Source: Reclinomonas americana ATCC 50394 (taxonomy: Eukaryota). Taken from it: a stretch of DNA of 64,000 nt. The stretch is from contig PS015009.1 in the NCBI GenBank assembly GCA_048213135.1, forward strand, positions 1,054,001 through 1,118,000. The letters run 5' to 3'. Numbering within the stretch: position 1 is the first letter of the stretch; every line of letters begins with the position of its first letter. Positions 1-64,000 of this stretch are shown piece by piece. Under the pieces are notes generated by a model. The model was not told where the DNA came from, searched no databases, and saw nothing but the letters and a program-made list of their open reading frames with translations. Both the position numbers and the translations under genes were made by a program.

Positions 1-1795
1 TGCCGTGGGTTACTTCGTGAGTTATTACGACTACTACCAGCCCGAGGCCTACCTGCCTGTGAGCAATATTTATATTGAAAAAGACCTGAGCATTAACGAG
101 GAACTCGATAAACTGCGCCTTCAGGCCACAGCACAACTGCTGAGCGGCAGGCGTGATATTATAGTGGTAGCCAGTGTGAGTTGCATCTATGGTATGGGTA
201 ATCCTACCGATTACGAGAATGGTATCATCCGCATTCACCAGGGACAGGTCATATCCAGGCAGGGTTTTCTGCATGCGCTGGTAAACTCACTGTACAACCG
301 CAGCGAAATAGAATTTAACCGTGGCTCCTTCCGTGTGAAAGGCGATACTATCGACATCAACCTGCCTTACGTGGACTTCGGCTACCGCATCACTTTTTTC
401 GGTGACGAGATCGAAAGCATTGAAACACTGGAACTGAGCAGCGGTAAACGCATCAGCAGCGTGGAGAACGCGGCCATCTTCCCGGCCAACCTGTACGTGG
501 CGCCCAAGGATATGCTGCAGCAGGTGATACACGAAATACAGGATGAATGCAACGCACAGACAGAATACTTTAAAGCCAGCGGTAAATATATAGAAGCCCA
601 GCGCATCGACGAGAGAGTGAACTACGACCTGGAAATGATCCGCGAACTGGGCTACTGCAATGGCATCGAAAACTATTCCCGTTTCTTCGACAGGCGGCAA
701 CCAGGCACCCGGCCTTTCTGCCTGCTGGATTATTTTCCGCAGGATTTTTTGCTGATGATAGATGAAAGTCACCAGACCATTCCGCAGGTGAGCGGCATGT
801 ACGGTGGCGACCGCAGCAGGAAACTGATACTGGTGGATTACGGCTTCCGCCTGCCCAGCGCACTCGATAACCGCCCGCTCAACTTTCACGAATTTGAACA
901 GCTTACCAACCAGACCATCTTCGTATCGGCCACACCCGGTGATTATGAACTGGAAAAATCGGAAGGCATTGTGGTGGAACAGGTGGTGCGCCCGACAGGA
1001 CTGCTGGACCCGCCGATCGAGATCCGTCCTTCGGTGAACCAGATCGACGACCTGCTGGAAGAGATCGACAAGCGGGTAACCAAGGGCGACCGCGTATTGG
1101 TGACCACGCTTACCAAACGCATGGCAGAGGAAATGGACAAATACCTGCAGCGCATCAACATCAAAAGCAAATACATACACAGCGAAGTGGATGCATTGGA
1201 ACGTGTGGAGATATTAAGAGAACTGCGCTTAGGCGTGATCGATGTACTGGTGGGTGTTAACCTGCTTCGTGAAGGACTCGATCTGCCGGAAGTATCCCTG
1301 GTAGCAGTGCTGGACGCGGATAAAGAAGGTTTTTTACGGAATGAAAAAAGTCTTACCCAAACAGCCGGACGTGCCGCCCGTAACGCAGACGGACTCGTGA
1401 TTTTTTATGCCGATACCATGACGGAGAGTATGCAGAAGACGATCGATGAAACCAACCGTCGCCGCGATAAACAGATGGCCCACAACCTGGAACATGGCAT
1501 TACCCCGAAAACAGTAGTGAAAAGCAAGGAGCAGATCATGGCCCAGGGCTCAGTACTGGATGTAAAAGGTTATGATCCTTCCAATACTTATGCCTTAGCC
1601 GCGGATGAAGAACTGGTGAATGTTGCCGCGGAGGACCAGGAAACCTACAAAACCATACCCCAGCTGGAAAAAGCCATCGCCAAAGTAAAAAAGACGATGG
1701 AAAAAGCAGCGAAAGACCTCGATTTTATGGAAGCCGCAAGACTGAGGGATGAAATGTTCCGGATGAAAAAACAACTCGACGAGATGAAAGCTTAG
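1..1795 (+). CDS. uvrB: Excinuclease ABC subunit B (5' truncated by window edge)
   Basis: YFVSYYDYYQPEAY beta-hairpin, IDESH, VSATPG, EQVVRPTGLLDP, GVNLLREGLDLPEV, QTAGRAARN, C-terminal LDFMEAARLRD. Confidence 0.98.
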   Translation, partial: AVGYFVSYYDYYQPEAYLPVSNIYIEKDLSINEELDKLRLQATAQLLSGRRDIIVVASVSCIYGMGNPTDYENGIIRIHQGQVISRQGFLHALVNSLYNRSEIEFNRGSFRVKGDTIDINLPYVDFGYRITFFGDEIESIETLELSSGKRISSVENAAIFPANLYVAPKDMLQQVIHEIQDECNAQTEYFKASGKYIEAQRIDERVNYDLEMIRELGYCNGIENYSRFFDRRQPGTRPFCLLDYFPQDFLLMIDESHQTIPQVSGMYGGDRSRKLILVDYGFRLPSALDNRPLNFHEFEQLTNQTIFVSATPGDYELEKSEGIVVEQVVRPTGLLDPPIEIRPSVNQIDDLLEEIDKRVTKGDRVLVTTLTKRMAEEMDKYLQRINIKSKYIHSEVDALERVEILRELRLGVIDVLVGVNLLREGLDLPEVSLVAVLDADKEGFLRNEKSLTQTAGRAARNADGLVIFYADTMTESMQKTIDETNRRRDKQMAHNLEHGITPKTVVKSKEQIMAQGSVLDVKGYDPSNTYALAADEELVNVAAEDQETYKTIPQLEKAIAKVKKTMEKAAKDLDFMEAARLRDEMFRMKKQLDEMKA

Positions 1796-1796
1796 A

Positions 1797-2381
1797 TCAG
1801 TTGGTCAGTTGTAACTTCCCGCTGTCATCAATGGTATAAATGGCTACCTTTTTCTTATCCTGTTCCTTTTCGGCAAAATCGTTGAGCGTAGTAATGGTAA
1901 TGGTCTTGTCTTTTATCACCGATGTAATGGCCATAAAACCTTCCGCATTGTCGTAATACACATCCTGCTGACCGGTGATACTACCTGAAGGATCATATAC
2001 GACCAGCCAGGCTTTATTTTCGTTATCATATTCCCTGCCAATGAGTAATACATGGCCCTGCGGACCGTTGTACAGGGTATCGATAAGGCGGTACCTGAAT
2101 TCCGGCGCGGGCATCTGGTCGAGCCGCTCGATGTGCATGGCTCGCTGCGCTTCAGTGGACAGGAGTTTACCTTTTCGCAATAATCCTTTTTGTACTAAAG
2201 TGATACCATCAAGTTTATGCGCCTTCAGCGTTATGGGCGGAACCGGCGCGGGGGTTGGAACAGGCTTTGCCGTATCCTTAACAACCACTGTTGTATTGGA
2301 TGGTGTTTCTTTTTCAGCCGGCTGGCTGCAGGAAAATAAAGCGGTGATTAACACTACAGGTAAAAGATAGTTCTTAGGCAT
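1797..2381 (-). CDS. Hypothetical lipoprotein
   Basis: MPKNYLLPVVLITALFSC lipoprotein signal, Pro-rich linker; start placed at ATG 2381. Confidence 0.75.
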   Translation of the reverse strand: MPKNYLLPVVLITALFSCSQPAEKETPSNTTVVVKDTAKPVPTPAPVPPITLKAHKLDGITLVQKGLLRKGKLLSTEAQRAMHIERLDQMPAPEFRYRLIDTLYNGPQGHVLLIGREYDNENKAWLVVYDPSGSITGQQDVYYDNAEGFMAITSVIKDKTITITTLNDFAEKEQDKKKVAIYTIDDSGKLQLTN

Positions 2382-2452
2382 GAGGACAGGTTTGTGATAA
2401 AGATAAATCATCTGCGGAAAAATTATACTCCCGCTGATGTATTATGCCGGCC

Positions 2453-3088
2453 TTATATACATCCTTCTCCCACAGCAGTGATCACGGTTTTTATCAGCAG
2501 TATTTTTTTATCCCATCGTACAAAATACGTCACCCTGGCACTGGTTACGGGACAATCATGGATGCGCATATCGAAACGAAAAAGATAGCCTTCCCGTAAA
2601 CGTTTATACTCAATCGATGGGCGGGTCTGTACAGGAATAAAACGGCTCTGCGCCAGCTGGTGCGATACCAGCCACAGGTAAGCGTCGTACGCGTTGTCGA
2701 GCCGGCCAATGAAATCCGACATCATTGCCATATCCCCGATGGATACCGCCCTGCCGTCCTTTCGGGCGGAGAGGTACCAGCCGCAGCCACCGGGCGGACA
2801 AAAGGTATAGAAGCTGTTGCGGCTTTTCGTGAGCACCACGGAATCGTGCAGGCGGAGATTTTTATTGTTGCGGTAAAGATTACTGTACCGCCCGTTATTG
2901 GAAACAATATTCAGCTCCCATTTGGCATAACCCGGCGAAGGCCGTACCGAATCAAGCAGCGATACTTGCGGGAACGTTGAGAAACCGGTACTGTCGGGCA
3001 GAAACTTTTGTACAAGCGCCGAATCGGACTGTGCCTTGCCCTGTAAAGCGAGACAACAAAGGATCAGGTATAGTCCTGTTCTTTTCAT
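2453..3088 (-). CDS. Hypothetical secreted protein
   Basis: 211 aa, signal peptide MKRTGLYLILCCLALQGKAQ, overlaps upstream gene by 4 bp. Confidence 0.75.
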   Translation of the reverse strand: MKRTGLYLILCCLALQGKAQSDSALVQKFLPDSTGFSTFPQVSLLDSVRPSPGYAKWELNIVSNNGRYSNLYRNNKNLRLHDSVVLTKSRNSFYTFCPPGGCGWYLSARKDGRAVSIGDMAMMSDFIGRLDNAYDAYLWLVSHQLAQSRFIPVQTRPSIEYKRLREGYLFRFDMRIHDCPVTSARVTYFVRWDKKILLIKTVITAVGEGCI

Positions 3089-3738
3089 TTATTTTCGGAC
3101 TGTGTTTTTTCGGTAAGGTATTGCAGCAATTGCGTCGCCGTTCCCAGCGCTTCACTGGCCAGGGGATCGCCAAACAATACACCCGTGGGTGCTTCGCCAA
3201 AATAAAGTCCGTCAGACACAAGGAACGTGATGCGGGTATTACCCATGGGTGGAAAAGGCCGCCGTGCTTCTTCCCAGGGACCAATCTGGTCCACTATCTT
3301 ACGGGACTGGTCAAACAATTGTGCGGTAAGCTCATTGACAGTGGTATCGGAAACAGATTCCCACACCACTACTCTTTCGGAATGATTGATATAGCGGGCC
3401 GTGCCATTGCTGAAGGAAGCCAGCACGTCGGGCCCTTCTTCCAGCGACACTTCTACAATAACGGCAAGTATTTCTTTTTTTGCTGGTACATGACCGGCAG
3501 CCTGCTGTTTGCGGTAAGCCAGCAGTTTGATCCGCGGATCAGCGGTCGTATCATCGATGATCTTCTGCAGCTCAGCGGTAACGTCCTCTTCCGAAAACAA
3601 AATATTGTACGGGTAAGGATAGGGGTCCGGCAGGTTGAACCGGAACATGTCCGGCTCATCACAGAAAAGCAGGTTATAGATGAAGTTGGTCTTTTCATCT
3701 TTATACGGACCGGTAAAAGCGCTGGCGGGAATTGTCAT
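3085..3738 (-). CDS. Hypothetical protein
   Basis: 217 aa ORF with 4-bp overlaps on both sides (operon-like). Confidence 0.75.
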   Translation of the reverse strand: MTIPASAFTGPYKDEKTNFIYNLLFCDEPDMFRFNLPDPYPYPYNILFSEEDVTAELQKIIDDTTADPRIKLLAYRKQQAAGHVPAKKEILAVIVEVSLEEGPDVLASFSNGTARYINHSERVVVWESVSDTTVNELTAQLFDQSRKIVDQIGPWEEARRPFPPMGNTRITFLVSDGLYFGEAPTGVLFGDPLASEALGTATQLLQYLTEKTQSENK

Positions 3739-4202
3739 AATACGGGTGAAGTTGATAATAGTTTTTCAAAACAAACGCTGTTGTCCACCAGCATGTACTG
3801 CCCGTAATTAGGGATGATGCGGTAACCCTTGCCCAGGTAAAGACTGATGGCATCGGGCTGGCGTTTGCCGGTTTCCAGTACACAACGGGTGATGCCCAGT
3901 TCCGCAGCCCATTGCTCCAGCTCAGCCAGTACTTTACCGGCGATGCCTTTGCCGCGTTGTTCAGGCAGGGTGTACATGCGTTTTACTTCCATCGTACCGG
4001 GTTCAATTTCGCGGATGGCGCCACAGCCCACAGGTGTTTCCCCGTCGCAGGCCAATACTACGTGAGCAAGATGTGCTGTTTTATTGAATTGTGCATAGAA
4101 CTCGTGGTCGTCGCCATCAAGTTCGGCGAGGGTGGCATCGAGCAACTTAACCAGCGGGGCAAAATGAGGATGTGATGAATCGGTTCTTATAATGGTGATC
4201 AT
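3735..4202 (-). CDS. GNAT family N-acetyltransferase
   Basis: VGCGA, EVKRMYT..RGKGIA, LETGKRQPDAISLY motifs. Confidence 0.92.
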   Translation of the reverse strand: MITIIRTDSSHPHFAPLVKLLDATLAELDGDDHEFYAQFNKTAHLAHVVLACDGETPVGCGAIREIEPGTMEVKRMYTLPEQRGKGIAGKVLAELEQWAAELGITRCVLETGKRQPDAISLYLGKGYRIIPNYGQYMLVDNSVCFEKLLSTSPVL

Positions 4203-4208
4203 TTGTTA

Positions 4209-4661
4209 TCAGTTGGCTTTGTCGTGAACATTACTTTCTTCCAGCTTGCATTTGGCGAGGAATTTTTTTCCTGTTTCTTCCGTCACCAGGTTCAGGCGGG
4301 CGCGGGCATATATGATACCCATTTTCACGGCCTGTTCTACATAATAAACCTTACCGGGTTCAGTATCAATTTCCAGTTCGGACATATTTTCTGCTTTTGA
4401 ACGTATAGTGTGTTTGCTGGGATGCACCAGCGTGTACAGGTAGCTTTTGGCGGATGTGGTGCCTATGGAAGCCATATCACAACTGACATTCATGGTGATG
4501 GCCGACCCGAAATTGGTGGGGCGTATGACATACACGAGGGCCATGCCTTCGGGCGGCGTCATATTCCGGCCAACACTGTCGCGTTGTTTGGAGGCGCGCT
4601 GGCTGTGGGCGGCTAGGCCGGTAAGGAGGATGGTTGCCAGGAGTAATAAACGGTATTTCAT
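4209..4661 (-). CDS. DUF2846-like secreted protein
   Basis: Signal peptide; ALVYVIRP, HTIRSKAE, PGKVYYVEQ pattern. Confidence 0.75.
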   Translation of the reverse strand: MKYRLLLLATILLTGLAAHSQRASKQRDSVGRNMTPPEGMALVYVIRPTNFGSAITMNVSCDMASIGTTSAKSYLYTLVHPSKHTIRSKAENMSELEIDTEPGKVYYVEQAVKMGIIYARARLNLVTEETGKKFLAKCKLEESNVHDKAN

Positions 4662-4702
4662 GCAGGTATGAAGTTACGATTTGTTTTACCGCGGAGAAGA
4701 AG

Positions 4703-5441
4703 ATGTCATCCCGACGAAAGAGCCTGTCCCGATGAGGAACAATATCGGGAAGGTATCTCATGTTCCGCCGGGGTCTCCGGTACGGGACCCCTGAGGGCCC
4801 CTGAGATTTTTTTCACAGAAATGTATGGGGGCTTTCACAGAGGATGTCATCCTGATGGAGGAGGAGTATTAAGTTCCGACGGGGTCTCCGGTACAGNNNN
4901 NNNNNNNNNNNNNNNNNNNNNNNNNNNNNNNNNNNNNNNNNNNNNNNNNNNNNNNNNNNNNNNNNNNNNNNNNNNNNNNNNNNNNNNNNNNNNNNNNNNN
5001 NNNNNNNNNNNNNNNNNNNNNNNNNNNNNNNNNNNNNNNNNNNNNNNNNNNNNNNNNNNNNNNNNNNNNNNNNNNNNNNNNNNNNNNNNNNNNNNNNNNN
5101 NNNNNNNNNNNNNNNNNNNNNNNNNNNNNNNNNNNNNNNNNNNNNNNNNNNNNNNNNNNNNNNNNNNNNNNNNNNNNNNNNNNNNNNNNNNNNNNNNNNN
5201 NNNNNNNNNNNNNNNNNNNNNNNNNNNNNNNNNNNNNNNNNNNNNNNNNNNNNNNNNNNNNNNNNNNNNNNNNNNNNNNNNNNNNNNNNNNNNNNNNNNN
5301 NNNNNNNNNNNNNNNNNNNNNNNNACAGGACCCCGGTGAGGTTTTTCACAGAGATATACGGAGGATTTTCACAGAGGATGTCATCCTGACGGAGGAGGAA
5401 TATTAAGTTCCGACGGGGTCTCCGGTACGGGACCCCGGTGA
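4703..5441. repeat. Tandem array of ~102-111 bp palindrome-containing units spanning the N-gap
   Basis: Unit TTTTCACAGAG..TTCACAGAGGATGTCATCCTGAyGGAGGAGG..TAAGTTCCGACGGGGTCTCCGGTACrGGACCCC on both sides of the gap; equivalent positions at 4782, 4893, 5325, 5427. Confidence 0.85.
4897..5324. other. Assembly gap (N run)
   Basis: 428 N, flanked by the same repeat unit. Confidence 1.
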
Positions 5442-5444
5442 AAA

Positions 5445-6044
5445 TTAATGGATGAGGCGGTTATTAAATTCATTTACATAATAGTTCAGGTTTTGCCCGA
5501 ACTCCGACCTGAAAAGCTCTTGTATGGTTTTGTCCTTGTCTAGTTTGGTTTTGACAGGCGCAAAAAATTCGTGAGGGTGCAGCGTAAGCGCCATTAGCAG
5601 GTAACTGCTCAATGTTTCATACCGGAATTTGTCGCCCGATGAGATGGTTCTTAAAAAAAGTGCCAGGGTTTCCTGTGTAGGATACTTTACCAAAGCCTTA
5701 TAACAAAAACGCCACCGGGCATAGTCATAATATTTATCCTGCCAGCCGGTCTCAAAAATATCTTTTACGTAAGGCAAAAAATATTCGTCGGGGAATATTT
5801 CCACGGCCCGCAGTGCGGAAACCTGGCGGTCGGAATTTTTAGAGAAGAAGGATACGATGAAAGGCCGGTCTTCGGGGTTATTGAACCTGGCTGGTACCGG
5901 CTGCCAGTATTTCCATTCTTCAGCGGGGTCCTGGTTGAGATCAGCCATATCTGGCTCTGCCTTTTTCAGTGGCAGGCAATTTAGTTGTTGACCTGTAATT
6001 CTTTTAAGATGCTTATCTGCGATCTCTTCAATGCTTAATGACAT
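5445..6044 (-). CDS. Hypothetical protein
   Basis: 199 aa ORF, no recognised motif. Confidence 0.6.
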   Translation of the reverse strand: MSLSIEEIADKHLKRITGQQLNCLPLKKAEPDMADLNQDPAEEWKYWQPVPARFNNPEDRPFIVSFFSKNSDRQVSALRAVEIFPDEYFLPYVKDIFETGWQDKYYDYARWRFCYKALVKYPTQETLALFLRTISSGDKFRYETLSSYLLMALTLHPHEFFAPVKTKLDKDKTIQELFRSEFGQNLNYYVNEFNNRLIH

Positions 6045-6113
6045 AAGAAAGATGTTAGCTGTTGCCGGTCCGCTTTTAACCTATTCCTAAATATATTAAA
6101 GTCGGATGAGCCT

Positions 6114-6240
6114 CCCGCGTGAGGGATTGCAGCGGATAGCCCACAGCCCGAGGAACGAGGGCGAGGACTATGAGCGGAAAGCCCGGCCCCGGCCTGGAGA
6201 GTTTTCCCACTGCAGAACTTACCGGGCCGGGGACACGCCC
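6114..6240 (+). repeat. Dispersed structured intergenic repeat (GCGTGAGGGAT...GGGACACGC family), copy 1
   Basis: Shares CCCGCGTGAGGGATnGCAGCGGAnAGCCC, GAGCG..AGCCCGGCCC and GGGACACGC with the reverse complement of 36183-36263. Confidence 0.8.
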
Positions 6241-6300
6241 CAAAAGCTACAAAAAGCCAACACATTGAGAAATATTTTGTTATCTTAACCTTCCTAAAAA

Positions 6301-7050
6301 ATGGTTATGACTACAATAGCGCTGTACAACCTTAAAGGCGGGGTGGGCAAAACCGCCAGTTGCGTAAACTTTGCCTACCTGGCGGCAGCCGATGGCTACA
6401 AAACCCTTTTGTGGGATATTGACCCCCAGGGTTCATCGTCTTTCTATTATAAAGCGAAACCCAAAACACACCCCGGCATCAAAAAACTGATCACCAAGGA
6501 TGCGGACCTGGAGAACGCCATTATGAGTACGGATTTTGAACTGCTGGATGTGATACCGGCAGACAATTCTTCCAAAAGCTTTGACATTATGCTGGAAGAG
6601 ATGAAGGGCAACAAGAATCGGCTGAAAGGCATCATCAAACAACTGGACAAAGACTATGATTTTGTATTTATTGACTGTCCGCCGGGCTTCAGCGCACTGA
6701 GTGAGAACATTTTTAACGCGGCGGACATAGTGCTGATGCCGGTGATACCCACCACGCTGAGCATTCGCACTTACCATATGGTGAAGGATTACTTTAAAGA
6801 AAAAGACCTGGACCTGGGTAAGATGATGTGCTTTTTCAGCATGACGGACCTGCGCAAGAACATGCACAACGAGATCATGGAGGAGTTGTATAAAGACAAA
6901 CGTTTTTTCCAGAATTATATCCCTTACCTGTCGGATGTGGAGAAGATGGGTGTGCATAAAGCGCCGATAATGGAGTTCGCGAACAGCAGCTATGCATCTA
7001 ATTGTTACCGGGAGCTGTGGACGGAGATCAAGGAAGGGGTATTGGAGTGA
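6301..7050 (+). CDS. ParA/Soj family ATPase
   Basis: Deviant Walker A KGGVGKT, DIDPQG, IDCPP. Confidence 0.92.
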   Translation: MVMTTIALYNLKGGVGKTASCVNFAYLAAADGYKTLLWDIDPQGSSSFYYKAKPKTHPGIKKLITKDADLENAIMSTDFELLDVIPADNSSKSFDIMLEEMKGNKNRLKGIIKQLDKDYDFVFIDCPPGFSALSENIFNAADIVLMPVIPTTLSIRTYHMVKDYFKEKDLDLGKMMCFFSMTDLRKNMHNEIMEELYKDKRFFQNYIPYLSDVEKMGVHKAPIMEFANSSYASNCYRELWTEIKEGVLE

Positions 7051-7113
7051 AGGAGGGAAGAAATGAAAGAATGAAGGATGGATGGCCTATTTTTGTGACA
7101 CCAAAAACTATTT

Positions 7114-7845
7114 ATGAAAAGAGAGTTATTCAGCTGGTACAGCCCAGCCCTGCAAAAGGACATGCCGATCGTTTCTTACGGCGACTACGGCTTCGCGTTA
7201 TTACTGGTGCCCACCGCGGCGGCCGATTACCTGGAATATGAAAGGTTCCAGCTGATGGAAACACTGGCCCCCTACATCAACAGCGGCAAACTGCGCATCT
7301 TCTCCATCAACAGCATCAACAACGAAAGCTGGCTGAATAATGAAATGGCCGGGGCCCACAAAGCCATCCGCCACAACCAGTTCAACGATTACGTATTTAA
7401 TGAAGTGGTGCCCTTCATCCGCACCAACACATCAGCGGAAACACCCATCATTACCTGTGGTGCTTCCTTTGGCGCCCTGCACAGTATGAACCTGTTTCTG
7501 AAACGCCCCGACCTGATCAACGGCGTAATCGCCATGAGCGGGGTATATGACCTGTCGGATTACACCAAAGGTTATTTTGATGAGCAGGTATACTTCAACT
7601 CTCCTATGCATTACATGCCCAACCTCACCGACCACGCGGTACTGGAGCAGATCAGGCAGAGCAACCATATCCATATACTCACCGGCAGCGGCGCCTACGA
7701 AGACCCCAATGCCTCTAAAGCTTTTGCCGGCGTACTGTACAACAAAGGCATCAACTACGAACTGGACGTATGGGGCGAGGAATGGAAACACGACTGGCCT
7801 ACCTGGAGGGCCATGTTACCCCTGTACCTGGACACCCGCTTTTAA
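7114..7845 (+). CDS. Esterase family alpha/beta hydrolase
   Basis: GASFG nucleophile elbow, AMSGVYD, C-terminal HDWPTW. Confidence 0.88.
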   Translation: MKRELFSWYSPALQKDMPIVSYGDYGFALLLVPTAAADYLEYERFQLMETLAPYINSGKLRIFSINSINNESWLNNEMAGAHKAIRHNQFNDYVFNEVVPFIRTNTSAETPIITCGASFGALHSMNLFLKRPDLINGVIAMSGVYDLSDYTKGYFDEQVYFNSPMHYMPNLTDHAVLEQIRQSNHIHILTGSGAYEDPNASKAFAGVLYNKGINYELDVWGEEWKHDWPTWRAMLPLYLDTRF

Positions 7846-7919
7846 GACAACGTGTTTTTACGCACAATAAAAGATGGCTTTTTCTGTTAATACTTAGGAA
7901 ACACCAATATCCTAAGATC

Positions 7920-8342
7920 ATGAAAAAGCCATTTTTACTTTTTGCACTCAAGTGCAGCGTGATCCTCTACTTTGCGGCCTGCACCCGCCTGGAACATTAT
8001 ACCACCGACAAATCTGCCACACCCGTAGTAACCGAAGGCTCCTGGAAAGTGAACCTGTACGAGAACGGCGGCAACAAAACCAGCGAATTTTCGGGGTATA
8101 CCTTCACTTTTACACCCGGCGGTAACCTGTTGGTACAAAAAGACGGCAGGCAGGTGAACGGCAACTGGTCAGAAGACGATATTGCCAAAAAGATAGTGAT
8201 TGACCTGGGTAAAACGGACCCGGTACTGGAAAAACTTAACGAGAACTGGGACGTAACCCGCATCAACGATAAAGAAATAGCACTCAGGAGCAAGGACCCT
8301 CTTGCGCCCAGCAGCATACACATCAGTTCCATTCCTATGTAA
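7920..8342 (+). CDS. Hypothetical lipoprotein
   Basis: MKK..YFAAC signal, GSWKV, FSGYTFTF; start placed at ATG 7920. Confidence 0.75.
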   Translation: MKKPFLLFALKCSVILYFAACTRLEHYTTDKSATPVVTEGSWKVNLYENGGNKTSEFSGYTFTFTPGGNLLVQKDGRQVNGNWSEDDIAKKIVIDLGKTDPVLEKLNENWDVTRINDKEIALRSKDPLAPSSIHISSIPM

Positions 8343-8393
8343 AAATTTTTCTTGCAGTTTTCTCTATAAGCATGATTGAGTATAATGGTATAA

Positions 8394-8419
8394 GGCAGCC
8401 CTGGTAAGGCTGCTTTTTT
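8394..8419 (+). terminator. Intrinsic terminator
   Basis: GCAGCC-ctggtaa-GGCTGC followed by T run. Confidence 0.7.
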
Positions 8420-8489
8420 ATTTGGCGCCGCCGTACTTCTTCCCTGTTTCCGGCCGCCATTTCTACGGCATTTGTTTTACTTTTATGGC

Positions 8490-11327
8490 ATGTCTAAGAA
8501 ATTATTTTTACTGGATGCCTACGCCCTTATTTTCAGGGCGTACTATGCGCTCATCCGCAGCCCGCGTATTACCAGCAAGGGCCGTAATACCAATGCTCAG
8601 TTTGGTTTTACCAATACCCTGCTGGACCTGATCAAAAACCAGCAACCCACGCATATGGCCGTGTGCTTTGACACCGCCGCCGCCACGGAACGCCATACCG
8701 ATTTTGCCGATTATAAGGCCAATCGCCAGGAAACACCGGAAGACATCCGCGAGTCGGTGCCCGACATTCAGCGCATCATAGAAGGCATGAACATTCCTGT
8801 AATAGGAATCGACGGTTATGAGGCAGATGATGTAATTGGCGCCCTGGCCAAAAAAGCGGAAAAAGAAGGCTACGAGGTATACATGGTAACGCCGGATAAA
8901 GACTACGGCCAGCTGGTTACGGAAAACATTAAAATATACAAGCCGCCTTACCAGGGCAGCAACTTTGAAATACTGGGTCCGAAAGAGGTTTGCGAAAAAT
9001 GGGACATCGAAAATGTGAACCAGGTGATTGACATTTTAGGTATGATGGGCGACGCGGTGGACAATATCCCCGGCATACCCGGCGTGGGCGAAAAAACAGC
9101 AGCCAAATTGTTAAAGGAATATGGCAGCCTGGAAAAAGTCCTGGAAAATGCCGCGAACATCAAAGGCAAACTCGGCGAAAAAATTGTCGCGGGTAAAGAG
9201 CTGGCCATCATGAGCAAGAAACTGGCCACCATCATCACCGATGTGCCGGTTGAATTTCATGAAGAGAATTTCCGCATCAAGGAGATGAACAAAGACCTGC
9301 TGCGCACCGTTTTCGCCGAACTGGAATTTAAAACACTGGGCAAACGCATACTGGGAGAAGAAACCGAAGGCGGGCAAACCGTTACCACTGCTTCCTCCGC
9401 CCCTGCCAAACCCGCACAACAGCAGATGGATCTTTTCGGCAACATCATTGAGCCCGAGCCGGCGCCCGTTGCAGCAACTTCCGCCCCGTCGGAAGATGGC
9501 GTGGCCGATAAGAATATCCACAATACCCCGCATGAATACCTCCTCATCAATTCAGAAAAAGAAGCGGCTGAACTGGTGAAACTGCTGAAGAAAGAAAAAG
9601 AGATCTGCTTTGATACGGAAACCACCGGCATTGACCCCAACCTGGCCGAACTGGTGGGACTGAGTTTTTCCGTAGAACCCGGCAAAGGGTGGTATGTGAA
9701 CTGTCCGCCCGACCGCGATGCCTGTCTCTCGTTGCTTGAACTGTTCCGCCCGTTGTTTGACGATACTTCCAAAACCTGGATTGGACAGAATATCAAGTAC
9801 GATATGCTGATGATGAAGTGGTACGGTATTGAACTGAAAGGAGAGATATTTGATACCATGCTGGCCCATTACGTGATTGAGCCCGACGGCAAACGCGGCA
9901 TGGACGCACTGAGCGCCAAATACCTGGGTTATGAGCCGGTGCATATTGAAGAACTGATCGGCAAAAAAGGAAAAGGACAGGGCACCATGCGTGACGTGGA
10001 ACTGGATAAGATAAAAGACTATGCCGCGGAAGATGCCGACATCACCCTTCAGCTGAAAAACATTTTCCTGCCCCAGCTGGGAGAGAAAAAAGTGGACCGT
10101 GTTTTTTACGAAGTGGAGAACCCATTGGTGAAAGTGCTTACGGCTATGGAGTTTGAAGGCATACGCATTGATGAAGAATTCCTTCGCGATTACAGCAAAC
10201 AACTGGAGAAAGACGCCAAAGTAAGCGAGGAAGCGGTATACGAACAGGCCGGTGTGCGGTTTAACCTGGCCTCTCCCAAACAACTGGGCGAAGTATTATT
10301 TGAAAAACTGCAACTTGATCCCAAAGCGAAGAAAACCAAAACAGGTCAGTACGCTACCGGTGAAGATGTGCTGACCAAACTGGCGGTTCAGCATAAGATA
10401 TGCGACGACATCCTCGCCTTCCGCGAACTGACCAAGTTAAAGAATACATACGTTGACGCCCTCCCCGAACTGGTGAACCCCAAAACAGGCCGTGTGCATA
10501 CTTCCTATGCGCAGGCTGTGGCAGTAACCGGCAGGCTGAGCAGCAACAATCCCAACCTGCAGAACATTCCCGTACGTACAGAAAGGGGCCGCGAGATAAG
10601 AAAAGCGTTCATTCCCCGTGATAAGGACCATGTGCTGTTGTCGGCCGACTATTCACAAATTGAACTCCGCATTGTGGCGGCCATCAGCGGCGACGTTAAT
10701 ATGTGTGATGCTTTCCGCACGGGGCGTGACATCCATACTGCTACCGCGGCTAAAGTATTTGGGGTGGAAGAAAAAGAAGTGACCAAGGAAATGCGGTACA
10801 AAGCCAAGAGCGTGAACTTTGGTATCATATACGGACAAGGTGCATTCGGACTGGCGGAGAACCTGGGTATATCGCGTACCGAAGCCAAAGAGATCATCGA
10901 CAATTACAAAAAGCAATTTCCCAACATCCAGAAATACATGGATGATACCATCAACTTTGCCAAAGAGAACGGCTACGTGGAAACATTGATGGGCCGTAAA
11001 CGCTGGCTGCGTGACATCAACTCCGCCAACTTTACCGTACGGGGTTTTGCGGAACGCAACGCCATCAACTCACCGATACAGGGCTCCGCGGCGGACATGA
11101 TCAAGCTGGCCATGATCAGGATACACGAGGCTTTTCTTAAAAATAAGTTCCGTTCCAAAATGCTGTTGCAGGTGCATGATGAATTGGTGTTTGACGCCCA
11201 CCGCGACGAGATCGAACTCATTAAACCTGTTATCCTGGAATGTATGCAATCGGCGCTGGCACTGCCCCAGGGCGTACCTACCGACGCGGAAGTGGGTATG
11301 GGGGAGAATTGGCTGGCAGCACATTAA
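8490..11327 (+). CDS. polA: DNA polymerase I
   Basis: 5'-3' exo (LFLLDAYALIFRAYY, EADD, GDAVDNIPGIPGVGEKTA), 3'-5' exo FDTETTG, polymerase ADYSQIELR, KSVNFGIIYG, LQVHDELVF. Confidence 0.99.
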   Translation: MSKKLFLLDAYALIFRAYYALIRSPRITSKGRNTNAQFGFTNTLLDLIKNQQPTHMAVCFDTAAATERHTDFADYKANRQETPEDIRESVPDIQRIIEGMNIPVIGIDGYEADDVIGALAKKAEKEGYEVYMVTPDKDYGQLVTENIKIYKPPYQGSNFEILGPKEVCEKWDIENVNQVIDILGMMGDAVDNIPGIPGVGEKTAAKLLKEYGSLEKVLENAANIKGKLGEKIVAGKELAIMSKKLATIITDVPVEFHEENFRIKEMNKDLLRTVFAELEFKTLGKRILGEETEGGQTVTTASSAPAKPAQQQMDLFGNIIEPEPAPVAATSAPSEDGVADKNIHNTPHEYLLINSEKEAAELVKLLKKEKEICFDTETTGIDPNLAELVGLSFSVEPGKGWYVNCPPDRDACLSLLELFRPLFDDTSKTWIGQNIKYDMLMMKWYGIELKGEIFDTMLAHYVIEPDGKRGMDALSAKYLGYEPVHIEELIGKKGKGQGTMRDVELDKIKDYAAEDADITLQLKNIFLPQLGEKKVDRVFYEVENPLVKVLTAMEFEGIRIDEEFLRDYSKQLEKDAKVSEEAVYEQAGVRFNLASPKQLGEVLFEKLQLDPKAKKTKTGQYATGEDVLTKLAVQHKICDDILAFRELTKLKNTYVDALPELVNPKTGRVHTSYAQAVAVTGRLSSNNPNLQNIPVRTERGREIRKAFIPRDKDHVLLSADYSQIELRIVAAISGDVNMCDAFRTGRDIHTATAAKVFGVEEKEVTKEMRYKAKSVNFGIIYGQGAFGLAENLGISRTEAKEIIDNYKKQFPNIQKYMDDTINFAKENGYVETLMGRKRWLRDINSANFTVRGFAERNAINSPIQGSAADMIKLAMIRIHEAFLKNKFRSKMLLQVHDELVFDAHRDEIELIKPVILECMQSALALPQGVPTDAEVGMGENWLAAH

Positions 11328-11329
11328 TC

Positions 11330-11420
11330 AATTACAAATTACGAATTACGAATGCCTTCAAATTTGATGATGCCCTGATCGACATACCCATTCGTAATTC
11401 GTAATTTAAAATTCGTAATT
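11330..11420. repeat. Inverted heptamer (AATTACG) repeat hairpin
   Basis: AATTACAAATTACGAATTACGAATG ... CATTCGTAATTCGTAATTTAAAATTCGTAATT. Confidence 0.75.
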
Positions 11421-11423
11421 CAA

Positions 11424-12074
11424 ATGACCCCTCTTCTTATATACTGCTACGACGCCTACTGCGGCTGGTGTTACGGCTTCAGTCCCGTGATGAAAAAAGT
11501 CATGGAGGAATTCGGTGACCGCCTAGATATAGAAGTACTGAGCGGCGGCATGATGACGGGTGACAATGTACGCTCCATAGCCGTGATGGGGCCTTATATA
11601 CAGGGCGCCTATACAAGGGTGGAAGAATTGACCGGCATCCGCTTTGGGGAGGATTTTTTATGGCATGTATTTCACCCTCAGGAAAGCGATTGGGTGATGA
11701 ACTCGGAAAAACCGGCCATCGCCCTCTGCATTTTTAAAGAACAACAACCCGAACGGCAGCTGGAATTCGCTTCAGACCTGCAATACGCCCTCAACTACGA
11801 AGGACGTGATCTTGATGATAACGAAGCCTACCGTCATTTACTGGAGAAATATGCGTTGAACGCTGAAGATTTTTATACCAAACTGGCCAGCGATGAATAC
11901 CGGGAGAAGGCCCAATACGAGTTCTCTCTTTGCCGCCAGCTGCAGGTGGACAGCTTTCCGCAAGTGCTCCTCCAACTCTCCGATTCCAAATTTTTCCTGC
12001 TCACCAAAGGCTTTACCCCATACGAGGAACTGCAGCTCCGTATAAGAGCTGTACTGGAAGAACAGGCCCAATAA
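11424..12074 (+). CDS. DsbA family protein
   Basis: YDAYCGWCYGF CxxC, V.SFP cis-Pro motif. Confidence 0.9.
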   Translation: MTPLLIYCYDAYCGWCYGFSPVMKKVMEEFGDRLDIEVLSGGMMTGDNVRSIAVMGPYIQGAYTRVEELTGIRFGEDFLWHVFHPQESDWVMNSEKPAIALCIFKEQQPERQLEFASDLQYALNYEGRDLDDNEAYRHLLEKYALNAEDFYTKLASDEYREKAQYEFSLCRQLQVDSFPQVLLQLSDSKFFLLTKGFTPYEELQLRIRAVLEEQAQ

Positions 12075-12164
12075 GTTCACATTATTGATTTTTTGCTTTG
12101 ATTCCCGGGTTCCGGGTTGTATTTTTCATGCCCGCGACTATTTTCAAACCTCAAATATTTATTT

Positions 12165-12830
12165 ATGAAGAAAACTATCGTAACGATCTGCACAGCTACC
12201 GTGGTGTTATTTTCCTGCAACAGCGGCGAAAAAGACAAAGCCACTACAGAAAAAACTGAAGTAAAGGAAGAAAAGAAAACCGGCGATACCGCAACGGCCC
12301 CATCAGGCATCGACCCTAAAGACACGGCAGCGGTAATGAAAGCCTGGAACGACTTCAAAACGCCCGGCCCCATGCACAAATGGCTGAACGAACAGGCCGG
12401 CACCTGGACGGGCGAAGCTTCACAATGGATGGACCCCTCCGCCCCGCCTGTGAAAAGCAAAGTAAGTATAGTAAATACCAATATCCTGAACGGGCTTTAC
12501 CAGGAATCCAAATTCACCGGCAGCATGTTTGGCGCTCCTTTTGAAGGCCGCAGCACTACAGGCTACGATAACGTGAAAAAGGTGTTCGTAAGCACCTGGA
12601 TCGATAATTCCGGCTCGGGCATCGTTGTTATGACGGGTACCTGGGATGATGCCACTAAAACACTGAATATGAAGGGGAAACAAAGCGACCCGGTTTCGGG
12701 TAAGGAATCGGACATCCGTGAGGAACTGAAGGTTGTAGATACCAATACACAGGTAATGACCATGTATGGTACCGGATGGGATGGCAAGGAAACGAAATTT
12801 ATGGAGTGCACCCTTACCCGGAAGAAATAA
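12165..12830 (+). CDS. DUF1579-like lipoprotein
   Basis: LFSC lipobox; TPGPMH, GTWTG, FEGRSTTGYDN..K.FVSTWIDN. Confidence 0.85.
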   Translation: MKKTIVTICTATVVLFSCNSGEKDKATTEKTEVKEEKKTGDTATAPSGIDPKDTAAVMKAWNDFKTPGPMHKWLNEQAGTWTGEASQWMDPSAPPVKSKVSIVNTNILNGLYQESKFTGSMFGAPFEGRSTTGYDNVKKVFVSTWIDNSGSGIVVMTGTWDDATKTLNMKGKQSDPVSGKESDIREELKVVDTNTQVMTMYGTGWDGKETKFMECTLTRKK

Positions 12831-12843
12831 AACGATTATACAG

Positions 12844-12880
12844 AAAAAAGAAAATGGCCACTGTACGAATAGTGGCCATT
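12844..12880 (-). terminator. Intrinsic terminator (minus strand)
   Basis: AATGGCCACT/AGTGGCCATT stem; A run on its left gives a U tract on the minus strand. Confidence 0.7.
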
Positions 12881-13069
12881 CCTGTATAGGGTACGGACAT
12901 TGGAATCTTTTACCAACCGCGATATAACTACTACTGTTCTTTCGTAAGGTATGGTGATAGCTTCCGCTACGCTGGCAAAGTAATAAATATCCGGCAACCC
13001 GAATACCCGTTTTAAAACGGTAGTTAGCCAGGTTCCGTTAACAAAAAAAAATCTTATAAGGCGTTCTTT

Positions 13070-13234
13070 TCAGCCCCGGCGGGCTTTACAGTAAGACAGG
13101 CAATAATACAAAATATCCATACCAGGCCTGTGCAGGCGATCGGTGGTAAAAAGGTGAAAAAAAGCCATGATCACGAAGCTGGCGGCGGATAATAATTGCA
13201 GGATGATCGCAATGACAATCCAGTTTTTTTTCAT
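13070..13234 (-). CDS. Possible small membrane protein (54 aa, below the ORF-track cutoff)
   Basis: MKKNWIVIAIILQLLSAASFVIMAFFHLF..., starts 18 bp after the DUF1801 stop. Confidence 0.45.
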   Translation of the reverse strand: MKKNWIVIAIILQLLSAASFVIMAFFHLFTTDRLHRPGMDILYYCLSYCKARRG

Positions 13235-13251
13235 AGCAGCAGTTATAATGA

Positions 13252-13710
13252 TCAGGAGCGCTGCAGCACTTTTTCATACATAGCTATCCAGTCCTGCGGT
13301 GTGATCTTAGCCGTTAGTTCACCAATGAGCTGGTAAGGAATATGTTCCGGCTTTTTGAAACGGACACAACTTTTACCCATATCCAGTTTGGTGGGTACCG
13401 CTTTGGCATAACCATCGGTAAACCATTTCAGCAGTTGGGGATCGCCATAAATACCCATATGGTAAAGGGCTATAAAATTCTTTTGTGAAGCAATGCACAT
13501 AAACGGCAGCGGCAGTTTGGGATCACAATGATATCCCGCCGGGTAAATACTGTGGGGCACTACATAACCGATCATGCCATAACTCATCACCTCCTTAAAC
13601 CCTTTGGGCAGGTTCTTCTTAATTGTTTTGCGGAGTTTGATCATCGCTTCCTTCCGGTCTTCGGGCAGGCTGTCAATATATTCGTCCGGCGTAGCAGCTT
13701 TGGATTGCAT
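13252..13710 (-). CDS. DUF1801 domain protein
   Basis: TPDEYI, SYGMIGYVVPHSIYPAGYHC, ASQKNFIALY, LDMGKSCVRFK. Confidence 0.9.
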   Translation of the reverse strand: MQSKAATPDEYIDSLPEDRKEAMIKLRKTIKKNLPKGFKEVMSYGMIGYVVPHSIYPAGYHCDPKLPLPFMCIASQKNFIALYHMGIYGDPQLLKWFTDGYAKAVPTKLDMGKSCVRFKKPEHIPYQLIGELTAKITPQDWIAMYEKVLQRS

Positions 13711-13722
13711 GGCAGTAATTAT

Positions 13723-14214
13723 TTAGGGTACCCTTGAATAATAAAAGTTACTTCTTTTTTTGCTGTTATCCACGGCATCGTCTATCCAGGCATGTACAGA
13801 ATCTTTATTGATAAGTTTATAGCAGATGCGTTTGGGAAAATCGTGCTGCAGGTTCTCAAAAACAAACAGGCTGTCGGTAATGCTTGCCAGTTTGAAAGAA
13901 ACAGGCTGTTTCTGGTTTTGTTCTTCAACAGTGGAAATATAAAAAATGCCGTCTCTTGTCCGGCGCAGGGCCACCCTTTCAGTAACGGTTGTATCTGTGC
14001 CTTTGATGATGTAGCCCCTGCTTTGCATATAGTTCTTCCCTACCCGTACCCATTCTTCGCCGATGGCCCCTTTTTTGGTTTTCATCATCCAGCGGCCCTG
14101 CAGCATATACAGTTTTTTGAATTCCTTGATATCGGGCGGATCGGTAAAGGCAATACCTGTCCATCCCGCCAGTAGCAGAATAACCAGGCTGATAATGAAG
14201 TGGCGGCTTTTCAT
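13723..14214 (-). CDS. DUF6265-like secreted protein
   Basis: Signal peptide; LQGRW, EEW, FENLQHDFPKRICY. Confidence 0.8.
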   Translation of the reverse strand: MKSRHFIISLVILLLAGWTGIAFTDPPDIKEFKKLYMLQGRWMMKTKKGAIGEEWVRVGKNYMQSRGYIIKGTDTTVTERVALRRTRDGIFYISTVEEQNQKQPVSFKLASITDSLFVFENLQHDFPKRICYKLINKDSVHAWIDDAVDNSKKRSNFYYSRVP

Positions 14215-14223
14215 GCAGTTGTA

Positions 14224-14607
14224 TTATTGCGGAACGGAGTGCAGGCCTATGCGGTTGCCTTCAGTATCAATGAGTACGGCCATAAAACCATAGTCGGGCG
14301 ATATTTCTGTTTTGGGCACCATAATCGTTCCACCCGCTGCTTCCACCCTGTCGAGTACCTGTTGTACATCGGGGTTACCATTGAGGTAGATCAATGGGCC
14401 GTCGGTGGCGGATGGTTTATGGAAACCGCCGCTGTCAACCAAAGCCCCTCCTACCTGGTTCATCATATCATTCAGCGGGAACATCCTCATTTTAATATTG
14501 GGAAGATCCATGGGAATAAGGTTTATACCGAAGATGGTCTCATAAAATTTCTGTGCTCTTTCCAGGTCACTGGCTGGTATTTCGAACCAGCTGATGGCAT
14601 TGTTCAT
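14224..14607 (-). CDS. VOC/glyoxalase family protein
   Basis: WFEIPASDLERAQKFY, VEAAGG, DTEGNRIGLH. Confidence 0.93.
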   Translation of the reverse strand: MNNAISWFEIPASDLERAQKFYETIFGINLIPMDLPNIKMRMFPLNDMMNQVGGALVDSGGFHKPSATDGPLIYLNGNPDVQQVLDRVEAAGGTIMVPKTEISPDYGFMAVLIDTEGNRIGLHSVPQ

Positions 14608-14698
14608 ATGGCTTTAATTTAGATGATCACGGGCCGCGGTACAGCGGCTTTCTTTTTTACAAGATCGACAAAAAATTGGAAAAGGTATTGCTGTTCAT

Positions 14699-14729
14699 AA
14701 AAAAACCCTGCTGCCTTGCGGCAACAGGG
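14699..14729 (-). terminator. Intrinsic terminator (minus strand)
   Basis: CCCTG.TGCC/GGCA.CAGGG stem preceded by A run. Confidence 0.7.
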
Positions 14730-14767
14730 AATCTAACTTAACCAAAAACCACCTTTATTAGTATTTT

Positions 14768-15159
14768 TTAGCGGCCTCCTCCACGCTGTCCCCTTTGCGG
14801 GCGCATGGATGGCTCAATTTCGTCTTTCCATTTTTTGAACTGCTCTTCGGTGAAGATCAGTTTCAGCTTGGCATCCCTTTCGTCTGACAGTTTCTGACGG
14901 TTGGCCCTCATGGCCTCCCTGTCTACCTGCCCGCCGGAAGCCATTGCTTCTTCCATCATTTTCTGACTTTCGCGGTAGAACGTAGCGAAAGCACTGTCGG
15001 TTTTGGCCGACTTATCGGCATCCAGTTTAAAATCAACCAGTTTTTCCTTTACTTCTTTAACTCTTTCTTCAACGGTTTTGCGTTGAAAACCTCCCTGTGC
15101 CATCAGGCCGGTGGTAGTCAGTAAGGCGGCGATGCCCATTACGATGATCTTTTTTTCAT
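14768..15159 (-). CDS. Helical periplasmic protein (Spy/LTXXQ-like), probable frameshift in A7 run after the start
   Basis: ORF 14768-15139 ends ..KLKLIFTEEQFKKW; ATG at 15159 followed by A7 is out of frame. Confidence 0.65.
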
Positions 15160-15230
15160 CTTGTTTTTAATTTTCGATTAAGGATTTATTAATTAGACGA
15201 CATCGTTTGGAAAAACTGTCGCTGTACAAC

Positions 15231-15719
15231 TTATTTTTTCTCCTCTTTTTTTCCGTCGGGATTCCTGCGGTTGAAGACCTTGTAAAAAAGAGAGTCGAAC
15301 TTCGGGCGCTGGGCGTCGGTACACAGGTTACGGATGGAGCGGAGGTGGGTAAACATCTGCACTTCCATGGCTTCCTGGCCACCGGCGGATTGTTTTGCCA
15401 CCTGGCTGATCACAGAATCAGAGAAGCCGCCGGCCGCTAAGGTTTTGAACTGCTCTTCTTTACGGTTGCGCATGTTATCGAATGTGTTTTTCATTCTTTC
15501 CTTATGATTGTCGCTCAGCGTATCATACTGTTTCAGTTGTTCTTTGCTGAAACCGATCTCTTTTTCCAGGAAGGAAGCGATATAGGCTTTCCGGTCGGGA
15601 CGCTGGGGCCTTCCGCCGTCGCGCTGCGACAGGAAAAGGAAGATCATGGCGATGTTGCTCACGAGCAATATGCCAATGATCACGAGAAGCACTTTGTTCC
15701 TGTTTTGTTTTTCTGTCAT
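15231..15719 (-). CDS. Spy/CpxP/ZraP-like periplasmic protein
   Basis: N-terminal TM, EIGFSKEQLKQY, IRNLCTDAQRPKFD. Confidence 0.75.
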   Translation of the reverse strand: MTEKQNRNKVLLVIIGILLVSNIAMIFLFLSQRDGGRPQRPDRKAYIASFLEKEIGFSKEQLKQYDTLSDNHKERMKNTFDNMRNRKEEQFKTLAAGGFSDSVISQVAKQSAGGQEAMEVQMFTHLRSIRNLCTDAQRPKFDSLFYKVFNRRNPDGKKEEKK

Positions 15720-16048
15720 TATGGTTCGGTATTTTCTGTATCGTAAATAGTGGCTACGGTGTAGGAAAATTCATCCTGCCCGCTTTGTACCTGTTCTGCC
15801 ACGGGTTTAGAACCGCCCGGCTGGCTCACAAACATCCACACACAATTGGCCAGTATAAGCGAGCAAAGGGCGAAAGCCACCACGGGCCTGGTCAGGAAAC
15901 GACCGGCCTGCTCCCAGGCAGAAGCCGCATTGTCCATACGGGCGTGGATCCGTGTAAGCAGGTAGGGCCTGGGCTGAGCTCTTTGTATATTGTCTATACT
16001 GCTGAGCGCCTCTTCGGCCAGTTGCTGAATGTGTTTGTCTTTTTCCAT
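15719..16048 (-). CDS. Putative anti-sigma factor (single TM)
   Basis: Directly downstream of ECF sigma; PYLLTRIHAR plus TM helix. Confidence 0.7.
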   Translation of the reverse strand: MEKDKHIQQLAEEALSSIDNIQRAQPRPYLLTRIHARMDNAASAWEQAGRFLTRPVVAFALCSLILANCVWMFVSQPGGSKPVAEQVQSGQDEFSYTVATIYDTENTEP

Positions 16049-16056
16049 AACAATAG

Positions 16057-16638
16057 TTATTTACCGTTACGTTTATAATAGTCTTCCAATATCTTTTTCA
16101 GGTTGCTTTTGGCCCTGGCCATCAGCGATTCCACCGCGGTTACCGTGGTATCCATAATCGTGGCCACTTCCTGGTAACTCTGGTTCTCCATTTTATGCAG
16201 CGTAAAAGCGATACGCTGGTTGTCGGGCAATTGTTTCAGCGCGGCGAACAGGGCACCGGCTCCTTCCTTTTTCTCCAGTTGCACTCCCGGGTGATTGAAC
16301 TCCACACCATATGCCGCCTCTTCTTCCTGCCCGCCAAACAATCCCTGTATGAACCCGAACCGCTTTTTTCTTTTCTTCTTTTTCTCCAGGTCCAGCGACT
16401 TCGTCACGGTTATTTTATACAACCAGGTCGACAGTTTGGATTCACTCCTGAACCCGCCGATGGACTGGTACACCTGTATAAAAACATCCTGCGTTACATC
16501 GTCCGCGTCATCCTCATTCTGCACAATACCCAGCGCGGTGTTGTATACCATACCCTCGTACTCCTCCACCAGCTCACGAAAAGCCGATTCGTCGCCCTGC
16601 TGCAGCCTTACTGCCAGTTCAGATTGGTGGTTGGTCAA
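16057..16638 (-). CDS. ECF RNA polymerase sigma-70 factor
   Basis: GDESAF, DADDVTQDVF, STWLYKI, LPDNQR..SYQEVA..VES...RAK. Confidence 0.95.
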   Translation of the reverse strand: MTNHQSELAVRLQQGDESAFRELVEEYEGMVYNTALGIVQNEDDADDVTQDVFIQVYQSIGGFRSESKLSTWLYKITVTKSLDLEKKKKRKKRFGFIQGLFGGQEEEAAYGVEFNHPGVQLEKKEGAGALFAALKQLPDNQRIAFTLHKMENQSYQEVATIMDTTVTAVESLMARAKSNLKKILEDYYKRNGK

Positions 16639-16667
16639 GTTGGTGGTTTTTGTCCGCTCTAAATTAA

Positions 16668-19532
16668 TTAAAACTGCGGACCCATCCCCATTCCCGGGCC
16701 ACCCCTGAAATCACCGCCACGGTTGCTGTTGTTCATCGTTGCCCTGCCTTTGCCAAAATTCTTCAGGTTGTAGGTGAAGGTGAGCATGAAATATTGCTGC
16801 AACACCTGGCTTTGTACGTCTTCGATATAAGACTCGGTAACTGTCCGCACAATGCTCTGGTTCTGTTTCAGCAGATCAAACACGGAGAGTTTCAGTTCAC
16901 CCGCATTGTTCTTCAGGAATTTTTTACCGATCGCTGCATTCCATAACCAGTAACTCTGGTTAAGACCGGCGCTTAAACCGGTATAGCTTTGATTGGAGAT
17001 GTCATTCTGTATGAACCAGCCTTTTTTGTTCAGCAGGTTCACCTGCAATGAGGTGGCCTGGTTAACATAGTTATTATTGATGGTAGTGGTGTTGATTGTT
17101 TTAGTGTTGTTGAAATTAGCTGTATACGACAGGTTGAAATCAACATACTCACTGATATTGCTCACCAGCGCCACACCACCGGTGTATACATAATTATTTG
17201 TGGTGGTTTTGCTGCCGTTCACCAGGCCCGGTAATTTGGAATAGTTGAAACCGGCTGTCAGGTTCAGCGCTGTTTTGATGAACTTCAGCGGCATGCTGTA
17301 GTTGAACAGCGTACGCAGGCTCCTGTAACCGTCCAGGTTAACCGGTTTGCTCAATTGTGATCCCTGTTTCAGCACCACACCATTCTGGATGGTGGAATCC
17401 GCTGACGCGATGTAAGTCGCGGTGGATATATAGTCACCAGCAGATTGCAGGAACAGGTTAGCGAAGAAACTCCTTCCTGTTTTTGAATTGGTATAGGTAT
17501 ACCTTCCTGAAAGCAGGTGAACATAGGATTGTTTAAGATCAGGATTACCGCTGCTCACCCTTAATGGGTTGTTCAGGTTAACCACATCCTGCAACTGTGT
17601 TACAGAAGGGAAATTGGTAGAGGCCCTGTAGAATACCCTGATGTTACTTGAGGCCGATAATTTCTTCCTCCACATGGCATTGGGCAGGAAGTTGGTGAAC
17701 GACTGGTTCACGGCTGTTACCGTAGGGAATACCCTGTCGCTTTCCAGTTTGGAATACTGGAAGTTCACACCGATTGACAGCATGGCGTCCCTGTTTTTAG
17801 ACAACCTGTAGTTAACACCTGCGTTATGCGTGGTTACAGTATTGTCGAATTTGTTGGAAAGAGAAGTGTCAAACAGGGAATACTTGGCACCATCATATAA
17901 GAAGGTCTGCTGGTTGGCTTTATTTTTCTGAACAGACGGGTTGTAATCGATTTGCAACTGGCCGAATTTACCGATAGGTTCAGTATAGGCGATGCTGCCA
18001 CCGATGGTTGTACCGGTTGTTGGGTTGTTCATCACCTGGTTTTGTGCAGAATCATTGATCACACCATTGTCGAAAAAGCGGTAAGACACATCATTCAGCG
18101 ATTCACCGTCATTCTTGCTCCAGGTCGTATTCAGGCCAATGGATAATGACCTTCCCCTTTTGGCAAACGCGTGACGGAATAAAATGCTGTTCCTGATATT
18201 GTAACCGTCCCGGTCTGTTGTATAGTTACCCAGCGATGTATTGACAGAATCATTCTCGGCGTAATAAGTTTGTGAAGAAGAGAAAGTACGTGATTTATTG
18301 TTCTGGAAACTGATGCTTGGTATTACGAACAAAGAGTTGCTGGAGTCAATTTTATATTCAAAACGCATGTTGATACGGTTGTTGGTGTTCTTGGTTACCG
18401 TATTGCTGTTTTGTGTGCTGAACAGGTTTTTGCCATTGATACCGAAGGTTTCGGTATTAACCGTTGAAGCGTTGTTGTTGGTGCTGTTGTTGAAGAAATA
18501 GCTGCCGGACACGGTCAGTTTTTTGCCCCATTTATCATTATAGTTAATACCAAAAGCGTTGGTTTTGCTGATACCGCTGGCCTGCCCTACCGAAAAGTTG
18601 TCGGTACCGCCACCGCCTCTGCCACCGCCCCTGTTACCACCTCCCCTGTTGCCACCACCGCTGCTGGTAACACCCAGCAGGTCCTGCGAACCAAAGTTTT
18701 GCTGGTTGATATTATTGAAGTTGCCTACCAGCGAAATACGCCTGTTGCCATTAAAGAAACTGACGTTACCACCCGCCGTGTAACGGTCATCTGTACCATA
18801 TCCCACGTAAGCCCTGCCGAACTGGCCGTTCTTGATGCCGGATTTGGTAACGATATTGATGGCTTTTACGCTGTTACCGTCGTCGAAACCGGTGAGCTGG
18901 GCCTGGTCGCTGAGCCTGTCAAATACCTGTATTTTATCGATCACTTCAGAAGGAAGGTTCTTGAGGGCCGCGGATGCGTCATCACCAAAGAAATCCTTAC
19001 CGTCGATCGTTACTTTCTTTACCTGTTCGCCCAGGGCGGTTACAGTGCCGTCTTTACCAACGGTAATACCCGGCAGTTTTTTGATCAGGTCCTCAGCCGT
19101 CGCGTCGGGGTTAACCTTAAACTGGCTGGCGCTGAATTCAGAGGTATCCGCTTTTTGCCTTACCGGGGGAGCCTGGCTTTTAACCACTACCTCACCCAGT
19201 GTGGCGGCAAGTTTATTCAGTGTAAAAGTGATGGGTTCTTTATTGCTGGCCTGCAGGGCTACCCGTTGCGAAATACCTTCGTAACCAATATTGCTGGCTG
19301 TAAGGGTGTAAGCACTGGCATTCAGTCCGTTAAACTGGAAATTACCCCTGGCATCGGTCACCACCAGGCGCTTATTGGCGGTATCTCTCTGGGATACCAG
19401 GCTGATGGAGGCTCCCGCTATGGGCGTATTGTCGGCCTTGTCGGTCAGGCGGCCTTTTAATGTGATGTCCTGGCTGTACGCAAAAACCGTTGCTAACATA
19501 AATAAGAGCAGGGCTGGTAATCTTTTGATCAT
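16668..19532 (-). CDS. TonB-dependent receptor / outer membrane beta-barrel protein
   Basis: Signal peptide, carboxypeptidase-regulatory-like N domain, plug EDLIKKLPG..IDGKDFF, GNPDLKQS, terminal YFMLTFTYNL. Confidence 0.9.
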   Translation of the reverse strand: MIKRLPALLLFMLATVFAYSQDITLKGRLTDKADNTPIAGASISLVSQRDTANKRLVVTDARGNFQFNGLNASAYTLTASNIGYEGISQRVALQASNKEPITFTLNKLAATLGEVVVKSQAPPVRQKADTSEFSASQFKVNPDATAEDLIKKLPGITVGKDGTVTALGEQVKKVTIDGKDFFGDDASAALKNLPSEVIDKIQVFDRLSDQAQLTGFDDGNSVKAINIVTKSGIKNGQFGRAYVGYGTDDRYTAGGNVSFFNGNRRISLVGNFNNINQQNFGSQDLLGVTSSGGGNRGGGNRGGGRGGGGTDNFSVGQASGISKTNAFGINYNDKWGKKLTVSGSYFFNNSTNNNASTVNTETFGINGKNLFSTQNSNTVTKNTNNRINMRFEYKIDSSNSLFVIPSISFQNNKSRTFSSSQTYYAENDSVNTSLGNYTTDRDGYNIRNSILFRHAFAKRGRSLSIGLNTTWSKNDGESLNDVSYRFFDNGVINDSAQNQVMNNPTTGTTIGGSIAYTEPIGKFGQLQIDYNPSVQKNKANQQTFLYDGAKYSLFDTSLSNKFDNTVTTHNAGVNYRLSKNRDAMLSIGVNFQYSKLESDRVFPTVTAVNQSFTNFLPNAMWRKKLSASSNIRVFYRASTNFPSVTQLQDVVNLNNPLRVSSGNPDLKQSYVHLLSGRYTYTNSKTGRSFFANLFLQSAGDYISTATYIASADSTIQNGVVLKQGSQLSKPVNLDGYRSLRTLFNYSMPLKFIKTALNLTAGFNYSKLPGLVNGSKTTTNNYVYTGGVALVSNISEYVDFNLSYTANFNNTKTINTTTINNNYVNQATSLQVNLLNKKGWFIQNDISNQSYTGLSAGLNQSYWLWNAAIGKKFLKNNAGELKLSVFDLLKQNQSIVRTVTESYIEDVQSQVLQQYFMLTFTYNLKNFGKGRATMNNSNRGGDFRGGPGMGMGPQF

Positions 19533-19736
19533 AAGTTTCGTTTATATGGACAATTAGACGATATACCATGCCAAAACTGTCGGCTGTCTCAAAAGTTTTT
19601 TTATTACTATATATCCGGGGTTGTAAAAGAAATGTTAAAGACTTGCCTGTGAGCCGCTTTGGTGAAGGACAGCCCGGCCAACCCGGGGTTATTTACTTTT
19701 TTCCGTTAACTTGCACGCCTAAAAAATTTCGATTGT

Positions 19737-20243
19737 ATGGAATATAATAAATTGGTTTCCATCACCGGGCTGAGCGGTTTGTATGAACTGCTGTCATCCA
19801 AAGCCGATGGTGGTGTTGTCCGTTCCCTGGAAGACAAGACTTCAAAATTTGTCAGCACCCGTATTCACAATTTTTCGCACCTGGAGAGTATCGAGATCTA
19901 CACCGTGAAAGACAATGTGAACCTGGTGGATGTATTTACCGCTATGAAAGAAAGCAGTGAGAAACTGCCCGATGCCGGCGATAACAAAGCACTGAAAGCC
20001 TATTTTGAAAAAGTATATCCTGATATGGATTTTGAAAGGGTGTATACCAGCGATATGAAGAAAATGGTAAAATGGTTCGCCGTGCTTACTGCCAACAATG
20101 TTGACATTAAACTGTCGGAAGGCGCTGCGGATGAAGGCCAGGCCGAAGCCACCGCCGTTAAAGCCAAGCCTGTAGAGGCTAAGGCCGCAGCCGTAAAAAA
20201 TGCGCCTGCCAAAAAGATAAATGCTCCACGCAAGATGGCTTAA
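19737..20243 (+). CDS. DUF5606/DUF6852-like conserved Bacteroidota protein
   Basis: VSITGLSGLYEL, LESIEIYT, FEKVYPDMDFERVYTSDMKKMVKW. Confidence 0.85.
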   Translation: MEYNKLVSITGLSGLYELLSSKADGGVVRSLEDKTSKFVSTRIHNFSHLESIEIYTVKDNVNLVDVFTAMKESSEKLPDAGDNKALKAYFEKVYPDMDFERVYTSDMKKMVKWFAVLTANNVDIKLSEGAADEGQAEATAVKAKPVEAKAAAVKNAPAKKINAPRKMA

Positions 20244-20251
20244 ATAATTTT

Positions 20252-20287
20252 CCCGGGCGCTCTCCACGAGTGCCCGGGTTGTTTTTT
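20252..20287 (+). terminator. Intrinsic terminator
   Basis: CCCGGGCGC/GTGCCCGGG stem followed by TTGTTTTTT. Confidence 0.65.
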
Positions 20288-20316
20288 CCCGCCCCTCACC
20301 TTACCCCCTTCTTCTC

Positions 20317-22029
20317 ATGAAATATTCTGCCGATATTGAAAAGTTACCGCGTCATTATATGCCTGCGGATTTTGTGCTGAACAACTGGTCAGACCTGGAA
20401 CCTTTTTTTAAAGAATTACTGGAAAGAACTGTCAGTACAAAAGAAGAACTGGAACAATGGCTCCGCGACCAGAGTGAAGTGGAAGCCGTAGTAAATGAGG
20501 ATGCCTGCTGGCGGCAGATCCGCATGACCTGCGATACGGAGAATAAGGAACTGGAAGAAGCCTTCAATTTTTTCTGCCTCGAAATACAGCCACAGATACA
20601 ACCCTATGCAGATGCGCTCAACCGCAAACTGCTGGAACTCCCGGTTTTGGCTGAACTGGACAAGGAAAAATATCTCACCTACCTGCGCAGCGTACGCAAG
20701 AGCATTGAACTTTTTCGCGAAGAAAATATTGCTTTACAGGCCGAGCTTTCTGTTCTGCAACAGCAATACGGTGTGATCACCGGGCAGATGATGGTTACTG
20801 TTGACGGAGAGGAATATACCTTGCAGCAGGCCGCCAAATTCCTCGAAAGCCACGACCGCTCTAAAAGAGAGGAGGTATACCATAAAATACAGCAACGCAG
20901 GCTGCAGGATAAGCAACCCCTCAATGAGCTGTATTCGCAATTGGTAGAGAAAAGGAACAAAGAAGCATTGAATGCCGGTTTTGGTAATTACCGCGACTAC
21001 CGTTTCAAACAACTCGGCCGTTTTGATTATACCAAGGAAGACTGTTTTCGTTTTCATGAGGCCGTGAAACAGCATGTGCTGCCACTGGTGAACAGCATCT
21101 ACCGTAAGAAAAAAGAAAAACTGGGGTTGGATACATTGCGTCCCTGGGATATTGATGCGGAACCCGAAGGCTCTTCGCCCCTGCGTCCTTTTGCAGGCAG
21201 TAAAGAACTCATCAGCAAAACCATAGATTGTTTCCGCCAGTTGCGCCCCTTCTTCGGCGATTGCCTGGAGCGCATGCAACAGATCGGCCACCTCGACCTG
21301 GAAAGCAGGAAGGGCAAGGCCCCCGGCGGGTATAACTGTCCGCTCCCTGAAAGTGGCGCTCCCTTTATTTTTATGAATGCCGCCGGGCAGATGCAGGATG
21401 TGGTGACCATGGTACATGAAGGCGGGCATGCGGTGCATTCCTTCCTGGCGCATCACCTGGAGCTGAGCGGCTTTAAGGAATACCCCATGGAAATAGCCGA
21501 AGTAGCCAGTATGGCCATGGAACTGTTCAGCATGGACCGCTGGGATGCTTTCTTCGATAAAGAAGAAGACCTGGTAAAAGCCAAGGAACACCAGATGGAA
21601 AGGGTGATCACCATCTTCCCCTGGATCGCCATTATCGATAAATTCCAGCACTGGGTATATGAGCATCCTTCACATACGGAGGAAGAAAGAACCGCGGCGT
21701 GGACAGCCATCCTGCACGAATTCCAGGACGACGTGATCGACTACAGCGGACTGGAAGCCTACCGCAGCAATGCCTGGCAACGGCAGCTGCATTTGTTTGA
21801 AGTGCCTTTTTATTATATCGAATACGGTATTGCCCAGCTGGGCGCCATTGGTATGTGGATGCAGTTCAGGGAAAATAAGGAGAAGGCGCTGGACAATTAC
21901 TGTCATGCACTTTCACTGGGCGGCACACGTACATTACCCGAGTTGTATGCCGATGCCGGTCTGCCTTTCGACTTTTCGCCGGAAAGGATCAAACTGCTGA
22001 TGGATTTTGTAAAGAAGGAAATGAACTGA
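20317..22029 (+). CDS. M3 family oligoendopeptidase
   Basis: HEGGH zinc motif, GKAPGGY, EVASMAME, HLFEVPFYYIEY. Confidence 0.95.
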   Translation: MKYSADIEKLPRHYMPADFVLNNWSDLEPFFKELLERTVSTKEELEQWLRDQSEVEAVVNEDACWRQIRMTCDTENKELEEAFNFFCLEIQPQIQPYADALNRKLLELPVLAELDKEKYLTYLRSVRKSIELFREENIALQAELSVLQQQYGVITGQMMVTVDGEEYTLQQAAKFLESHDRSKREEVYHKIQQRRLQDKQPLNELYSQLVEKRNKEALNAGFGNYRDYRFKQLGRFDYTKEDCFRFHEAVKQHVLPLVNSIYRKKKEKLGLDTLRPWDIDAEPEGSSPLRPFAGSKELISKTIDCFRQLRPFFGDCLERMQQIGHLDLESRKGKAPGGYNCPLPESGAPFIFMNAAGQMQDVVTMVHEGGHAVHSFLAHHLELSGFKEYPMEIAEVASMAMELFSMDRWDAFFDKEEDLVKAKEHQMERVITIFPWIAIIDKFQHWVYEHPSHTEEERTAAWTAILHEFQDDVIDYSGLEAYRSNAWQRQLHLFEVPFYYIEYGIAQLGAIGMWMQFRENKEKALDNYCHALSLGGTRTLPELYADAGLPFDFSPERIKLLMDFVKKEMN

Positions 22030-22030
22030 T

Positions 22031-22444
22031 TTATTTACAGTCGTCGCAGATTCCTTTCACCACCACTTCCGTTTGTTTTTGCACGTAACCTTTGGGGAGT
22101 TTTACCTTAGGTACCGTCACTTCATCGAGGCAGATCGTTTTGTTGCAGTCGTCGCAAACAAAATGCACATGGTTATCGTGGTGATGACCCGCTTCGCATT
22201 CTTCCCTGCAAAGTGCGTACAGAATAGAGTTATCCGTAGTAGGAATATGATGGATGATGCCTTTCTCCACAAAGATTTGCAGGGTGCGGTACACCGTTAC
22301 CCTGTCGAAAGCGCCTTCCGTGGCTTTTTCAATATCGCCATGAGATAAAGCACCTGCGCTGCCGGTGAACAATTCCAGTATCTTTTTCCTCCCGTCGGTA
22401 ACACTGAGCTGGTTCTTCTTCAATATGTCCAGGATCGTTTTCAT
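22031..22444 (-). CDS. Fur family transcriptional regulator
   Basis: DRVTVYRTL, HHHDNHVHFVCDDC, GICDDC. Confidence 0.93.
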   Translation of the reverse strand: MKTILDILKKNQLSVTDGRKKILELFTGSAGALSHGDIEKATEGAFDRVTVYRTLQIFVEKGIIHHIPTTDNSILYALCREECEAGHHHDNHVHFVCDDCNKTICLDEVTVPKVKLPKGYVQKQTEVVVKGICDDCK

Positions 22445-22470
22445 AACATTACATTTAATCAGCACACCAT

Positions 22471-23196
22471 TTAGTTCGGGTTGTTGTTGAACCCGTTCAT
22501 AAAGCGCTTGCTGGTGGTTTTCTCTTTCAGCAGTCCTTTGATATCGGTAAGCAGTTTTTGTACTTCATCTTCTTTCAAACCATCATATATGCCTCTCACC
22601 CGGCGTTGTTTATCAAGCAAAGCAAAAAACTGGGTATGAATGAACTCGTCGGCAATGTTCTGACCCGGAGTCGGTTTACCGTCGTCGATCATATAGCTTT
22701 GGCGGGCCATGGTATACAAAGGTTTCTTATCGCCGGTAACAAAGAACCAGTTGGGATTGTTGATGGTTTTAACGGTACTGTCCTCTTCCAGCCTGTACGT
22801 ACCGTCTGCCGTTTTTTCCAGCTTCCCGTTGATCATCTTGGCTTCGTAGGCTTTCAGCAGCGGTACCGAATCGGTCTCGGGCATGCAGCTGTGCGACAGG
22901 ATGAGGAAGCCCGGCTCATCTTTATACGCGTCAAACACCCGGCGCATATTGGCATTCATACGCGGGCAGATGCCTTTACAGGTGGTGAAAAAATACTCCG
23001 CCACGTATACTTTGCCGTCAATGTCTTTCTGGGTAAAGGGTTTGTTATTCTGGTCGGTAAAGCTGAAATCCTGTACTTTATCGTTGATTACCGGTAAAAG
23101 CGAACGGCTCATATCCTGGTCGCGGAATACAAAGAACAGGAACGCACCTACCAGTACCACACCAAATATTGCGTAAAAGACCAGTTTCCTGCTCAT
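22471..23196 (-). CDS. SCO1/SenC family protein
   Basis: FFTTCKGICP CxxxC, FIHTQ His, RGIYDG. Confidence 0.93.
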   Translation of the reverse strand: MSRKLVFYAIFGVVLVGAFLFFVFRDQDMSRSLLPVINDKVQDFSFTDQNNKPFTQKDIDGKVYVAEYFFTTCKGICPRMNANMRRVFDAYKDEPGFLILSHSCMPETDSVPLLKAYEAKMINGKLEKTADGTYRLEEDSTVKTINNPNWFFVTGDKKPLYTMARQSYMIDDGKPTPGQNIADEFIHTQFFALLDKQRRVRGIYDGLKEDEVQKLLTDIKGLLKEKTTSKRFMNGFNNNPN

Positions 23197-23289
23197 AGAG
23201 GCTATTTTTTGCAAAGTTAGTTAATGTTGGGGGGAAATGGAGACGGGGGTGCCGGATGCAAGATATTGGGCCATTTACCGGGAAAGGCT

Positions 23290-23297
23290 TATTTTTG
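23290..23297 (+). promoter_or_regulatory. Bacteroidota -7 promoter box
   Basis: TATTTTTG matches TAnnTTTG, 39 bp upstream of the MerC-like start. Confidence 0.55.
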
Positions 23298-23335
23298 CAA
23301 CACTGATTCAAATATTAATGACCGGGAATACAGAT

Positions 23336-23725
23336 ATGAAACTAAAGATGAACTGGGACGCCATGGGTATTGCCACTTCGGTAGTTTGTGCCATACATTG
23401 TGCTGTACTGCCCATCCTCGCTACCAGCCTGCCTGTTTTTGGGGTTGATATTGTGCACAACGGGGTATTTGAATGGGGTATGATCGCACTGGCGCTGGTT
23501 GTGGGTTCTTACGCCCTGGTTCATGGTTTTATCAAACACCACCGTTCTTATATTCCCATGATCATTTTTGCCACAGGGTTTATCTTCTTAGTCCTGAAAC
23601 AGTTCTTCCCGGCCTATGAAATTATTTTCCTGGTTATCGCTGTAACTTCCATTATCAGTGCTCATTACTACAACTATGTGCTTTGCCACAGGAGCAAATG
23701 TTCATCGCCGCATCATAAGCATTAG
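23336..23725 (+). CDS. MerC domain membrane protein
   Basis: DAMGIATSVVCAIHC, four TM segments, His-rich end. Confidence 0.88.
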   Translation: MKLKMNWDAMGIATSVVCAIHCAVLPILATSLPVFGVDIVHNGVFEWGMIALALVVGSYALVHGFIKHHRSYIPMIIFATGFIFLVLKQFFPAYEIIFLVIAVTSIISAHYYNYVLCHRSKCSSPHHKH

Positions 23726-23853
23726 GCTTTTTTCACAGAGCTTCACAGAGAGTTTTCACAGAAGTACACGGAGTCGCCGTATGCATCTCTCTGAAACGAC
23801 TTTGGGTATCTTTGTGAAAGACATATCTTACTTGTAAACACAACCTCCCGGCT

Positions 23854-24279
23854 ATGAATAAAATACCCCTGTTGCTCCTCATCTGCATAACCAGTGTCGC
23901 TGTGCAAGCGCAATCCAAAGATGAGCAGACCATCCGTAAAGCATTGTCCATACAAAACGAGGCCTGGAACCGGGGCGACCTGGAAACGTTCATGTCCACC
24001 TACCTCAACAGTGACTCACTCATGTTCATTGGCAAAAGCGGCGTTACCTACGGCTGGAAAAATACACTGGACAATTATAAAAAAGGCTACCCCGATACAG
24101 CCACTATGGGCAAACTCCGGTTCGACCTGCTGGAGTTCAAACGCTTATCACCGGAGTACTATTTCGTAGTAGGCAAATGGTTCCTTACCCGAAGCATAGG
24201 CAATGTGGGCGGGCATTTCACGCTGTTGTTCCGGAAGATAAAAGGGAAGTGGTATATCATTGCGGATCACAGTTCCTAA
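23854..24279 (+). CDS. NTF2-like (DUF4440/YybH) protein
   Basis: AWNRGDLETFM, GWKNTLDNYKKGYP, WYIIADHSS. Confidence 0.88.
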   Translation: MNKIPLLLLICITSVAVQAQSKDEQTIRKALSIQNEAWNRGDLETFMSTYLNSDSLMFIGKSGVTYGWKNTLDNYKKGYPDTATMGKLRFDLLEFKRLSPEYYFVVGKWFLTRSIGNVGGHFTLLFRKIKGKWYIIADHSS

Positions 24280-24366
24280 TGTGCGAATATGCGGATGTGA
24301 TAATTGAGGTCGGCTAAAAAGAAAAGTTGATCCCAGTGGCCGAACAAATGGTAAATCGTAAACAGT

Positions 24367-24585
24367 TTACAGTTTCCACTTTCTCCAGAGGTATATCACT
24401 AATGCAACAAAACTCACGAGGAAAAAAGCGTAGAATAAATAGTTGGTCCAATCGGGTTTTTCAGGAAAGAAAGCATATCCCTTATAAATGCCGATGAATA
24501 CATTCAGCATCATCCACAACAATACCATGGAGATGGTTTGCATTATACGGACGAGGAAGTCCTTCGTTTCGTTTTCAATTCCCAT
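24367..24585 (-). CDS. Small two-TM membrane protein
   Basis: 72 aa, two hydrophobic helices. Confidence 0.7.
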   Translation of the reverse strand: MGIENETKDFLVRIMQTISMVLLWMMLNVFIGIYKGYAFFPEKPDWTNYLFYAFFLVSFVALVIYLWRKWKL

Positions 24586-24612
24586 TATCCTAAGCTACTA
24601 AGAATTATGATA

Positions 24613-25377
24613 TCAGCGGATGAGTAATTTGCGGAAGGCGGCACTGTCGCCGTTGAATACATTAAAGTCTACATAAGCGTCGATGCCGTTCACATGCCCG
24701 GTTTCATTGTGCTGCCACAGGTCCCAGTGGCGTTCAATGCGGGGCCTGTCTTTTACCAGGTAATGAGCAATCCACAGCGGATACTCATCAAATTCCTTTC
24801 CCAGTATATTCGTATAAAAGCCTACGTTGGTATAGATCAGCGGCCGCACTTTGTAATGCTGCTCCACCAGTTGCAACCAGTCTTTGGCCCGCTGGCGGAT
24901 GTCTGCAGCGGAAGTGCCGTTCACCGTTTCAATATCCAGCACCGGCGGCAGATCGCCTTTTTGAAGGCTTACGGTTTCAATGAAATTCTCTGCCTGTGCC
25001 TTGCCGCTTTTGCTGGCGATGAAAAAATGATACGCACCCCGGGGCATCCCTTCGCGGCGGGCATTGGCCCAGTTGCGGCGGAACGACCCGTCTACATTAC
25101 CCAGCCCCTCCGTAGCCTTGATAAAGGCAAAACCAATCTTCACCTGTTTCACCTGCATCATTTTCACTTCCTTCCAGTCAATATCATCCTGGTGGCGGCT
25201 TACATCAATACCATGAATGGAATAACTCACCGGAATATCGATCCCGAAACCCGGGTAACGCACAAACCGCGGACCGGCATAGTACCGGCCAATATAATAG
25301 GTGGCCACAGTAATGCCTGCCAGCAGGAAAAAGGCAAGTAGTATCCTGGCGAGTATATTTTTTCTTTTCCGGGCCAA
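24613..25377 (-). CDS. GH25 lysozyme/muramidase
   Basis: GIDVSRHQ, IKATEG, GAYHFF, LPPVLDIE, LWIAHY, VDFNVF. Confidence 0.95.
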   Translation of the reverse strand: MARKRKNILARILLAFFLLAGITVATYYIGRYYAGPRFVRYPGFGIDIPVSYSIHGIDVSRHQDDIDWKEVKMMQVKQVKIGFAFIKATEGLGNVDGSFRRNWANARREGMPRGAYHFFIASKSGKAQAENFIETVSLQKGDLPPVLDIETVNGTSAADIRQRAKDWLQLVEQHYKVRPLIYTNVGFYTNILGKEFDEYPLWIAHYLVKDRPRIERHWDLWQHNETGHVNGIDAYVDFNVFNGDSAAFRKLLIR

Positions 25378-25534
25378 TGGTGCTAAATAGCTGGTTATTA
25401 GGTTAAAATACTTTAATTACCGTGCAAATTTCTTTCAAATAGCGATACCCGTTTTATAAAATTTTGTGAAAGGGCAATATCGGCCTTTTTCACCCGTTTA
25501 CACAAACGCCCGGCCATTCCGGCCCGGCGCAACA

Positions 25535-26446
25535 ATGTTCAGCATGAGTATAACAACAACACGCAGGATCGCCACCCATGCGATCGTACTCCTCGGCTGC
25601 CTTTTTGCGGCCGCAGTTTCTAACGGTAATCCGTATTCGCCTGATTCCAGCAGTAAGCCGCTTATGGCCGGTCTTGAGAAGAAAGGCAAGACAGAGTTTG
25701 TGATCAGGCAGCCGAACGTGGTATTCCCCGACGCACTCAGTGGTCATGAGGAAGAGAGTTTATCTTATATAGAAAAATTCAGCAATAATCGCCGCGACTA
25801 TATCATCCGCACCTACAACCGTGGTAAAAAATTCTTTCCTAAAGTAAGCACCATATTCAACCGTTATAAAGTTCCGGAAGAGCTGAAAGTACTGATCGCC
25901 CTGGAAAGCGCTTTCAATGGCAACGCGGTGTCCAAAGCCGGCGCCGTAGGGTACTGGCAGATCATGGATGAAGTGGCCCGTGAATACGGGATGAAATATG
26001 TGTCACAGGCAGATATTGCCGCGGCTAAAAAAGCAGCCACGGTTAAAAAAGGCAAGAAAGGCAAAATTGCCAAACCAAAAGTTATGCTGGCCCGCGATGA
26101 CCGGAAGAACTTCCTGCGCTCCACTTCCGCAGCCGCCCGCTACCTGCGTGACCGCGGCCGTAACCTCGATAACGACCTGCTGCTGATGGTGGCCAGCTAC
26201 AACTGTGGTGTGGGCAACGTTTGGAACGCCATGGAAAAGAGCGGAAAGTCCGAACCGGACTTTTGGGACATTAAGGATTACCTGCCCGCCGAAACCCGGG
26301 CCTATGTTATGAACTTCATCACGCTTAACGTGATCTTCCATAATTATGAAGGCTTTATCAACAACAGCCTCACGTTTACGCCGGTAAAGGTGAAACTGGA
26401 CGAGACAGGTAAAGAAGCCACCACCACCCCGGTAAAGACCCTGTAA
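25535..26446 (+). CDS. Lytic transglycosylase (SLT domain, MltD-like)
   Basis: ALES, AVSKAGAVGYWQIM, ASYNCG, LPAETRAYV; start uncertain. Confidence 0.9.
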   Translation: MFSMSITTTRRIATHAIVLLGCLFAAAVSNGNPYSPDSSSKPLMAGLEKKGKTEFVIRQPNVVFPDALSGHEEESLSYIEKFSNNRRDYIIRTYNRGKKFFPKVSTIFNRYKVPEELKVLIALESAFNGNAVSKAGAVGYWQIMDEVAREYGMKYVSQADIAAAKKAATVKKGKKGKIAKPKVMLARDDRKNFLRSTSAAARYLRDRGRNLDNDLLLMVASYNCGVGNVWNAMEKSGKSEPDFWDIKDYLPAETRAYVMNFITLNVIFHNYEGFINNSLTFTPVKVKLDETGKEATTTPVKTL

Positions 26447-26507
26447 AACATCGCTTTTCGAAAGCAGGCCGCAGCACAGATACGGCAATACCCGTATTTT
26501 TGTACCG

Positions 26508-27536
26508 ATGCCGAAGTTGAACTGGAATGATAGCAGGAATTTTGTGAGCAAACTTACTTTCCGCAGGGTGTGGAACGGGATCAAAGTATTCAGCAGTTTC
26601 CAGCTGAGCCGGGTGCTGAATAAGCCTGTACAGTGGGGTTACCCCGTTTCCATTTCATTTGAGCCTACGACTTCCTGTAACCTCCGCTGCCCGGAATGCC
26701 CCAGCGGTTTGCGCCAGTTCACCCGCCCCACGGGAATGCTCAAAAAAGATTTCTTCACCCGCACCATCGACGAGATACACAAAGAACTGCTGTACCTCAT
26801 TTTCTATTTCCAGGGCGAGCCTTACCTCAATCCCGATTTTTTGGACATGGTGAAGTACGCCTCTTCCAAAAAGATATATACCGCCACCAGTACCAATGCC
26901 CATTACCTTACCGATGAAAATGCCAAACGTACGGTGGAAAGCGGGCTCGACAGGCTCATCATCTCCATTGACGGCACTACGCAGTATGTATACCGCCAGT
27001 ATCGTGTGGGCGGTAATCTTAATAAAGTACTGGAGGGCGCACGCAACATCGTAAAGTGGAAAAAGGAACTCAACAGCAAAACCCCCTTCATCTTTTTCCA
27101 GTTCCTGGTGGTAAAACACAATGAGCACCAGATAGAAGAAGTTAAACAAATGGCAAAGGAGATAGGCGTGGATGAAGTACGTTTCAAAACGGCACAGGTA
27201 TATGATTATGAAAATGATCCCAACCAGCTTATTCCTGAGAACGATAAATACAGCCGTTATAAAAAGAATGCCGACGGCACCTATACCGCCAAGAACAAAC
27301 TCGCCAATCATTGCTGGAAAATGCAGCACGCCAATGTGATCACCTGGGATGGACTGGTAGTACCCTGCTGTTTTGATAAAGACGCCATGCACCGGCTGGG
27401 CAACCTGCAGAACGAATCATTCAAATCGATCTGGAACAATGACAATTACAAACAGTTCCGCAGCGAATTGAAAAAGTCGAGAAAGAATATCGACATCTGC
27501 GCCAATTGCAGCGAAGGTGCTTCCGTGTGGAAGTAA
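26508..27536 (+). CDS. Radical SAM/SPASM domain protein
   Basis: CNLRCPEC, QGEPYL, C-terminal CWK..VVPCC..ICANC. Confidence 0.93.
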   Translation: MPKLNWNDSRNFVSKLTFRRVWNGIKVFSSFQLSRVLNKPVQWGYPVSISFEPTTSCNLRCPECPSGLRQFTRPTGMLKKDFFTRTIDEIHKELLYLIFYFQGEPYLNPDFLDMVKYASSKKIYTATSTNAHYLTDENAKRTVESGLDRLIISIDGTTQYVYRQYRVGGNLNKVLEGARNIVKWKKELNSKTPFIFFQFLVVKHNEHQIEEVKQMAKEIGVDEVRFKTAQVYDYENDPNQLIPENDKYSRYKKNADGTYTAKNKLANHCWKMQHANVITWDGLVVPCCFDKDAMHRLGNLQNESFKSIWNNDNYKQFRSELKKSRKNIDICANCSEGASVWK

Positions 27537-27780
27537 CCCATCCCGCAAAGCCCCGAAGGCTCCACAATTTCATGGCTTACATAAAATCATTGCGTTCCCG
27601 ATAGTGTTCTAATTTGAATACGTTTTCCACAAATACATGAAGAACACTAAGCTTTATATTCTACCTGTAGCCCATTGTGGTGTTAGCGACTTTGTGAGAA
27701 GGCTTACCTGTTTTCGAACTTAGACACTGCCACATTTTCTGCGCTTTTGCAGGCAATCACTTTTCAGCTATATTTATAGT

Positions 27781-28800
27781 ATGAACAATGCTACGTTTAA
27801 CGATCGTTTGCGGCAGGTGGTACTTTTTGCACTCATTGTGGTGCTGGCCATCCTGTTTGTAGGACAACTGTATATCTTCCTGCCGGGTTTGCTGGGTGGC
27901 GTTACGCTGTATATTCTCAGCCGCAGGTGGTATTTCCAGCTCATCTTTAAACGCAAGTGGAAAAAAGGGTGGACCGCCCTGTTGTTCATCTTCGGCTATA
28001 TCATCATCATTTCCATACCGGTATATTTTTCCATCAAACTCGTTACACCCAAGATCAACGCCATCATCAGCAATCCCGGGCAGATCATGGATGGCATCCG
28101 TGTTTTTTCCGATAAAATAAAGGGGTTGACCGGCATAGAACTGTTTACACCGCAAACCACCACCAACCTTAGTAAAAAAATATCTGAGATCATTCCGGGC
28201 CTGCTCAACAGCACTGCCAATGTGCTCACCAACCTTATTATGATGTTCTTCCTGTTGTATTACATGCTCGTAAGCGGCAGGGAAATAGAACGCTATCTCA
28301 ACCGCATTATCCCGCTCAAACCAGAAAACATCGACCAGCTGGCCCGTGAGACCCGTGTTATGATCAAGGCCAATGCACTGGGTATTCCCATCATTTGCCT
28401 GGTGCAGGGTTGTACCGCCGCCATCGGTTACTGGATATTCGGGCTGGAGGACTGGGCCATGTGGGGTTTTATCACCGGCGTGTTCGCCTTCTTCCCGCTG
28501 GTGGGCACCATGATCGTGTGGGTGCCGCTGGTCGTGTTCCAGGTAGCATCGGGCCATACCTGGCCAGCCATCGGGCTTGGTATTTACAGCATTATAGTAA
28601 CCGGTAATGTAGACTATATCACCCGCCTGGGGCTGATGAAACGTATGGGTGATGTGCATCCCGTGATCACCGTCATCGGCGTTATCATAGGCCTGGGGCT
28701 TTTTGGCTTCATCGGCCTCATTTTCGGCCCCCTGCTGGTGAGCTATTTCATTGTGCTGGTCAAAATATATATGAACGAATTCACTAAAGACGAAGCATAA
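27781..28800 (+). CDS. AI-2E family transporter
   Basis: Multi-TM, FFPLVG, HPVITVIGVIIG..FGFIGLIFGP. Confidence 0.93.
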   Translation: MNNATFNDRLRQVVLFALIVVLAILFVGQLYIFLPGLLGGVTLYILSRRWYFQLIFKRKWKKGWTALLFIFGYIIIISIPVYFSIKLVTPKINAIISNPGQIMDGIRVFSDKIKGLTGIELFTPQTTTNLSKKISEIIPGLLNSTANVLTNLIMMFFLLYYMLVSGREIERYLNRIIPLKPENIDQLARETRVMIKANALGIPIICLVQGCTAAIGYWIFGLEDWAMWGFITGVFAFFPLVGTMIVWVPLVVFQVASGHTWPAIGLGIYSIIVTGNVDYITRLGLMKRMGDVHPVITVIGVIIGLGLFGFIGLIFGPLLVSYFIVLVKIYMNEFTKDEA

Positions 28801-28905
28801 AGGCAGCAGGCAGACCCGGCAAACCAGGACCACTCATCGAATTATAGCACCGGCATAGCATCACATTTACATTAGTCCGTATTTTTGTATCATAAAATCC
28901 TTCTC

Positions 28906-29358
28906 GTGGGCATAGAAAAAGACATTAACCAGAAAAAATTCAGGAACGAACACCAGAAAGCCATCATCAACCTGATCTACACCTTCAATTGGGTGACTGA
29001 ACAGTCGAAGAGCATACTGGAAAAAGGAGACGTGACCAGCCAGCAGTTCAACATCCTGAGAATACTGAGAGGCGCCGGCGAACCCTTATCTACCTTACAG
29101 ATACGCCAGCGCATGCTCGACAAAATGAGTGATACCAGCCGTATCGTTGACCGCCTAATACTGAAAGGCCTGGCCAAAAAGAATGTGTGCAAAACCGACA
29201 AACGACTGGTGGATGTATCCATCACCGATAAAGGGAAAAAACTGCTCGAAAGACTCGACAAATACGAGGCCGAAATGGATGCCATCGCCGGCAACCTCAC
29301 CGAGGCAGACGCGAAAACACTGAATAAATTACTGGATAAGATCCGCAATTCGAACTGA
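28906..29358 (+). CDS. MarR family transcriptional regulator
   Basis: QQFNILRIL, SDTSRIVDRL, DKRLVDVSITDKG; GTG 28906 preferred because TATTTTTG overlaps the upstream TTG. Confidence 0.92.
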   Translation: MGIEKDINQKKFRNEHQKAIINLIYTFNWVTEQSKSILEKGDVTSQQFNILRILRGAGEPLSTLQIRQRMLDKMSDTSRIVDRLILKGLAKKNVCKTDKRLVDVSITDKGKKLLERLDKYEAEMDAIAGNLTEADAKTLNKLLDKIRNSN

Positions 29359-29366
29359 CACAAAGC

Positions 29367-30557
29367 ATGATGCTTAAGAAACCACTCCTGTTATTCGCTT
29401 TCATTCTTTCCGCTTACTTCGCCGCGGCACAGGGCAAACCTGAGTTCCGCGGTGTGTGGATAGCCACTGTCGATAATATTGACTGGCCCAGTAAAGGCAA
29501 CTACATGCCTGATTCGCAACGGATGGAATTCATACGCCTGCTCGACATGCACCAGCGGATTGGCATGAACGCCATCATTGCCCAGGTACGCCCCTGCACC
29601 GATGCCTTCTATCCTTCGCCCTACGAGCCCTGGAGCGAATGGCTTACCGGCAAACAGGGACTGCCACCCTTCCCTTATTACGACCCGCTGGAATTCATGA
29701 TAACGGAAACCCATAAACGCGGAATGGAATTTCATGCCTGGATGAACCCTTACCGTGCCGAATTCAACATCGCCAAAAACGCCCTGTCGCCCACGCATAT
29801 TGTCCGCCTGCACCCCGAGTGGTTCCTGGCTTACGGCGACAAACGTTATTTCGATCCTGGTAATAAAGAAGCGCAGCAATATGTAGTGAACGTGGTGAAA
29901 GATGTGGTGAGCCGTTATCCTATCGACGCTATTCACTTCGACGATTACTTTTATCCTTACAAAATACCCGGCAAGGAATTTCCTGATTATGGCAGTTACA
30001 ACAAATATGGTAACGGTATGACGCGTGACAACTGGCGCCGCAGCAATACCGATTCCATCATTTCCATGCTGAGCCGGGCCATTAAAGCCACCAATCCCAA
30101 ATGCCAGTTCGGTGTCAGTCCGTTTGGTGTGTGGCGCAACGAAGAAAAAGATCCCGACGGCAGTAAAACCAACGGGGCTCAAACCAATTACGATGACCTG
30201 TATGCTGATATTCTGCTTTGGCTGAAAAACAACTGGATAGATTATGTAGCCCCGCAACTGTACTGGGAGATCGGGCACAGGATAGCGCCCTACCAGGTAC
30301 TCATTGACTGGTGGAGCAAACATACATACGGAAAAAACTGCTACATAGGCATGGGCATTTACCGTGCTGGCAGCAATGCCGCGTGGAAAGACAAAACACA
30401 GTTGTCGCAACAGATCGACCTGCTGCGCAGCACGCCCAACATACAGGGTATGATCTTCTTCAGCAGTAAAACCTTCCAGAAAAATCCTTACGGATGGAAT
30501 GATACCCTGCGCCTGAAGTATTTCAGCGAACCGGTGAAAACACCCGTAACCAGGTAG
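29367..30557 (+). CDS. GHL10/YddW-like glycoside hydrolase
   Basis: EFRGVWIATVDNIDWP, EFHAWMNPYR, IHFDDYFYP, DYVAPQLYW. Confidence 0.93.
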   Translation: MMLKKPLLLFAFILSAYFAAAQGKPEFRGVWIATVDNIDWPSKGNYMPDSQRMEFIRLLDMHQRIGMNAIIAQVRPCTDAFYPSPYEPWSEWLTGKQGLPPFPYYDPLEFMITETHKRGMEFHAWMNPYRAEFNIAKNALSPTHIVRLHPEWFLAYGDKRYFDPGNKEAQQYVVNVVKDVVSRYPIDAIHFDDYFYPYKIPGKEFPDYGSYNKYGNGMTRDNWRRSNTDSIISMLSRAIKATNPKCQFGVSPFGVWRNEEKDPDGSKTNGAQTNYDDLYADILLWLKNNWIDYVAPQLYWEIGHRIAPYQVLIDWWSKHTYGKNCYIGMGIYRAGSNAAWKDKTQLSQQIDLLRSTPNIQGMIFFSSKTFQKNPYGWNDTLRLKYFSEPVKTPVTR

Positions 30558-30600
30558 TCCTGCTTCTTTTTACTTTTGAATTTTTACTTTTGATTGCTCA

Positions 30601-31266
30601 ATGGTAAACAAGGGAACCTTATACACAGATTTTCATACCCACTCCGCTCCATCCCCGGAAAGATTCCGTATTCATAACCTGTACAGCGATTTTGCACAGT
30701 CAGAAAATAAAGGATTTTATTCCATTGGTCTTCATCCCTGGTACATCAACGCACAGGCATGGGAAGCAGATTTTGCAGCAATACAGCAATACAGTCTTCG
30801 GAATAATGTCATCGCCATCGGCGAATGCGGATTGGATAAAGTGACCGCAACTTCATTTGCCCTGCAGCAGGAAGTATTCATCAAACAAATACAATGGGCC
30901 GCTCAAATACAAAAACCGCTTATCATTCATTGCGTAAGGGCTTACGATGAAGCGCTGCAATTACTGAAACAGTACCAATCCGGCGTGCCTGTCATTTTTC
31001 ACGGGTTCAATAAAAACCTGCAACTCGCCCGGCAGGTCATCAGCGCCGGGTATTACCTTTCTTTCGGCAAAGCGCTTACAAAAGAAAACATACAGGAAAC
31101 ATTCGCCCAGCTGCCCATCGAAAAACTTTTCCTCGAAACCGACGACAGTCCTCTTTCTATCAAAGACATCTATCATTTCGCTGCCAAAGCCCGCTCCGTT
31201 TCTGAAGAAACCCTTAGTTTGCAGCTCCAAAAAAACGTGACCTCCGTTTTTGGTATAACTTTTTAA
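30601..31266 (+). CDS. TatD family hydrolase
   Basis: DFHTH, GLHPW, IGECGLD, IIHCVRA, FHGF, FLETDD. Confidence 0.93.
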   Translation: MVNKGTLYTDFHTHSAPSPERFRIHNLYSDFAQSENKGFYSIGLHPWYINAQAWEADFAAIQQYSLRNNVIAIGECGLDKVTATSFALQQEVFIKQIQWAAQIQKPLIIHCVRAYDEALQLLKQYQSGVPVIFHGFNKNLQLARQVISAGYYLSFGKALTKENIQETFAQLPIEKLFLETDDSPLSIKDIYHFAAKARSVSEETLSLQLQKNVTSVFGITF

Positions 31267-31268
31267 TA

Positions 31269-31991
31269 ATGACGACAGATATTTCCTGGCTCTCCCGCAC
31301 CAGCCTGCTGGTAGGTGAAGAAGCATTGCGCCGCCTTACGCAGCAACACGTAATGGTGGTAGGTATGGGTGGCGTAGGTTCCTTTGCCGCGGAATTTGTA
31401 TGCCGTGCCGGCATCGGTAAAATGACCATCGTGGATGGCGATGTGGTAGACCCTACCAACCGCAACCGGCAGTTGCCCGCGCTGGCTACCAATCACGGTG
31501 TGTCTAAAGCAGATATTATGGCCGAACGTTTACGGGCCATCAATCCCGAACTGGAGCTGACTGTAGTAAAGTCGTTTGTCAACCCCGATATGGTAGAAGA
31601 ACTGCTCAGCAGCAACCCCGATTACATCATCGATGCCATCGACAGCATTACGCCCAAACTCACCCTTATCAAAACCGCTTATGCCCGTAAGCTGCGCATC
31701 GTTAGCAGTATGGGCGCCGGCGCCAAAGTGGACCCCACACAGTTGCGGGTGGTTGACATCTCCAAAACCTACAACTGCCCCTTTGCCCAGCAGATCCGTA
31801 AAATGCTGAAGAAGGATAAAATATACCGCGGTATCAAAGTCGCCTTTTCTCCTGAGCAACCCGTTAAAGAAAGCCTCATGCTCACCGACGGCAGTAATTA
31901 TAAAAAATCAGCGTACGGAACCATTTCTTATATGCCCGCTACATTTGGGGCGGTGGTGTCTTCTGTAGCAATACGGGATTTGATGGAATAG
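31269..31991 (+). CDS. tcdA: tRNA threonylcarbamoyladenosine dehydratase (ThiF family)
   Basis: GMGGVGS, TNRNRQ, IDAIDS, SSMGAG, GTISYMPATFG. Confidence 0.9.
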   Translation: MTTDISWLSRTSLLVGEEALRRLTQQHVMVVGMGGVGSFAAEFVCRAGIGKMTIVDGDVVDPTNRNRQLPALATNHGVSKADIMAERLRAINPELELTVVKSFVNPDMVEELLSSNPDYIIDAIDSITPKLTLIKTAYARKLRIVSSMGAGAKVDPTQLRVVDISKTYNCPFAQQIRKMLKKDKIYRGIKVAFSPEQPVKESLMLTDGSNYKKSAYGTISYMPATFGAVVSSVAIRDLME

Positions 31992-32035
31992 TATTTTATT
32001 ATTTACGGCTGACCATTAAGAAGCCTATAATTATT

Positions 32036-32100
32036 GGTCATGCTGAGGAACGAAGCATCTATTGGTTTTCAAAAGGGGTTCCTCCTTTGTCGGGATGACC
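32036..32100. repeat. Inverted pair of GTCAT-type REP-like elements
   Basis: GGTCATGCTGAGGAACGAAGCATCT ... GGTTCCTCCTTTGTCGGGATGACC; right arm reverse complement resembles units at 4705, 4846, 5380. Confidence 0.75.
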
Positions 32101-32162
32101 CCAACTCTCAAATTGAGACACTCCGCACGCTTAGTGTCTTTGCGGGAGATCATTCTTTGACA

Positions 32163-32170
32163 TACCTTTG
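32163..32170 (+). promoter_or_regulatory. Bacteroidota -7 promoter box
   Basis: TACCTTTG 23 bp upstream of the aminotransferase ATG. Confidence 0.6.
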
Positions 32171-32192
32171 CCCTTCCTAAATAACTTAACTT

Positions 32193-33392
32193 ATGCCTGG
32201 ATATGAATTTTTCGGCGCCGAAGAGCGTAAAGAACTGAATGATGTAATGGAAACCGGCATCCTCATGCGTTACGGCTTCGATGGCGCCCGCAAAGGACAC
32301 TGGAAAGCCAAAGAACTGGAAGCCGCCATCTGCGATACATTCGGCAGTAAATATGCCCAGCTCGTTTGTAATGGTACCGCCGCCCTTACCACGGCCATGA
32401 GCGCCCTGGGCATTGGTTACGGCGACGAGATCATTATGCCCTGCTTCACTTTTGTAGCCAGTTTTGAAGCCGTGCTCAGTGTAGGTGCCATTCCGGTTAT
32501 GGTGGATGTGGACGACTCCCTTACCCTCAACCCCGACGCCGTTCGCAAAGCCATCACACCCAAAACAAAATGCATCATGCCCGTACACATGTGCGGCAGC
32601 ATGGCCGATATGGACGCATTGCAGGCCATTTGTAAAGAGCATAATTTATTACTGCTGGAAGACGCCTGCCAAAGCATCGGCGCCAGTTATAAAGGAAAAA
32701 AACTCGGTACCATCGGCGATGCCGGTACTTTCAGCTTCGACTTCGTTAAAACCATTACCTGTGCCGAAGGCGGCGCGGTAATGACCAACCGCGAAGATGT
32801 ATACATCAGCAGCGATGGTTACAGCGATCATGGTCACGATCATAAGGGCGCCGACCGTGGTGCCGATCTTCACCCCTTCATCGGTTACAATTACCGCATC
32901 AGCGAATTGCACGCCGCTGTAGGACTGGCGCAGATCAAAAAGCTGGATCAGTTCCTCGCCATCCAGGAAAAGAACCACACTGTATTGAAAAATATGCTGT
33001 CCGAAATTCCTGAAGTGAGTTTCCGCCGCATCCCCGATCCCGCCGGCGACAGCCGTACCTTCCTCAGCTGGTTCCTGCCTGCCGAAGAACTTACCCGTGC
33101 CTGGGTTAACGAAATGAAGGCGCAGGGCATACTCGCCGGTAATTTCTACTGGTTCGACAACAACTGGCACTACATCCGCAAATGGGATCACCTGAAAAAC
33201 GCTACTACCCTCGGCCCTTTAAGTCCTGAAATGAAAGCCGCCGTAGTGCATCACGCCAATAAAGATTTCAGCGCCAGCGACGCCATCATGGGCCGCTGCA
33301 TTTCCACCGCCATCGGTCTTACCTGGACAGAAGAGCAATTGAAAGAAAAAGGAGAGAAAATGGTGGCGGCCATTAAGAAAATACTCGGATAA
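32193..33392 (+). CDS. DegT/DnrJ/EryC1/StrS aminotransferase, KdnA-like
   Basis: MPGYEFFG.EE N terminus, NGTAAL, EDACQ, SFDFVKTITCAEGG, GYNYRISE. Confidence 0.88.
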   Translation: MPGYEFFGAEERKELNDVMETGILMRYGFDGARKGHWKAKELEAAICDTFGSKYAQLVCNGTAALTTAMSALGIGYGDEIIMPCFTFVASFEAVLSVGAIPVMVDVDDSLTLNPDAVRKAITPKTKCIMPVHMCGSMADMDALQAICKEHNLLLLEDACQSIGASYKGKKLGTIGDAGTFSFDFVKTITCAEGGAVMTNREDVYISSDGYSDHGHDHKGADRGADLHPFIGYNYRISELHAAVGLAQIKKLDQFLAIQEKNHTVLKNMLSEIPEVSFRRIPDPAGDSRTFLSWFLPAEELTRAWVNEMKAQGILAGNFYWFDNNWHYIRKWDHLKNATTLGPLSPEMKAAVVHHANKDFSASDAIMGRCISTAIGLTWTEEQLKEKGEKMVAAIKKILG

Positions 33393-33431
33393 AATGAATT
33401 GATCTGGAGATGTAAAGATGATACTTCACTA

Positions 33432-33472
33432 TAAAGGGAAAGCCCTGCAACTTTTGCAGGGCTTTCCCTTTA
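33432..33472. terminator. Bidirectional terminator hairpin
   Basis: 19-bp perfect stem TAAAGGGAAAGCCCTGCAA/TTGCAGGGCTTTCCCTTTA between convergent genes. Confidence 0.8.
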
Positions 33473-33500
33473 GTATGGTATTCATCTGCACATTTTCAAA

Positions 33501-33839
33501 TCATCGTATCGGCACATTACTCTTCCCTTCCAGCCTGTCACACTCCTCCACGCTGCCCAGCCGGAATTTAAATGGAAATTTTGTGATTTTTTCTAATTGA
33601 AGCTCTCTTTTACAGAAAAATCCCAGGTTGACTGAGTAAAAATTCCCGGGAATGGGGTTGAGCCGCAGAGGCGCGGCAACTACAGGAACATTTGAGTAAA
33701 AAGCAGTACCGGTAAGCTTTTTAGGAAATACAAGCGAGGAAACATCTTGCTTAAATAACGTGTTTTTTTGCGCAAAAGCGCCGCTTACCACAAAAATCGT
33801 GCAAAAAATGAAAATTTTAACGCTTTTATTCACTTTCAT
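33501..33839 (-). CDS. Hypothetical secreted protein
   Basis: Signal peptide; LGFFCKRELQLEK..FKFRLGS..DRLEGK. Confidence 0.7.
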   Translation of the reverse strand: MKVNKSVKIFIFCTIFVVSGAFAQKNTLFKQDVSSLVFPKKLTGTAFYSNVPVVAAPLRLNPIPGNFYSVNLGFFCKRELQLEKITKFPFKFRLGSVEECDRLEGKSNVPIR

Positions 33840-33927
33840 ACCGGTTAATGTGTAAATTTACGAACAAATACGCAGTAAAGATTGGCTGCTTCCTACCCGG
33901 AACAGCGTCCTAAAATGAACAAACCAA

Positions 33928-35412
33928 ATGGCCTTAAGTCAGGGATTATACCAGAAACAATTACAGAAATTATCACCCCAGCAGATCCAGCTCATGAAAC
34001 TGCTGCAGGTGCCTACAGCCATACTCGAAGAACGCATCAAGGAAGAAATTGAAGAGAATCCCGCCCTGGAAGAGGCCGAAGAAGGACATGAAGATGAATA
34101 TGATGAAGTAAAGGACGAATTCAAGGATGGCGAAGATGATTTTGAACCCGATGGCAGCACCGAGGAATACGAGAACATCGACATCAGCGAATATGTGAAC
34201 GAAGGCGACGATGAAGTGGCCGACTACCGCCTGAAAGACGATAACTACCCCGAAGCGGATGACAACCGCACCATGCCTCATAAGGTAGAGACCGGTTTCA
34301 ATGAGTTAATGCTCGAACAACTGGGCATGCTCAATCTCGAAGAAAAACAGCAAAAGATCGCCGAACAGCTGATCGGTAACCTGGATGATGACGGTTATCT
34401 CCGCCGCGATATCTCTTCTATTGTAGATGACCTCGCTTTCCGCCAGAACATCATGACCTCCGAGGAAGAGATCGGCGAACTGCTCCTGCAGATACAGCAG
34501 TTCGACCCGCCGGGCATCGGCGCCCGCAACCTGCAGGAATGCCTGCTGTTGCAGCTCGAACGCAAACTCGATGAAGGCAAACACGTGGAAATGGCTATGA
34601 AAGTGCTGGAGAAGTACTTCGAGGAGTTCACCAAAAAACACTACGAAAAAATACAGCGCGGGCTCAACCTGAATGATGAGCAACTCAAAGAGGTCATCAA
34701 TCAGATCATCAAGCTCAACCCCAAACCCGCCGGCAACGTGGGCGACAGCGGCAAAAGCGAGAACTATGTTATCCCCGACTTCTTTATCTATAACAACAAC
34801 GGCAAGCTGGAACTTACCCTCAACAGCAAGAACGCCCCTGATCTCCGCATCAGCGAAGGCTACCGCGATATGCTGAAGGATTATGAAAGAGGAAGTAAAA
34901 AAGACAAACGCCAGAAAGAAGCCGTGCTTTTCATCAAACAAAAGATAGATGCCGCCAAATGGTTCATCGACGCCATCAAGCAACGGCAGAACACGCTCAT
35001 GAGCACCATGGAGGCCATCATGAATTACCAGCACAACTTCTTCATCACCGGCGACGAAACGGAGTTACGCCCCATGATCCTTAAGTATATTGCCGAAGCT
35101 ACCAACCTCGACATATCTACCGTAAGCCGTGTGGCCAACAGCAAGTTTGTACAAACCGAGTTTGGCACTTACCGTCTTAAGTTCTTTTTCAGCGAAAGCC
35201 TGCAAACCGACAGTGGCGAGGAAGTAAGCACCCGCGAAGTGAAAAAAATACTCAGCGACCTGATAGAGGAAGAAAACAAAAAACACCCGCTCAGCGATGA
35301 GCGCCTTACCGAGCTGTTACAGGAAAAGGGGTACAATATCGCCCGTCGCACCGTGGCCAAATACCGCGAACAGCTCAATATACCTGTAGCCCGTTTAAGA
35401 AAGCAGTTGTAA
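33928..35412 (+). CDS. rpoN: RNA polymerase sigma-54 factor
   Basis: Gln/Leu-rich region I, DPPGIGARNLQECL, STVSRV, RpoN box ARRTVAKYRE. Confidence 0.99.
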   Translation: MALSQGLYQKQLQKLSPQQIQLMKLLQVPTAILEERIKEEIEENPALEEAEEGHEDEYDEVKDEFKDGEDDFEPDGSTEEYENIDISEYVNEGDDEVADYRLKDDNYPEADDNRTMPHKVETGFNELMLEQLGMLNLEEKQQKIAEQLIGNLDDDGYLRRDISSIVDDLAFRQNIMTSEEEIGELLLQIQQFDPPGIGARNLQECLLLQLERKLDEGKHVEMAMKVLEKYFEEFTKKHYEKIQRGLNLNDEQLKEVINQIIKLNPKPAGNVGDSGKSENYVIPDFFIYNNNGKLELTLNSKNAPDLRISEGYRDMLKDYERGSKKDKRQKEAVLFIKQKIDAAKWFIDAIKQRQNTLMSTMEAIMNYQHNFFITGDETELRPMILKYIAEATNLDISTVSRVANSKFVQTEFGTYRLKFFFSESLQTDSGEEVSTREVKKILSDLIEEENKKHPLSDERLTELLQEKGYNIARRTVAKYREQLNIPVARLRKQL

Positions 35413-35442
35413 TTTCGGGCCTCAATTACCAAAGTCATCTAC

Positions 35443-36123
35443 ATGCACAGCCAGGTTTCATTTGAACATAACGGTACACCAGTAATAAGCAGGCCTTCAT
35501 CGCCGTTGCTTGCTATTCCCGCACATATTTTTTCCGTGCTGTTTCACCCGTTGTTCATTCCGCTGTATGTGATGTATTTCCTGGCATTTGTACACCCATC
35601 TTACTTTTCAGGTTTCAGTTATGGTGCCAAACGGCAGGCCCTGTTCATCATTACCCTCAATGCCGTACTGTTTCCCCTGTTTTGTGTGTTGCTGCTGAAG
35701 GCATTGGGTTTTATCGATTCGTTTTTGCTCAAAACACGCAAAGACCGCATCATACCGTACATTGCCTGTGGCATTTTCTTTTTCTGGACCTATACCGTAT
35801 TCCGCCAGCAGGAGCAGTATCCACCGGTTGTATCTTCTTTTCTGCTGGGCGTATTTCTGGCTTCTTCCGCGGCACTGATCGCCAATATTTATTTTAAGAT
35901 CAGCATGCACGCCATTGGCATGGGCGGCGTTATCGGTTTGTTCCTCATCATCCTGTTCAGCAATACCATGCTCATGACCTGGCCGCTGAGCCTCGCTTTT
36001 CTTGTTACAGGCCTCGTATGCACTTCCCGTTTAATTGTAAGTGATCACGAACCGCGTGAGATATACCTGGGTTTAGCTATAGGCATTATCTGCCAGTTCG
36101 CCGGAAATTTGGTAGTGGGATAA
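35443..36123 (+). CDS. Conserved membrane protein (PAP2-like motif)
   Basis: FHPLFIP, KISMHAIG, TSRL..H...EIY.G; multiple TM. Confidence 0.8.
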   Translation: MHSQVSFEHNGTPVISRPSSPLLAIPAHIFSVLFHPLFIPLYVMYFLAFVHPSYFSGFSYGAKRQALFIITLNAVLFPLFCVLLLKALGFIDSFLLKTRKDRIIPYIACGIFFFWTYTVFRQQEQYPPVVSSFLLGVFLASSAALIANIYFKISMHAIGMGGVIGLFLIILFSNTMLMTWPLSLAFLVTGLVCTSRLIVSDHEPREIYLGLAIGIICQFAGNLVVG

Positions 36124-36182
36124 TCAGTCAAGTATGTATTGTGGTTTGTCATTCTAACGGAGTAGGAATCTATTAATTTATA

Positions 36183-36263
36183 GCGTGTCCCGCCGGTAGC
36201 GGGCCGGGCTGTACGCTCCCAAGCCTGCTGCGCAGGGCTTTCCGCTGCCATCCCTCACGCGGG
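36183..36263 (-). repeat. Dispersed structured intergenic repeat (GCGTGAGGGAT family), copy 2
   Basis: Reverse complement aligns with 6114-6240. Confidence 0.8.
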
Positions 36264-36282
36264 TCCGGCTTGCCACAGGAGC

Positions 36283-37236
36283 CTACTTCATTTGAGCGGA
36301 AAAGAATTTGATCACCTCTAAATTAACGGCCGCAGTGGTCCAGTGTCCAACCGTTTCATAGGTTTTAAACGTTGCATTAATGCCTTTCTCCCGGTAAATC
36401 TTCTGGCACGCCAGGTATCTTTCCTGCACTTTTGCACCTATATTTTCATTGATTATTTTCCGTTCCTTTTTACTGTAGGCATCATCAAACTGTACGGCGT
36501 CATTGTCATCCAGCTTTCCCATATAAATGAGTTGCGGAATTTGTTTGTAGGCCGCTGAATCAAAATTGCCGCCGGATATTTTGGAAAAATCGTTGATCCC
36601 AATCGGGTAGTTAAGCTTCACCTTGTTGATCTCCTTTTCCGGTATCATCAGGTTACCATTAAACCCACCCACAGCCAGGGCCTTTATTTTATCAGGATGC
36701 ATCAAAGAAAAACGATTGGTAAACGTAGCGGAGGCCGAAAAACCATTCATGAAAATTTTTGGATCAACCAATATATCCATAGACAGCAAAACCTCCCTGG
36801 CATCGCTGATCATTTCCAGCAATTGCAGATCGGGGCGCTTTAACTCCGGGGTTTTCTTTAGCATAACATCCCTGTCCAAAGCATGTGTATACACCAGGGG
36901 CTGCGACGCCGGTCTTGGAAAAACCGGTACCAGCAAAGGTATCCGCAGTTCAGTAGACACATTATTACCCACAGAACTTACCGATGCCAGGTGAATAGCC
37001 GCTTGCTGGTGCACTTCCATACTGTCAGACAATTTGCCTGTATTGTTGGGCTCCACAAGCAGGAATGTCTTTCTTTTTAAAGCCGTACCTTTGGGAATGA
37101 ATAAAATATAATCATTGTAAAACCCTTTCCCGGGGTTCTTTGGCACTATAAGTAAAGTGTCTTTTTTTGTCGTTAATTTTTGGGCAGAAGAAACAGCATA
37201 CAAACATGTAAGCAATAAAAGAAAGATATACCGCAT
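36283..37236 (-). CDS. Secreted alpha/beta hydrolase-like protein
   Basis: Signal peptide, GFSASA elbow-like motif, GKLDDND, C-terminal GH. Confidence 0.7.
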   Translation of the reverse strand: MRYIFLLLLTCLYAVSSAQKLTTKKDTLLIVPKNPGKGFYNDYILFIPKGTALKRKTFLLVEPNNTGKLSDSMEVHQQAAIHLASVSSVGNNVSTELRIPLLVPVFPRPASQPLVYTHALDRDVMLKKTPELKRPDLQLLEMISDAREVLLSMDILVDPKIFMNGFSASATFTNRFSLMHPDKIKALAVGGFNGNLMIPEKEINKVKLNYPIGINDFSKISGGNFDSAAYKQIPQLIYMGKLDDNDAVQFDDAYSKKERKIINENIGAKVQERYLACQKIYREKGINATFKTYETVGHWTTAAVNLEVIKFFSAQMK

Positions 37237-37373
37237 GGCTAATTATTTTAAACGGGTGTATTCCTGTCTCCTTTATTGGACCCAGGAAGCATAAAAATAC
37301 CATTGCAATAAAGTTCGGGATAACGAAAGTGGTATGAAGTGTTATAATCGTTGTATGAAGAGGTAGTGAGCAT

Positions 37374-37414
37374 AAAAAACAGCGCCGGGCCCGTTGCAAG
37401 GGAACCCGGCGCTG
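37374..37414 (-). terminator. Intrinsic terminator (minus strand)
   Basis: CAGCGCCGGG/CCCGGCGCTG stem with A run on its left. Confidence 0.7.
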
Positions 37415-37427
37415 CAATGCTTTTATT

Positions 37428-40067
37428 TTACTGAGGGCTGCAGTACCCGGCGGGTTTATCAATATACTGCACCCAGGGAACGCCGTTCTTCACGATCTTA
37501 TGGTACGACTGAAGCAGTTTGTTCCTGTCGATCCGGTATAATTTCGGTGTATTGCCCCGGCAGGTAAGTACAATCCTGTTGGGTTTGTGTTTGTTCATTC
37601 CCCAGCCTACCGGTTCGGTGCAGTTGCAGCCATCTGTATTGTTCACGGTTAAAAAGTTGCTGCCTGTTCCCGGGTCGGTAACACCGGTTTCTATATCGGC
37701 TATTGACCATGTCCAGTATTTTAGTTTACCTATCTTTCTTTGCCGCTGGAACAAGGTGCGGGTTACCACGTGCGTTTTCTGATCAATTAATGCGGAGAGG
37801 TAGAAGTCCATGCAGGCGCCCGGGGTAAGACCAAGCGCGGAGTGCCTTTCGCGGTAATGTGTTTTGAACCTGATCTTCATGCGGTAGTCCTTGCCATTGA
37901 TCGTGGTATACCGTATATCCGACTTATTGAAATTATCGATGCAGCAGGTAATATGCACTTCAACTTTTTTGCTTTTTGTACAAATGCCCGTTACGTAGTT
38001 TTTTCCCTGGTTGTCAAAACAGGTGCTCGTTACCACAAAACTGGCGCCGTCTTTCATCCGCAATTCAAATCGCTGGCTTTTTATCATTGCATTTACCCAT
38101 AGTTGCGGAATGCTGTTGCCCAGTTTACCCATTATGCCATTTAGGATTACGTTCTGCACGATGTGAAATGGCGATGGCAGGCAATAATAAGAAGGGTCTT
38201 GTGTCAGCATCTCCCAATTGGGCAGCTGCCAGTATACATTGCAAGGATTGGAAAATTTCACAATGCCATCCGGGCAGGCCACCACGCTCATATTATTACT
38301 TACCGGTTTCAGGTCAAAATCGTATGTTATCGATTTGCCAGACGGGCACATCTTTGCATCCGTCATGGTCAGCGTAACTTTATAATTCTCTCCGGGTTTG
38401 GTATTGTAGGTATGAACGCCGCTGGCATCCGGCGCCGAGCCATCACCATAATCCCACATAAAAGTTGTTCCGCAGAAGGAAGGCGACAGGTTGGTAAACT
38501 CTACTTTTACCGGGTATTTTGTGTCTTTGTTCTGTCCGTCCTCACACCATTCGTAAGTAATATGAAAATCGGGTTCGCAGCTCGTGGGTGTAACTACTTT
38601 ACCGGTGTACACATAGGTACAGCCAAACAGGTCGGTTATTGTAAGTTTCGGGTAATAGGTACCACCTGTTGTATACCTGTGTACGGGATCTGTAACCGGG
38701 CCCGATTGATTCACAACAGGCGTACCATCTCCATAGTTCCAGCTGTAACTGGCAATGTTGGTACAGGACGTTGCATGTATAAAGGATACATCCCACCCGG
38801 CAAGTCCCGCAGCATTACAAACAACATCCGGTGGTGTGGACATAAATTCAGCATCAGGCCTGCAATAAGGTATCGTTTTCGGCTGTGTACAGTAAACGGA
38901 GTCGTTGCCTGTTTGCGGCGATATCCCGTGCACTTCAAGCAATACATCTGCAGTCGTTTGTCCTTTCTCATACAGCGGGGTGGATACACTGGTACCCTGG
39001 GCGCTGAGCGGCATGCCATCAACGATCCAGTGATAAGAGGGAGAAGGAACACCCGACACCGTTGCACAGCTCAATGTAAGGATCAGCTGGTTGTTCTGGC
39101 ACGAAAGCGTATGGTTAATCGTTGGGCAAACCACTTGCACTTCCATCATTTTAGCAACCGCGCTGCAGGGCAGTGCTTCCGCCCCGGCAAATAAAAGCGA
39201 ATCGGATATCGTTCCACTCGTGCTGGTTGTATAAACTGTCCAGTCGTATTCATAATTTTCGTCTTCCAGCATGGCCGGATCTTTACATACCAGGGTAATC
39301 TCCTCTGTCTTCAGACTATTGCCGTTTGCGTCTATCCACGATACCAGCACCTTGGGATTGCTGCTGCCGGGAGCTGGTTTTATAGTGAAATCCGCATCTA
39401 TAAAATTGACAGCATCGGCAGGTATAAAGCCACTTCCTCCCGTATTGATATACGTTAACGTATACGCAGTTCCGCTTTGTGCCAAACTCCAGTCTACCGC
39501 ATCATCATCTTCATCAACAACGGGGTAGATGCCAGCTATTGACGACGGGTTCAGCGGAGTTATCTTTATCTGCTTAAAGGTGTTGGGCACATTATTGAAA
39601 AGGCGCAGTGCAAACTGGCAGCAGTTCTCATTTTCTCCGCCACAGCTTATCTCAACAACATTATTCTGGTTCCCTTTACAGTTAAAGATCATTTGCCGTG
39701 AGCATACCACATTCCCCCTGCCATCGAGGAATTCAACATTGACAAGATTGCCCGAGCCGGCTCTTATCCATATTCTGAACACGCCTGGCACCGGGTTGCC
39801 CACCGGTAATCCTGCCGTGGGAACCATCCAGGTTACCGTAGTGGGCAGGTTGGCCACCTGTGTCCACCCGGCATTTACTTCCGAGTAGGTGATAGCAGTT
39901 CCACCCACGCCGGTGAACCTGATGGATTTTACGGGTGAGTTCGCATCATTATTAAAAATCGCAACAGGAACCGGGCAGCTTTTGTCCAGGCTTTCGAATG
40001 GTTTGATCGTAGTGCAGCCTGTAGTCAGCAGGCATATCACTATGATACAGCTAATCAGGTATTTCAT
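37428..40067 (-). CDS. Cys-rich PKD-domain lipoprotein
   Basis: LLTTGC lipobox; PKD motifs SYSWNYGDG..PVHRYTTGGTY and MWDYGDG..VHTY. Confidence 0.8.
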   Translation of the reverse strand: MKYLISCIIVICLLTTGCTTIKPFESLDKSCPVPVAIFNNDANSPVKSIRFTGVGGTAITYSEVNAGWTQVANLPTTVTWMVPTAGLPVGNPVPGVFRIWIRAGSGNLVNVEFLDGRGNVVCSRQMIFNCKGNQNNVVEISCGGENENCCQFALRLFNNVPNTFKQIKITPLNPSSIAGIYPVVDEDDDAVDWSLAQSGTAYTLTYINTGGSGFIPADAVNFIDADFTIKPAPGSSNPKVLVSWIDANGNSLKTEEITLVCKDPAMLEDENYEYDWTVYTTSTSGTISDSLLFAGAEALPCSAVAKMMEVQVVCPTINHTLSCQNNQLILTLSCATVSGVPSPSYHWIVDGMPLSAQGTSVSTPLYEKGQTTADVLLEVHGISPQTGNDSVYCTQPKTIPYCRPDAEFMSTPPDVVCNAAGLAGWDVSFIHATSCTNIASYSWNYGDGTPVVNQSGPVTDPVHRYTTGGTYYPKLTITDLFGCTYVYTGKVVTPTSCEPDFHITYEWCEDGQNKDTKYPVKVEFTNLSPSFCGTTFMWDYGDGSAPDASGVHTYNTKPGENYKVTLTMTDAKMCPSGKSITYDFDLKPVSNNMSVVACPDGIVKFSNPCNVYWQLPNWEMLTQDPSYYCLPSPFHIVQNVILNGIMGKLGNSIPQLWVNAMIKSQRFELRMKDGASFVVTSTCFDNQGKNYVTGICTKSKKVEVHITCCIDNFNKSDIRYTTINGKDYRMKIRFKTHYRERHSALGLTPGACMDFYLSALIDQKTHVVTRTLFQRQRKIGKLKYWTWSIADIETGVTDPGTGSNFLTVNNTDGCNCTEPVGWGMNKHKPNRIVLTCRGNTPKLYRIDRNKLLQSYHKIVKNGVPWVQYIDKPAGYCSPQ

Positions 40068-40277
40068 TTTGCATGGTTTTGGTGTTTTACAATGTGCATG
40101 GCATAAAAATCCCGGAAGGATGTTTCAGTTCATGCTGTCGTTGTAAAAGTCCGGCAGGCGGGGCGCTTGCGGAATAGCGGGATAACTAAAAGATCATCCG
40201 TTGTTTAACGGAGGCGGCCTGTTAAAAAAGAAGGTAATGAAATTTGTGCGCAGTGCAGGCTGCACCAGCGGCGGAGA

Positions 40278-40748
40278 TCAGTCGGATGACTTTAACCCTG
40301 AGTACCAGTATTTTTTGTTTTTTATCTGACCCTCGGCAAGCTGCTGAAGTTTGGCAGCGCTTGTGGTAAGACAGGCGTGCGTTTTAATGAGCGTTTGCCC
40401 AAGGCCGTAGCCTTCATAGTAAAAAGTTCTGTAGAGTCCGTCCAAAACGGGGTTGTCGCAATTGGCCTTTGCCGTATGTATCTTCAATGCGGATAAATAC
40501 CGGTAAATACTATCACTCACCAGCTTTGAGATCTTTCTTTTGTACAATACCTCTTTCACAATTTTAAAATCCGCGTAGTTGCTGGTTTCTACTTTAACTT
40601 CTTTCTTATTTAAAGTATACTTTACAAAGGGCTGGTTCAGCCAGTCAATAAAAGTAACTTCAACAACAAAGTCTTTTCTTTCAGGTTGTGCGAAAGAAGG
40701 GAGCGAGCATGTTAAGCACAGTAATATTTGGAGAAGGGGGTGTTTCAT
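40278..40748 (-). CDS. Hypothetical secreted protein
   Basis: MKHPLLQILLCLTCSLPSFAQ signal peptide. Confidence 0.65.
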   Translation of the reverse strand: MKHPLLQILLCLTCSLPSFAQPERKDFVVEVTFIDWLNQPFVKYTLNKKEVKVETSNYADFKIVKEVLYKRKISKLVSDSIYRYLSALKIHTAKANCDNPVLDGLYRTFYYEGYGLGQTLIKTHACLTTSAAKLQQLAEGQIKNKKYWYSGLKSSD

Positions 40749-40892
40749 GGAGAAGTTGGCCATGCAGTGGCGCAATGGTCGCGGTAAAAAATTTACTAAA
40801 TATACGACTCTGAAGGTATAAATGGGTAGGGGTCCGGAGAATTGGCAGTTGCAAGTAGCCAGGCAAAGGGAGTTCTTGCAAGAGAAGACGCA

Positions 40893-43031
40893 TCAGTCGT
40901 ATTTATTTGTTTTGTCAAAACCGCACTGCCAAAGCACAAACGCATATTTTTTTGCCCGTTCTTTTATAGCGGCCTGTTTGTCGGTCATATCACCACCATG
41001 TCCGCCATTGAAATTTACCTTTAGCAAAACCGGCTTGTTGGAGCCTGTCGCATTTTGCGCTGCGGCTGCAAATTTTCCGCCCTGCCAGCAATTAACCCGT
41101 TGATCGTCCCAGCCCGTTACTACCAACATAGCCGGGTATCGCTCTCCTTTGCGAATGTGCAAAACAGCATCGCTTTCCAGCATAGAAAAGAATTCATTGA
41201 TGTTATCAAGCGTTCCATAATCTGCCGCCTGGGTTTTGCCACCGGTCGAATACTCATAACGTACCATATTCAAAACACCCGCATCCGGTACAGCGCATGC
41301 CCAAAGATCGGGCCGCTCAGTAATTGCCCTGCCAATAAGTATGCCGCCGGCACTTGCACCTTCGCAGGCTAAATGAGTTGCACTTGTGTAGCCCTTGTCA
41401 ATTAAATATTGTGCGCAAGCGTTGAAGTCTTTCCATGTATTGGGTTTACTTTGTTTGGTACCACCCATACGCCAGTTGTCTCCTTTTTCGCCGCCGCCGC
41501 GTACATGTGCAACACAAATGATCACTCCTTTATTGGCAAGCAACGCAAAAGTCCGGTTAAATTGAGGAGGCCAGGAGCTTCCATAAGCCCCATAACCATT
41601 TACAAGTGCAATATTATTTCCGTCCATTTTTAAATCCTTTCTCCTGATAATGGTCAGCGGGACCAATGTACCGTCATAGCTTGCTATTTCTTTTTCTTCC
41701 ACCAGCAGGTTGTCCGCAAAGGACAATGGCATGTAGGTATAATATTTACTCGGTATTTCCTTCCGGGTCCCAATATTGCCATAAGAAAGTTGTACCGGGT
41801 TTGCCCAGCCTTCTCTTACAATAAAAACACTGTCGTCTTTATAGTAATCCGTACCAACATACCTTGTTCTTGCTGAGTGTTCTTTAAAAGGGGTTGCGAC
41901 AATTTTATTAGTTGGTAAATAAATAAATTTAGAATAGGTAGTTATCCCGTTCTTATTTAAAGGAACAATAAGATAGTTTTTAGTTTGAGCTATGGACTCA
42001 TTGTCTATCGGATCGGCGTGTTCAGCTAAAATAGTTACAGGTGTTGCAGAGGGATTGTTTAAATCCAGCACTTTGATTTTACCATTGGGAGCATTTTTAA
42101 AAGAAGTATAATAGATTTTGTTATTATAGTAATAGATGCGGTACCCAACTTCTTCTCCTTCCACTAATTTTAGCCACTTATTAGTAGTACCTGATTTTCT
42201 ATATAATAATTCAGATGGAGAAATCCATGTAAACTCAAAATGGCAGCCTTTAAATGTTTGAATTTCCCAGAGATATCGTTCGTCTGTATAGCTCATTACC
42301 TCAGGATTCGTTTGCTTGCTGACGATCACTTTATCAAACGCAGTATCTGTGCCGATGGCATGCGTTTTAAAGACCTCATCATTATGGGAATAGGTTTCCC
42401 GTGGATTGTAGGTAGGGCGTTGGGTATAATAAAATACCCCGTTTTGATTATTCATAAACCCTTTATAGCTGCCGGTAATTTTATCCGGCAATATTTTGTT
42501 CTCTGCTATGCCGTAAATTTTCACATGGTTTATTTCCTTTCCTCCCTCCAGGGCGTAAATCGCAAGGTATTTCCCGGATGGATCAACCTCATAGTCAAAT
42601 ATGTTATAATTCTCGCCCCACATTTCGGGCGACGCAATTACCTGTGGCGAGCCTGAACCATTAAACTGCCTGTATACCTTTAACTTTCCTTCTCCCCGCT
42701 TTACCTGAATGTAAAAGACAGAATTGCCTATCCACTTTACAAGAAATTTCTGCTCAGGCTGCTCAACATCCAGCTTAATCAGTTCATTGAACAATGAATT
42801 AGTATAGGGCAGCCGATTTAAAATGCTGTCAGTGAAGTTCTCCTGGGCTTTAAACCAGTTAAGAACCTCTGGGCTTTTTAAGTTCTCCAACCAGCGGTAA
42901 GGGTCTTTGACAGTTACATTATGCCAGGTATCTGTACTGTCAACCATTTTAGTAGCAGGGTAGTTAAACTGAGCACCAGCACTTTGCATACAGCAAAACA
43001 GGGCTACAAAAGAAAGAAACCGTTGTGCCAT
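40893..43031 (-). CDS. Prolyl oligopeptidase (S9A), secreted
   Basis: DPYRWLE, SYDGTLVP, GYGAYG, VRGGGEKG..W, GASAGG, DQRV, GGHG. Confidence 0.95.
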   Translation of the reverse strand: MAQRFLSFVALFCCMQSAGAQFNYPATKMVDSTDTWHNVTVKDPYRWLENLKSPEVLNWFKAQENFTDSILNRLPYTNSLFNELIKLDVEQPEQKFLVKWIGNSVFYIQVKRGEGKLKVYRQFNGSGSPQVIASPEMWGENYNIFDYEVDPSGKYLAIYALEGGKEINHVKIYGIAENKILPDKITGSYKGFMNNQNGVFYYTQRPTYNPRETYSHNDEVFKTHAIGTDTAFDKVIVSKQTNPEVMSYTDERYLWEIQTFKGCHFEFTWISPSELLYRKSGTTNKWLKLVEGEEVGYRIYYYNNKIYYTSFKNAPNGKIKVLDLNNPSATPVTILAEHADPIDNESIAQTKNYLIVPLNKNGITTYSKFIYLPTNKIVATPFKEHSARTRYVGTDYYKDDSVFIVREGWANPVQLSYGNIGTRKEIPSKYYTYMPLSFADNLLVEEKEIASYDGTLVPLTIIRRKDLKMDGNNIALVNGYGAYGSSWPPQFNRTFALLANKGVIICVAHVRGGGEKGDNWRMGGTKQSKPNTWKDFNACAQYLIDKGYTSATHLACEGASAGGILIGRAITERPDLWACAVPDAGVLNMVRYEYSTGGKTQAADYGTLDNINEFFSMLESDAVLHIRKGERYPAMLVVTGWDDQRVNCWQGGKFAAAAQNATGSNKPVLLKVNFNGGHGGDMTDKQAAIKERAKKYAFVLWQCGFDKTNKYD

Positions 43032-43048
43032 AAGTTTAAATTGAACTA

Positions 43049-43693
43049 TTAATTCTTAATACAACGTACCGACAGTCCCGCTTTGTGATTGCATACAACA
43101 CCATAGGCGTAAGCAACGCTGTAATGAAGGGGATAATAAATTGAAGATTGCGGTTGCGTTTCAGAAGCACTCCACCAATTCCCCGATTGGCCTGCTTCTT
43201 TAAATACGCCGTTAAGCCGAATACCCCCGGGCAAGCCTAAGAATCCGCTGCTGTTGCTGGCACCCGTATTAGGCGCTTGCCATAAGGAAGAAACGGCCTT
43301 CATTTTACCGCTTGCAGCCGCGCTGCCACCCAGGTAATTATTCAGAACAAGCCATTCCGCATCGTTTGGGATATGCCACCCGTTGGGTGCCAGGCCTCTT
43401 GGATCACTCACTGCGTACCAGTTATATAATTTACCGTAAACAGCATCATTCGACGGGTCATTGTTATAATAACACCAGGCACCAGTGGTTAATGCCTGCC
43501 ACTGTGTAACATCCGCAACCTGCGGTATAGGATCACCGTTACTATACGTAGTTACATCCAGGTTGTACACAGACCAAACCTGTGTTCCAATGGTCACTTT
43601 TGGAAGATCAGCTGCAGGCGTTTCTTTATTTTTTTTACAGCCAGAGGATAACAAGGCAACCCATGTCAGCAGAAATAACAAATATTTTTTCAT
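43049..43693 (-). CDS. Fibrobacter succinogenes major paralogous domain (FISUMP) lipoprotein
   Basis: IGTQVW..NL, YGKLYNWYAV, PNGWHIP..EW, GFLGLPGG, GLSVRCIK. Confidence 0.93.
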   Translation of the reverse strand: MKKYLLFLLTWVALLSSGCKKNKETPAADLPKVTIGTQVWSVYNLDVTTYSNGDPIPQVADVTQWQALTTGAWCYYNNDPSNDAVYGKLYNWYAVSDPRGLAPNGWHIPNDAEWLVLNNYLGGSAAASGKMKAVSSLWQAPNTGASNSSGFLGLPGGIRLNGVFKEAGQSGNWWSASETQPQSSIYYPLHYSVAYAYGVVCNHKAGLSVRCIKN

Positions 43694-43743
43694 GTATCAG
43701 GCTTTACTTCAGATGTACATACTCATTTCAAAACCTCAACCAC

Positions 43744-44136
43744 TTACGCATTGCTCGGTCCCAGGAAAACAGGTTTCGTCGCTTTTAATTTTTTCCCTTT
43801 AAATACTGAAACAATTACTTCTGCCCTTATAAAGGAATCATTAGGGATTCGACCCGAAATAATCACAGGAGAAGTATTTACCAGCGGTTGATCACTTATC
43901 GGGCGGCATATTGATCCGTTTTTGTTGATTATTACCTTCTTATCAAAATCTACCGGGGATGTAACAAATACAGGTCCTGTGGTCTCTATTCTAAGCAACC
44001 TGACTAAAGATATACTTACAGAACAGTCAAATGTGGGTCGAAGCGCTTCGGCAAAGCCATAGGTCCCATTTAAAGAGATTTTCAAAACAGATCCCTGTTT
44101 TTGATACACTGCCGAAATAATTAGTTCCAGTGCCAT
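43744..44136 (-). CDS. Hypothetical protein
   Basis: 130 aa from ATG 44136. Confidence 0.5.
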   Translation of the reverse strand: MALELIISAVYQKQGSVLKISLNGTYGFAEALRPTFDCSVSISLVRLLRIETTGPVFVTSPVDFDKKVIINKNGSICRPISDQPLVNTSPVIISGRIPNDSFIRAEVIVSVFKGKKLKATKPVFLGPSNA

Positions 44137-44410
44137 AGGGTAATTTTTACAGGTGAAATAATTTACACGAATACACAAAATAATTCGACCCTGTTAAATC
44201 CCCATTGAGCCATTCCCGTATTCCACTTATCTGGTGGCGGAAAACACCAGGCTGGGCTTATTAATACAGGTTGTTAAGCAATGTGATTATTTGCCGTGTA
44301 TTCGCAATTAAGTACTCCAGGTGATGATGACACACACCGGCGACTTAGTGGAAGGATTAACCACAACCAGAGATGGGTTACAGACAACGGCAAACAAGGC
44401 GAAGCTAATT

Positions 44411-44523
44411 CACCAGGTTGGAATACTTGTGCCAGAGAGGGGAAACATGTTGAAAACTATATCAACCCGGACACAGTCCGGTAGAATTTACAGACACCAA
44501 TGAACAGCCAAGGCGGAACACTG
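44411..44523 (+). repeat. Rhs-array hairpin repeat doublet at the distal end (second copy interrupted by IS110 mini-element)
   Basis: GAATACTTGTGCCAGAGAGGGG, 30-bp linker ATATCAACCCGGACACAGTCCGGTAGAATT identical to 54960-54989, then GACACCAATG..GAACACTG. Confidence 0.8.
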
Positions 44524-44778
44524 GCCTTTACTTTGATTAGCAGAGTTTTTATTAACTTTTAAAAAGGAAAGCAGAGGTGAACTATAACACTTGCTAAGCT
44601 TACGACTTAACTGGCGCATCAGTCCTCTGCCTACCTTTTAACTATGTTGAATGGCATCAAATAGAATGTTAGACTTTCAGGTCTATTAAAGGCTTTAATG
44701 CATTTCAACTTTTGTTTTTGCTTAAATCAAATTTATGAAAAATTATGTAGTCACAGTAGGCATTGATGTATCAAAAGC
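44524..44778 (+). mobile_element. Truncated IS110-family mini-element (left end, bridge RNA, first codons of the recombinase)
   Basis: GC dinucleotide at both ends; removing the element restores AACACTG-GC-GCCAGAGG; carries MKNYVVTVGIDVSK. Confidence 0.85.
44560..44710 (+). ncRNA. Predicted IS110 bridge RNA (target-binding and donor-binding loops)
   Basis: Stem AAAGG..GCAGAGG/CCTCTGC..CCTTTT with loop strands AACACTTGC (44586-94) and CTGGCGC (44611-17); stem GTTGAA..GCAT/ATGC..TTCAAC with loop strands ATAGAATGT (44661-69) and TAAAGGC (44687-93). Confidence 0.8.
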
Positions 44779-44794
44779 GCCAGAGGTTCTATAA
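44735..44794 (+). pseudogene. IS110 DEDD recombinase N-terminal remnant
   Basis: MKNYVVTVGIDVSKA then flanking sequence and stop; GIDVSK is the first catalytic Asp motif. Confidence 0.8.
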
Positions 44795-45333
44795 AATAAG
44801 TTGCAGTAAAAATTTCGTGCCCCCTGCAGCAAGTTCTGCATTATTTCTCTTGACTAATTCTAGGCCATTTCTTGAGAATAGTAACTGAGGGTATTCTACC
44901 GATTTAATTAAGAATCGTTTTTTAAACTCTTTCAATATAGTATCTGCCCAGTCCTTAAATCCTTGCTCTTTTTCAACTGCCCTATCATGATCCGAATAAT
45001 ATTTCAAAACATAATAAAGACGGCCTCTTTGTAATTCTTTGTTGCTGTAAGGGTAAAAACCTCCAATATCAAACTCGATACAATAACTCTTAAGTATCCC
45101 TATAAAGTATTTTTCATCTTCCAGATGCTCAATGCTAAGTAGTTTTTCATACTCCTTTTTACAGATATACACTTGAAAAATTTTTTCTTTATTGCTTACA
45201 ATATCATAGCTATTAATAACGCTATTTTTTTTATGTCGCCTTTTAAAATTTTGCAATGCCTGTCATTGAAAAATTTAATGACCTCTGTATAATCATCAGG
45301 CGTGATAAAAAAATTTATTTGCTTGGAATTCAT
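44789..45333 (-). pseudogene. Putative immunity protein, frameshifted
   Basis: ATG 45333 MNSKQINFFITPDD.. joins ORF 44789-45256 across an A8 run near 45225-45232. Confidence 0.65.
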
Positions 45334-45339
45334 TTTATC

Positions 45340-45810
45340 TTATTTATTATACGGTATATAGGTAGGTCTTATGCCAGTAACTTTTTCAACATCATCCATT
45401 GCTTTTCTTTCTCGGATTACTGGGGTTCCATTTTTATTCTGCTTGCCAACTTAAACTTGCTTTGTCTCTCCAGTTTTAGTCTTTGTTCCTTGAACATCAA
45501 TAAAATGCTTATCCTTATTACCTCCTGGTGTTCTGACCATGACTTCTCGTTGTGTTTTGTCATATCCGTCATTTTTTAGTTGCTTCTCGGCTTTATCAAT
45601 TGTTTCCTGATGAGCTTTTCCGCCATTCTTACCATTGGGATTAGGGACCTTATTTCCTGTAACATTAGTAGTTGTTGCTTTAGCTGATACCACGGCTGAA
45701 GCTGCTGCACCGCTTCCAGTTTTAATTCCCGCAGCAGGCGTCGAAATACTTTTAGTATATGTTTGTCTTTCAACAGCAAGATCCATTTGAGCTGCGGAAG
45801 CTCCTCCACT
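45340..45810 (-). pseudogene. Decayed orphan toxin tip (nuclease-like) with internal stop
   Basis: PNPNGKNGGKAHQ..EV.VRTPGG..FIDVQG..QV*VGKQNKNG..RERKAMDDVEK..PYNK; TAA at 45451-45453. Confidence 0.65.
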
Positions 45811-45845
45811 AAGTAATGCCTCTGGATGAGGGCAACATACCCAAT

Positions 45846-45923
45846 GGCGACAGCGGCGCCAGAGGGGTAGGCGGCACGTAGAATTAAACAGTACAGGTAT
45901 CTTGCAAAAAACTTGTGGTAGAG
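45846..45923 (+). repeat. Rhs-array hairpin repeat plus half-site
   Basis: GGCG..CGCCAGAGGGG then GTAGAATTAAAC AGTACAGGT ATCTTGCAAAAA ACTTGTGGT AGAG. Confidence 0.75.
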
Positions 45924-45939
45924 TATTTGTTACTAAATT

Positions 45940-46487
45940 TTATAGCAAGAATTTTTCTAGTGGCTTAAATATAGAGCTAACGCCTTTATTAAGCCCCTCT
46001 TTATACGCCTTCAAATATTTTTCAGATAGTTCGGGGTTCTCGTAAAAGTATAACCTATATAATTCAAATTTTGCATCGTTAATTAGTTCTTTCGCGAAAG
46101 ACTTTCCTCTTGAATATTCTTGCTTTGCAATTACATTTACTCCAAGTTTTATAATTCTTTTAAAACAATATTCGGCAATATGATTTTGATGGCCATATTT
46201 TCTTATCTTACCCATAGTATAAAGGGTCTCTGCATTGTCATCATTTATTTTAAAAGCCTTAATAATATATTTTTCGACCATTCTCCATTTCCTAACATTA
46301 ACTTCTTTACGCATTTTATTACTGCCATCTTCAAAGATACTTTCATCAAAAAAAGTCTGCGCAATACATTGAAGTAAGTAAAATTATTTTTGTACTCTAA
46401 TTTTTGAATATGTGCTCTTGCTTTAGGCGAATCAATTGCAACGACATCTCTATACTTATGAAGTAACAAATCGAATTTATCTATCAT
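45940..46487 (-). pseudogene. Helical (TPR-like) putative immunity protein, frameshifted
   Basis: MIDKFDLL..KNNF joins LLQCIAQTFFDE..MRKEVN via a frameshift near 46380; preceded by a short toxin-tail remnant (..RAREQAAADKKKK). Confidence 0.6.
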
Positions 46488-46579
46488 TGTGTTAGTTTTT
46501 TTTAGTCTCCTTCTTTTTTTTGTCTGCGGCTGCTTGCTCTCTTGCTCTTCGAGAGATTAATAAACTTAATTCACTTGTT

Positions 46580-46891
46580 TTACTCAGACAGAGTCAATTT
46601 ATATAATTTTTTGATAGAGTTCTCATCTTTAGAAACATAGTGCTGAAGAGTATACTCAAAGATTCTCAAATTAATCTGGCCAATATTCTGAAGAATATAT
46701 TTTTCATGCTTATTAAAATTTTCTTCTGTCAGAAAATAACCCTTGGATATATTCGGGTCGCTCTTGAGATCAATATCAAAAATCTCAATAAGATTATTTA
46801 CGGGGATATGCGATATATTCTCATATGCATATACGTTTAAATCCTCTTCACTTTTAAGAGCCAATTCTAAATAAAAAAAATGATATTCCAT
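46580..46891 (-). CDS. Putative immunity protein for the colicin E3-like tip
   Basis: 103 aa, starts 13 bp after the toxin stop. Confidence 0.7.
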   Translation of the reverse strand: MEYHFFYLELALKSEEDLNVYAYENISHIPVNNLIEIFDIDLKSDPNISKGYFLTEENFNKHEKYILQNIGQINLRIFEYTLQHYVSKDENSIKKLYKLTLSE

Positions 46892-46903
46892 TATTTTACG
46901 AAT

Positions 46904-47896
46904 TTAAAAAGCTAATACAGGGCTTAATATTGGTGCCGCAGCTCCATCTGTTGCTATAACAACAACCCACGCTCCTAGTACCGCTGCAACATGTCCCATT
47001 TCTTTTGGAACCTTTGTTCCATATGGAGGAATAATTACTCCAGGAGGAGCTGGGTACGGAGGAGAATTTGACAAGGACTTAAAAAATTCGGAAGTTTTAT
47101 CAACTTGACTAGACCCCTTTCCTAATTCATACCCAAGCGAGGCTCCTGCAAAATCAGGGAATTTTTCTTTCCATTTATCTAACGCTACCGATTTATATGT
47201 TGGCACGCGTTTTTCATCTGCCTCTTTTATCTTTTCACCTGTTTCTGGATCATATGCTCCCTGATGTTTTCCTCTTCTATTATAAACCTCAACTTCCCCA
47301 TGTTGAAAATCCCATTCCGCATGCCAGCCTTTATCTAAACTCCAAGCTGGTCTGGCGCCATTCTTATGTTTAAGTCTTCGTGAATCTTCAAAGCCGGGGA
47401 GTGATTTTTTATACTCCGGAGGAACTGGGTAATAACCTTTGACAGTATCTCCAGGCACCATTCCATCTGAATCTACGAACCTTAATGGATTATTATAGGC
47501 ATAACAATAAGGAGACCATCTTCTACTTTTATCAGACAGGGGGTCAGAAACAAACCATCTTCCAATTTGCCCATCATACATTCTCGCACCATAATCCACC
47601 CATTCCAATCCACTGCCATCGCTAAACTCTTTTCCCTGCTTCTCCTTACCACTATACTGGTATTTATTTTCCATTCCTCCGGCCGCCTTACTACTTATTC
47701 CCGCCATCGTCAACCCAAACGGATAATAATGCGTTTCTTCCAGTAAAGGCCCACGATTATGAATAACTTCTAAATTATCAAAGAACACATCAACGTTGCT
47801 TTCGTTGCTGCAATAAATATACACAAATCCTGTTTTTGTGACCGGCACATTTTGTAAAAAATGAGACTTCAGCCCGCCCGTAGACCCACTGTTCAC
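46904..47896 (-). CDS. Orphan Rhs core/tip with colicin E3-like (Cytotoxic) RNase domain
   Basis: [24 protein letters not shown], then [24 protein letters not shown]; 5' truncated, core homology extends to ~47972. Confidence 0.85.
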
Positions 47897-47990
47897 CGCA
47901 TCAAACCCGGCTGTTACATAATTGAAATGATCATCAAAAAATATGTAATTAATGGCGGCTTTTACATTGTTAGTCGTAAGTCCGGAAGAG

Positions 47991-48035
47991 AGAATTAAAC
48001 GATACTAGTACTCTTGCGGAACACTTGCTCAGAGA
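47991..48035 (+). repeat. Rhs-array hairpin repeat
   Basis: AGAATTAAACGATACTAGTACTCTTGCGGAACACTTGCTCAGAG. Confidence 0.8.
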
Positions 48036-48138
48036 AGAGATTCCACCATTTCTTATAATCGGGTCTGTTTGAATCATAAGGATTATTTTTATCTGGCGGC
48101 CATTTCATAAATGAACACCGCTATTTAGGAATAATACT

Positions 48139-48774
48139 CTACCTTATGGGGAGGTACTTAAAATCAAATACTTCACTAGCTCTGTCACTTAGAACTACCA
48201 TACCGACTTCATTTTTTTGACAGCTTTGCTCATCGACAAATGACAAATATCCAACCATAGCATTTATACTCTTACAAAGCTGATATATAAACTCCTTCCA
48301 AAAAAACACTCCCCGTTTTTGTACTAATGTCTCATCGAAAAAAAGAGTGACTTCTCCTTTATAAGGTGGTTCCGAAACACTTGGCCTTAAAAGCCTATTT
48401 CCAGAACCGCTTTCCCAAATTGGCCCAAAACGATGGTTCTCAATCCGTCCTTCGATTTTATCCTTTTTTACTTTCTTGAAATAGAATGCGCCTCCTGGTT
48501 GGCTGAGCCAACTTATTGGCCCGGCTAACTCATGCTCATTAAATGATCTATTAATTGGCTCATAGGCGTTGCATTTATCAGGTTTTAAAAAACCATTATC
48601 ATAAGTAGAAATAAACCTAATAAGCGTTTCAGCCAAATCATTCCATAATACTTTATTCAAAATAAATTCCGAATAGTCTTTCGATGAAAATTGCACATTT
48701 TCAGACAAATACTTAACAATCGAGTTATCAGTAAAATCTTGTTCCGTAAATATTGTTAATTGTAATTCCGGCAT
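48139..48774 (-). CDS. Orphan putative immunity protein
   Basis: 211 aa AT-rich ORF preceded only by a ~22-codon toxin-tail remnant. Confidence 0.65.
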   Translation of the reverse strand: MPELQLTIFTEQDFTDNSIVKYLSENVQFSSKDYSEFILNKVLWNDLAETLIRFISTYDNGFLKPDKCNAYEPINRSFNEHELAGPISWLSQPGGAFYFKKVKKDKIEGRIENHRFGPIWESGSGNRLLRPSVSEPPYKGEVTLFFDETLVQKRGVFFWKEFIYQLCKSINAMVGYLSFVDEQSCQKNEVGMVVLSDRASEVFDFKYLPIR

Positions 48775-48861
48775 GATTTCTTTTTATTGAGGTCCTATAT
48801 CTGTACGCTTTATAACTTCGGTTTTTGGGATATTCTTTGATATTTTAGTCTTTGTGCCAGC

Positions 48862-48963
48862 GAGATTTCAGCTTGCCTGTAGAACCGCTGTTCACCACAT
48901 CAAACCCGGCCGTTACATAGTAAGATAATCGTTGAGAAATGTCCAGTTCACATATGCTTTGAG
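48862..48963 (-). pseudogene. Rhs pre-core fragment ending at a repeat half-site
   Basis: LKAYVNWTFLND../YVTAGFDVVNSGSTGKLKS abutting TTGTGCCAGCGAG (48852-48864). Confidence 0.7.
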
Positions 48964-49090
48964 TTTAACGCAGACATAGGTTTGGTTGTTTGAAAATAAG
49001 TATTAGGGGCTAGTGATATCAAAAATCGGTTGGTGATAACATCAACCGCAGTAAAGCGAAAACCCTTAATGGGGCTTTGTTGATTATGTA

Positions 49091-49816
49091 CTATAAATAA
49101 TTTTCAAGAACAGCCGATAAAGGAGTTTCTTTATTGTATAGCCTAAAAATCTGTTTGTTTACATCTAAAAATAAGGCGATCTTTTCCCCATTGTAAAATA
49201 AAAAAGGATTCCATGTTTTACCGTCTTTATCGAGTTCCATATGCCACATAAGTTTATTATTATAATTAATAAAAACTTCTCCAATTAAAGCTAAACAATT
49301 GGCAAAATTCTCCCTGTAAAAATGAAAAGGTTTTTCTTTTTGTGCAATTAAGCATTCTACTCTTTTTAATAAATTCTTATCAACTTTAGGGTTATCCTTA
49401 ATATTCAATTTTAATAGAAGTTCTTTAATAAGAGTAAGCCTATTTTTATAAAACTCTTTCCCTTCTTTATTCTTTCCGAACATTACTGTATGAGATATTA
49501 CTTCAGAATAATATCCATCATTCACTACAGCATTAAACTCTTGTTCATTTTCAAACAAAATAGCCTCATCTACTAACTTTAATATTATTTCTTTATTGTC
49601 ATTAATGTATATGTCCCCAGATATATTTCTAGGTACTTTTTCATATTTAGTTAAGACTTTATTGGCAACTAAACTATCAACACTTCCCTCCTTTAATATA
49701 GTTGCAAAAACAAAGTTACCGTTAGTCAAATCATGCAGAACCATATTTTCAGTTTTCATCTGAGAAAAAGTATTTATGTACATACAAATATTAAATATTA
49801 AAAAGAATGCTCGCAT
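49091..49816 (-). CDS. Putative immunity protein with signal-like N terminus
   Basis: 241 aa, starts 5 bp after the toxin stop. Confidence 0.7.
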   Translation of the reverse strand: MRAFFLIFNICMYINTFSQMKTENMVLHDLTNGNFVFATILKEGSVDSLVANKVLTKYEKVPRNISGDIYINDNKEIILKLVDEAILFENEQEFNAVVNDGYYSEVISHTVMFGKNKEGKEFYKNRLTLIKELLLKLNIKDNPKVDKNLLKRVECLIAQKEKPFHFYRENFANCLALIGEVFINYNNKLMWHMELDKDGKTWNPFLFYNGEKIALFLDVNKQIFRLYNKETPLSAVLENYL

Positions 49817-49820
49817 AAAA

Positions 49821-51104
49821 TTAATTTATTAACCTGAATGGCTTTTTCAACTCTGCATCATTGCCAGCCCTTCGAATTAAGGTTGTAGGCATTGTTCCGC
49901 CAACCCCAAGAGTACTAGTAACTGTATTTAATACCGTGACCCCCGAGGAGACTCGGACAGTACCATCACTACTTGTGCTTTGCTCCACCGTTCGTTGCAT
50001 CAATTGTACATTCCTAGAAGTCGCATAATCAATTAACCCCTGGTCGATTTGTGTATTTGCTGGTGTAACTAATGTTAAGTTTGCCATACCCAAATCCGAA
50101 GGTTTTAAAGACGCATCATATACGCCATTTTTAGTGCCGCCGCTCATGTCTGCTAACGCATCAACCATCGTTTGAAGTTGCCCAGGGTTCCATTGATCTT
50201 GTGTCGTAATTTCTGACTTAAATTTAACTTCGACAAAACTGGCTTCTTTAAAAACATATGAATCTTTGGGCTTTCCATTATTATCATATACTATACCAGC
50301 AGAACCCGTAACCATATCAGGTTCGACTTTTGAGGCCCTAGATATACCAGAATATTCTTTGTAATTTTTTTCTCCGTTCAATGAACTTATAACCGCATTC
50401 TCAAATATCCTACCTAAATTTTTTACATCTAGTTTGCAAGCGCCACAGTTTTGCGTAACAACTCCATTTTTAAACCCCAATGCTATTAAGTCAGATGTAT
50501 TAAATGACTTGTATGGCCTATCGTCTGCAGGCTTTGCCTCCATTCCATCAGGGTCTATAAATCTCATTGGATTATTATACGCATAATTGTAGGGGCTCCA
50601 CCGACGCATCTTATCTGACAAAGGGTCAACAGTATGCCACCTTCCTATTTGAGGGTCTTGCATCCTTGCGCCATAATCATACCAATCCAATCCGCTTCCA
50701 TCACTGAACTCGTTAGATTGTTTCTCCTTACCGTTGAATTGATATGTATTTGTGAGAGCACCTGCAGCGTTACTCGATATCCCACTCATTGTTAATCCAA
50801 ACGGGTAATAATGCGTCTCCTCCAGCAAAGGTCCCCTCGAATGTATAACTTCCAGGTTATCAAAGAACACATCAACGTTGCTTTCGTTGCTGCAATAAAT
50901 ATACACAAATCCTGTTTTTGTGACTGGCACATTCTGTAAAAAATGAGACTTCAGCCCGCCCGTAGATCCACTGTTCACCGCATCAAATCCGGCTGTTACG
51001 TAGTTAAAGTGGTCATCAAAAAATATGTAATTAATGGTGGCTTTTACATTGTTACCCGTATTGGGAGGAACGACATTGGTAAAACCCTCGATAGACGTAA
51101 CCAC
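49821..51104 (-). CDS. Orphan Rhs core/tip with putative PD-(D/E)xK nuclease
   Basis: [38 protein letters not shown]. Confidence 0.8.
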
Positions 51105-51234
51105 AAAAAAGTAAGAGATTCATTATTTCATCTCTACGACTCTCTTAAACAGCAACGCATCATCAACATTCCAAAAAAACAATGTCGCTTACAACAATAG
51201 CAAACAATAAAGTTCCCCATTGAAGACTTCTGTA

Positions 51235-51684
51235 TTATTCACACTTACTAAGCGCTTCTTCTAACGCTTTAGAGATTTCTTCTACACTTGCTTTATCTAG
51301 AACTTCTATTCTTTCCTTGGAAACATTTATAAAACCTTTACTTCCTTCGTTTTTCATTGGTGTAAAAATCAATATGTCATTTTTTTTAAGAACACTTACA
51401 TGAATACTGTCTTTGTATAAATCACTTTGCTTTTTTAATCCAATGCTATTTAAAAATTCTTTTGATGATTCTTTCCAGTCTGTTGGGTTAGGTAATCCCA
51501 TTTTACTGCAACTCAAAGCTTGTTTGGTTTGTTTAACCACTTCAGCTAATGTATTATTGCCATTTAGCCAAACAAATGGCTCTGATGCTATACTTAATCC
51601 CATTTGCAAACGTGACAAACTATGGACTAAATATTTGTTCTGCTTTATCAATTTATAAATTGACGCTTGTTGTATTGTTTCCAT
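51235..51684 (-). CDS. CdiI-like (DUF1436-type) immunity protein
   Basis: ALSCSK, G.KKQSDLYK, IFTP, EEISKALEEALSKC; adjacent to the CdiA-like tip. Confidence 0.75.
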   Translation of the reverse strand: METIQQASIYKLIKQNKYLVHSLSRLQMGLSIASEPFVWLNGNNTLAEVVKQTKQALSCSKMGLPNPTDWKESSKEFLNSIGLKKQSDLYKDSIHVSVLKKNDILIFTPMKNEGSKGFINVSKERIEVLDKASVEEISKALEEALSKCE

Positions 51685-51685
51685 A

Positions 51686-52954
51686 TTATTTTACAAACTG
51701 AAGATTAAAATTAATGCCTTTGTCCTTTGCATATTTTATTGCTTCGCTTATTTGTTCCCATTGTTGCAATGATGCTTTTCCTGGCTCTATAGCTACCTGA
51801 AGTGATTTACTTGTGAAGTTAACTCCTTCAGTTGCTGTTACTCCTTCTCTTGTTGCTGTAGTAAAATTGTCCAACTTGTTTACATAGCCTTTCAACGTAC
51901 TTAATAAACCGTTTCCTTCATTATAACTCTTTGCGGTTAAATCAACACTTTTGATACTTGTAGCTACGCCATCAACAAGTTTATCTATAACAGGAAAGTT
52001 CTTGGGCAGGTTACCGCCTAATGCTTTTTCAATCATTAGGCCTCTTTCTAAGCTATTTGTCATCCTCCAAACACTTGATGCACCTCTGAACTCTCCTACA
52101 ATTGGAATAAAGTTTAATACCTTTTCGGTAGTAGAAAGTTTTTCATCTGTAAAAAAATCTTTACCAGTATAAGCTTGGTATATCCACTTGGCAATATTTA
52201 CGCCGGGAATAAAATCAGTAATAATACCAAGTTTTTGAGGCGCTGCTGCGTGATACCCATTTTCAAAAGCCTGTACATTTCTTTTTAATGCCGCAGGGTC
52301 CTTGCTATCTTGAGCTAAACCCATCCGGGCATACATGTGTATGTCAACTGCCTCTAACCCTTCTAATTCAAAATGTGAGGTTACTTTGTTTTCAGAGAAG
52401 GCATACGTACTATTATAAATGAATCGATCTGCAAGAGGGTCTATTTGCCAGAATCTTCCTGTTTGACAATCTTCCATTCTGTATTTGAACTCGTACATGC
52501 TAATGTCAAAGTCATTAGTAAATTCCTGCCCTTGAAATCTCTGTTTCGTATTTTCGAAAACACCTGCCGCCTTAGAAGATATCCCCGCCATCGTCAATCC
52601 AAAAGGATAGTAATGTGTCGCTTCCAGCAAAGGTCCTCTGGAATGTATGACTTCCAGGTTATCAAAGAACACATCAACGTTACTCTCGTTGCTGCAATAA
52701 ATATACACAAATCCTGTTTTTGTGACCGGCACATTTTGTAAAAAATGAGACTTCAGCCCGCCTGTAGATCGGCTGTTCACCGCATCAAACCCGGCTGTTA
52801 CATAGTTAAAGTGGTCATCAAAAAATATGTAATTAATGGCGGCTTTTACATTATTGCTGGCGTTGGGCGGGTTGTTATTGGTAAAAATACCGATCGGGGT
52901 CACTGTACCACCCGTATTGTTATTAAGAATAGTACTGGTAGCGCCATGCTGCAC
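51686..52954 (-). CDS. Orphan Rhs core/tip with pre-toxin TG-like segment and CdiA EC869-like DNase
   Basis: HFELEGL, DFIPGV..TGKDFFTDEKLS, LPKNFPVIDK..GVATSIKSVDL...SY, LKGYVNKL. Confidence 0.85.
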   Translation of the reverse strand: MQHGATSTILNNNTGGTVTPIGIFTNNNPPNASNNVKAAINYIFFDDHFNYVTAGFDAVNSRSTGGLKSHFLQNVPVTKTGFVYIYCSNESNVDVFFDNLEVIHSRGPLLEATHYYPFGLTMAGISSKAAGVFENTKQRFQGQEFTNDFDISMYEFKYRMEDCQTGRFWQIDPLADRFIYNSTYAFSENKVTSHFELEGLEAVDIHMYARMGLAQDSKDPAALKRNVQAFENGYHAAAPQKLGIITDFIPGVNIAKWIYQAYTGKDFFTDEKLSTTEKVLNFIPIVGEFRGASSVWRMTNSLERGLMIEKALGGNLPKNFPVIDKLVDGVATSIKSVDLTAKSYNEGNGLLSTLKGYVNKLDNFTTATREGVTATEGVNFTSKSLQVAIEPGKASLQQWEQISEAIKYAKDKGINFNLQFVK

Positions 52955-53109
52955 CGCTGTATTGGCGCCTCCAGACAGAACTCTTGCTATAGAGGACTTG
53001 TAACTATTTTTATTGCGACTCCTCCATAATAATATTTTTGTTAGAGTCTTCTTTTATATATTCCGTATTTTTAATGCCAAAGGAAATTATTTAAAATAAT
53101 TAAAAATTA

Positions 53110-53673
53110 ATGCCCCCTTTATATCAACTCAAGGAACTTGGCTTTAAGAAGCAATTAGCATTTGCATATCTCACATGTGAACGCCTATTTCCTAATTACG
53201 TTTTTTTTTCCAACAATTTCTCTTTCGGAAACCCTAACTCACTTAGACAAGCTATTACTTCTATTTATCAGTATCTTTTGGGAGAGACATCAGATAAAAA
53301 CAGAATAATTCAAGAAATAAAAGAAACCGAAACTAATACCCCTGATACAAACGATTTTCCAACCATTTTTGTTTCCCCAGCTCTAGATGCATGTACTTGC
53401 ATCTTAGATAGCTTGAATTTTATCTTAGACCATGATTTTAATAATATTGAAAGCATATCTTCATATGGCCTTGAAAGTGCAAGCACTTTAATCCAGGAAG
53501 CAGATAATATTAGTTTAAGCTCTATTTCAGAGTTTCAAGAAAAAATATATCCACATCCTTTGATGCAACAAGAAATTAATATTCAGTCCGGTATAATTAC
53601 TTTTCTAAGTAAGAGTCAGCAGATTGATGCAGATGACATAACAATTTTAATGCATCTTCAGCAAAAGCAATAA
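53110..53673 (+). CDS. DUF416/YjaG-like protein, putative immunity (inverted orientation)
   Basis: QLAFAYLTCERLFPNY..F, PDTNDF..PALDAC, HPLMQQE. Confidence 0.8.
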   Translation: MPPLYQLKELGFKKQLAFAYLTCERLFPNYVFFSNNFSFGNPNSLRQAITSIYQYLLGETSDKNRIIQEIKETETNTPDTNDFPTIFVSPALDACTCILDSLNFILDHDFNNIESISSYGLESASTLIQEADNISLSSISEFQEKIYPHPLMQQEINIQSGIITFLSKSQQIDADDITILMHLQQKQ

Positions 53674-53679
53674 AATCAA

Positions 53680-54816
53680 TCAATTTTTTATTCCCTTTAT
53701 GATGGGTTTAGGTATGTATGTTGATGCTGCAACTGCTTTCATAGAATAGGTTTTTAGAGGGCTGGCTGCTCTTGCACTAGCATTGTCTATTGCAGTGGCA
53801 CAACTAGAACAAATTGGTCGGCTAGCCGCTACTGCTTTTACTGTCATATTATTAGCCTTAGCATAGTTCAAAATCGTAGTTTCTGCATGTCCATCACCTG
53901 ACACAGCCACTTCTCCTTTCTTTAAAGCAGCAAGCTGTGGGGTTCTCAAACTATTTTCACTAAATGAAACTAATATTGTTACTTCCCCTTCAGAATTAGC
54001 GGCAGCTCCTACAGCCGTCGTCGTATATCGTTGAGTTGAAGTACGTAACGATCCTTGTATTTCTGAAGCTCTCAGAAATAGATCTTTACCAGGAGATGCA
54101 GTTCTAAAAGCAGTTCCAGTTACTAAGGCTGCTTCCGTAGGAATTTCAGCTCCAATTAACATAGATGCTGCTGCATGGTAAACTTCGGCAGCAGGCTTAT
54201 TCATTTCCAGCAACCCTGCATTTTGCTGAACAGATCCCTTTAACGCATGCATTTGTTCTGAAATAACTCCTTGCTCTTTATATTCACCAGCATTAGATTT
54301 TGCTAATACTTCGGAGCCATCAAGAAAATCCTTTTTTCCTCCATATAAATTTATAGTCCAGTCCTGTAATTTTTGCGCAAACCATGACTCTAAGCCTTCT
54401 AATTCAACATGGTTCGTTACTTTGTTTTCACTAAAAGCATAAGTACTATTGTAATTATAATCTTCTGAAAGAGGGTCAATTTCAACAAAGCGACCTATCT
54501 GCGGATCATGATTTCTCCACTTAAACTGAACCCAATCCAAATCGAGTTCATCGTCAAATTTCTGTCCCTGAAAGGTTTTTTCCTTATTCTCCATCCCTCC
54601 CGCCACCTTACTACTTATCCCTGCCATCGTCAACCCAAACGGATAATAATGCGTTTCTTCCAGTAAAGGCCCACGATTATGAATAACTTCTAAATTATCA
54701 AAGAACACATCAACGTTGCTTTCGTTGCTGCAATAAATATACACAAATCCTGTTTTTGTGACCGGCACATTTTGTAAAAAATGAGACTTCAGCCCGCCCG
54801 TAGACCCACTGTTCAC
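53680..54816 (-). CDS. Orphan Rhs core/tip with zinc-dependent deaminase domain
   Basis: HVELEGL, then GHAE..ASRPICSSC (HxE..PxCxxC); core homology extends to ~54892. Confidence 0.85.
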   Translation of the reverse strand: MNSGSTGGLKSHFLQNVPVTKTGFVYIYCSNESNVDVFFDNLEVIHNRGPLLEETHYYPFGLTMAGISSKVAGGMENKEKTFQGQKFDDELDLDWVQFKWRNHDPQIGRFVEIDPLSEDYNYNSTYAFSENKVTNHVELEGLESWFAQKLQDWTINLYGGKKDFLDGSEVLAKSNAGEYKEQGVISEQMHALKGSVQQNAGLLEMNKPAAEVYHAAASMLIGAEIPTEAALVTGTAFRTASPGKDLFLRASEIQGSLRTSTQRYTTTAVGAAANSEGEVTILVSFSENSLRTPQLAALKKGEVAVSGDGHAETTILNYAKANNMTVKAVAASRPICSSCATAIDNASARAASPLKTYSMKAVAASTYIPKPIIKGIKN

Positions 54817-54892
54817 CGCATCAAATCCGGCCGTTACATAGTTAAAATGGTCATCAAAAAATATGTAATTAATGGCGGCATTTACATTGTTA
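54128..54892. repeat. ~770-bp near-identical direct repeat of 56163-56928
   Basis: Rhs core plus ~90 post-cleavage codons shared with the full-length gene. Confidence 0.9.
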
Positions 54893-54910
54893 CTCGTAAG
54901 CCCAGAAGAG

Positions 54911-55030
54911 AGAGTTAAACGATACTAGTACTCTTGCAGAACACTAGTATCAGAGAGCAATATCAACCCGGACACAGTCCGGTAGAATTAAACGGCATAA
55001 GTGATCTTGCAGAACACTTGTGCCAGAGAG
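54911..55030 (+). repeat. Rhs-array hairpin repeat doublet inserted in an Rhs pre-core sequence
   Basis: GATACTAGT..ACTAGTATC and GGCATAAGTG..CACTTGTGCC hairpins with TCTTGCAGAA loops. Confidence 0.88.
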
Positions 55031-55088
55031 GGGTCACTGTGCCACCCGTATTGTTATTAAGAATGGTACTGGTTGCGCCATGCTGTAC
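55030..55088 (-). pseudogene. Rhs pre-core fragment
   Basis: VQHGATSTILNNNTGGTVTP, matching the full-length gene at ~56967-57025. Confidence 0.85.
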
Positions 55089-55136
55089 AATCATACTATT
55101 GGAATTGTCAATAGGGCTTCTCAAATAAACTTCTCA

Positions 55137-55760
55137 TTAACCACCTTTTCCTACATCAATCTTAACCTCATTAATAACTGTGCCTTCTGGTAAATCTTTA
55201 ACCTTAAAATATAGCTGTTTACAAATTTCCCAATACACTTCAATATTCCAGATTTCGTAATTATCAATATTATCATCCCCACCTAAAAACAATGGCACTT
55301 TATATCCTAAACACTCATTGTATTTAGTTTCCTGCTGATTAAGATGAAGAAGCACTTGCCTGAAAAAATTTATTGAAAATAAACTATCCATATCTTCTTC
55401 GGTACTAATTTTATGAAAATCAATTATAGTTTGTTGTAATTGAAAAACTTCGTAAGTAGCAGGATCAAACATAAAAATATAATCGTCTTTTATACTAGTG
55501 CAAAAATGTCTTCCCATCCAGTCGAAAGCAAATGGGTAGATCATGTTTTGATAATCGTTAAAATATGACGCAATAATAAATGACCACTTGGTGCTTGTTT
55601 GAAAGGAGTGGACTCGATATAGCCCCTTGTCAAAAGTACACCCTCCATACTGTGATAGCACTTCAAATAAATCATCAGGAAGATTCTTATAGAATGTTTC
55701 ATCTTCTGTCAAACTTTCCTTGGAAGTAACCTTGCCTTTACTAAGAAATGTCGTAAGCAT
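55137..55760 (-). CDS. Tdi1/DUF1851-like immunity protein
   Basis: YGG..F..GLYRVH, FAFDWMGRHF, CLGYKVPLFLGG.D...NYE; directly after the HNH toxin. Confidence 0.82.
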   Translation of the reverse strand: MLTTFLSKGKVTSKESLTEDETFYKNLPDDLFEVLSQYGGCTFDKGLYRVHSFQTSTKWSFIIASYFNDYQNMIYPFAFDWMGRHFCTSIKDDYIFMFDPATYEVFQLQQTIIDFHKISTEEDMDSLFSINFFRQVLLHLNQQETKYNECLGYKVPLFLGGDDNIDNYEIWNIEVYWEICKQLYFKVKDLPEGTVINEVKIDVGKGG

Positions 55761-55762
55761 AC

Positions 55763-58700
55763 TTATTGCTTCTTTATTGGTTGGATTAAAATTACTTTAT
55801 TCACTTTCGAATTGTCTGGCAAATTTTTAATTTGTGATTTTATCTGGCTACCAAAACTACGATTAACACTTTTATCCAAAGCCTGGAGATTATTCAATTG
55901 ATCGTTTCCTCCTAATTGTAACTCCACAATATGATCAACATCATCTGTAGGTTTAACTTGTCCACCTGCTTTTACAAATTTACCGCGAAGATTGGCTTGG
56001 CGTGCAACAGGGTTTTTAGTCACGATAGTTTCTGCCTTTGTCAATGCTTCTGCTTTTGCTTCTGCTTGGGCGATTTGACTTGCGTCCCAAGTTGCTTTTG
56101 CGTTAATAGTCAAATTGACCCCTTGGTATTCGGCCGTTTTAAAGGGTGTTCCTGTTATCAAAGCTGCTTCCGTAGGAATTTCAGCTCCAATTAACATAGA
56201 TGCTGCTGCATGGTAAACTTCGGCAGCAGGCTTATTCATTTCCAGCAGCCCTGCATTTTGTTGAACAGACCCCTTTAACGCATGCATTTGTTCTGAAATA
56301 ACTCCTTGCTCTTTATATTCACCAGCATTAGATTTTGCTAATACTTCGGACCCATCAAGAAAGTCTTTTTTTCCTCCATATAAATTTATAGTCCAGTCCT
56401 GTAATTTTTGCGCAAACCACGACTCTAAGCCTTCTAATTCAATATGGTTCGTTACTTTGTTTTCACTAAAAGCATAAGTACTATTGTAGTTATAATCTTC
56501 TGAAAGAGGGTCAATTTCAATAAAGCGACCAATTTGCGGATCATGATTTCTCCATTTAAACTGAACCCAATCTAAATCAAGTTCATCGTCAAATCTCTGT
56601 CCTTGAAAGGTCTTTTCCTTATTCTCCATTCCTCCCGCCGCCTTACTACTTATCCCCGCCATCGTCAACCCAAACGGATAATAATGCGTCTCTTCCAGCA
56701 AAGGCCCTCTTGAATGTATGACTTCCAGGTTATCAAAGAACACATCAACGTTGCTTTCGTTGCTGCAATAAATATACACAAATCCTGTTTTTGTGACCGG
56801 TACATTTTGTAAGAAATGAGATTTCAATCCGCCCGTAGATCCGCTGTTCACCGCATCAAACCCGGCTGTTACATAGTTAAAATGGTCATCAAAAAAGATA
56901 TAATTGATCGCCGCTTTGACATTATTACTGGCGTTGGGCGGATTGTTATTGGTAAAAATACCGATCGGGGTCACTGTACCACCCGTATTGTTATTAAGAA
57001 TGGTACTGGTAGCGCCATGCTGCACCGCCGTATTGGCCCCGCCGGCTACTCCCAGGAAAGCGGCAATAATATCCGTAGCATTGAGCGGCGCATTATTCGC
57101 TTCGCTTGTAGTATAATAATAACTCTTCCCCAGTATGTTCAGCGTATCGCCTGCCATCACCCGCAGTACCATGCTCATGCCGGTCTTATTGGTACCGGAG
57201 TTCATTTTGTACATTTTCTGGCTGTTGGCATTGGGGCTGCCAAAGGTATTCGGGTTGTTGGTGCCGTTGTCGTTGGTATATGATGGTGAGGTTGTTTTAG
57301 ATTGTACATAGCCCGTGTTAAAGTCGTAGTAGGCCTGCTCCAGCTGAACAGGGCTGCCTGAGCCACTGCCCTCAAGAGTAGCGGTTGGATAATGGTCTAC
57401 CTGCCGCTCTTCGGTAAGCACCACGCGAACATTCCCCAGGTGATCTTTAAGGAAGTAGTCAAACACCGACTCATTCACCCCTGGTTTAAAACGGATCCTG
57501 CCCTCCTCATGGGAGGCAAACTGCAAAGTGTCATTCTTATATTCAAAACCGCTGATGTAGTCGGTTGTTGTAACTACGGCTCCTTCCGTTACTTTTTTCC
57601 GCAGTTTGTTTCCTGAGGCACTGTATGTGTATTCAATGGTGCCTTTCAGCCCTCCCCCGCTGTTGCTCACACGGATACGGTACGGAAGGTTCAGGTGATT
57701 GTAATAAATACTGTCGATCCGTTTATTCTTATCTGCCCTCAGGTTACCGTTGGCGTCATAGAGATAATCATCGTTACTGGTATTGACGTCGGTAAAGTCT
57801 CCCAACTGGTTGTTGGCTGATCCAATGCTGCCATCTTCCGTTACAGAAAGCAGTTTATTGCTGACGCCGCTATTCATATAAGCATAACTCATCTTATCAA
57901 TCACAGAACTGGCATTTATTTTCAGCCCTTTCTGTTTCATGAACAGGATATTGCCATTGGCATCATACCGCATACTGTCAACGGTAAAATCAATGTTGAA
58001 ATTGCTGTTGGAAGGATCCGTAGTGGCCCAGCTTGTTCCGAATCTTTGCGTAAAGGCTGCAGACAGTATCCTGTTTACATTATCATACGAATAGTCAAAT
58101 TTTCTTTTCTCCTGGTCCCCGCCCGATTTCCAGATGGAGCCGCTTATGTTACCGTTAAACTGGGGAGCAGCAAATGTAGTACTGCTTATGGATGCATTGG
58201 ATTTGTCGTACCCCAGTTCATACCCGAACCAATGCGTATTGATCGAGTCCTTTATGTATTCTTTATTAACAGAAGATATCCAGCCCCGGATATTATACTC
58301 GTGCACCAGTTTCTCTGTTACCCCCGATGCTGAATCCCCTACTATTTTATTTTTCAGCTGCCCCAGTTTGTCGTACTGGTTGGTCACGATTGTTTTTTCA
58401 GCAGTTGAAGTAGTATCACCTTTTATGATGCTCTTCATCATCTTTTTGATCTTCAGCAAACGATTGCCATGGTCATATTCCATTTTGGTATGTATCCAGT
58501 GTTCCTGGGAATTTGTACCTGCATTGGCATGTTGCTGAAGAATACGCAAAGGATTCCCAGTCCAGTCATACTGGGTAGTGGTTATATCCTTTCCCCCGGT
58601 AATATTGGTGCTTTGGCTTTGGGATACTTTGCCTTTATCATCATAAAAATTAACCGTATAGAGATACTGGCTGGCAGTTCCGAGCACTTTCGTTCTCATC

Positions 58701-60049
58701 CCGGTCGCCAATCCACGTACAGATACTGTCCCGGCTATACTTTGGGCATATTCCGGGGCCGAGGTGCTGGTATAAAAATAATTGCTGTTGGAGGTATTAC
58801 TGTTATCCAGGCTGCTGCCCAATCCTGTGCCGCTTACCCAGCCATAGGTATCGTAATAGGTTTCGGTAAGTATTTCGTAATTCGTGGTAGTATCAAGGTC
58901 ATTGGGTGCCGGATAAGTGGCAACACTTGCCGCGGCAGACTGGTGTGTTTCCCTGCTGCTGGCATTTGTCCATAAACCGGTCCTTAGCGGGCGTTGTAAA
59001 TAATCGTATTCTGTAACCTGCCATTTTCCTTTCACCATCAGGGCACTGTCCTGCATCATTACCAGCCGGTCGAGCATATCATACACCATTGATACCGGTC
59101 CAGCCCCCGGAACTTTCTTTATGGTCATCCTGTTGCGGCTGTCGTACTCATACCTGAAACAGAGTTCCGGCAACACATTCGCGTTATAAGTGAGGTTCCA
59201 GCTATTGGCGGAGATCAGCTCTACTGCCCGCGGAGGAATAACCAGGCGCAGGTTATTAAAATTGTCATACACATAGTAAGTACTGAACCATCCATAGTGG
59301 CCATCAGACACTGTAGCATTGAACTGTACCCGTTTCAGTATTACCTTCCCTTCCTTATCCTTAAACTCAATGACCCGTTTACCATGCTCATCTATCGTTA
59401 CCGTTTTGAACAATTCTCCTGCACCGTACATAACACTTGTGGTGTAGGTTCCATTGCTGTTCACCACCCAAACCCGTACAGAATCAGCAGCCGTATTAGC
59501 CAGGTATTGATTCTGGATTGAACGATGGCTACCGGGGCTACCCACCCAGCTGTCGCCAGGGGTAAATGTTTCCAGCATCCTGTTTAACGGCGAAGCCTCA
59601 AAACTGGTCTGGCCGTAATAATAATTCTCACCGGGATATTGATTTTGCGAAAATGTTTTCTGCTGCTGAAAAGCGTTGATCTTAAAATTGCCGTCATTGG
59701 TTACATCCGTTCCTGCAGCCGTAGTAATGGATTCATACGGGAGGTATTTGTATACTTCCCGGGCATAGTCATCATAAACCTGGGCCGTTACCATATCCTT
59801 TTGGTCCGGACTGATCTTCTTTATAACCGTCTGCACCGGGCGGCCAAAGCCATCCAGGTATTGTGTCGTTTGTTTTGAGTACCTCACATCTTTTGCCTTC
59901 AGGGAGTCCGCATTGCGTTCGGGCATCGTTGCATCCCAGGTACGTACATAACTAACCTTCGCTCCGCTCAGGTAAGGCGTGGGTGGCGTTACCTGCGCAA
60001 CTGAGGCCAGGCAGGCAAAAGAAAAAAGTATAGAAAGTAAGTGTTTCAT
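55763..60049 (-). CDS. DUF6443/RHS repeat-associated core protein with C-terminal HNH nuclease
   Basis: Signal peptide, YLDGFGRPVQ, YD repeats, [34 protein letters not shown]....NNLQALD..VN. Confidence 0.93.
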   Translation of the reverse strand: MKHLLSILFSFACLASVAQVTPPTPYLSGAKVSYVRTWDATMPERNADSLKAKDVRYSKQTTQYLDGFGRPVQTVIKKISPDQKDMVTAQVYDDYAREVYKYLPYESITTAAGTDVTNDGNFKINAFQQQKTFSQNQYPGENYYYGQTSFEASPLNRMLETFTPGDSWVGSPGSHRSIQNQYLANTAADSVRVWVVNSNGTYTTSVMYGAGELFKTVTIDEHGKRVIEFKDKEGKVILKRVQFNATVSDGHYGWFSTYYVYDNFNNLRLVIPPRAVELISANSWNLTYNANVLPELCFRYEYDSRNRMTIKKVPGAGPVSMVYDMLDRLVMMQDSALMVKGKWQVTEYDYLQRPLRTGLWTNASSRETHQSAAASVATYPAPNDLDTTTNYEILTETYYDTYGWVSGTGLGSSLDNSNTSNSNYFYTSTSAPEYAQSIAGTVSVRGLATGMRTKVLGTASQYLYTVNFYDDKGKVSQSQSTNITGGKDITTTQYDWTGNPLRILQQHANAGTNSQEHWIHTKMEYDHGNRLLKIKKMMKSIIKGDTTSTAEKTIVTNQYDKLGQLKNKIVGDSASGVTEKLVHEYNIRGWISSVNKEYIKDSINTHWFGYELGYDKSNASISSTTFAAPQFNGNISGSIWKSGGDQEKRKFDYSYDNVNRILSAAFTQRFGTSWATTDPSNSNFNIDFTVDSMRYDANGNILFMKQKGLKINASSVIDKMSYAYMNSGVSNKLLSVTEDGSIGSANNQLGDFTDVNTSNDDYLYDANGNLRADKNKRIDSIYYNHLNLPYRIRVSNSGGGLKGTIEYTYSASGNKLRKKVTEGAVVTTTDYISGFEYKNDTLQFASHEEGRIRFKPGVNESVFDYFLKDHLGNVRVVLTEERQVDHYPTATLEGSGSGSPVQLEQAYYDFNTGYVQSKTTSPSYTNDNGTNNPNTFGSPNANSQKMYKMNSGTNKTGMSMVLRVMAGDTLNILGKSYYYTTSEANNAPLNATDIIAAFLGVAGGANTAVQHGATSTILNNNTGGTVTPIGIFTNNNPPNASNNVKAAINYIFFDDHFNYVTAGFDAVNSGSTGGLKSHFLQNVPVTKTGFVYIYCSNESNVDVFFDNLEVIHSRGPLLEETHYYPFGLTMAGISSKAAGGMENKEKTFQGQRFDDELDLDWVQFKWRNHDPQIGRFIEIDPLSEDYNYNSTYAFSENKVTNHIELEGLESWFAQKLQDWTINLYGGKKDFLDGSEVLAKSNAGEYKEQGVISEQMHALKGSVQQNAGLLEMNKPAAEVYHAAASMLIGAEIPTEAALITGTPFKTAEYQGVNLTINAKATWDASQIAQAEAKAEALTKAETIVTKNPVARQANLRGKFVKAGGQVKPTDDVDHIVELQLGGNDQLNNLQALDKSVNRSFGSQIKSQIKNLPDNSKVNKVILIQPIKKQ

Positions 60050-60070
60050 AAAATTCGTTTTGGGTATGAT

Positions 60071-63000
60071 CTATTGGTTTTCACAAGCCTGGTCAGAAAG
60101 TTCCTCGTACAGGTCTTCGCTGAAGCTGTTGTCGGACCAGTAATAATAAAAGAAGCAGTGCCATGTGTCGGTAAAATCATCATACCAGGAGAAGCTGTAC
60201 CATTTCCGGCCCACTTCACATGCCCCGTTTATCCATTTATTGGCAGGGTTACCTTCCTCGCAGATTTGTTGAGGTGTAGGACAGTTTCCGGTAACGCCCA
60301 GGCTTATCCATTTATACTTTCCGTAGTAAACGCTGTAGGGGTTGGTGCTCCTGTACAATTCCTCTTCATAACCCGTATTCTGATTCCGCTTATCCTTCAC
60401 ACACCGCTTTATCCCTGTTGCATATGACCATTCAGGATAATCAATTCCTAAATGATATTGTACCCATCTTGTTTGGTTATAGGTGGGGCTTGAGGAGTTG
60501 TAATCTTTTTCCTCCCGTTCCAGCAGGCCGGTTTTATGACTACTAATGGTCTGCTCCCTTGATGACCCCGTTGGCAACCAGCCTGTAGCCGCAGATTGGG
60601 GACTTGCATACCGGTAGTCCACCGCTTTTATAATATTGCCGTCGTCGTCCCTTGTTGTGATCAGTCGTCCCGCATTGTCATACTGGAAAGAGGTAACCAC
60701 ATCATTGGCTGAACAAATGTTAAGCACACCCACCAGCGGCTTGTAGGTATAGGTGGTCATTTGCGCAGAATCAGGATATACCCTGAGTTCGTCGATCAAT
60801 GGTGAACCGGATCCTAAATACACTTTCGTGCCACCCCATTCCCCGGTAATAACATGCTCGTATAAAGTCCAGCCGTTCTTTGTCTTTTTCGCCGACCCGG
60901 GTATGGATACCGGGCCACCATCATACCCCATCACACTGGCCGTACCGCCTTTTACCCAGTAAGAAACTATATAATGCTTTGTACCAGAGAGGCCCAGCAT
61001 ATCAACATATCCACTCGTCAGGTCAAATACCCGGGTTCCCGTTACCGCAATCGAAGTATCAATCACATTACCGGCGATATACCAGTTCCCGCTTTCTGTA
61101 CCTGCTTCAAAACTGGTATAGGCGATCTCGTTGGGTTTTGCCCCGGTAACTTTTGCGGTCATATATGCCTTGTTGTGATCCCAGATGTAGCAGACGTCTG
61201 CTCCGCCATACTGGCTCGCCTTAACCACATTACCCTTTTCATCATAGGTTTTATATTGTATCCTCGCCTCCATGGCCGAACCGCCTTGCTGTGTCTTCAT
61301 GTACTCTTCGTAAAACCTGTTATTCCCCCAGTTTTTGTAGTCGACACGATTCCTGGTCAGGAGATCACTGTTTCGATAGGTTTCTTTTTCAATCACAGGG
61401 GCAAGAATATTACTCAGCACCATCGTATCAATGGCGTTGGAGGCAGGTGTTGTAAGGGAATATATATTTACTTTGTCCTGCGGATATTTGATCACTTCTT
61501 TCAGCGTATCTGCACTCTTACTGGTTAAGCTGGTTATCCGCGTAGGGTACAAGTGACTGTTGCCTTCGTAGAAATAATTTTTTGTTTGAGAAAGCTGGCT
61601 GTTCGAATAGTCGATCTCTTCTGTTTTAATCAATTTCTTTACGCCAAATGGCAATACAACATCAACATATTCGAAGTGGGTCAGCATATACCGATGATCG
61701 TAGGGGGCTCCTGTAGTTGTGTCAACTATATAAGCAGACAAATCCACGCCATTCATATTCGTAAGCAACTCACATAACTCACCAACCTTAACAGTTTGGG
61801 TGCCGAATGATTGATACGTGTTCCTGGTTTCTTTAATCAGTGCATTGGTATCAGCATCGAATTTGTACACTTTTTTTGTCAGGAGATTGCCTCTCGCCCA
61901 ACTTCTGTCTGTGCTGAAGTTCCAATACTTTTCTGTGTAACCCGTATTGTAAACACTATCCGGTTCAAAATCATAGGTATACTCTGTCTTTCCACTATTT
62001 GATCCAGGGAAACCGTCATATTCCGATACCCGTGCATAAAAAACCGGGGAACCGCTATAATAATTGATCGGGCTGGCAGGGTTGGCAGAAATATGAAGGT
62101 CCTGGCTGTAACAACGCCCGCCGGCACTTCCAGACGGGTAAATCACACTCAGATTCCTGTAAGTAAAATCCCTGGGAATTGTGGGAGATACCGCAATCAC
62201 TGAGTCATACGTATAGGTTTTGACAATGGGCTTCCGGTTGATGGTATCAAAAGACACGATCTTATTGACACGAAGCCCGCCGCGGTAAGGCGTACTGAAA
62301 GGGTCATTGGGAACAACATTTGGTTCATATTCAAACTCTGTATAACCGCCGGTTGGATAGTTGATCTTTTTCAGGATGCCAGCCTGAATATATAATGGGT
62401 TCACATTCCGGTCGGAAGACCTGGTAGCATATTCCCCGGTAATGGTACCGCTAACCGCGTAATAATGTTCCTGTAAAAAACTGATCACTTCGCTTTTTTC
62501 TGTCTCGGGCAGCATGGTTTTACTAACCCCTGTTGCTCCATTGGCATTGTAATAACCCCAATAGTCGGTTTGGTTATTGATCTTTTCACCTGTTGTGTAA
62601 TCGTTCAGGTGGTAAGGAGGGAGCTCTGTTTCATCATATGCAAAGGATGTGCGGTTGATCTCTGTCGCATTCTTATCCTTGTACACCAGCGTATCCAGCC
62701 GCAACCGTTTGGAATATTTTGTATCAACGGGATAATTATACAGAGAGGACTGGAAATAGGATTGGTTCAGTACCACTTCTTTGAGTACCTCCCGGTAATT
62801 ACTAATGCGGATTTTTGATAATCGCTCCGGCAACAGGTCCTGGCGGTCATTTTGATAAATGAATTTTACATACCCGTTTGTAAAGCTGATGGAATCGATC
62901 AGTTTTCGCTTATTGATAAATCCGCCTGTATTAAAGCCATACGTTACCACGGCGTTGTCTGTTCCGCAGGTAGTAGTAGCATTGGATTTAGGAACCTTGA

Positions 63001-63793
63001 TGGAATAATTGTGGCTTTCAAACGTTTCCTCGTAATCAGCAGCATTTACGTAGAAAAATTTGATGGTGTCGGTTTTGTCTGCTGAAATAACAGAGGTCAG
63101 TTGCCAGGCAGTGATATTAAAACCTGGTCCGGCCTGGTTATAGGTGCGTTCTTTTTCGGTAAACTGGTACTTATTTCCACCATCATCTAAAACCGTGAAC
63201 GTAGTGTCTGAGTTAAAGGTGATCTTTAACTGCATATCCATTGGGGTGAAGTGCAGGTTTTTATCAACGTCATAGACAAACCTGCCCGAAATACTTCCTG
63301 CATTGAATGAATAAATATCCGATTGTGTATCCCATGAGCCATTGGAAAGGTTTTCGAGATAGGTATAGTCTGTACCATTGTACCTTTTGTTGACCAGTGA
63401 TGATCGGTTGACATAAGTTGTTGTATTGGTCAGGATACCTTTTTCATCGGCCAATCCAACTATATTTCTTGATATAGAACCGCCAGCGTTCAGCACCCAT
63501 CCCAGTCCCACCGGGGTGGCTACATCGTTGAGCTTGTTCCCGGAGGCGTGATAGGACAGCGAAACCGGCAAACTTAACGAGCCAGACTTGATCTCGTACA
63601 CTGGCATACTGATATCGGGAACACCGCTACTTAAACTCACCGGCACATCGCCATATCTTCCCAATGCAGCAGCCTCGGGCGAAGGCGGTGTAAAGTTTTT
63701 AAGGCTCACAAATTCATTCTGGCCTTTGGCAATCCCGCCTGTTAATGCGAGCAGGATACCCGTTGTTACAATCATCTTTTTCATCATAAACAT
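60071..63793 (-). CDS. Secreted YD/RHS-repeat protein (partner of DUF6443 Rhs)
   Basis: Signal peptide, PPSPEAAALGRYG..PVS, GLGWVLNAGG, DYWGYYN, YPTGG, TYTYKPLVG, YDNAGRL. Confidence 0.88.
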   Translation of the reverse strand: MFMMKKMIVTTGILLALTGGIAKGQNEFVSLKNFTPPSPEAAALGRYGDVPVSLSSGVPDISMPVYEIKSGSLSLPVSLSYHASGNKLNDVATPVGLGWVLNAGGSISRNIVGLADEKGILTNTTTYVNRSSLVNKRYNGTDYTYLENLSNGSWDTQSDIYSFNAGSISGRFVYDVDKNLHFTPMDMQLKITFNSDTTFTVLDDGGNKYQFTEKERTYNQAGPGFNITAWQLTSVISADKTDTIKFFYVNAADYEETFESHNYSIKVPKSNATTTCGTDNAVVTYGFNTGGFINKRKLIDSISFTNGYVKFIYQNDRQDLLPERLSKIRISNYREVLKEVVLNQSYFQSSLYNYPVDTKYSKRLRLDTLVYKDKNATEINRTSFAYDETELPPYHLNDYTTGEKINNQTDYWGYYNANGATGVSKTMLPETEKSEVISFLQEHYYAVSGTITGEYATRSSDRNVNPLYIQAGILKKINYPTGGYTEFEYEPNVVPNDPFSTPYRGGLRVNKIVSFDTINRKPIVKTYTYDSVIAVSPTIPRDFTYRNLSVIYPSGSAGGRCYSQDLHISANPASPINYYSGSPVFYARVSEYDGFPGSNSGKTEYTYDFEPDSVYNTGYTEKYWNFSTDRSWARGNLLTKKVYKFDADTNALIKETRNTYQSFGTQTVKVGELCELLTNMNGVDLSAYIVDTTTGAPYDHRYMLTHFEYVDVVLPFGVKKLIKTEEIDYSNSQLSQTKNYFYEGNSHLYPTRITSLTSKSADTLKEVIKYPQDKVNIYSLTTPASNAIDTMVLSNILAPVIEKETYRNSDLLTRNRVDYKNWGNNRFYEEYMKTQQGGSAMEARIQYKTYDEKGNVVKASQYGGADVCYIWDHNKAYMTAKVTGAKPNEIAYTSFEAGTESGNWYIAGNVIDTSIAVTGTRVFDLTSGYVDMLGLSGTKHYIVSYWVKGGTASVMGYDGGPVSIPGSAKKTKNGWTLYEHVITGEWGGTKVYLGSGSPLIDELRVYPDSAQMTTYTYKPLVGVLNICSANDVVTSFQYDNAGRLITTRDDDGNIIKAVDYRYASPQSAATGWLPTGSSREQTISSHKTGLLEREEKDYNSSSPTYNQTRWVQYHLGIDYPEWSYATGIKRCVKDKRNQNTGYEEELYRSTNPYSVYYGKYKWISLGVTGNCPTPQQICEEGNPANKWINGACEVGRKWYSFSWYDDFTDTWHCFFYYYWSDNSFSEDLYEELSDQACENQ

Positions 63794-63820
63794 CAGTTGA
63801 TAAATACGGAATATGGTCAG

Positions 63821-64000
63821 TTATAATTGTTCTACCAGGTTGCGGATGGTGGCGCTTACAGGGCTTATACGACCTTCAAATACAGCCACCAGCTTACCCT
63901 GTTTGTTGATGAGGAATTTCTGGAATGTTTTTCTGACCGTACTATTGGTCATTGTATTCAATGATTTTTGTGTAAGCCATTTATACAGATCACAGGCAGA
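63821..64000 (-). CDS. Glutathione peroxidase-like protein, C-terminal part (runs off window)
   Basis: LYKWLTQK..N...STVRKTFQKFLINKQGKLVAVF..RISP. Confidence 0.65.
   Translation of the reverse strand, partial: SACDLYKWLTQKSLNTMTNSTVRKTFQKFLINKQGKLVAVFEGRISPVSATIRNLVEQL

Follow-up and report, generated by a model that had tools for sequence, protein, structure and literature searches.

A truncated IS110-group copy that retains its bridge RNA and lies at its cognate target site, most likely shortened by a recombinase

How does a fragment of an IS110-group insertion sequence, cut off a few codons into its recombinase gene, come to lie between two flanks that its own guide RNA describes, and is it a small element still able to move or the residue of a larger one? 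The question is raised by a locus in the window, i.e. the whole 64-kb stretch of DNA that was analysed (contig PS015009.1 of assembly GCA_048213135.1, positions 1,054,001 to 1,118,000; all coordinates below count from its first base), for which a preliminary description, made from the sequence alone, had proposed an IS110 mini-element whose bridge RNA seemed intact. Thousands of IS110 bridge RNAs have been described, so that the RNA is no novelty in itself, and the element is of a known kind; modestly unusual is an exact junction of core and right target on a copy that lacks its right end. The locus is a truncated IS110-group copy at its cognate site, most likely made by the recombinase and by now probably an immobile fossil, the RNA of which would be at most weakly made.

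Sequence reading between 44300 and 45000, together with motif location, fixes the left junction, the first base of the element being 44526, where CTTTAC opens CTTTACTTTG; in the window sequence the element lies between AACACTG-GC on the left and GC-GCCAG-AGG on the right, and its body contains, in order, the left end, the bridge RNA gene and the first 14 codons of the recombinase. The components are as follows:

44517-44523, plus strand: left target half-site AACACTG (flank), equal to the left target guide AACACTT at six of seven non-core bases; the uninterrupted paralogous sites have AACACTT
44524-44525, plus strand: core dinucleotide GC of the left junction, the same dinucleotide as at 44777-78
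44526-44776, plus strand: body of the truncated IS110-family element, 251 bp, homologous to the left ends of 19 relatives
44526-44531, plus strand: right-donor half-site CTTTAC, the opening bases of the element (guide reverse complement GCCTTTAA against core and left end GCCTTTAC)
44735-44776, plus strand: recombinase codons 1-14 (MKNYVVTVGIDVSK), ATG at 44735, from translation and tblastn
44777-44778, plus strand: core dinucleotide GC of the right junction, from sequence reading and motif location
44779-44783, plus strand: right target half-site GCCAG (flank), from the guide match; GCCAG is also found in the uninterrupted paralogous sites

The GC core named in the preliminary description is indeed present, identical on both sides (44524-25 and 44777-78) and without a longer target duplication, and the unit measures 253 bp as an integrated product; the consensus of the left end, C(T/G)TTA(C/G), is conserved in the relatives whose left end is visible. 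The start of a DEDD recombinase at 44735, said to be cut after 14 codons, was confirmed both by reading and by the homology of relatives, which ends after codon 14, the frame running on into the flank up to a stop at 44792-94, five codons past the break. In tblastn searches with the recombinases of 14 relatives, 12 matched over residues 1-14/15 with 46-71% identity, at E-values that are individually weak, the queries from L007 and L014 gave no match at these codons, and no further part of a recombinase gene was found in the 64-kb window with any of the 14 proteins.

At the left end, on the strand of the recombinase, lies a noncoding RNA of two stem-loops, each with a large internal loop, which is the architecture of a bridge RNA. 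Its parts are:

44562-44639, plus strand: target-binding stem-loop (stem-loop 1), from the fold and the alignment of relatives
44586-44594, plus strand: left target guide AACACTTGC, 8/9 against flank and core AACACTGGC
44611-44617, plus strand: right target guide CTGGCGC, whose reverse complement GCGCCAG equals 44777-44783 (7/7)
44646-44709, plus strand: donor-binding stem-loop (stem-loop 2), from the fold and the alignment of relatives
44661-44669, plus strand: left donor guide ATAGAATGT, with ATAGAAT invariant in 14/14 aligned bridge RNAs
44686-44693, plus strand: right donor guide TTAAAGGC, 7/8 against core and left end (reverse complement)
44710-44720, plus strand: T-rich tract 3' of the donor-binding stem, from direct reading, with a similar tract in relatives

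Stem-loop 1 comprises a basal stem (AAAAGG/CCTTTT), an upper stem (GCAGAGG/CCTCTGC), an internal loop and an apical hairpin. When the RNA of the window is folded as a single sequence, the two-loop shape is obtained with z = -1.34 against shuffles, a value not significant alone, and the structure was therefore tested on relatives: an alignment of 14 RNAs yields a consensus fold of 23 pairs, nine of them with compensatory changes, and each of the 14, folded alone, forms two modules, each made of a stem, an internal loop and a hairpin. Compensatory changes occur across relatives in the basal stem of stem-loop 1 and, in stem-loop 2, at stem columns 103/147 (seven sequences) and at apical hairpin columns 121/129 (five sequences); the upper stem of stem-loop 1 is invariant among relatives, which is uninformative because the search pattern had fixed that stem and required those bases. 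At all invariant and nearly invariant columns the window RNA has the consensus base, and across the aligned relatives the guides of loop 1 are variable whereas those of loop 2 are conserved. The description of an IS110-group left end with an intact bridge RNA has thus held, all its motifs being present and the two-loop fold being shared by the 14 RNAs; of the fold and covariance check proposed with it, the conservation of the fold in relatives was borne out, but neither the single fold nor the Rfam 15 covariance models, which on 43500-46000 gave only chance-level matches (E > 1) and no family, lent support. The T-rich tract at 44710-44720, which a terminator scan did not call, is possibly the 3' end of the RNA.

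The relatives that made these comparisons possible are 19 loci with the same loop-1 scaffold, namely an IS110 element on a Chryseobacterium plasmid, a locus in a Pelobium genome and 17 metagenome loci. The plasmid element emerged from BLAST of plasmids (73% identical across a part of the RNA region); two blocks common to it and to the window were combined into an exact gapped pattern, which matched a single locus among genomes, in a Pelobium metagenome-assembled genome, and a slightly shorter form of which retrieved the 17 metagenome loci, a search of viral contigs with the scaffold pattern giving no match. Six of the 19 loci (L006, L008, L010, L011, L013 and L018) run into a contig end no later than the gene start; all of the 13 whose right end is visible contain an open reading frame of 330-337 residues and end in ATAGAAT plus a two-nucleotide core, which is GC in four (L007, L009, L012 and L019), AC in six and AT in three, so that the predicted terminus ATAGAAT-GC is found as such in four full relatives and with another core in the others. 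Both PF01548 (DEDD_Tnp_IS110) and PF02371 (Transposase_20) were identified in the three reading frames tested (L012, L019 and L002). The assignment to Bacteroidota follows from the named relatives of the element, Pelobium and Chryseobacterium, and from gene content; for the S9 peptidase, the best match in 401 genomes of the phylum of genome G001 was 44% identical, a level that did not place the organism.

When 401 genomes of the order to which G001 belongs were searched with the unit by BLAST, 11 of them gave matches; the loci examined were those of G001, G223 (two), G042 and G383, seven matches of 26-40 nt (L024-L030) being left out. A full copy with the loop 1 of the window was found neither by BLAST of plasmids and the pattern searches of genomes, metagenomes and viral contigs nor among the BLAST-matched loci examined, and the parent element is for this reason inferred.

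Do the guides specify the site in which the element lies? In bridge RNA loops as set out by Durrant et al. (PMC11208160), the 5' side presents 8-9 top-strand nt and the 3' side 4-7 complementary nt, a layout that the window RNA shares. In the window, loop 1 agrees with its surroundings on both sides, matching left target and core at 8/9 and core and right target at 7/7, and the claim that the guides explain the insertion site is thereby upheld. In loop 2, the half that faces the left end agrees at 7/8 (7/7 over the shorter span for which a donor-right match had been claimed), but the half that should face the right end does not (ATCAAAAGC against ATAGAATGT, 5/9), a half which in all 13 full-length relatives is matched.

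The specificity of these matches is apparent from the flanks of unrelated elements, against which the window guides score on average 4.25/9 and 3.42/7; the sole non-cognate match of 7/7 is to L019, whose right target guide equals that of the window and whose right end is followed by GC-GCCAG, the kind of insertion site that had been predicted. The same holds across the relatives: over 17 loci, the left target guide matches left flank and core at 9/9 in nine, 8/9 in three (window included), 7/9 in two, 6/9 in one and 5/9 in two, both of the last fitting better after a shift of one nucleotide, against non-cognate means of 1.2-4.3, and in the 12 relatives in which the right flank is readable, the right target guide matches it at 7/7 in five, 6/7 in two and 5/7 in four, the lowest value being 2/7 in L014. 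Guides as different as AACCTAC, GACGCTT, CCAGCTC, GATGCTC, ATCCCTA, AAATACC and AACACTT are each paired with their own flank. Since many loci are near-identical copies, these amount to about ten independent guide sets; the loop-1 guides covary with their own flanks across relatives.

The bridge RNA in the window is thus genuine and lies at the target for which its guides are made, and this target is a repeated intergenic motif. The site is located at the end of a minus-strand Rhs/YD toxin locus carrying orphan cassettes; its left flank belongs to a repeated, hairpin-bearing intergenic module (44461-87 being identical to 54962-88), the 3' end of which is the target motif. The motif GAACACTnGnnnCAGAG occurs uninterrupted three times in the window, with 0.02 occurrences expected:

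55013-55026, plus strand: uninterrupted target paralogue AACACTT-GT-GCCAG, with further copies at 44422-44435 and 54939-54955

The uninterrupted copies seen all have the core GT, the occupied site having GC on both sides. Sequencing runs with word shares of 0.22 contain the repeated flank module only, the element being absent from them.

What the copy lacks is as informative as what it retains. Absent are some 1.1 kb of the recombinase gene and, at the right end, ATAGAAT; with codons 1-14 alone in place of a complete DEDD and Transposase_20 gene, the copy is a derivative and not an autonomous member of the IS110 family, and since its right boundary is devoid of ATAGAAT, it does not have the two recombination boundaries which a MITE-like unit keeps. 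The right boundary reads ATCAAAA-GC and agrees with the left donor guide at 5/9, and ATCAAAA with ATAGAAT at 4/7, about the level of chance; ATCAAAA-GC was considered as a pseudo donor site within the gene, but several chance occurrences are estimated per 1-kb gene, and its likeness to ATAGAAT is therefore no evidence. The 9-mer ATAGAATGC, followed by GCC at 48481, was put down to chance: no recombinase homology adjoins it, and about 0.5 chance occurrences are expected.

The loss of the right end would also have consequences for expression, the promoter being apparently divided between the two ends:

44529-44535, plus strand: -10-like TACTTTG, a putative promoter half in the left end, with TA(C/G)(T/A)TT conserved in relatives

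In the relatives TA(C/G)(T/A)TT occupies left-end bases 4-9, and TTG stands 11-12 nt before ATAGAAT in the right ends of all 13 full copies, so that the joining of both ends in a circle would bring the two motifs to a spacing of 17-18 nt; on these sequence grounds, relatives would rebuild a promoter across the joined ends. In IS621 the -35 box is in the right end (PMC11208160), and bridge RNA expression from integrated IS621 loci is weak (PMC13626964). In the window copy the -10-like half stands alone, the right-end half of the putative promoter being absent, and the promoter scan called no sigma-70-like promoter upstream of the element in situ. We infer that the bridge RNA of this copy is at most weakly made where it lies, since the lost right end would have contained the -35 half of such a junction promoter. 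One contig of the RNA run X13 covers 44459-44524 and continues into an uninterrupted AACACTG-GT-GCCAG, the element not being covered.

How often such copies occur was assessed with a covariance model of the bridge RNA, searched in the window and in 151 genomes of the order of G001. The window has a single copy; in the genomes 29 hits were obtained in 22 of the 151, which become 28 when the copy of G001 itself is left out. Of these, 23 are followed by an open reading frame of 322-350 residues, four by a frameshifted full-length gene and one (L062) by an internally deleted gene, the right-end motif being still in place; a bridge-RNA-only copy is not among the 28, in 150 other genomes. By BLAST, two truncated copies were recognized in genome G223. 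The one, L021, consists of a decayed bridge RNA and 19 codons, the next seven bases after which agree at 6/7 with its own right target guide, read as reverse complement, the left target guide agreeing with the flank at 6/9, and this only after a shift of one nucleotide; the other, L031, has lost loop 1 and retains a frame of 33 residues. A full-length recombinase was not found in G223 with the L002 protein as query, and this genome may be incomplete. The parallel of L021 suggests that a precise break at the right target is not unique to the window.

Before the origin of the truncation is considered, the possibility has to be weighed that an IS left end was joined to unrelated sequence by misassembly, given the repeats around the site. 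Against such a chimera, contigs of the run X1 (44462-44729 and 44714-45100) cross both junctions, and the right junction is crossed also by a contig of X3 (44695-44845) and by one of X2 that starts at 44758, so that it is spanned with 0 differences in three runs of three studies, the left junction being spanned in one; in addition, guides and paralogous motif agree with the flanks on either side. An artefact of assembly is accordingly hardly conceivable. X1 may be close to the source sample, and its independence is for this reason not assured; it differs from the window at ten positions in the left flank and by a G-to-T change at 44664, inside ATAGAAT (one contig, depth 5.4). X2 has a coverage gap at 44541-44757, and no loose end is listed at 44776.

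If the junctions are genuine, the element could be an active non-autonomous unit, as the term mini-element implied, i.e. 253 bp moved in trans and/or providing other copies with a functional bridge RNA. No conserved position of the bridge RNA is altered, and its donor guides are common to the whole subfamily, so that the circle of any member would fit it; from the literature, the bridge RNA of IS621 works when expressed in trans (Durrant 2024, PMC11208160), recombinase-only IS110 elements of about 800 bp without a 5' UTR exist, for which the authors suggest a bridge RNA acting in trans (10.64898/2026.08.14.744561), half-match donors are able to recombine (10.64898/2026.08.31.748434), and with MITEPpu9 there is an earlier case of an RNA module carried along by an IS110-family transposase (PMC12288879). 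An action in trans of the window RNA on related elements is, by analogy, possible in principle. As a mobile unit, however, the copy is compromised by a right boundary without left-donor site (5/9), by its occurrence as one copy in 64 kb with no recombinase gene in the window, by the lack of a sigma-70-like promoter upstream in situ, by the 0/28 bridge-RNA-only copies among the covariance-model hits of 150 other genomes, by the decay of the similar remnants of G223, a genome in which the L002 query recovered no full-length recombinase, and by the G-to-T change of X1 in the invariant ATAGAAT guide (44664; single contig, depth 5.4). Present activity is therefore improbable, and of the original designation the left end with an intact bridge RNA has stood, but not the canonical mobile unit, which would require the ATAGAAT right end and the second half of the promoter. 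Spontaneous deletion in a full-length copy, by replication slippage or microhomology at GC, would leave the recombinase uninvolved and make the exact end a coincidence. Truncated and frameshifted IS copies are common (in the census, four of 28 frameshifted and one with an internal deletion), the GC flanking the putative deletion is a two-nucleotide microhomology, and TCAAAGC is found at the same position of the gene in some relatives (L007 and L014). Nevertheless, the break on the right falls at the very base where the element terminates, core and right target matching at 7/7, which a random deletion would be unlikely to produce; the second case, L021, resumes at a 6/7 match to its own right target guide, and L062, the sole plain internal deletion observed, kept its right end. 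A deletion of this kind is accordingly rather unlikely.

Truncation by the recombinase is thus the most likely origin, because the break is exactly at core and right target and L021 repeats the pattern. Two routes would lead to the observed product. By the one, the left junction and an internal GC would be joined into a partial circle, which would then insert at the cognate target, with the right-donor half alone matched; by the other, a full copy would have inserted here and would later have lost, by excision, the segment from an internal GC to the right junction. According to two preprints, partial IS110 circles reuse the right-donor terminus, and a half-match is sufficient (bioRxiv 10.64898/2026.08.14.744561; 10.64898/2026.08.31.748434). 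Whichever the route, the window copy is probably immobile and poorly expressed, since it is without the left-donor site and without half the promoter. A broader proposition would be that bridge-RNA-only units are a recurrent product of IS110 elements, arising through partial circles which retain nothing but the right-donor terminus and the bridge RNA gene and insert where their own target loop directs them, and serving as spare guides that redirect related circles to new targets; as the subfamily shares the donor guides ATAGAAT and CTTTA, a spare guide could redirect the circle of any related element, full-length or recombinase-only, and we nonetheless regard this generalization as improbable.

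At this locus each of the four guide segments can be compared with a junction that exists in nature, which makes it a clean example, and the subfamily, with its invariant donor pair and its varied targets and cores, may be of interest for the mining of bridge recombinases. If partial elements made by the recombinase are common, the partial circles and half-match reactions of the 2026 preprints would have left their trace in genomes as integrated bridge-RNA-only units, and these could be the source of the bridge RNA in trans postulated for recombinase-only elements. The literature search yielded work on bridge RNAs, partial circles, recombinase-only elements and the ssr9/MITEPpu9 module, and no publication on bridge-RNA-only units; the supplementary tables of Durrant 2024 and of the 2026 preprints, with their lists of orthologues and partial circles, were outside its scope, and the subfamily or such units may already be recorded there.

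Compared with IS621, as portrayed in PMC11208160 and PMC11208158, the element has in common a left-end noncoding RNA that precedes the recombinase gene on the strand of the latter, two stem-loops, each with its internal loop, the 3' side being complementary to the core plus 5 nt, a loop 1 which is variable and a loop 2 which is conserved among relatives (PMC11208160), a two-nucleotide core at both junctions, and a repeated intergenic target; -35-like and -10-like halves would likewise be split between right and left ends (PMC11208160). It differs in that the subfamily of the window is a separate one, with named relatives in Bacteroidota and with GC, AC and GT/AT as cores, in that the RNA has no convincing 5' stem-loop and no Rfam family, and in that the window copy is without recombinase gene and right end. 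Like the window unit, partial circles of Hu et al. (10.64898/2026.08.14.744561) keep the right-donor terminus next to an unrelated internal boundary, a configuration reported there as frequent among partial circles, and Xie et al. (10.64898/2026.08.31.748434) report insertion with half of the donor matched; the preprints concern circular intermediates and expanded loci, whereas here an integrated product of 253 bp is at hand, with neither circle nor parent observed.

The MITEPpu9/ssr9 system of ISPpu9 (Pares-Guillen et al. 2025, PMC12288879) is similar in being a chromosomal RNA module of the IS110 family without transposase gene. However, ssr9 lies downstream of the transposase gene, is dispensable for transposition and is described there as not being a guide RNA, and MITEPpu9, present in eight copies, keeps the boundaries that form the circle (PMC12288879), whereas the unit in the window is the guide RNA itself, has one boundary missing and has been seen once. 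As to the missing enzyme, the recombinase of L012 aligns with solved structures, at 6.7e-26 with the IS621 transposase (8wt6) and, over residues 6-322, at 4.3e-26 with the ISCro4 transposase (PDB 9t56), the best solved-structure match of the relatives' recombinase, the likeness being one at the level of sequence only.

In some sub-lineages related to the truncated IS110-family element (window 44526-44776), the first base of the core dinucleotide is not the same at the left as at the right junction: the left and right cores read GT and AT, respectively, at three of the related loci (L001, L004 and L017), and GC and AC at a fourth (L016). At all four of these loci the left core agrees with the left target guide, carried by the 5' side of bridge-RNA loop 1, and the right core with the right target guide, carried by its 3' side; this correspondence of each core with its own guide suggests that only the second base, together with a purine at the first position, is required of the core.

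Truncated and deleted relatives are found in other genomes. In a covariance-model match of genome G060 (L062), a related IS110 copy, the recombinase gene is broken off after about residue 231 (oriented locus ~2380-2400), and past the break the sequence picks up about 15 nt upstream of the right-end ATAGAAAT motif; this copy is an internal-deletion derivative in which both ends are kept. Genome G223 holds two decayed left-end remnants (L021 and L031) of the same subfamily as the window element, and no full-length recombinase was found in this genome with the L002 protein as query.

In the window, an intergenic module some 73-95 nt long occurs in several copies. The IS target motif lies at its 3' end; the module contains the hairpin CCGGAC-ACA-GTCCGG and rather resembles a REP sequence serving as IS110 target. 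Its copies are located as follows:

44400-44523 with 44779-44786, repeated intergenic module
54911-55030, repeated intergenic module
47991-48037, repeated intergenic module

ATAGAATGC followed by GCC (48481-48495, plus strand), lying within an ORF of the minus strand (48139-48774), resembles the right end of an element together with the beginning of the right target; since no recombinase homology adjoins it in the window, its occurrence is probably due to chance.

The window also carries, on the minus strand, an Rhs/YD polymorphic-toxin locus (46904-63793), including:

60071-63793, minus, RHS-repeat protein
55763-60049, minus, DUF6443 protein
46904-47896, minus, ORF with a Pfam match to the 'Cytotoxic' (colicin-type RNase) domain

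The DUF6443 and RHS-repeat proteins are followed by orphan C-terminal cassettes, repeated with a period of about 2035 nt; the small ORFs behind each cassette, which match no Pfam family, are possibly immunity genes. Elsewhere in the window, a run of N (~4897-4902) falls within a repeat of 41-62 nt, belonging to repeat families D7 and D8.

Follow-up and report, generated by a model that had tools for sequence, protein, structure and literature searches.

A DUF6443-RHS orphan-toxin array lies in the window, by which we mean the whole 64-kb stretch of DNA that was analysed, and it is described here from high to low coordinates. The main gene (55763..60049, minus strand) encodes a DUF6443-RHS polymorphic toxin of 1428 aa (Pfam DUF6443, E 1e-35). 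Upstream of it is a gene for a 1240-aa RHS-repeat protein (60071..63793, minus strand; Pfam RHS_repeat, at cut-off), and the immunity gene of the main toxin (55137..55760, minus strand) matches Pfam T6SS_Tdi1_C and SUKH-1. Four orphan cassettes follow, all on the minus strand. Orphan cassette 1 (53680..54899, family D2) joins an Rhs core end to a toxin tip that shares 95% identity with the main gene's tip across 300 nt; cover over 53021-54523 was none or almost none in 4/4 runs. Orphan cassette 2 (51235..52954) carries PT-TG and an EC869-like CDI nuclease domain together with a CdiI-like immunity gene. For orphan cassette 3 and its downstream gene (49091..51104) no Pfam family was found, and orphan cassette 4 (46580..47896) carries a colicin-like Cytotoxic domain with a small gene downstream. 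On the opposite (plus) strand within the array lies a DUF416 gene (53110..53673; Pfam DUF416, E 2e-28). A stranded fragment of Rhs core, VQHGATSTILNNNTGGTVTP (55030..55088, minus strand), is repeated at 52896-52954 (family D9, 93% identity), and a contig of another strain, X4, joins within it.

Hairpin units at the cassette edges

The window holds four full hairpin units, at 45880, 47991, 54911, and 54984, all on the plus strand and set inside the array, and partial copies are also present. The search pattern TTAAAC-N9-12-TCTTGCRRAA-N8-11-AGAG matched the window at 45884, 47995, 54915, and 54988, on the plus strand only, with 0 matches in 100 shuffles, in agreement with the initial annotation, which had claimed copies of a hairpin repeat in a single orientation. 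Unit B (54984..55033, plus strand) has the hairpin GGCATAAGTG / CACTTGTGCC and the terminus AGAGAGGGG, and its outer terminus abuts the stranded core fragment. Beside it lies a subterminal linker (54958..54983, plus strand) with the mini-hairpin CCGGAC-ACA-GTCCGG, followed by a half linker and unit A (hairpin GATACTAGT / ACTAGTATC; 54900..54957, plus strand), which are fused to the 5' edge of orphan cassette 1. At the 5' edge of orphan cassette 4, a half linker (AGTCCGG) and a further unit (47975..48037, plus strand) show a type A left arm and a right arm that is decayed and type-B-like. Copies 47991 and 54911 are not independent, because both lie in one duplicated 5' homology of two orphan cassettes. 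Elsewhere, the partial terminus GGCGCCAGAGGGG leads into the unit at 45880-45926 (together 45853..45926, plus strand), whose stem ACAGGT / ACTTGT includes a G:T wobble, and the partial terminus CTTTGTGCCAGCGAG is joined to a 60-nt Rhs core fragment (48852..48921, plus strand, family D4); these weaker termini (45853-45865 and 48852-48866) were read directly in the sequence. Two further identities are the 28-nt linker ATCAACCCGGACACAGTCCGGTAGAATT at 44461 and 54962, and ACTTGTGCCAGAGAGGGG at 44425 and 55016.

A fifth copy, unit C, is divided into a linker hairpin with the left part of the unit up to a GC core (44466..44525, plus strand), which contains the left target half AACACTGGC, and a right part, GCCAGAGG... 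(44779..44788, plus strand), which equals the right target half; it is uninterrupted in strains X1 and X3. The initial annotation had a copy at 44483 split by an IS110, and an IS110-derived piece does interrupt the unit, but the junction lies at 44525|44526 and not straight after AGAATT. Beyond 44525, the contigs of the other strains read GCCAGAAGGG... (X1) or GCCAGGGAGA (X3). The units of the window are solo or tandem end-fragments only, placed in spacers and at the 5' edges of silent orphan cassettes. They mark cassette edges in this window, which contains nothing but dead fragments.

The claim that the arms covary also held. Between units A and B, three pairs changed on both sides and one changed to a G:T wobble, and across 18 units from the window and from relatives 84.4% of cells are paired, against 27-34% with the partner slid, with 9 of 20 pairs compensatory, against 3.9 ± 1.4 in shuffles. 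Conservation of the linker mini-hairpin extends to 25 units of relatives, with covariation in its stem (helix 1). The loop TCTTGCRRAA of units A, 47991, and 45880 had 0 matches in 339 genomes of the genus and chance matches only among 185,579 species genomes and metagenome contigs. This loop was found in no other genome, and the membership of these three units rests on their architecture and on the flanks they have in common with unit B.

A bridge-RNA remnant and its predicted target

The interrupting IS110-derived piece (44526..44778, plus strand) is a 253-nt remnant in which the left end, a bridge RNA that looks intact, and 15 recombinase codons (MKNYVVTVGIDVSKA) survive; no IS110 recombinase ORF was found in the window. 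It is 77-86% identical to the left ends of relatives. Related IS110 copies occur at ten loci in the genus, with a full-length transposase ORF in 6/10, and the two that were checked against Pfam (L092 and L095) contain DEDD_Tnp_IS110 (PF01548) and Transposase_20 (PF02371). The left-end RNA of the remnant folds on its own into two stem-loops with internal loops; in a consensus fold of nine sequences (the window and eight relatives) compensatory changes affect 5 of 30 pairs, and the columns that vary are those of the LTG and RTG. No Rfam family was found for the bridge RNA up to E = 1 over 43000-56000.

Using a guide geometry of the IS621 type taken from the available text of PMC11208160, we placed the guides of the remnant at 44586-44594 (LTG), 44611-44617 (RTG), about 44661-44668 (LDG), and 44687-44693 (RDG). 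The LTG AACACTTGC and the RTG CTGGCGC give a predicted target of AACACTTGC|GCCAG. Reverse-complementing the GC core plus the left-end start CTTTA gives the RDG, TAAAGGC, and the LDG AUAGAAUG corresponds to ATAGAATG(C), the native right end. The GC core is found at both remnant junctions (44524-25 and 44777-78), and the right end of the remnant differs from the native right end.

Guides and flanks covary across the genus. The LTG matches the left flank of its own element at 6-9 of 9 positions in 11/11 elements (8.1 on average, where foreign flanks give 5.8), and the RTG matches its own right flank at 7/7 in 6/7 elements and at 6/7 in the remaining one; a reprogrammed pair, L097 and L098, has the guides ATGAGCGGC / ATCCCGC. 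Both arms of the hairpin vary in step with the LTG, with CAAGTG/CACTTG accompanying AACACTTGC, CATGTG/CACATG accompanying AACACATGC, and CAAGTA/TACTTG accompanying CATACTTGC. The empty site is also present in other strains, where the contigs of X1 and X3 read AACACTGGC|GCCAG... with no element between the halves.

Among 23 intact units from relatives, 16 contain the exact 14-nt target. Within the window, the matches listed in the initial annotation were all reproduced: 13/14 in unit B (55013-55026), 12/14 at 44422, 10/14 at 54940 and 45908, and 13/14 at the rebuilt insertion site, which was read by eye from its two flanks. The 10/14 matches carry no weight, because that score is attained at 65 sites in the window, and base-shuffled sequence has about 36. 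At 48020-48028, within unit 47991, AACACTTGC matches the LTG at 9/9. Judged from sequence, with guides that track their flanks and an exact target in most intact units of relatives, the units do appear to be the target of the bridge RNA, as had been proposed.

The IS110 lineage would thus use the 3' arm of the hairpin as its cognate insertion site; the LTG of its bridge RNA would read AACACTTGC on the bottom strand and the RTG would read GCGCCAG on the top strand, recombination taking place at the GC core with probable assistance from the hairpin in targeting. One such element would have entered unit C at 44525|44526 and later lost everything from recombinase codon 15 to its right terminus, leaving the 253-nt bridge-RNA-only remnant. 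Another remnant, L100, is cut exactly at its LTG-encoding DNA. Bridge-RNA-only mini-elements could conceivably form if the recombinase acted on an internal sequence that resembles its own donor or target half; for the window this would be ATCAAAAGC in the recombinase gene, and for L100 the LTG-encoding DNA. Remnants cut exactly at the core are candidate natural products of half-match recombination.

The unit family in related genomes

A blastn search with 44380-44800 gave matches in 33 of 339 genomes of the genus. An element HMM derived from five complete elements in two species picks out just two places in the window, 54967-55028 (E 2e-9) and 44448-44524 (E 1.8e-7), aligning there with its right-end part alone, apart from a weak match (E 2.2) at a partial unit of right arm and terminus (44408..44442, plus strand). 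The units of the relatives are homologous to those of the window and flank RAYT genes. In G910 (contig C222), inverted units at 1174-1310 (minus strand) and 1823-1906 (plus strand) surround an ORF (1243-1794, minus strand) identified as a REP-associated tyrosine transposase by its NCBIfam NF047646 score of 97.4 bits (cut-off 80). In G898 there are three RAYT copies, each with a unit about 50 nt upstream, the contigs covering one side only; having three copies is closer to an insertion sequence than to a typical single-copy RAYT. Homologous units in relatives also form inverted-end derivatives of about 250 nt, and the RAYT C-terminus (...NEHGLLKIEHL) is found again just inside the right unit of such elements. 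In G863, four elements of the same orientation lie within 4 kb, separated by small ORFs, and each is a complete inverted-end element. The REP-like reading of the initial annotation, together with the co-occurrence with Y1/RAYT genes that it had proposed to test, is supported in relatives of the same genus (G910 and G898), while the window contains no RAYT (tblastn E above 8).

Five relatives contain 19, 8, 9, 1, and 0 sites, the 19 being dispersed over the 2.36-Mb contig C1 of G914, a largely complete genome. According to the available text of PMC2817692, a genome often carries more than 100 copies of a classic REP, and 0-19 sites per genome is low for REPs.

The full form of the element, as found in other species of this Bacteroidota genus, would be a RAYT (HUH/Y1) gene between two inverted units, with the ~250-nt inverted-end elements as probable deletion derivatives of the REPIN type. 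The RAYT would mobilise the units, and fragments would gather in the orphan array as that DNA is dispensable. Two observations sit less comfortably with passive accumulation: the window units all face one way and lie at cassette edges, and in the nearest species (G745) solo ends of a different dispersed hairpin family occupy the same relative place.

Origin of the units and comparison with known systems

It is likely, in our judgement, that the repeat is a REP-type element, a hairpin of ~50 nt that forms the end of a small mobile element and is accompanied by a subterminal mini-hairpin, and that an IS110 lineage targets it. These data support the REP-like reading and the bridge-RNA target; they do not support cassette exchange driven by the system, which the initial annotation had also proposed. 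As active recombination sites, the units would build and reshuffle the Rhs orphan array by cutting cores variably and joining new toxin cassettes, through RAYT nicking at the hairpins or through bridge-RNA-guided full- or half-match recombination. Consistent with this, unit termini abut Rhs fragments that are cut at various points (55030 and 48862 in the window, 50661 in an X3 contig), a unit stands at three orphan 5' edges in one orientation, unit 47991 mixes the two arm types, and contig joints of X1 and X3 fall at units (55032->44463, 55031->50661, and 44525->54958). A RAYT element of G898 lies directly downstream of an Rhs module, G745 has its solo ends at three orphan edges, and half-match recombination by IS621 is reported in the available text of 10.64898/2026.08.31.748434. 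However, the two cleanest strain joints, both of X4 and with long clean sides (52931->55066, side 109, 8 shared letters; 51071->52875, side 51), lie within Rhs core homology, and most others fall around 50660-50700 and 56620-56670, within the conserved core end, whereas the joints at units come from contigs with sides of 33-41 letters and may reflect repeats. Moreover, no unit can be made out clearly at the 5' edge of orphan 2 or orphan 3, and the junction of 47991 and 54911 is common to both through duplication. An Rhs homologue adjoins only 1 of the 13 unit loci fetched from five relatives, so that, with 19 sites dispersed on one contig, the expected enrichment in Rhs loci was not seen; nor does the window contain a gene for either of the suggested agents, a trans-acting RAYT or the IS110 recombinase. 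We therefore consider active exchange at the units unlikely. The opposite picture, in which breakpoints fall only in Rhs core, holds for the cleanest X4 joints and fails for some joints of X1 and X3, and because the units mark cassette edges and some strain joints lie at units, the evidence does not go fully against the initial annotation. It is quite unlikely that the units are portable joints at which a RAYT or bridge recombinase, using full or half sites, truncates cores at arbitrary points and docks incoming modules of core end, toxin, and immunity gene, the array being built by site-directed as well as core recombination.

The covarying stems, with G:T tolerated on the plus strand only, could also point to functional RNA or transcription elements, either terminators or insulators that silence the orphans or a plus-strand antisense RNA, and both the position of units between an immunity gene and the next cassette and a gene-strand linker hairpin flagged as terminator-like (54982-54968) would suit such a role. 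The large hairpins, however, have loops of 10-11 nt and no T-run, Rfam gave no matches over the region and threshold given above, and of the 12 terminator-like sites (7.2 ± 2.6 expected) only 1 falls in a unit. Because the units of relatives sit at the ends of transposase genes and in unrelated intergenic places, the conserved structure is explained without a host function. We consider a role as RNA or transcription elements very improbable. Integron attC sites have the core-site consensus RYYYAAC ... GTTRRRY (R''/R'), and the units resemble them in their conserved flanks, their variable but paired stems, their placement at cassette boundaries, and the four same-orientation elements, separated by small ORFs, in G863. 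This reading of the array as integron-like gene cassettes is nevertheless contradicted by anatomy, since the units have no R''/R' pair (checked by eye) and the gene they flank encodes a Y1 transposase and not an integron integrase; the G863 copies, moreover, are complete inverted-end elements and not single sites. We give it virtually no likelihood.

For Rhs biology, a REP-type origin of the units brings a caution, in that repeats at cassette edges may be nested mobile-element debris and not necessarily exchange machinery. The co-change of hairpin arms and LTG also offers a compact natural data set for bridge-RNA programming.

Rhs orphan arrays, in which "displaced C-terminal tips" are held downstream of a main gene, exchange toxins by homologous recombination in the core. 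The present array is like others in having a main DUF6443-RHS gene followed by modules of core end, toxin, and immunity gene, with core ends 85-96% identical, and in strain differences that join within core homology; it is unlike them in that three orphan edges are REP end-fragments replacing 36-41 nt of core. With the REP/REPIN-RAYT systems of E. coli and Pseudomonas, as described in the available parts of PMC2817692, PMC3116915, and PMC3337134, the units share short imperfect palindromes, a REP-family Y1/HUH transposase between inverted copies, non-autonomous doublets of two inverted units, and tandem unit clusters. They differ from what those parts describe in belonging to a Bacteroidota genus with 0-19 sites per genome (n=5 genomes), in the second, subterminal mini-hairpin, in ~250-nt doublets that retain a piece of the RAYT 3' end, in the three RAYT copies of one genome, and in a window of solo ends with no RAYT.

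The closest parallels for the remnant are IS621, ISPpu9, and ISPpu10, IS110-family elements guided by bridge RNA into REPs or other repeats bearing stem-loops (PMC11208160, 10.64898/2026.03.19.712850, and PMC8450116, in their available parts). All have an RNA at the left end whose loops bind target and donor, an LTG of 9 nt and an RTG of 7 nt that each include the core, no inverted ends, and a repeated palindromic target with a stem-loop 5' of the cut. The recurrence of a target with a 5'-side stem-loop, as reported for ISPpu10, suggests by analogy that such a structural gate may be general. The core is GC in the present element and CT in IS621, the window copy is a 253-nt remnant lacking the recombinase, and both the host phylum and the target, the 3' arm of a RAYT-associated hairpin, are different. 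The pairing of IS110 elements with REP targets, known from Proteobacteria, is here extended to a genus of Bacteroidota.

Hairpin units in the Rhs orphan array

On the minus strand between 44.4 and 63.8 kb, Pfam matches and translations define an RHS-repeat gene (60071-63793), a DUF6443-RHS toxin gene (55763-60049) with its Tdi1/SUKH immunity gene (55137-55760), and then an array of orphan modules, each made up of an Rhs core end, a toxin tip and an immunity gene. The orphans, also on the minus strand, lie at 53680-54899 (orphan 1), 51686-52954 (orphan 2, with a CdiI-like gene), 49821-51104 (orphan 3) and 46904-47896 (orphan 4), with broken orphan pieces below 46500, and have in common a 300-nt core end of 85-96% identity. 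The toxin tips of orphan 1 (54098-54397) and of the main gene (56133-56432) share 95% identity, apparently the result of a recent local duplication in the window's strain; 53021-54523 had no or almost no contig cover in all four other strains compared. At the distal end, immunity-like reading frames (44789-45330 and 45940-46487) are split by frameshifts, and the distal cassettes are decaying.

The hairpin repeat that the initial annotation described in this array is real: its pattern occurred at four sites in the window, all on the plus strand and all within the array, and was absent from 100 shuffles. A linker of 28 nt, which itself contains a small hairpin, occurred twice, as did the 18-nt right arm with terminus. 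Copies 47991 and 54911 belong to one duplicated orphan edge, which leaves about five independent unit placements. Units A (54911) and B (54984) differ by three compensatory pair changes, imperfect pairing consists of G:T on the plus strand, and the unit stem is structurally constrained. In gene orientation, the units stand in place of 36-41 nt of core coding sequence (IGIFTNNNPPNA), leave a core fragment stranded at 55030-55088 and introduce stops, and they are therefore insertions rather than coding variants. Readings of the units as integron attC sites or as terminators were rejected, the latter after a scan of terminator-like sites, and Rfam gave no match for 43000-56000 up to E = 1. A possible degenerate unit (AGAACTCTTGCTATAGAGGACTTGTAAC) lies at 52973-53010, just upstream, in gene orientation, of the core-homology start of orphan 2; its match to the predicted IS110 target is only 10/14, which is chance level.

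The unit family and RAYT genes in relatives

The strict unit pattern gave 65 matches in the 185,579 species genomes of genome_contigs, none homologous on inspection, and four in metagenome_contigs, all without hairpin arms; three of these were one repeated non-hairpin stretch, which by eye we take to be coding and RNase PH-like, and the fourth was unrelated. The same pattern had no match in 339 genomes of the genus, and was too narrow because the loop encoded in it is peculiar to the window's species. The genus itself was located with DNA polymerase I by sampling from phylum to family to genus. Sphingobacteriales was rejected as a source of relatives, with PolA only 59-63% identical among the matches listed (401 genomes searched); the best C-terminal identity was 91% among the 201 genus genomes sampled of 339. 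The five nearest genomes had no match to the IS110 remnant or the units, and blastn-short of the units against Rhs loci of the nearest species (G745) returned chance words only. The family was found by blastn with 44380-44800, which covers unit C (44483) and the linker region: 33 of the 339 genomes matched, and about half of the matches listed consisted of linker and unit C alone. With the linker hairpin as anchor, 25 units were then identified in the fetched loci.

These 25 units follow one plan, in the order mini-hairpin CCGGAYACARTCCGG, CAGAATTAA, left arm (..CAAGTG), a short or long insert, right arm GGAACACTTGCGCC and terminus AGTGGGG. In genomes G863 and G910 an element of about 250 nt carries the unit as its right end and an inverted copy of the unit as its left end; an HMM of this element matches the window with its right-end part only. 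Y1 transposases were sought in four unit-bearing genomes, and such genes were found beside units. On contig G910:C222 two outward-facing units enclose a 184-aa ORF, which scores 97.4 bits on NF047646 (REP-associated tyrosine transposase, RAYT; cut-off 80), and G898 has three RAYT copies, each with a unit about 50 nt upstream. The proposal that the units are REP-like, with a RAYT, holds and has comparative evidence behind it. As the RAYT C-terminus recurs just inside the right unit of the ~250-nt elements, these are deletion derivatives, comparable to REPINs. Unit sites are few per genome (19, 8, 9, 1 and 0 in five relatives), and a reversed control pattern gave 0. One G863 locus (L113, G863:C2, 5098-8966) holds four complete ~250-nt elements within 4 kb in a single orientation, with two small lipoprotein-like ORFs and a Fic gene between them, a layout resembling a cassette array.

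The IS110 remnant, its bridge RNA and its target

The window contains no IS110 recombinase gene. In relatives, the full element is 1245-1275 bp long with a recombinase ORF of 335-343 aa, begins with CTTTACTTTG right after the GC core and closes with CATAGAAT plus GC; Pfam checks of two of these recombinases, from L092 and L095, showed DEDD_Tnp_IS110 and Transposase_20 in each. The window copy, at 44526-44778, has AACACTGGC abutting CTTTAC at its left junction and ...GTATCAAAAGC abutting GCCAGAGG at its right. The sequence before the right junction is recombinase codons 13-15 and not the native right end, so that the copy has lost about 1 kb, and despite this loss it retains a clean core and right-target junction. 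Contigs of other strains cover this right junction (runs X4 and X3) and also present the uninterrupted site (X1 and X3).

The RNA of the window copy folds into two stem-loops with internal loops, both retained in a nine-sequence consensus in which 5 of 30 pairs are compensatory and strong variation is confined to the columns on either side of the first loop. Guides were assigned by the bridge-RNA geometry of PMC11208160, with a loop's 5' side pairing to the bottom strand, its 3' side to the top strand, and the core included in both. This geometry predicts AACACTTGC as left target guide (LTG) and CTGGCGC as right target guide (RTG). The right donor guide, TAAAGGC, is complementary to GC plus the start of the left end, and the left donor guide, AUAGAAUG, is identical to the native right end.

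In 11 elements, the LTG agreed with the left flank of the same element at 6-9 of 9 positions, with a mean of 8.1, whereas foreign flanks gave 5.8; in seven elements, the RTG agreed with the right flank of the same element at 6-7 of 7. Two close relatives of the element (L097 in G824 and L098 in G977) have a reprogrammed target loop (ATGAGCGGC / ATCCCGC) and are inserted at a different repeated site, split between ..GAGCGGC and GGGAT.., that matches their guides; L099 has AACACATGC in guide and flank alike, and L091, L094 and L095, with CATACTTGC-type guides, lie in units with arms CAAGTA/TACTTG. Among 23 intact units of relatives, the predicted 14-nt target was exact in 16, matched at 13/14 in two and at 12/14 in one. 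In the window it matched at 13/14 both at 55013 and at the rebuilt site, at 12/14 at 44422, and with its LTG half alone at 9/9 at 48020. The earlier suggestion that the units are the bridge-RNA target holds, with this comparative evidence behind it.

Two further loci carry IS110 fragments. At L103 (G847:C380, 233-1106), a unit lies beyond the 3' end of a RAYT that shares 71% identity with the one in G910, and an IS110 left-end fragment lies about 125 nt upstream of this RAYT's start; here the IS110 probably inserted into a RAYT-flanking unit. At L100 (G860:C3, around locus position 1500-1590), an IS110 remnant of 80 nt runs from the left end to the LTG-encoding DNA (AACACTTGC) and continues straight into the right target half (GCCAGTGGGG), and it looks as if the IS110's own guide DNA served as target half-site; ATCAAAAGC, in the recombinase gene, is another candidate half-site.

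Cassette differences between strains and likeness to known systems

Contigs from four runs of other strains covered 30-53% of the window, and uncovered parts are hints of absence only, unless a contig joins across them. The orphan array differs from strain to strain: X4 and X5 had next to no cover over 48011-50515, X1 none or almost none over 45005-47509, and X3 almost none over 51517-54523. The initial annotation had the units driving or marking cassette insertion and deletion. Both joints with long, clean sides, from X4, lie within Rhs core homology (51071 to 52875, and 52931 to 55066, the latter inside the 59-nt repeat D9 with eight shared letters), and several further contig joints fall within the conserved end of the core. 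Units, too, coincide with joints (X1, 55032 to 44463; X3, 55031 to 50661 and 44525 to 54958, the last with ten letters between); the sides of these joints are 33-41 letters long and in repeated sequence. A driving role in cassette exchange is left without support and is improbable.

Nor did an enrichment of units at Rhs loci appear in relatives, where only 1 of 13 unit loci had an Rhs homologue in its fetched flanks (G898:C492, a RAYT element after an Rhs module); the others were neighboured by glycosidases, a Fic protein, lipoproteins and a DDE transposase, and one neighbour gene is, judged by eye, presumably ftsY-like. At orphan edges of G745 lie solo ends that belong to another hairpin family, one with 65 dispersed sites, so that hairpin debris at orphan edges recurs. 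Such recurrence fits accumulation in dispensable, putatively non-expressed DNA at least as well as a dedicated mechanism. Three of these edges are at L081 (G745:C5, 6455-6595, 8375-8515 and 10200-10340); the hairpin belongs to an inverted-end element of about 150 nt, and its sites often come as inverted pairs spaced by about 120 nt. G745 has a single RAYT-like ORF (L090, G745:C17, 1100-2200), and direct copies of a further, different hairpin repeat (GTCGCCTGGTC..GACCAGCGAC) lie on either side of it.

The remnants that end exactly at the core are a side observation worth bench work. Taken together, the REP/RAYT units and the IS110 bridge-RNA pair are a further case of system types that are already known.
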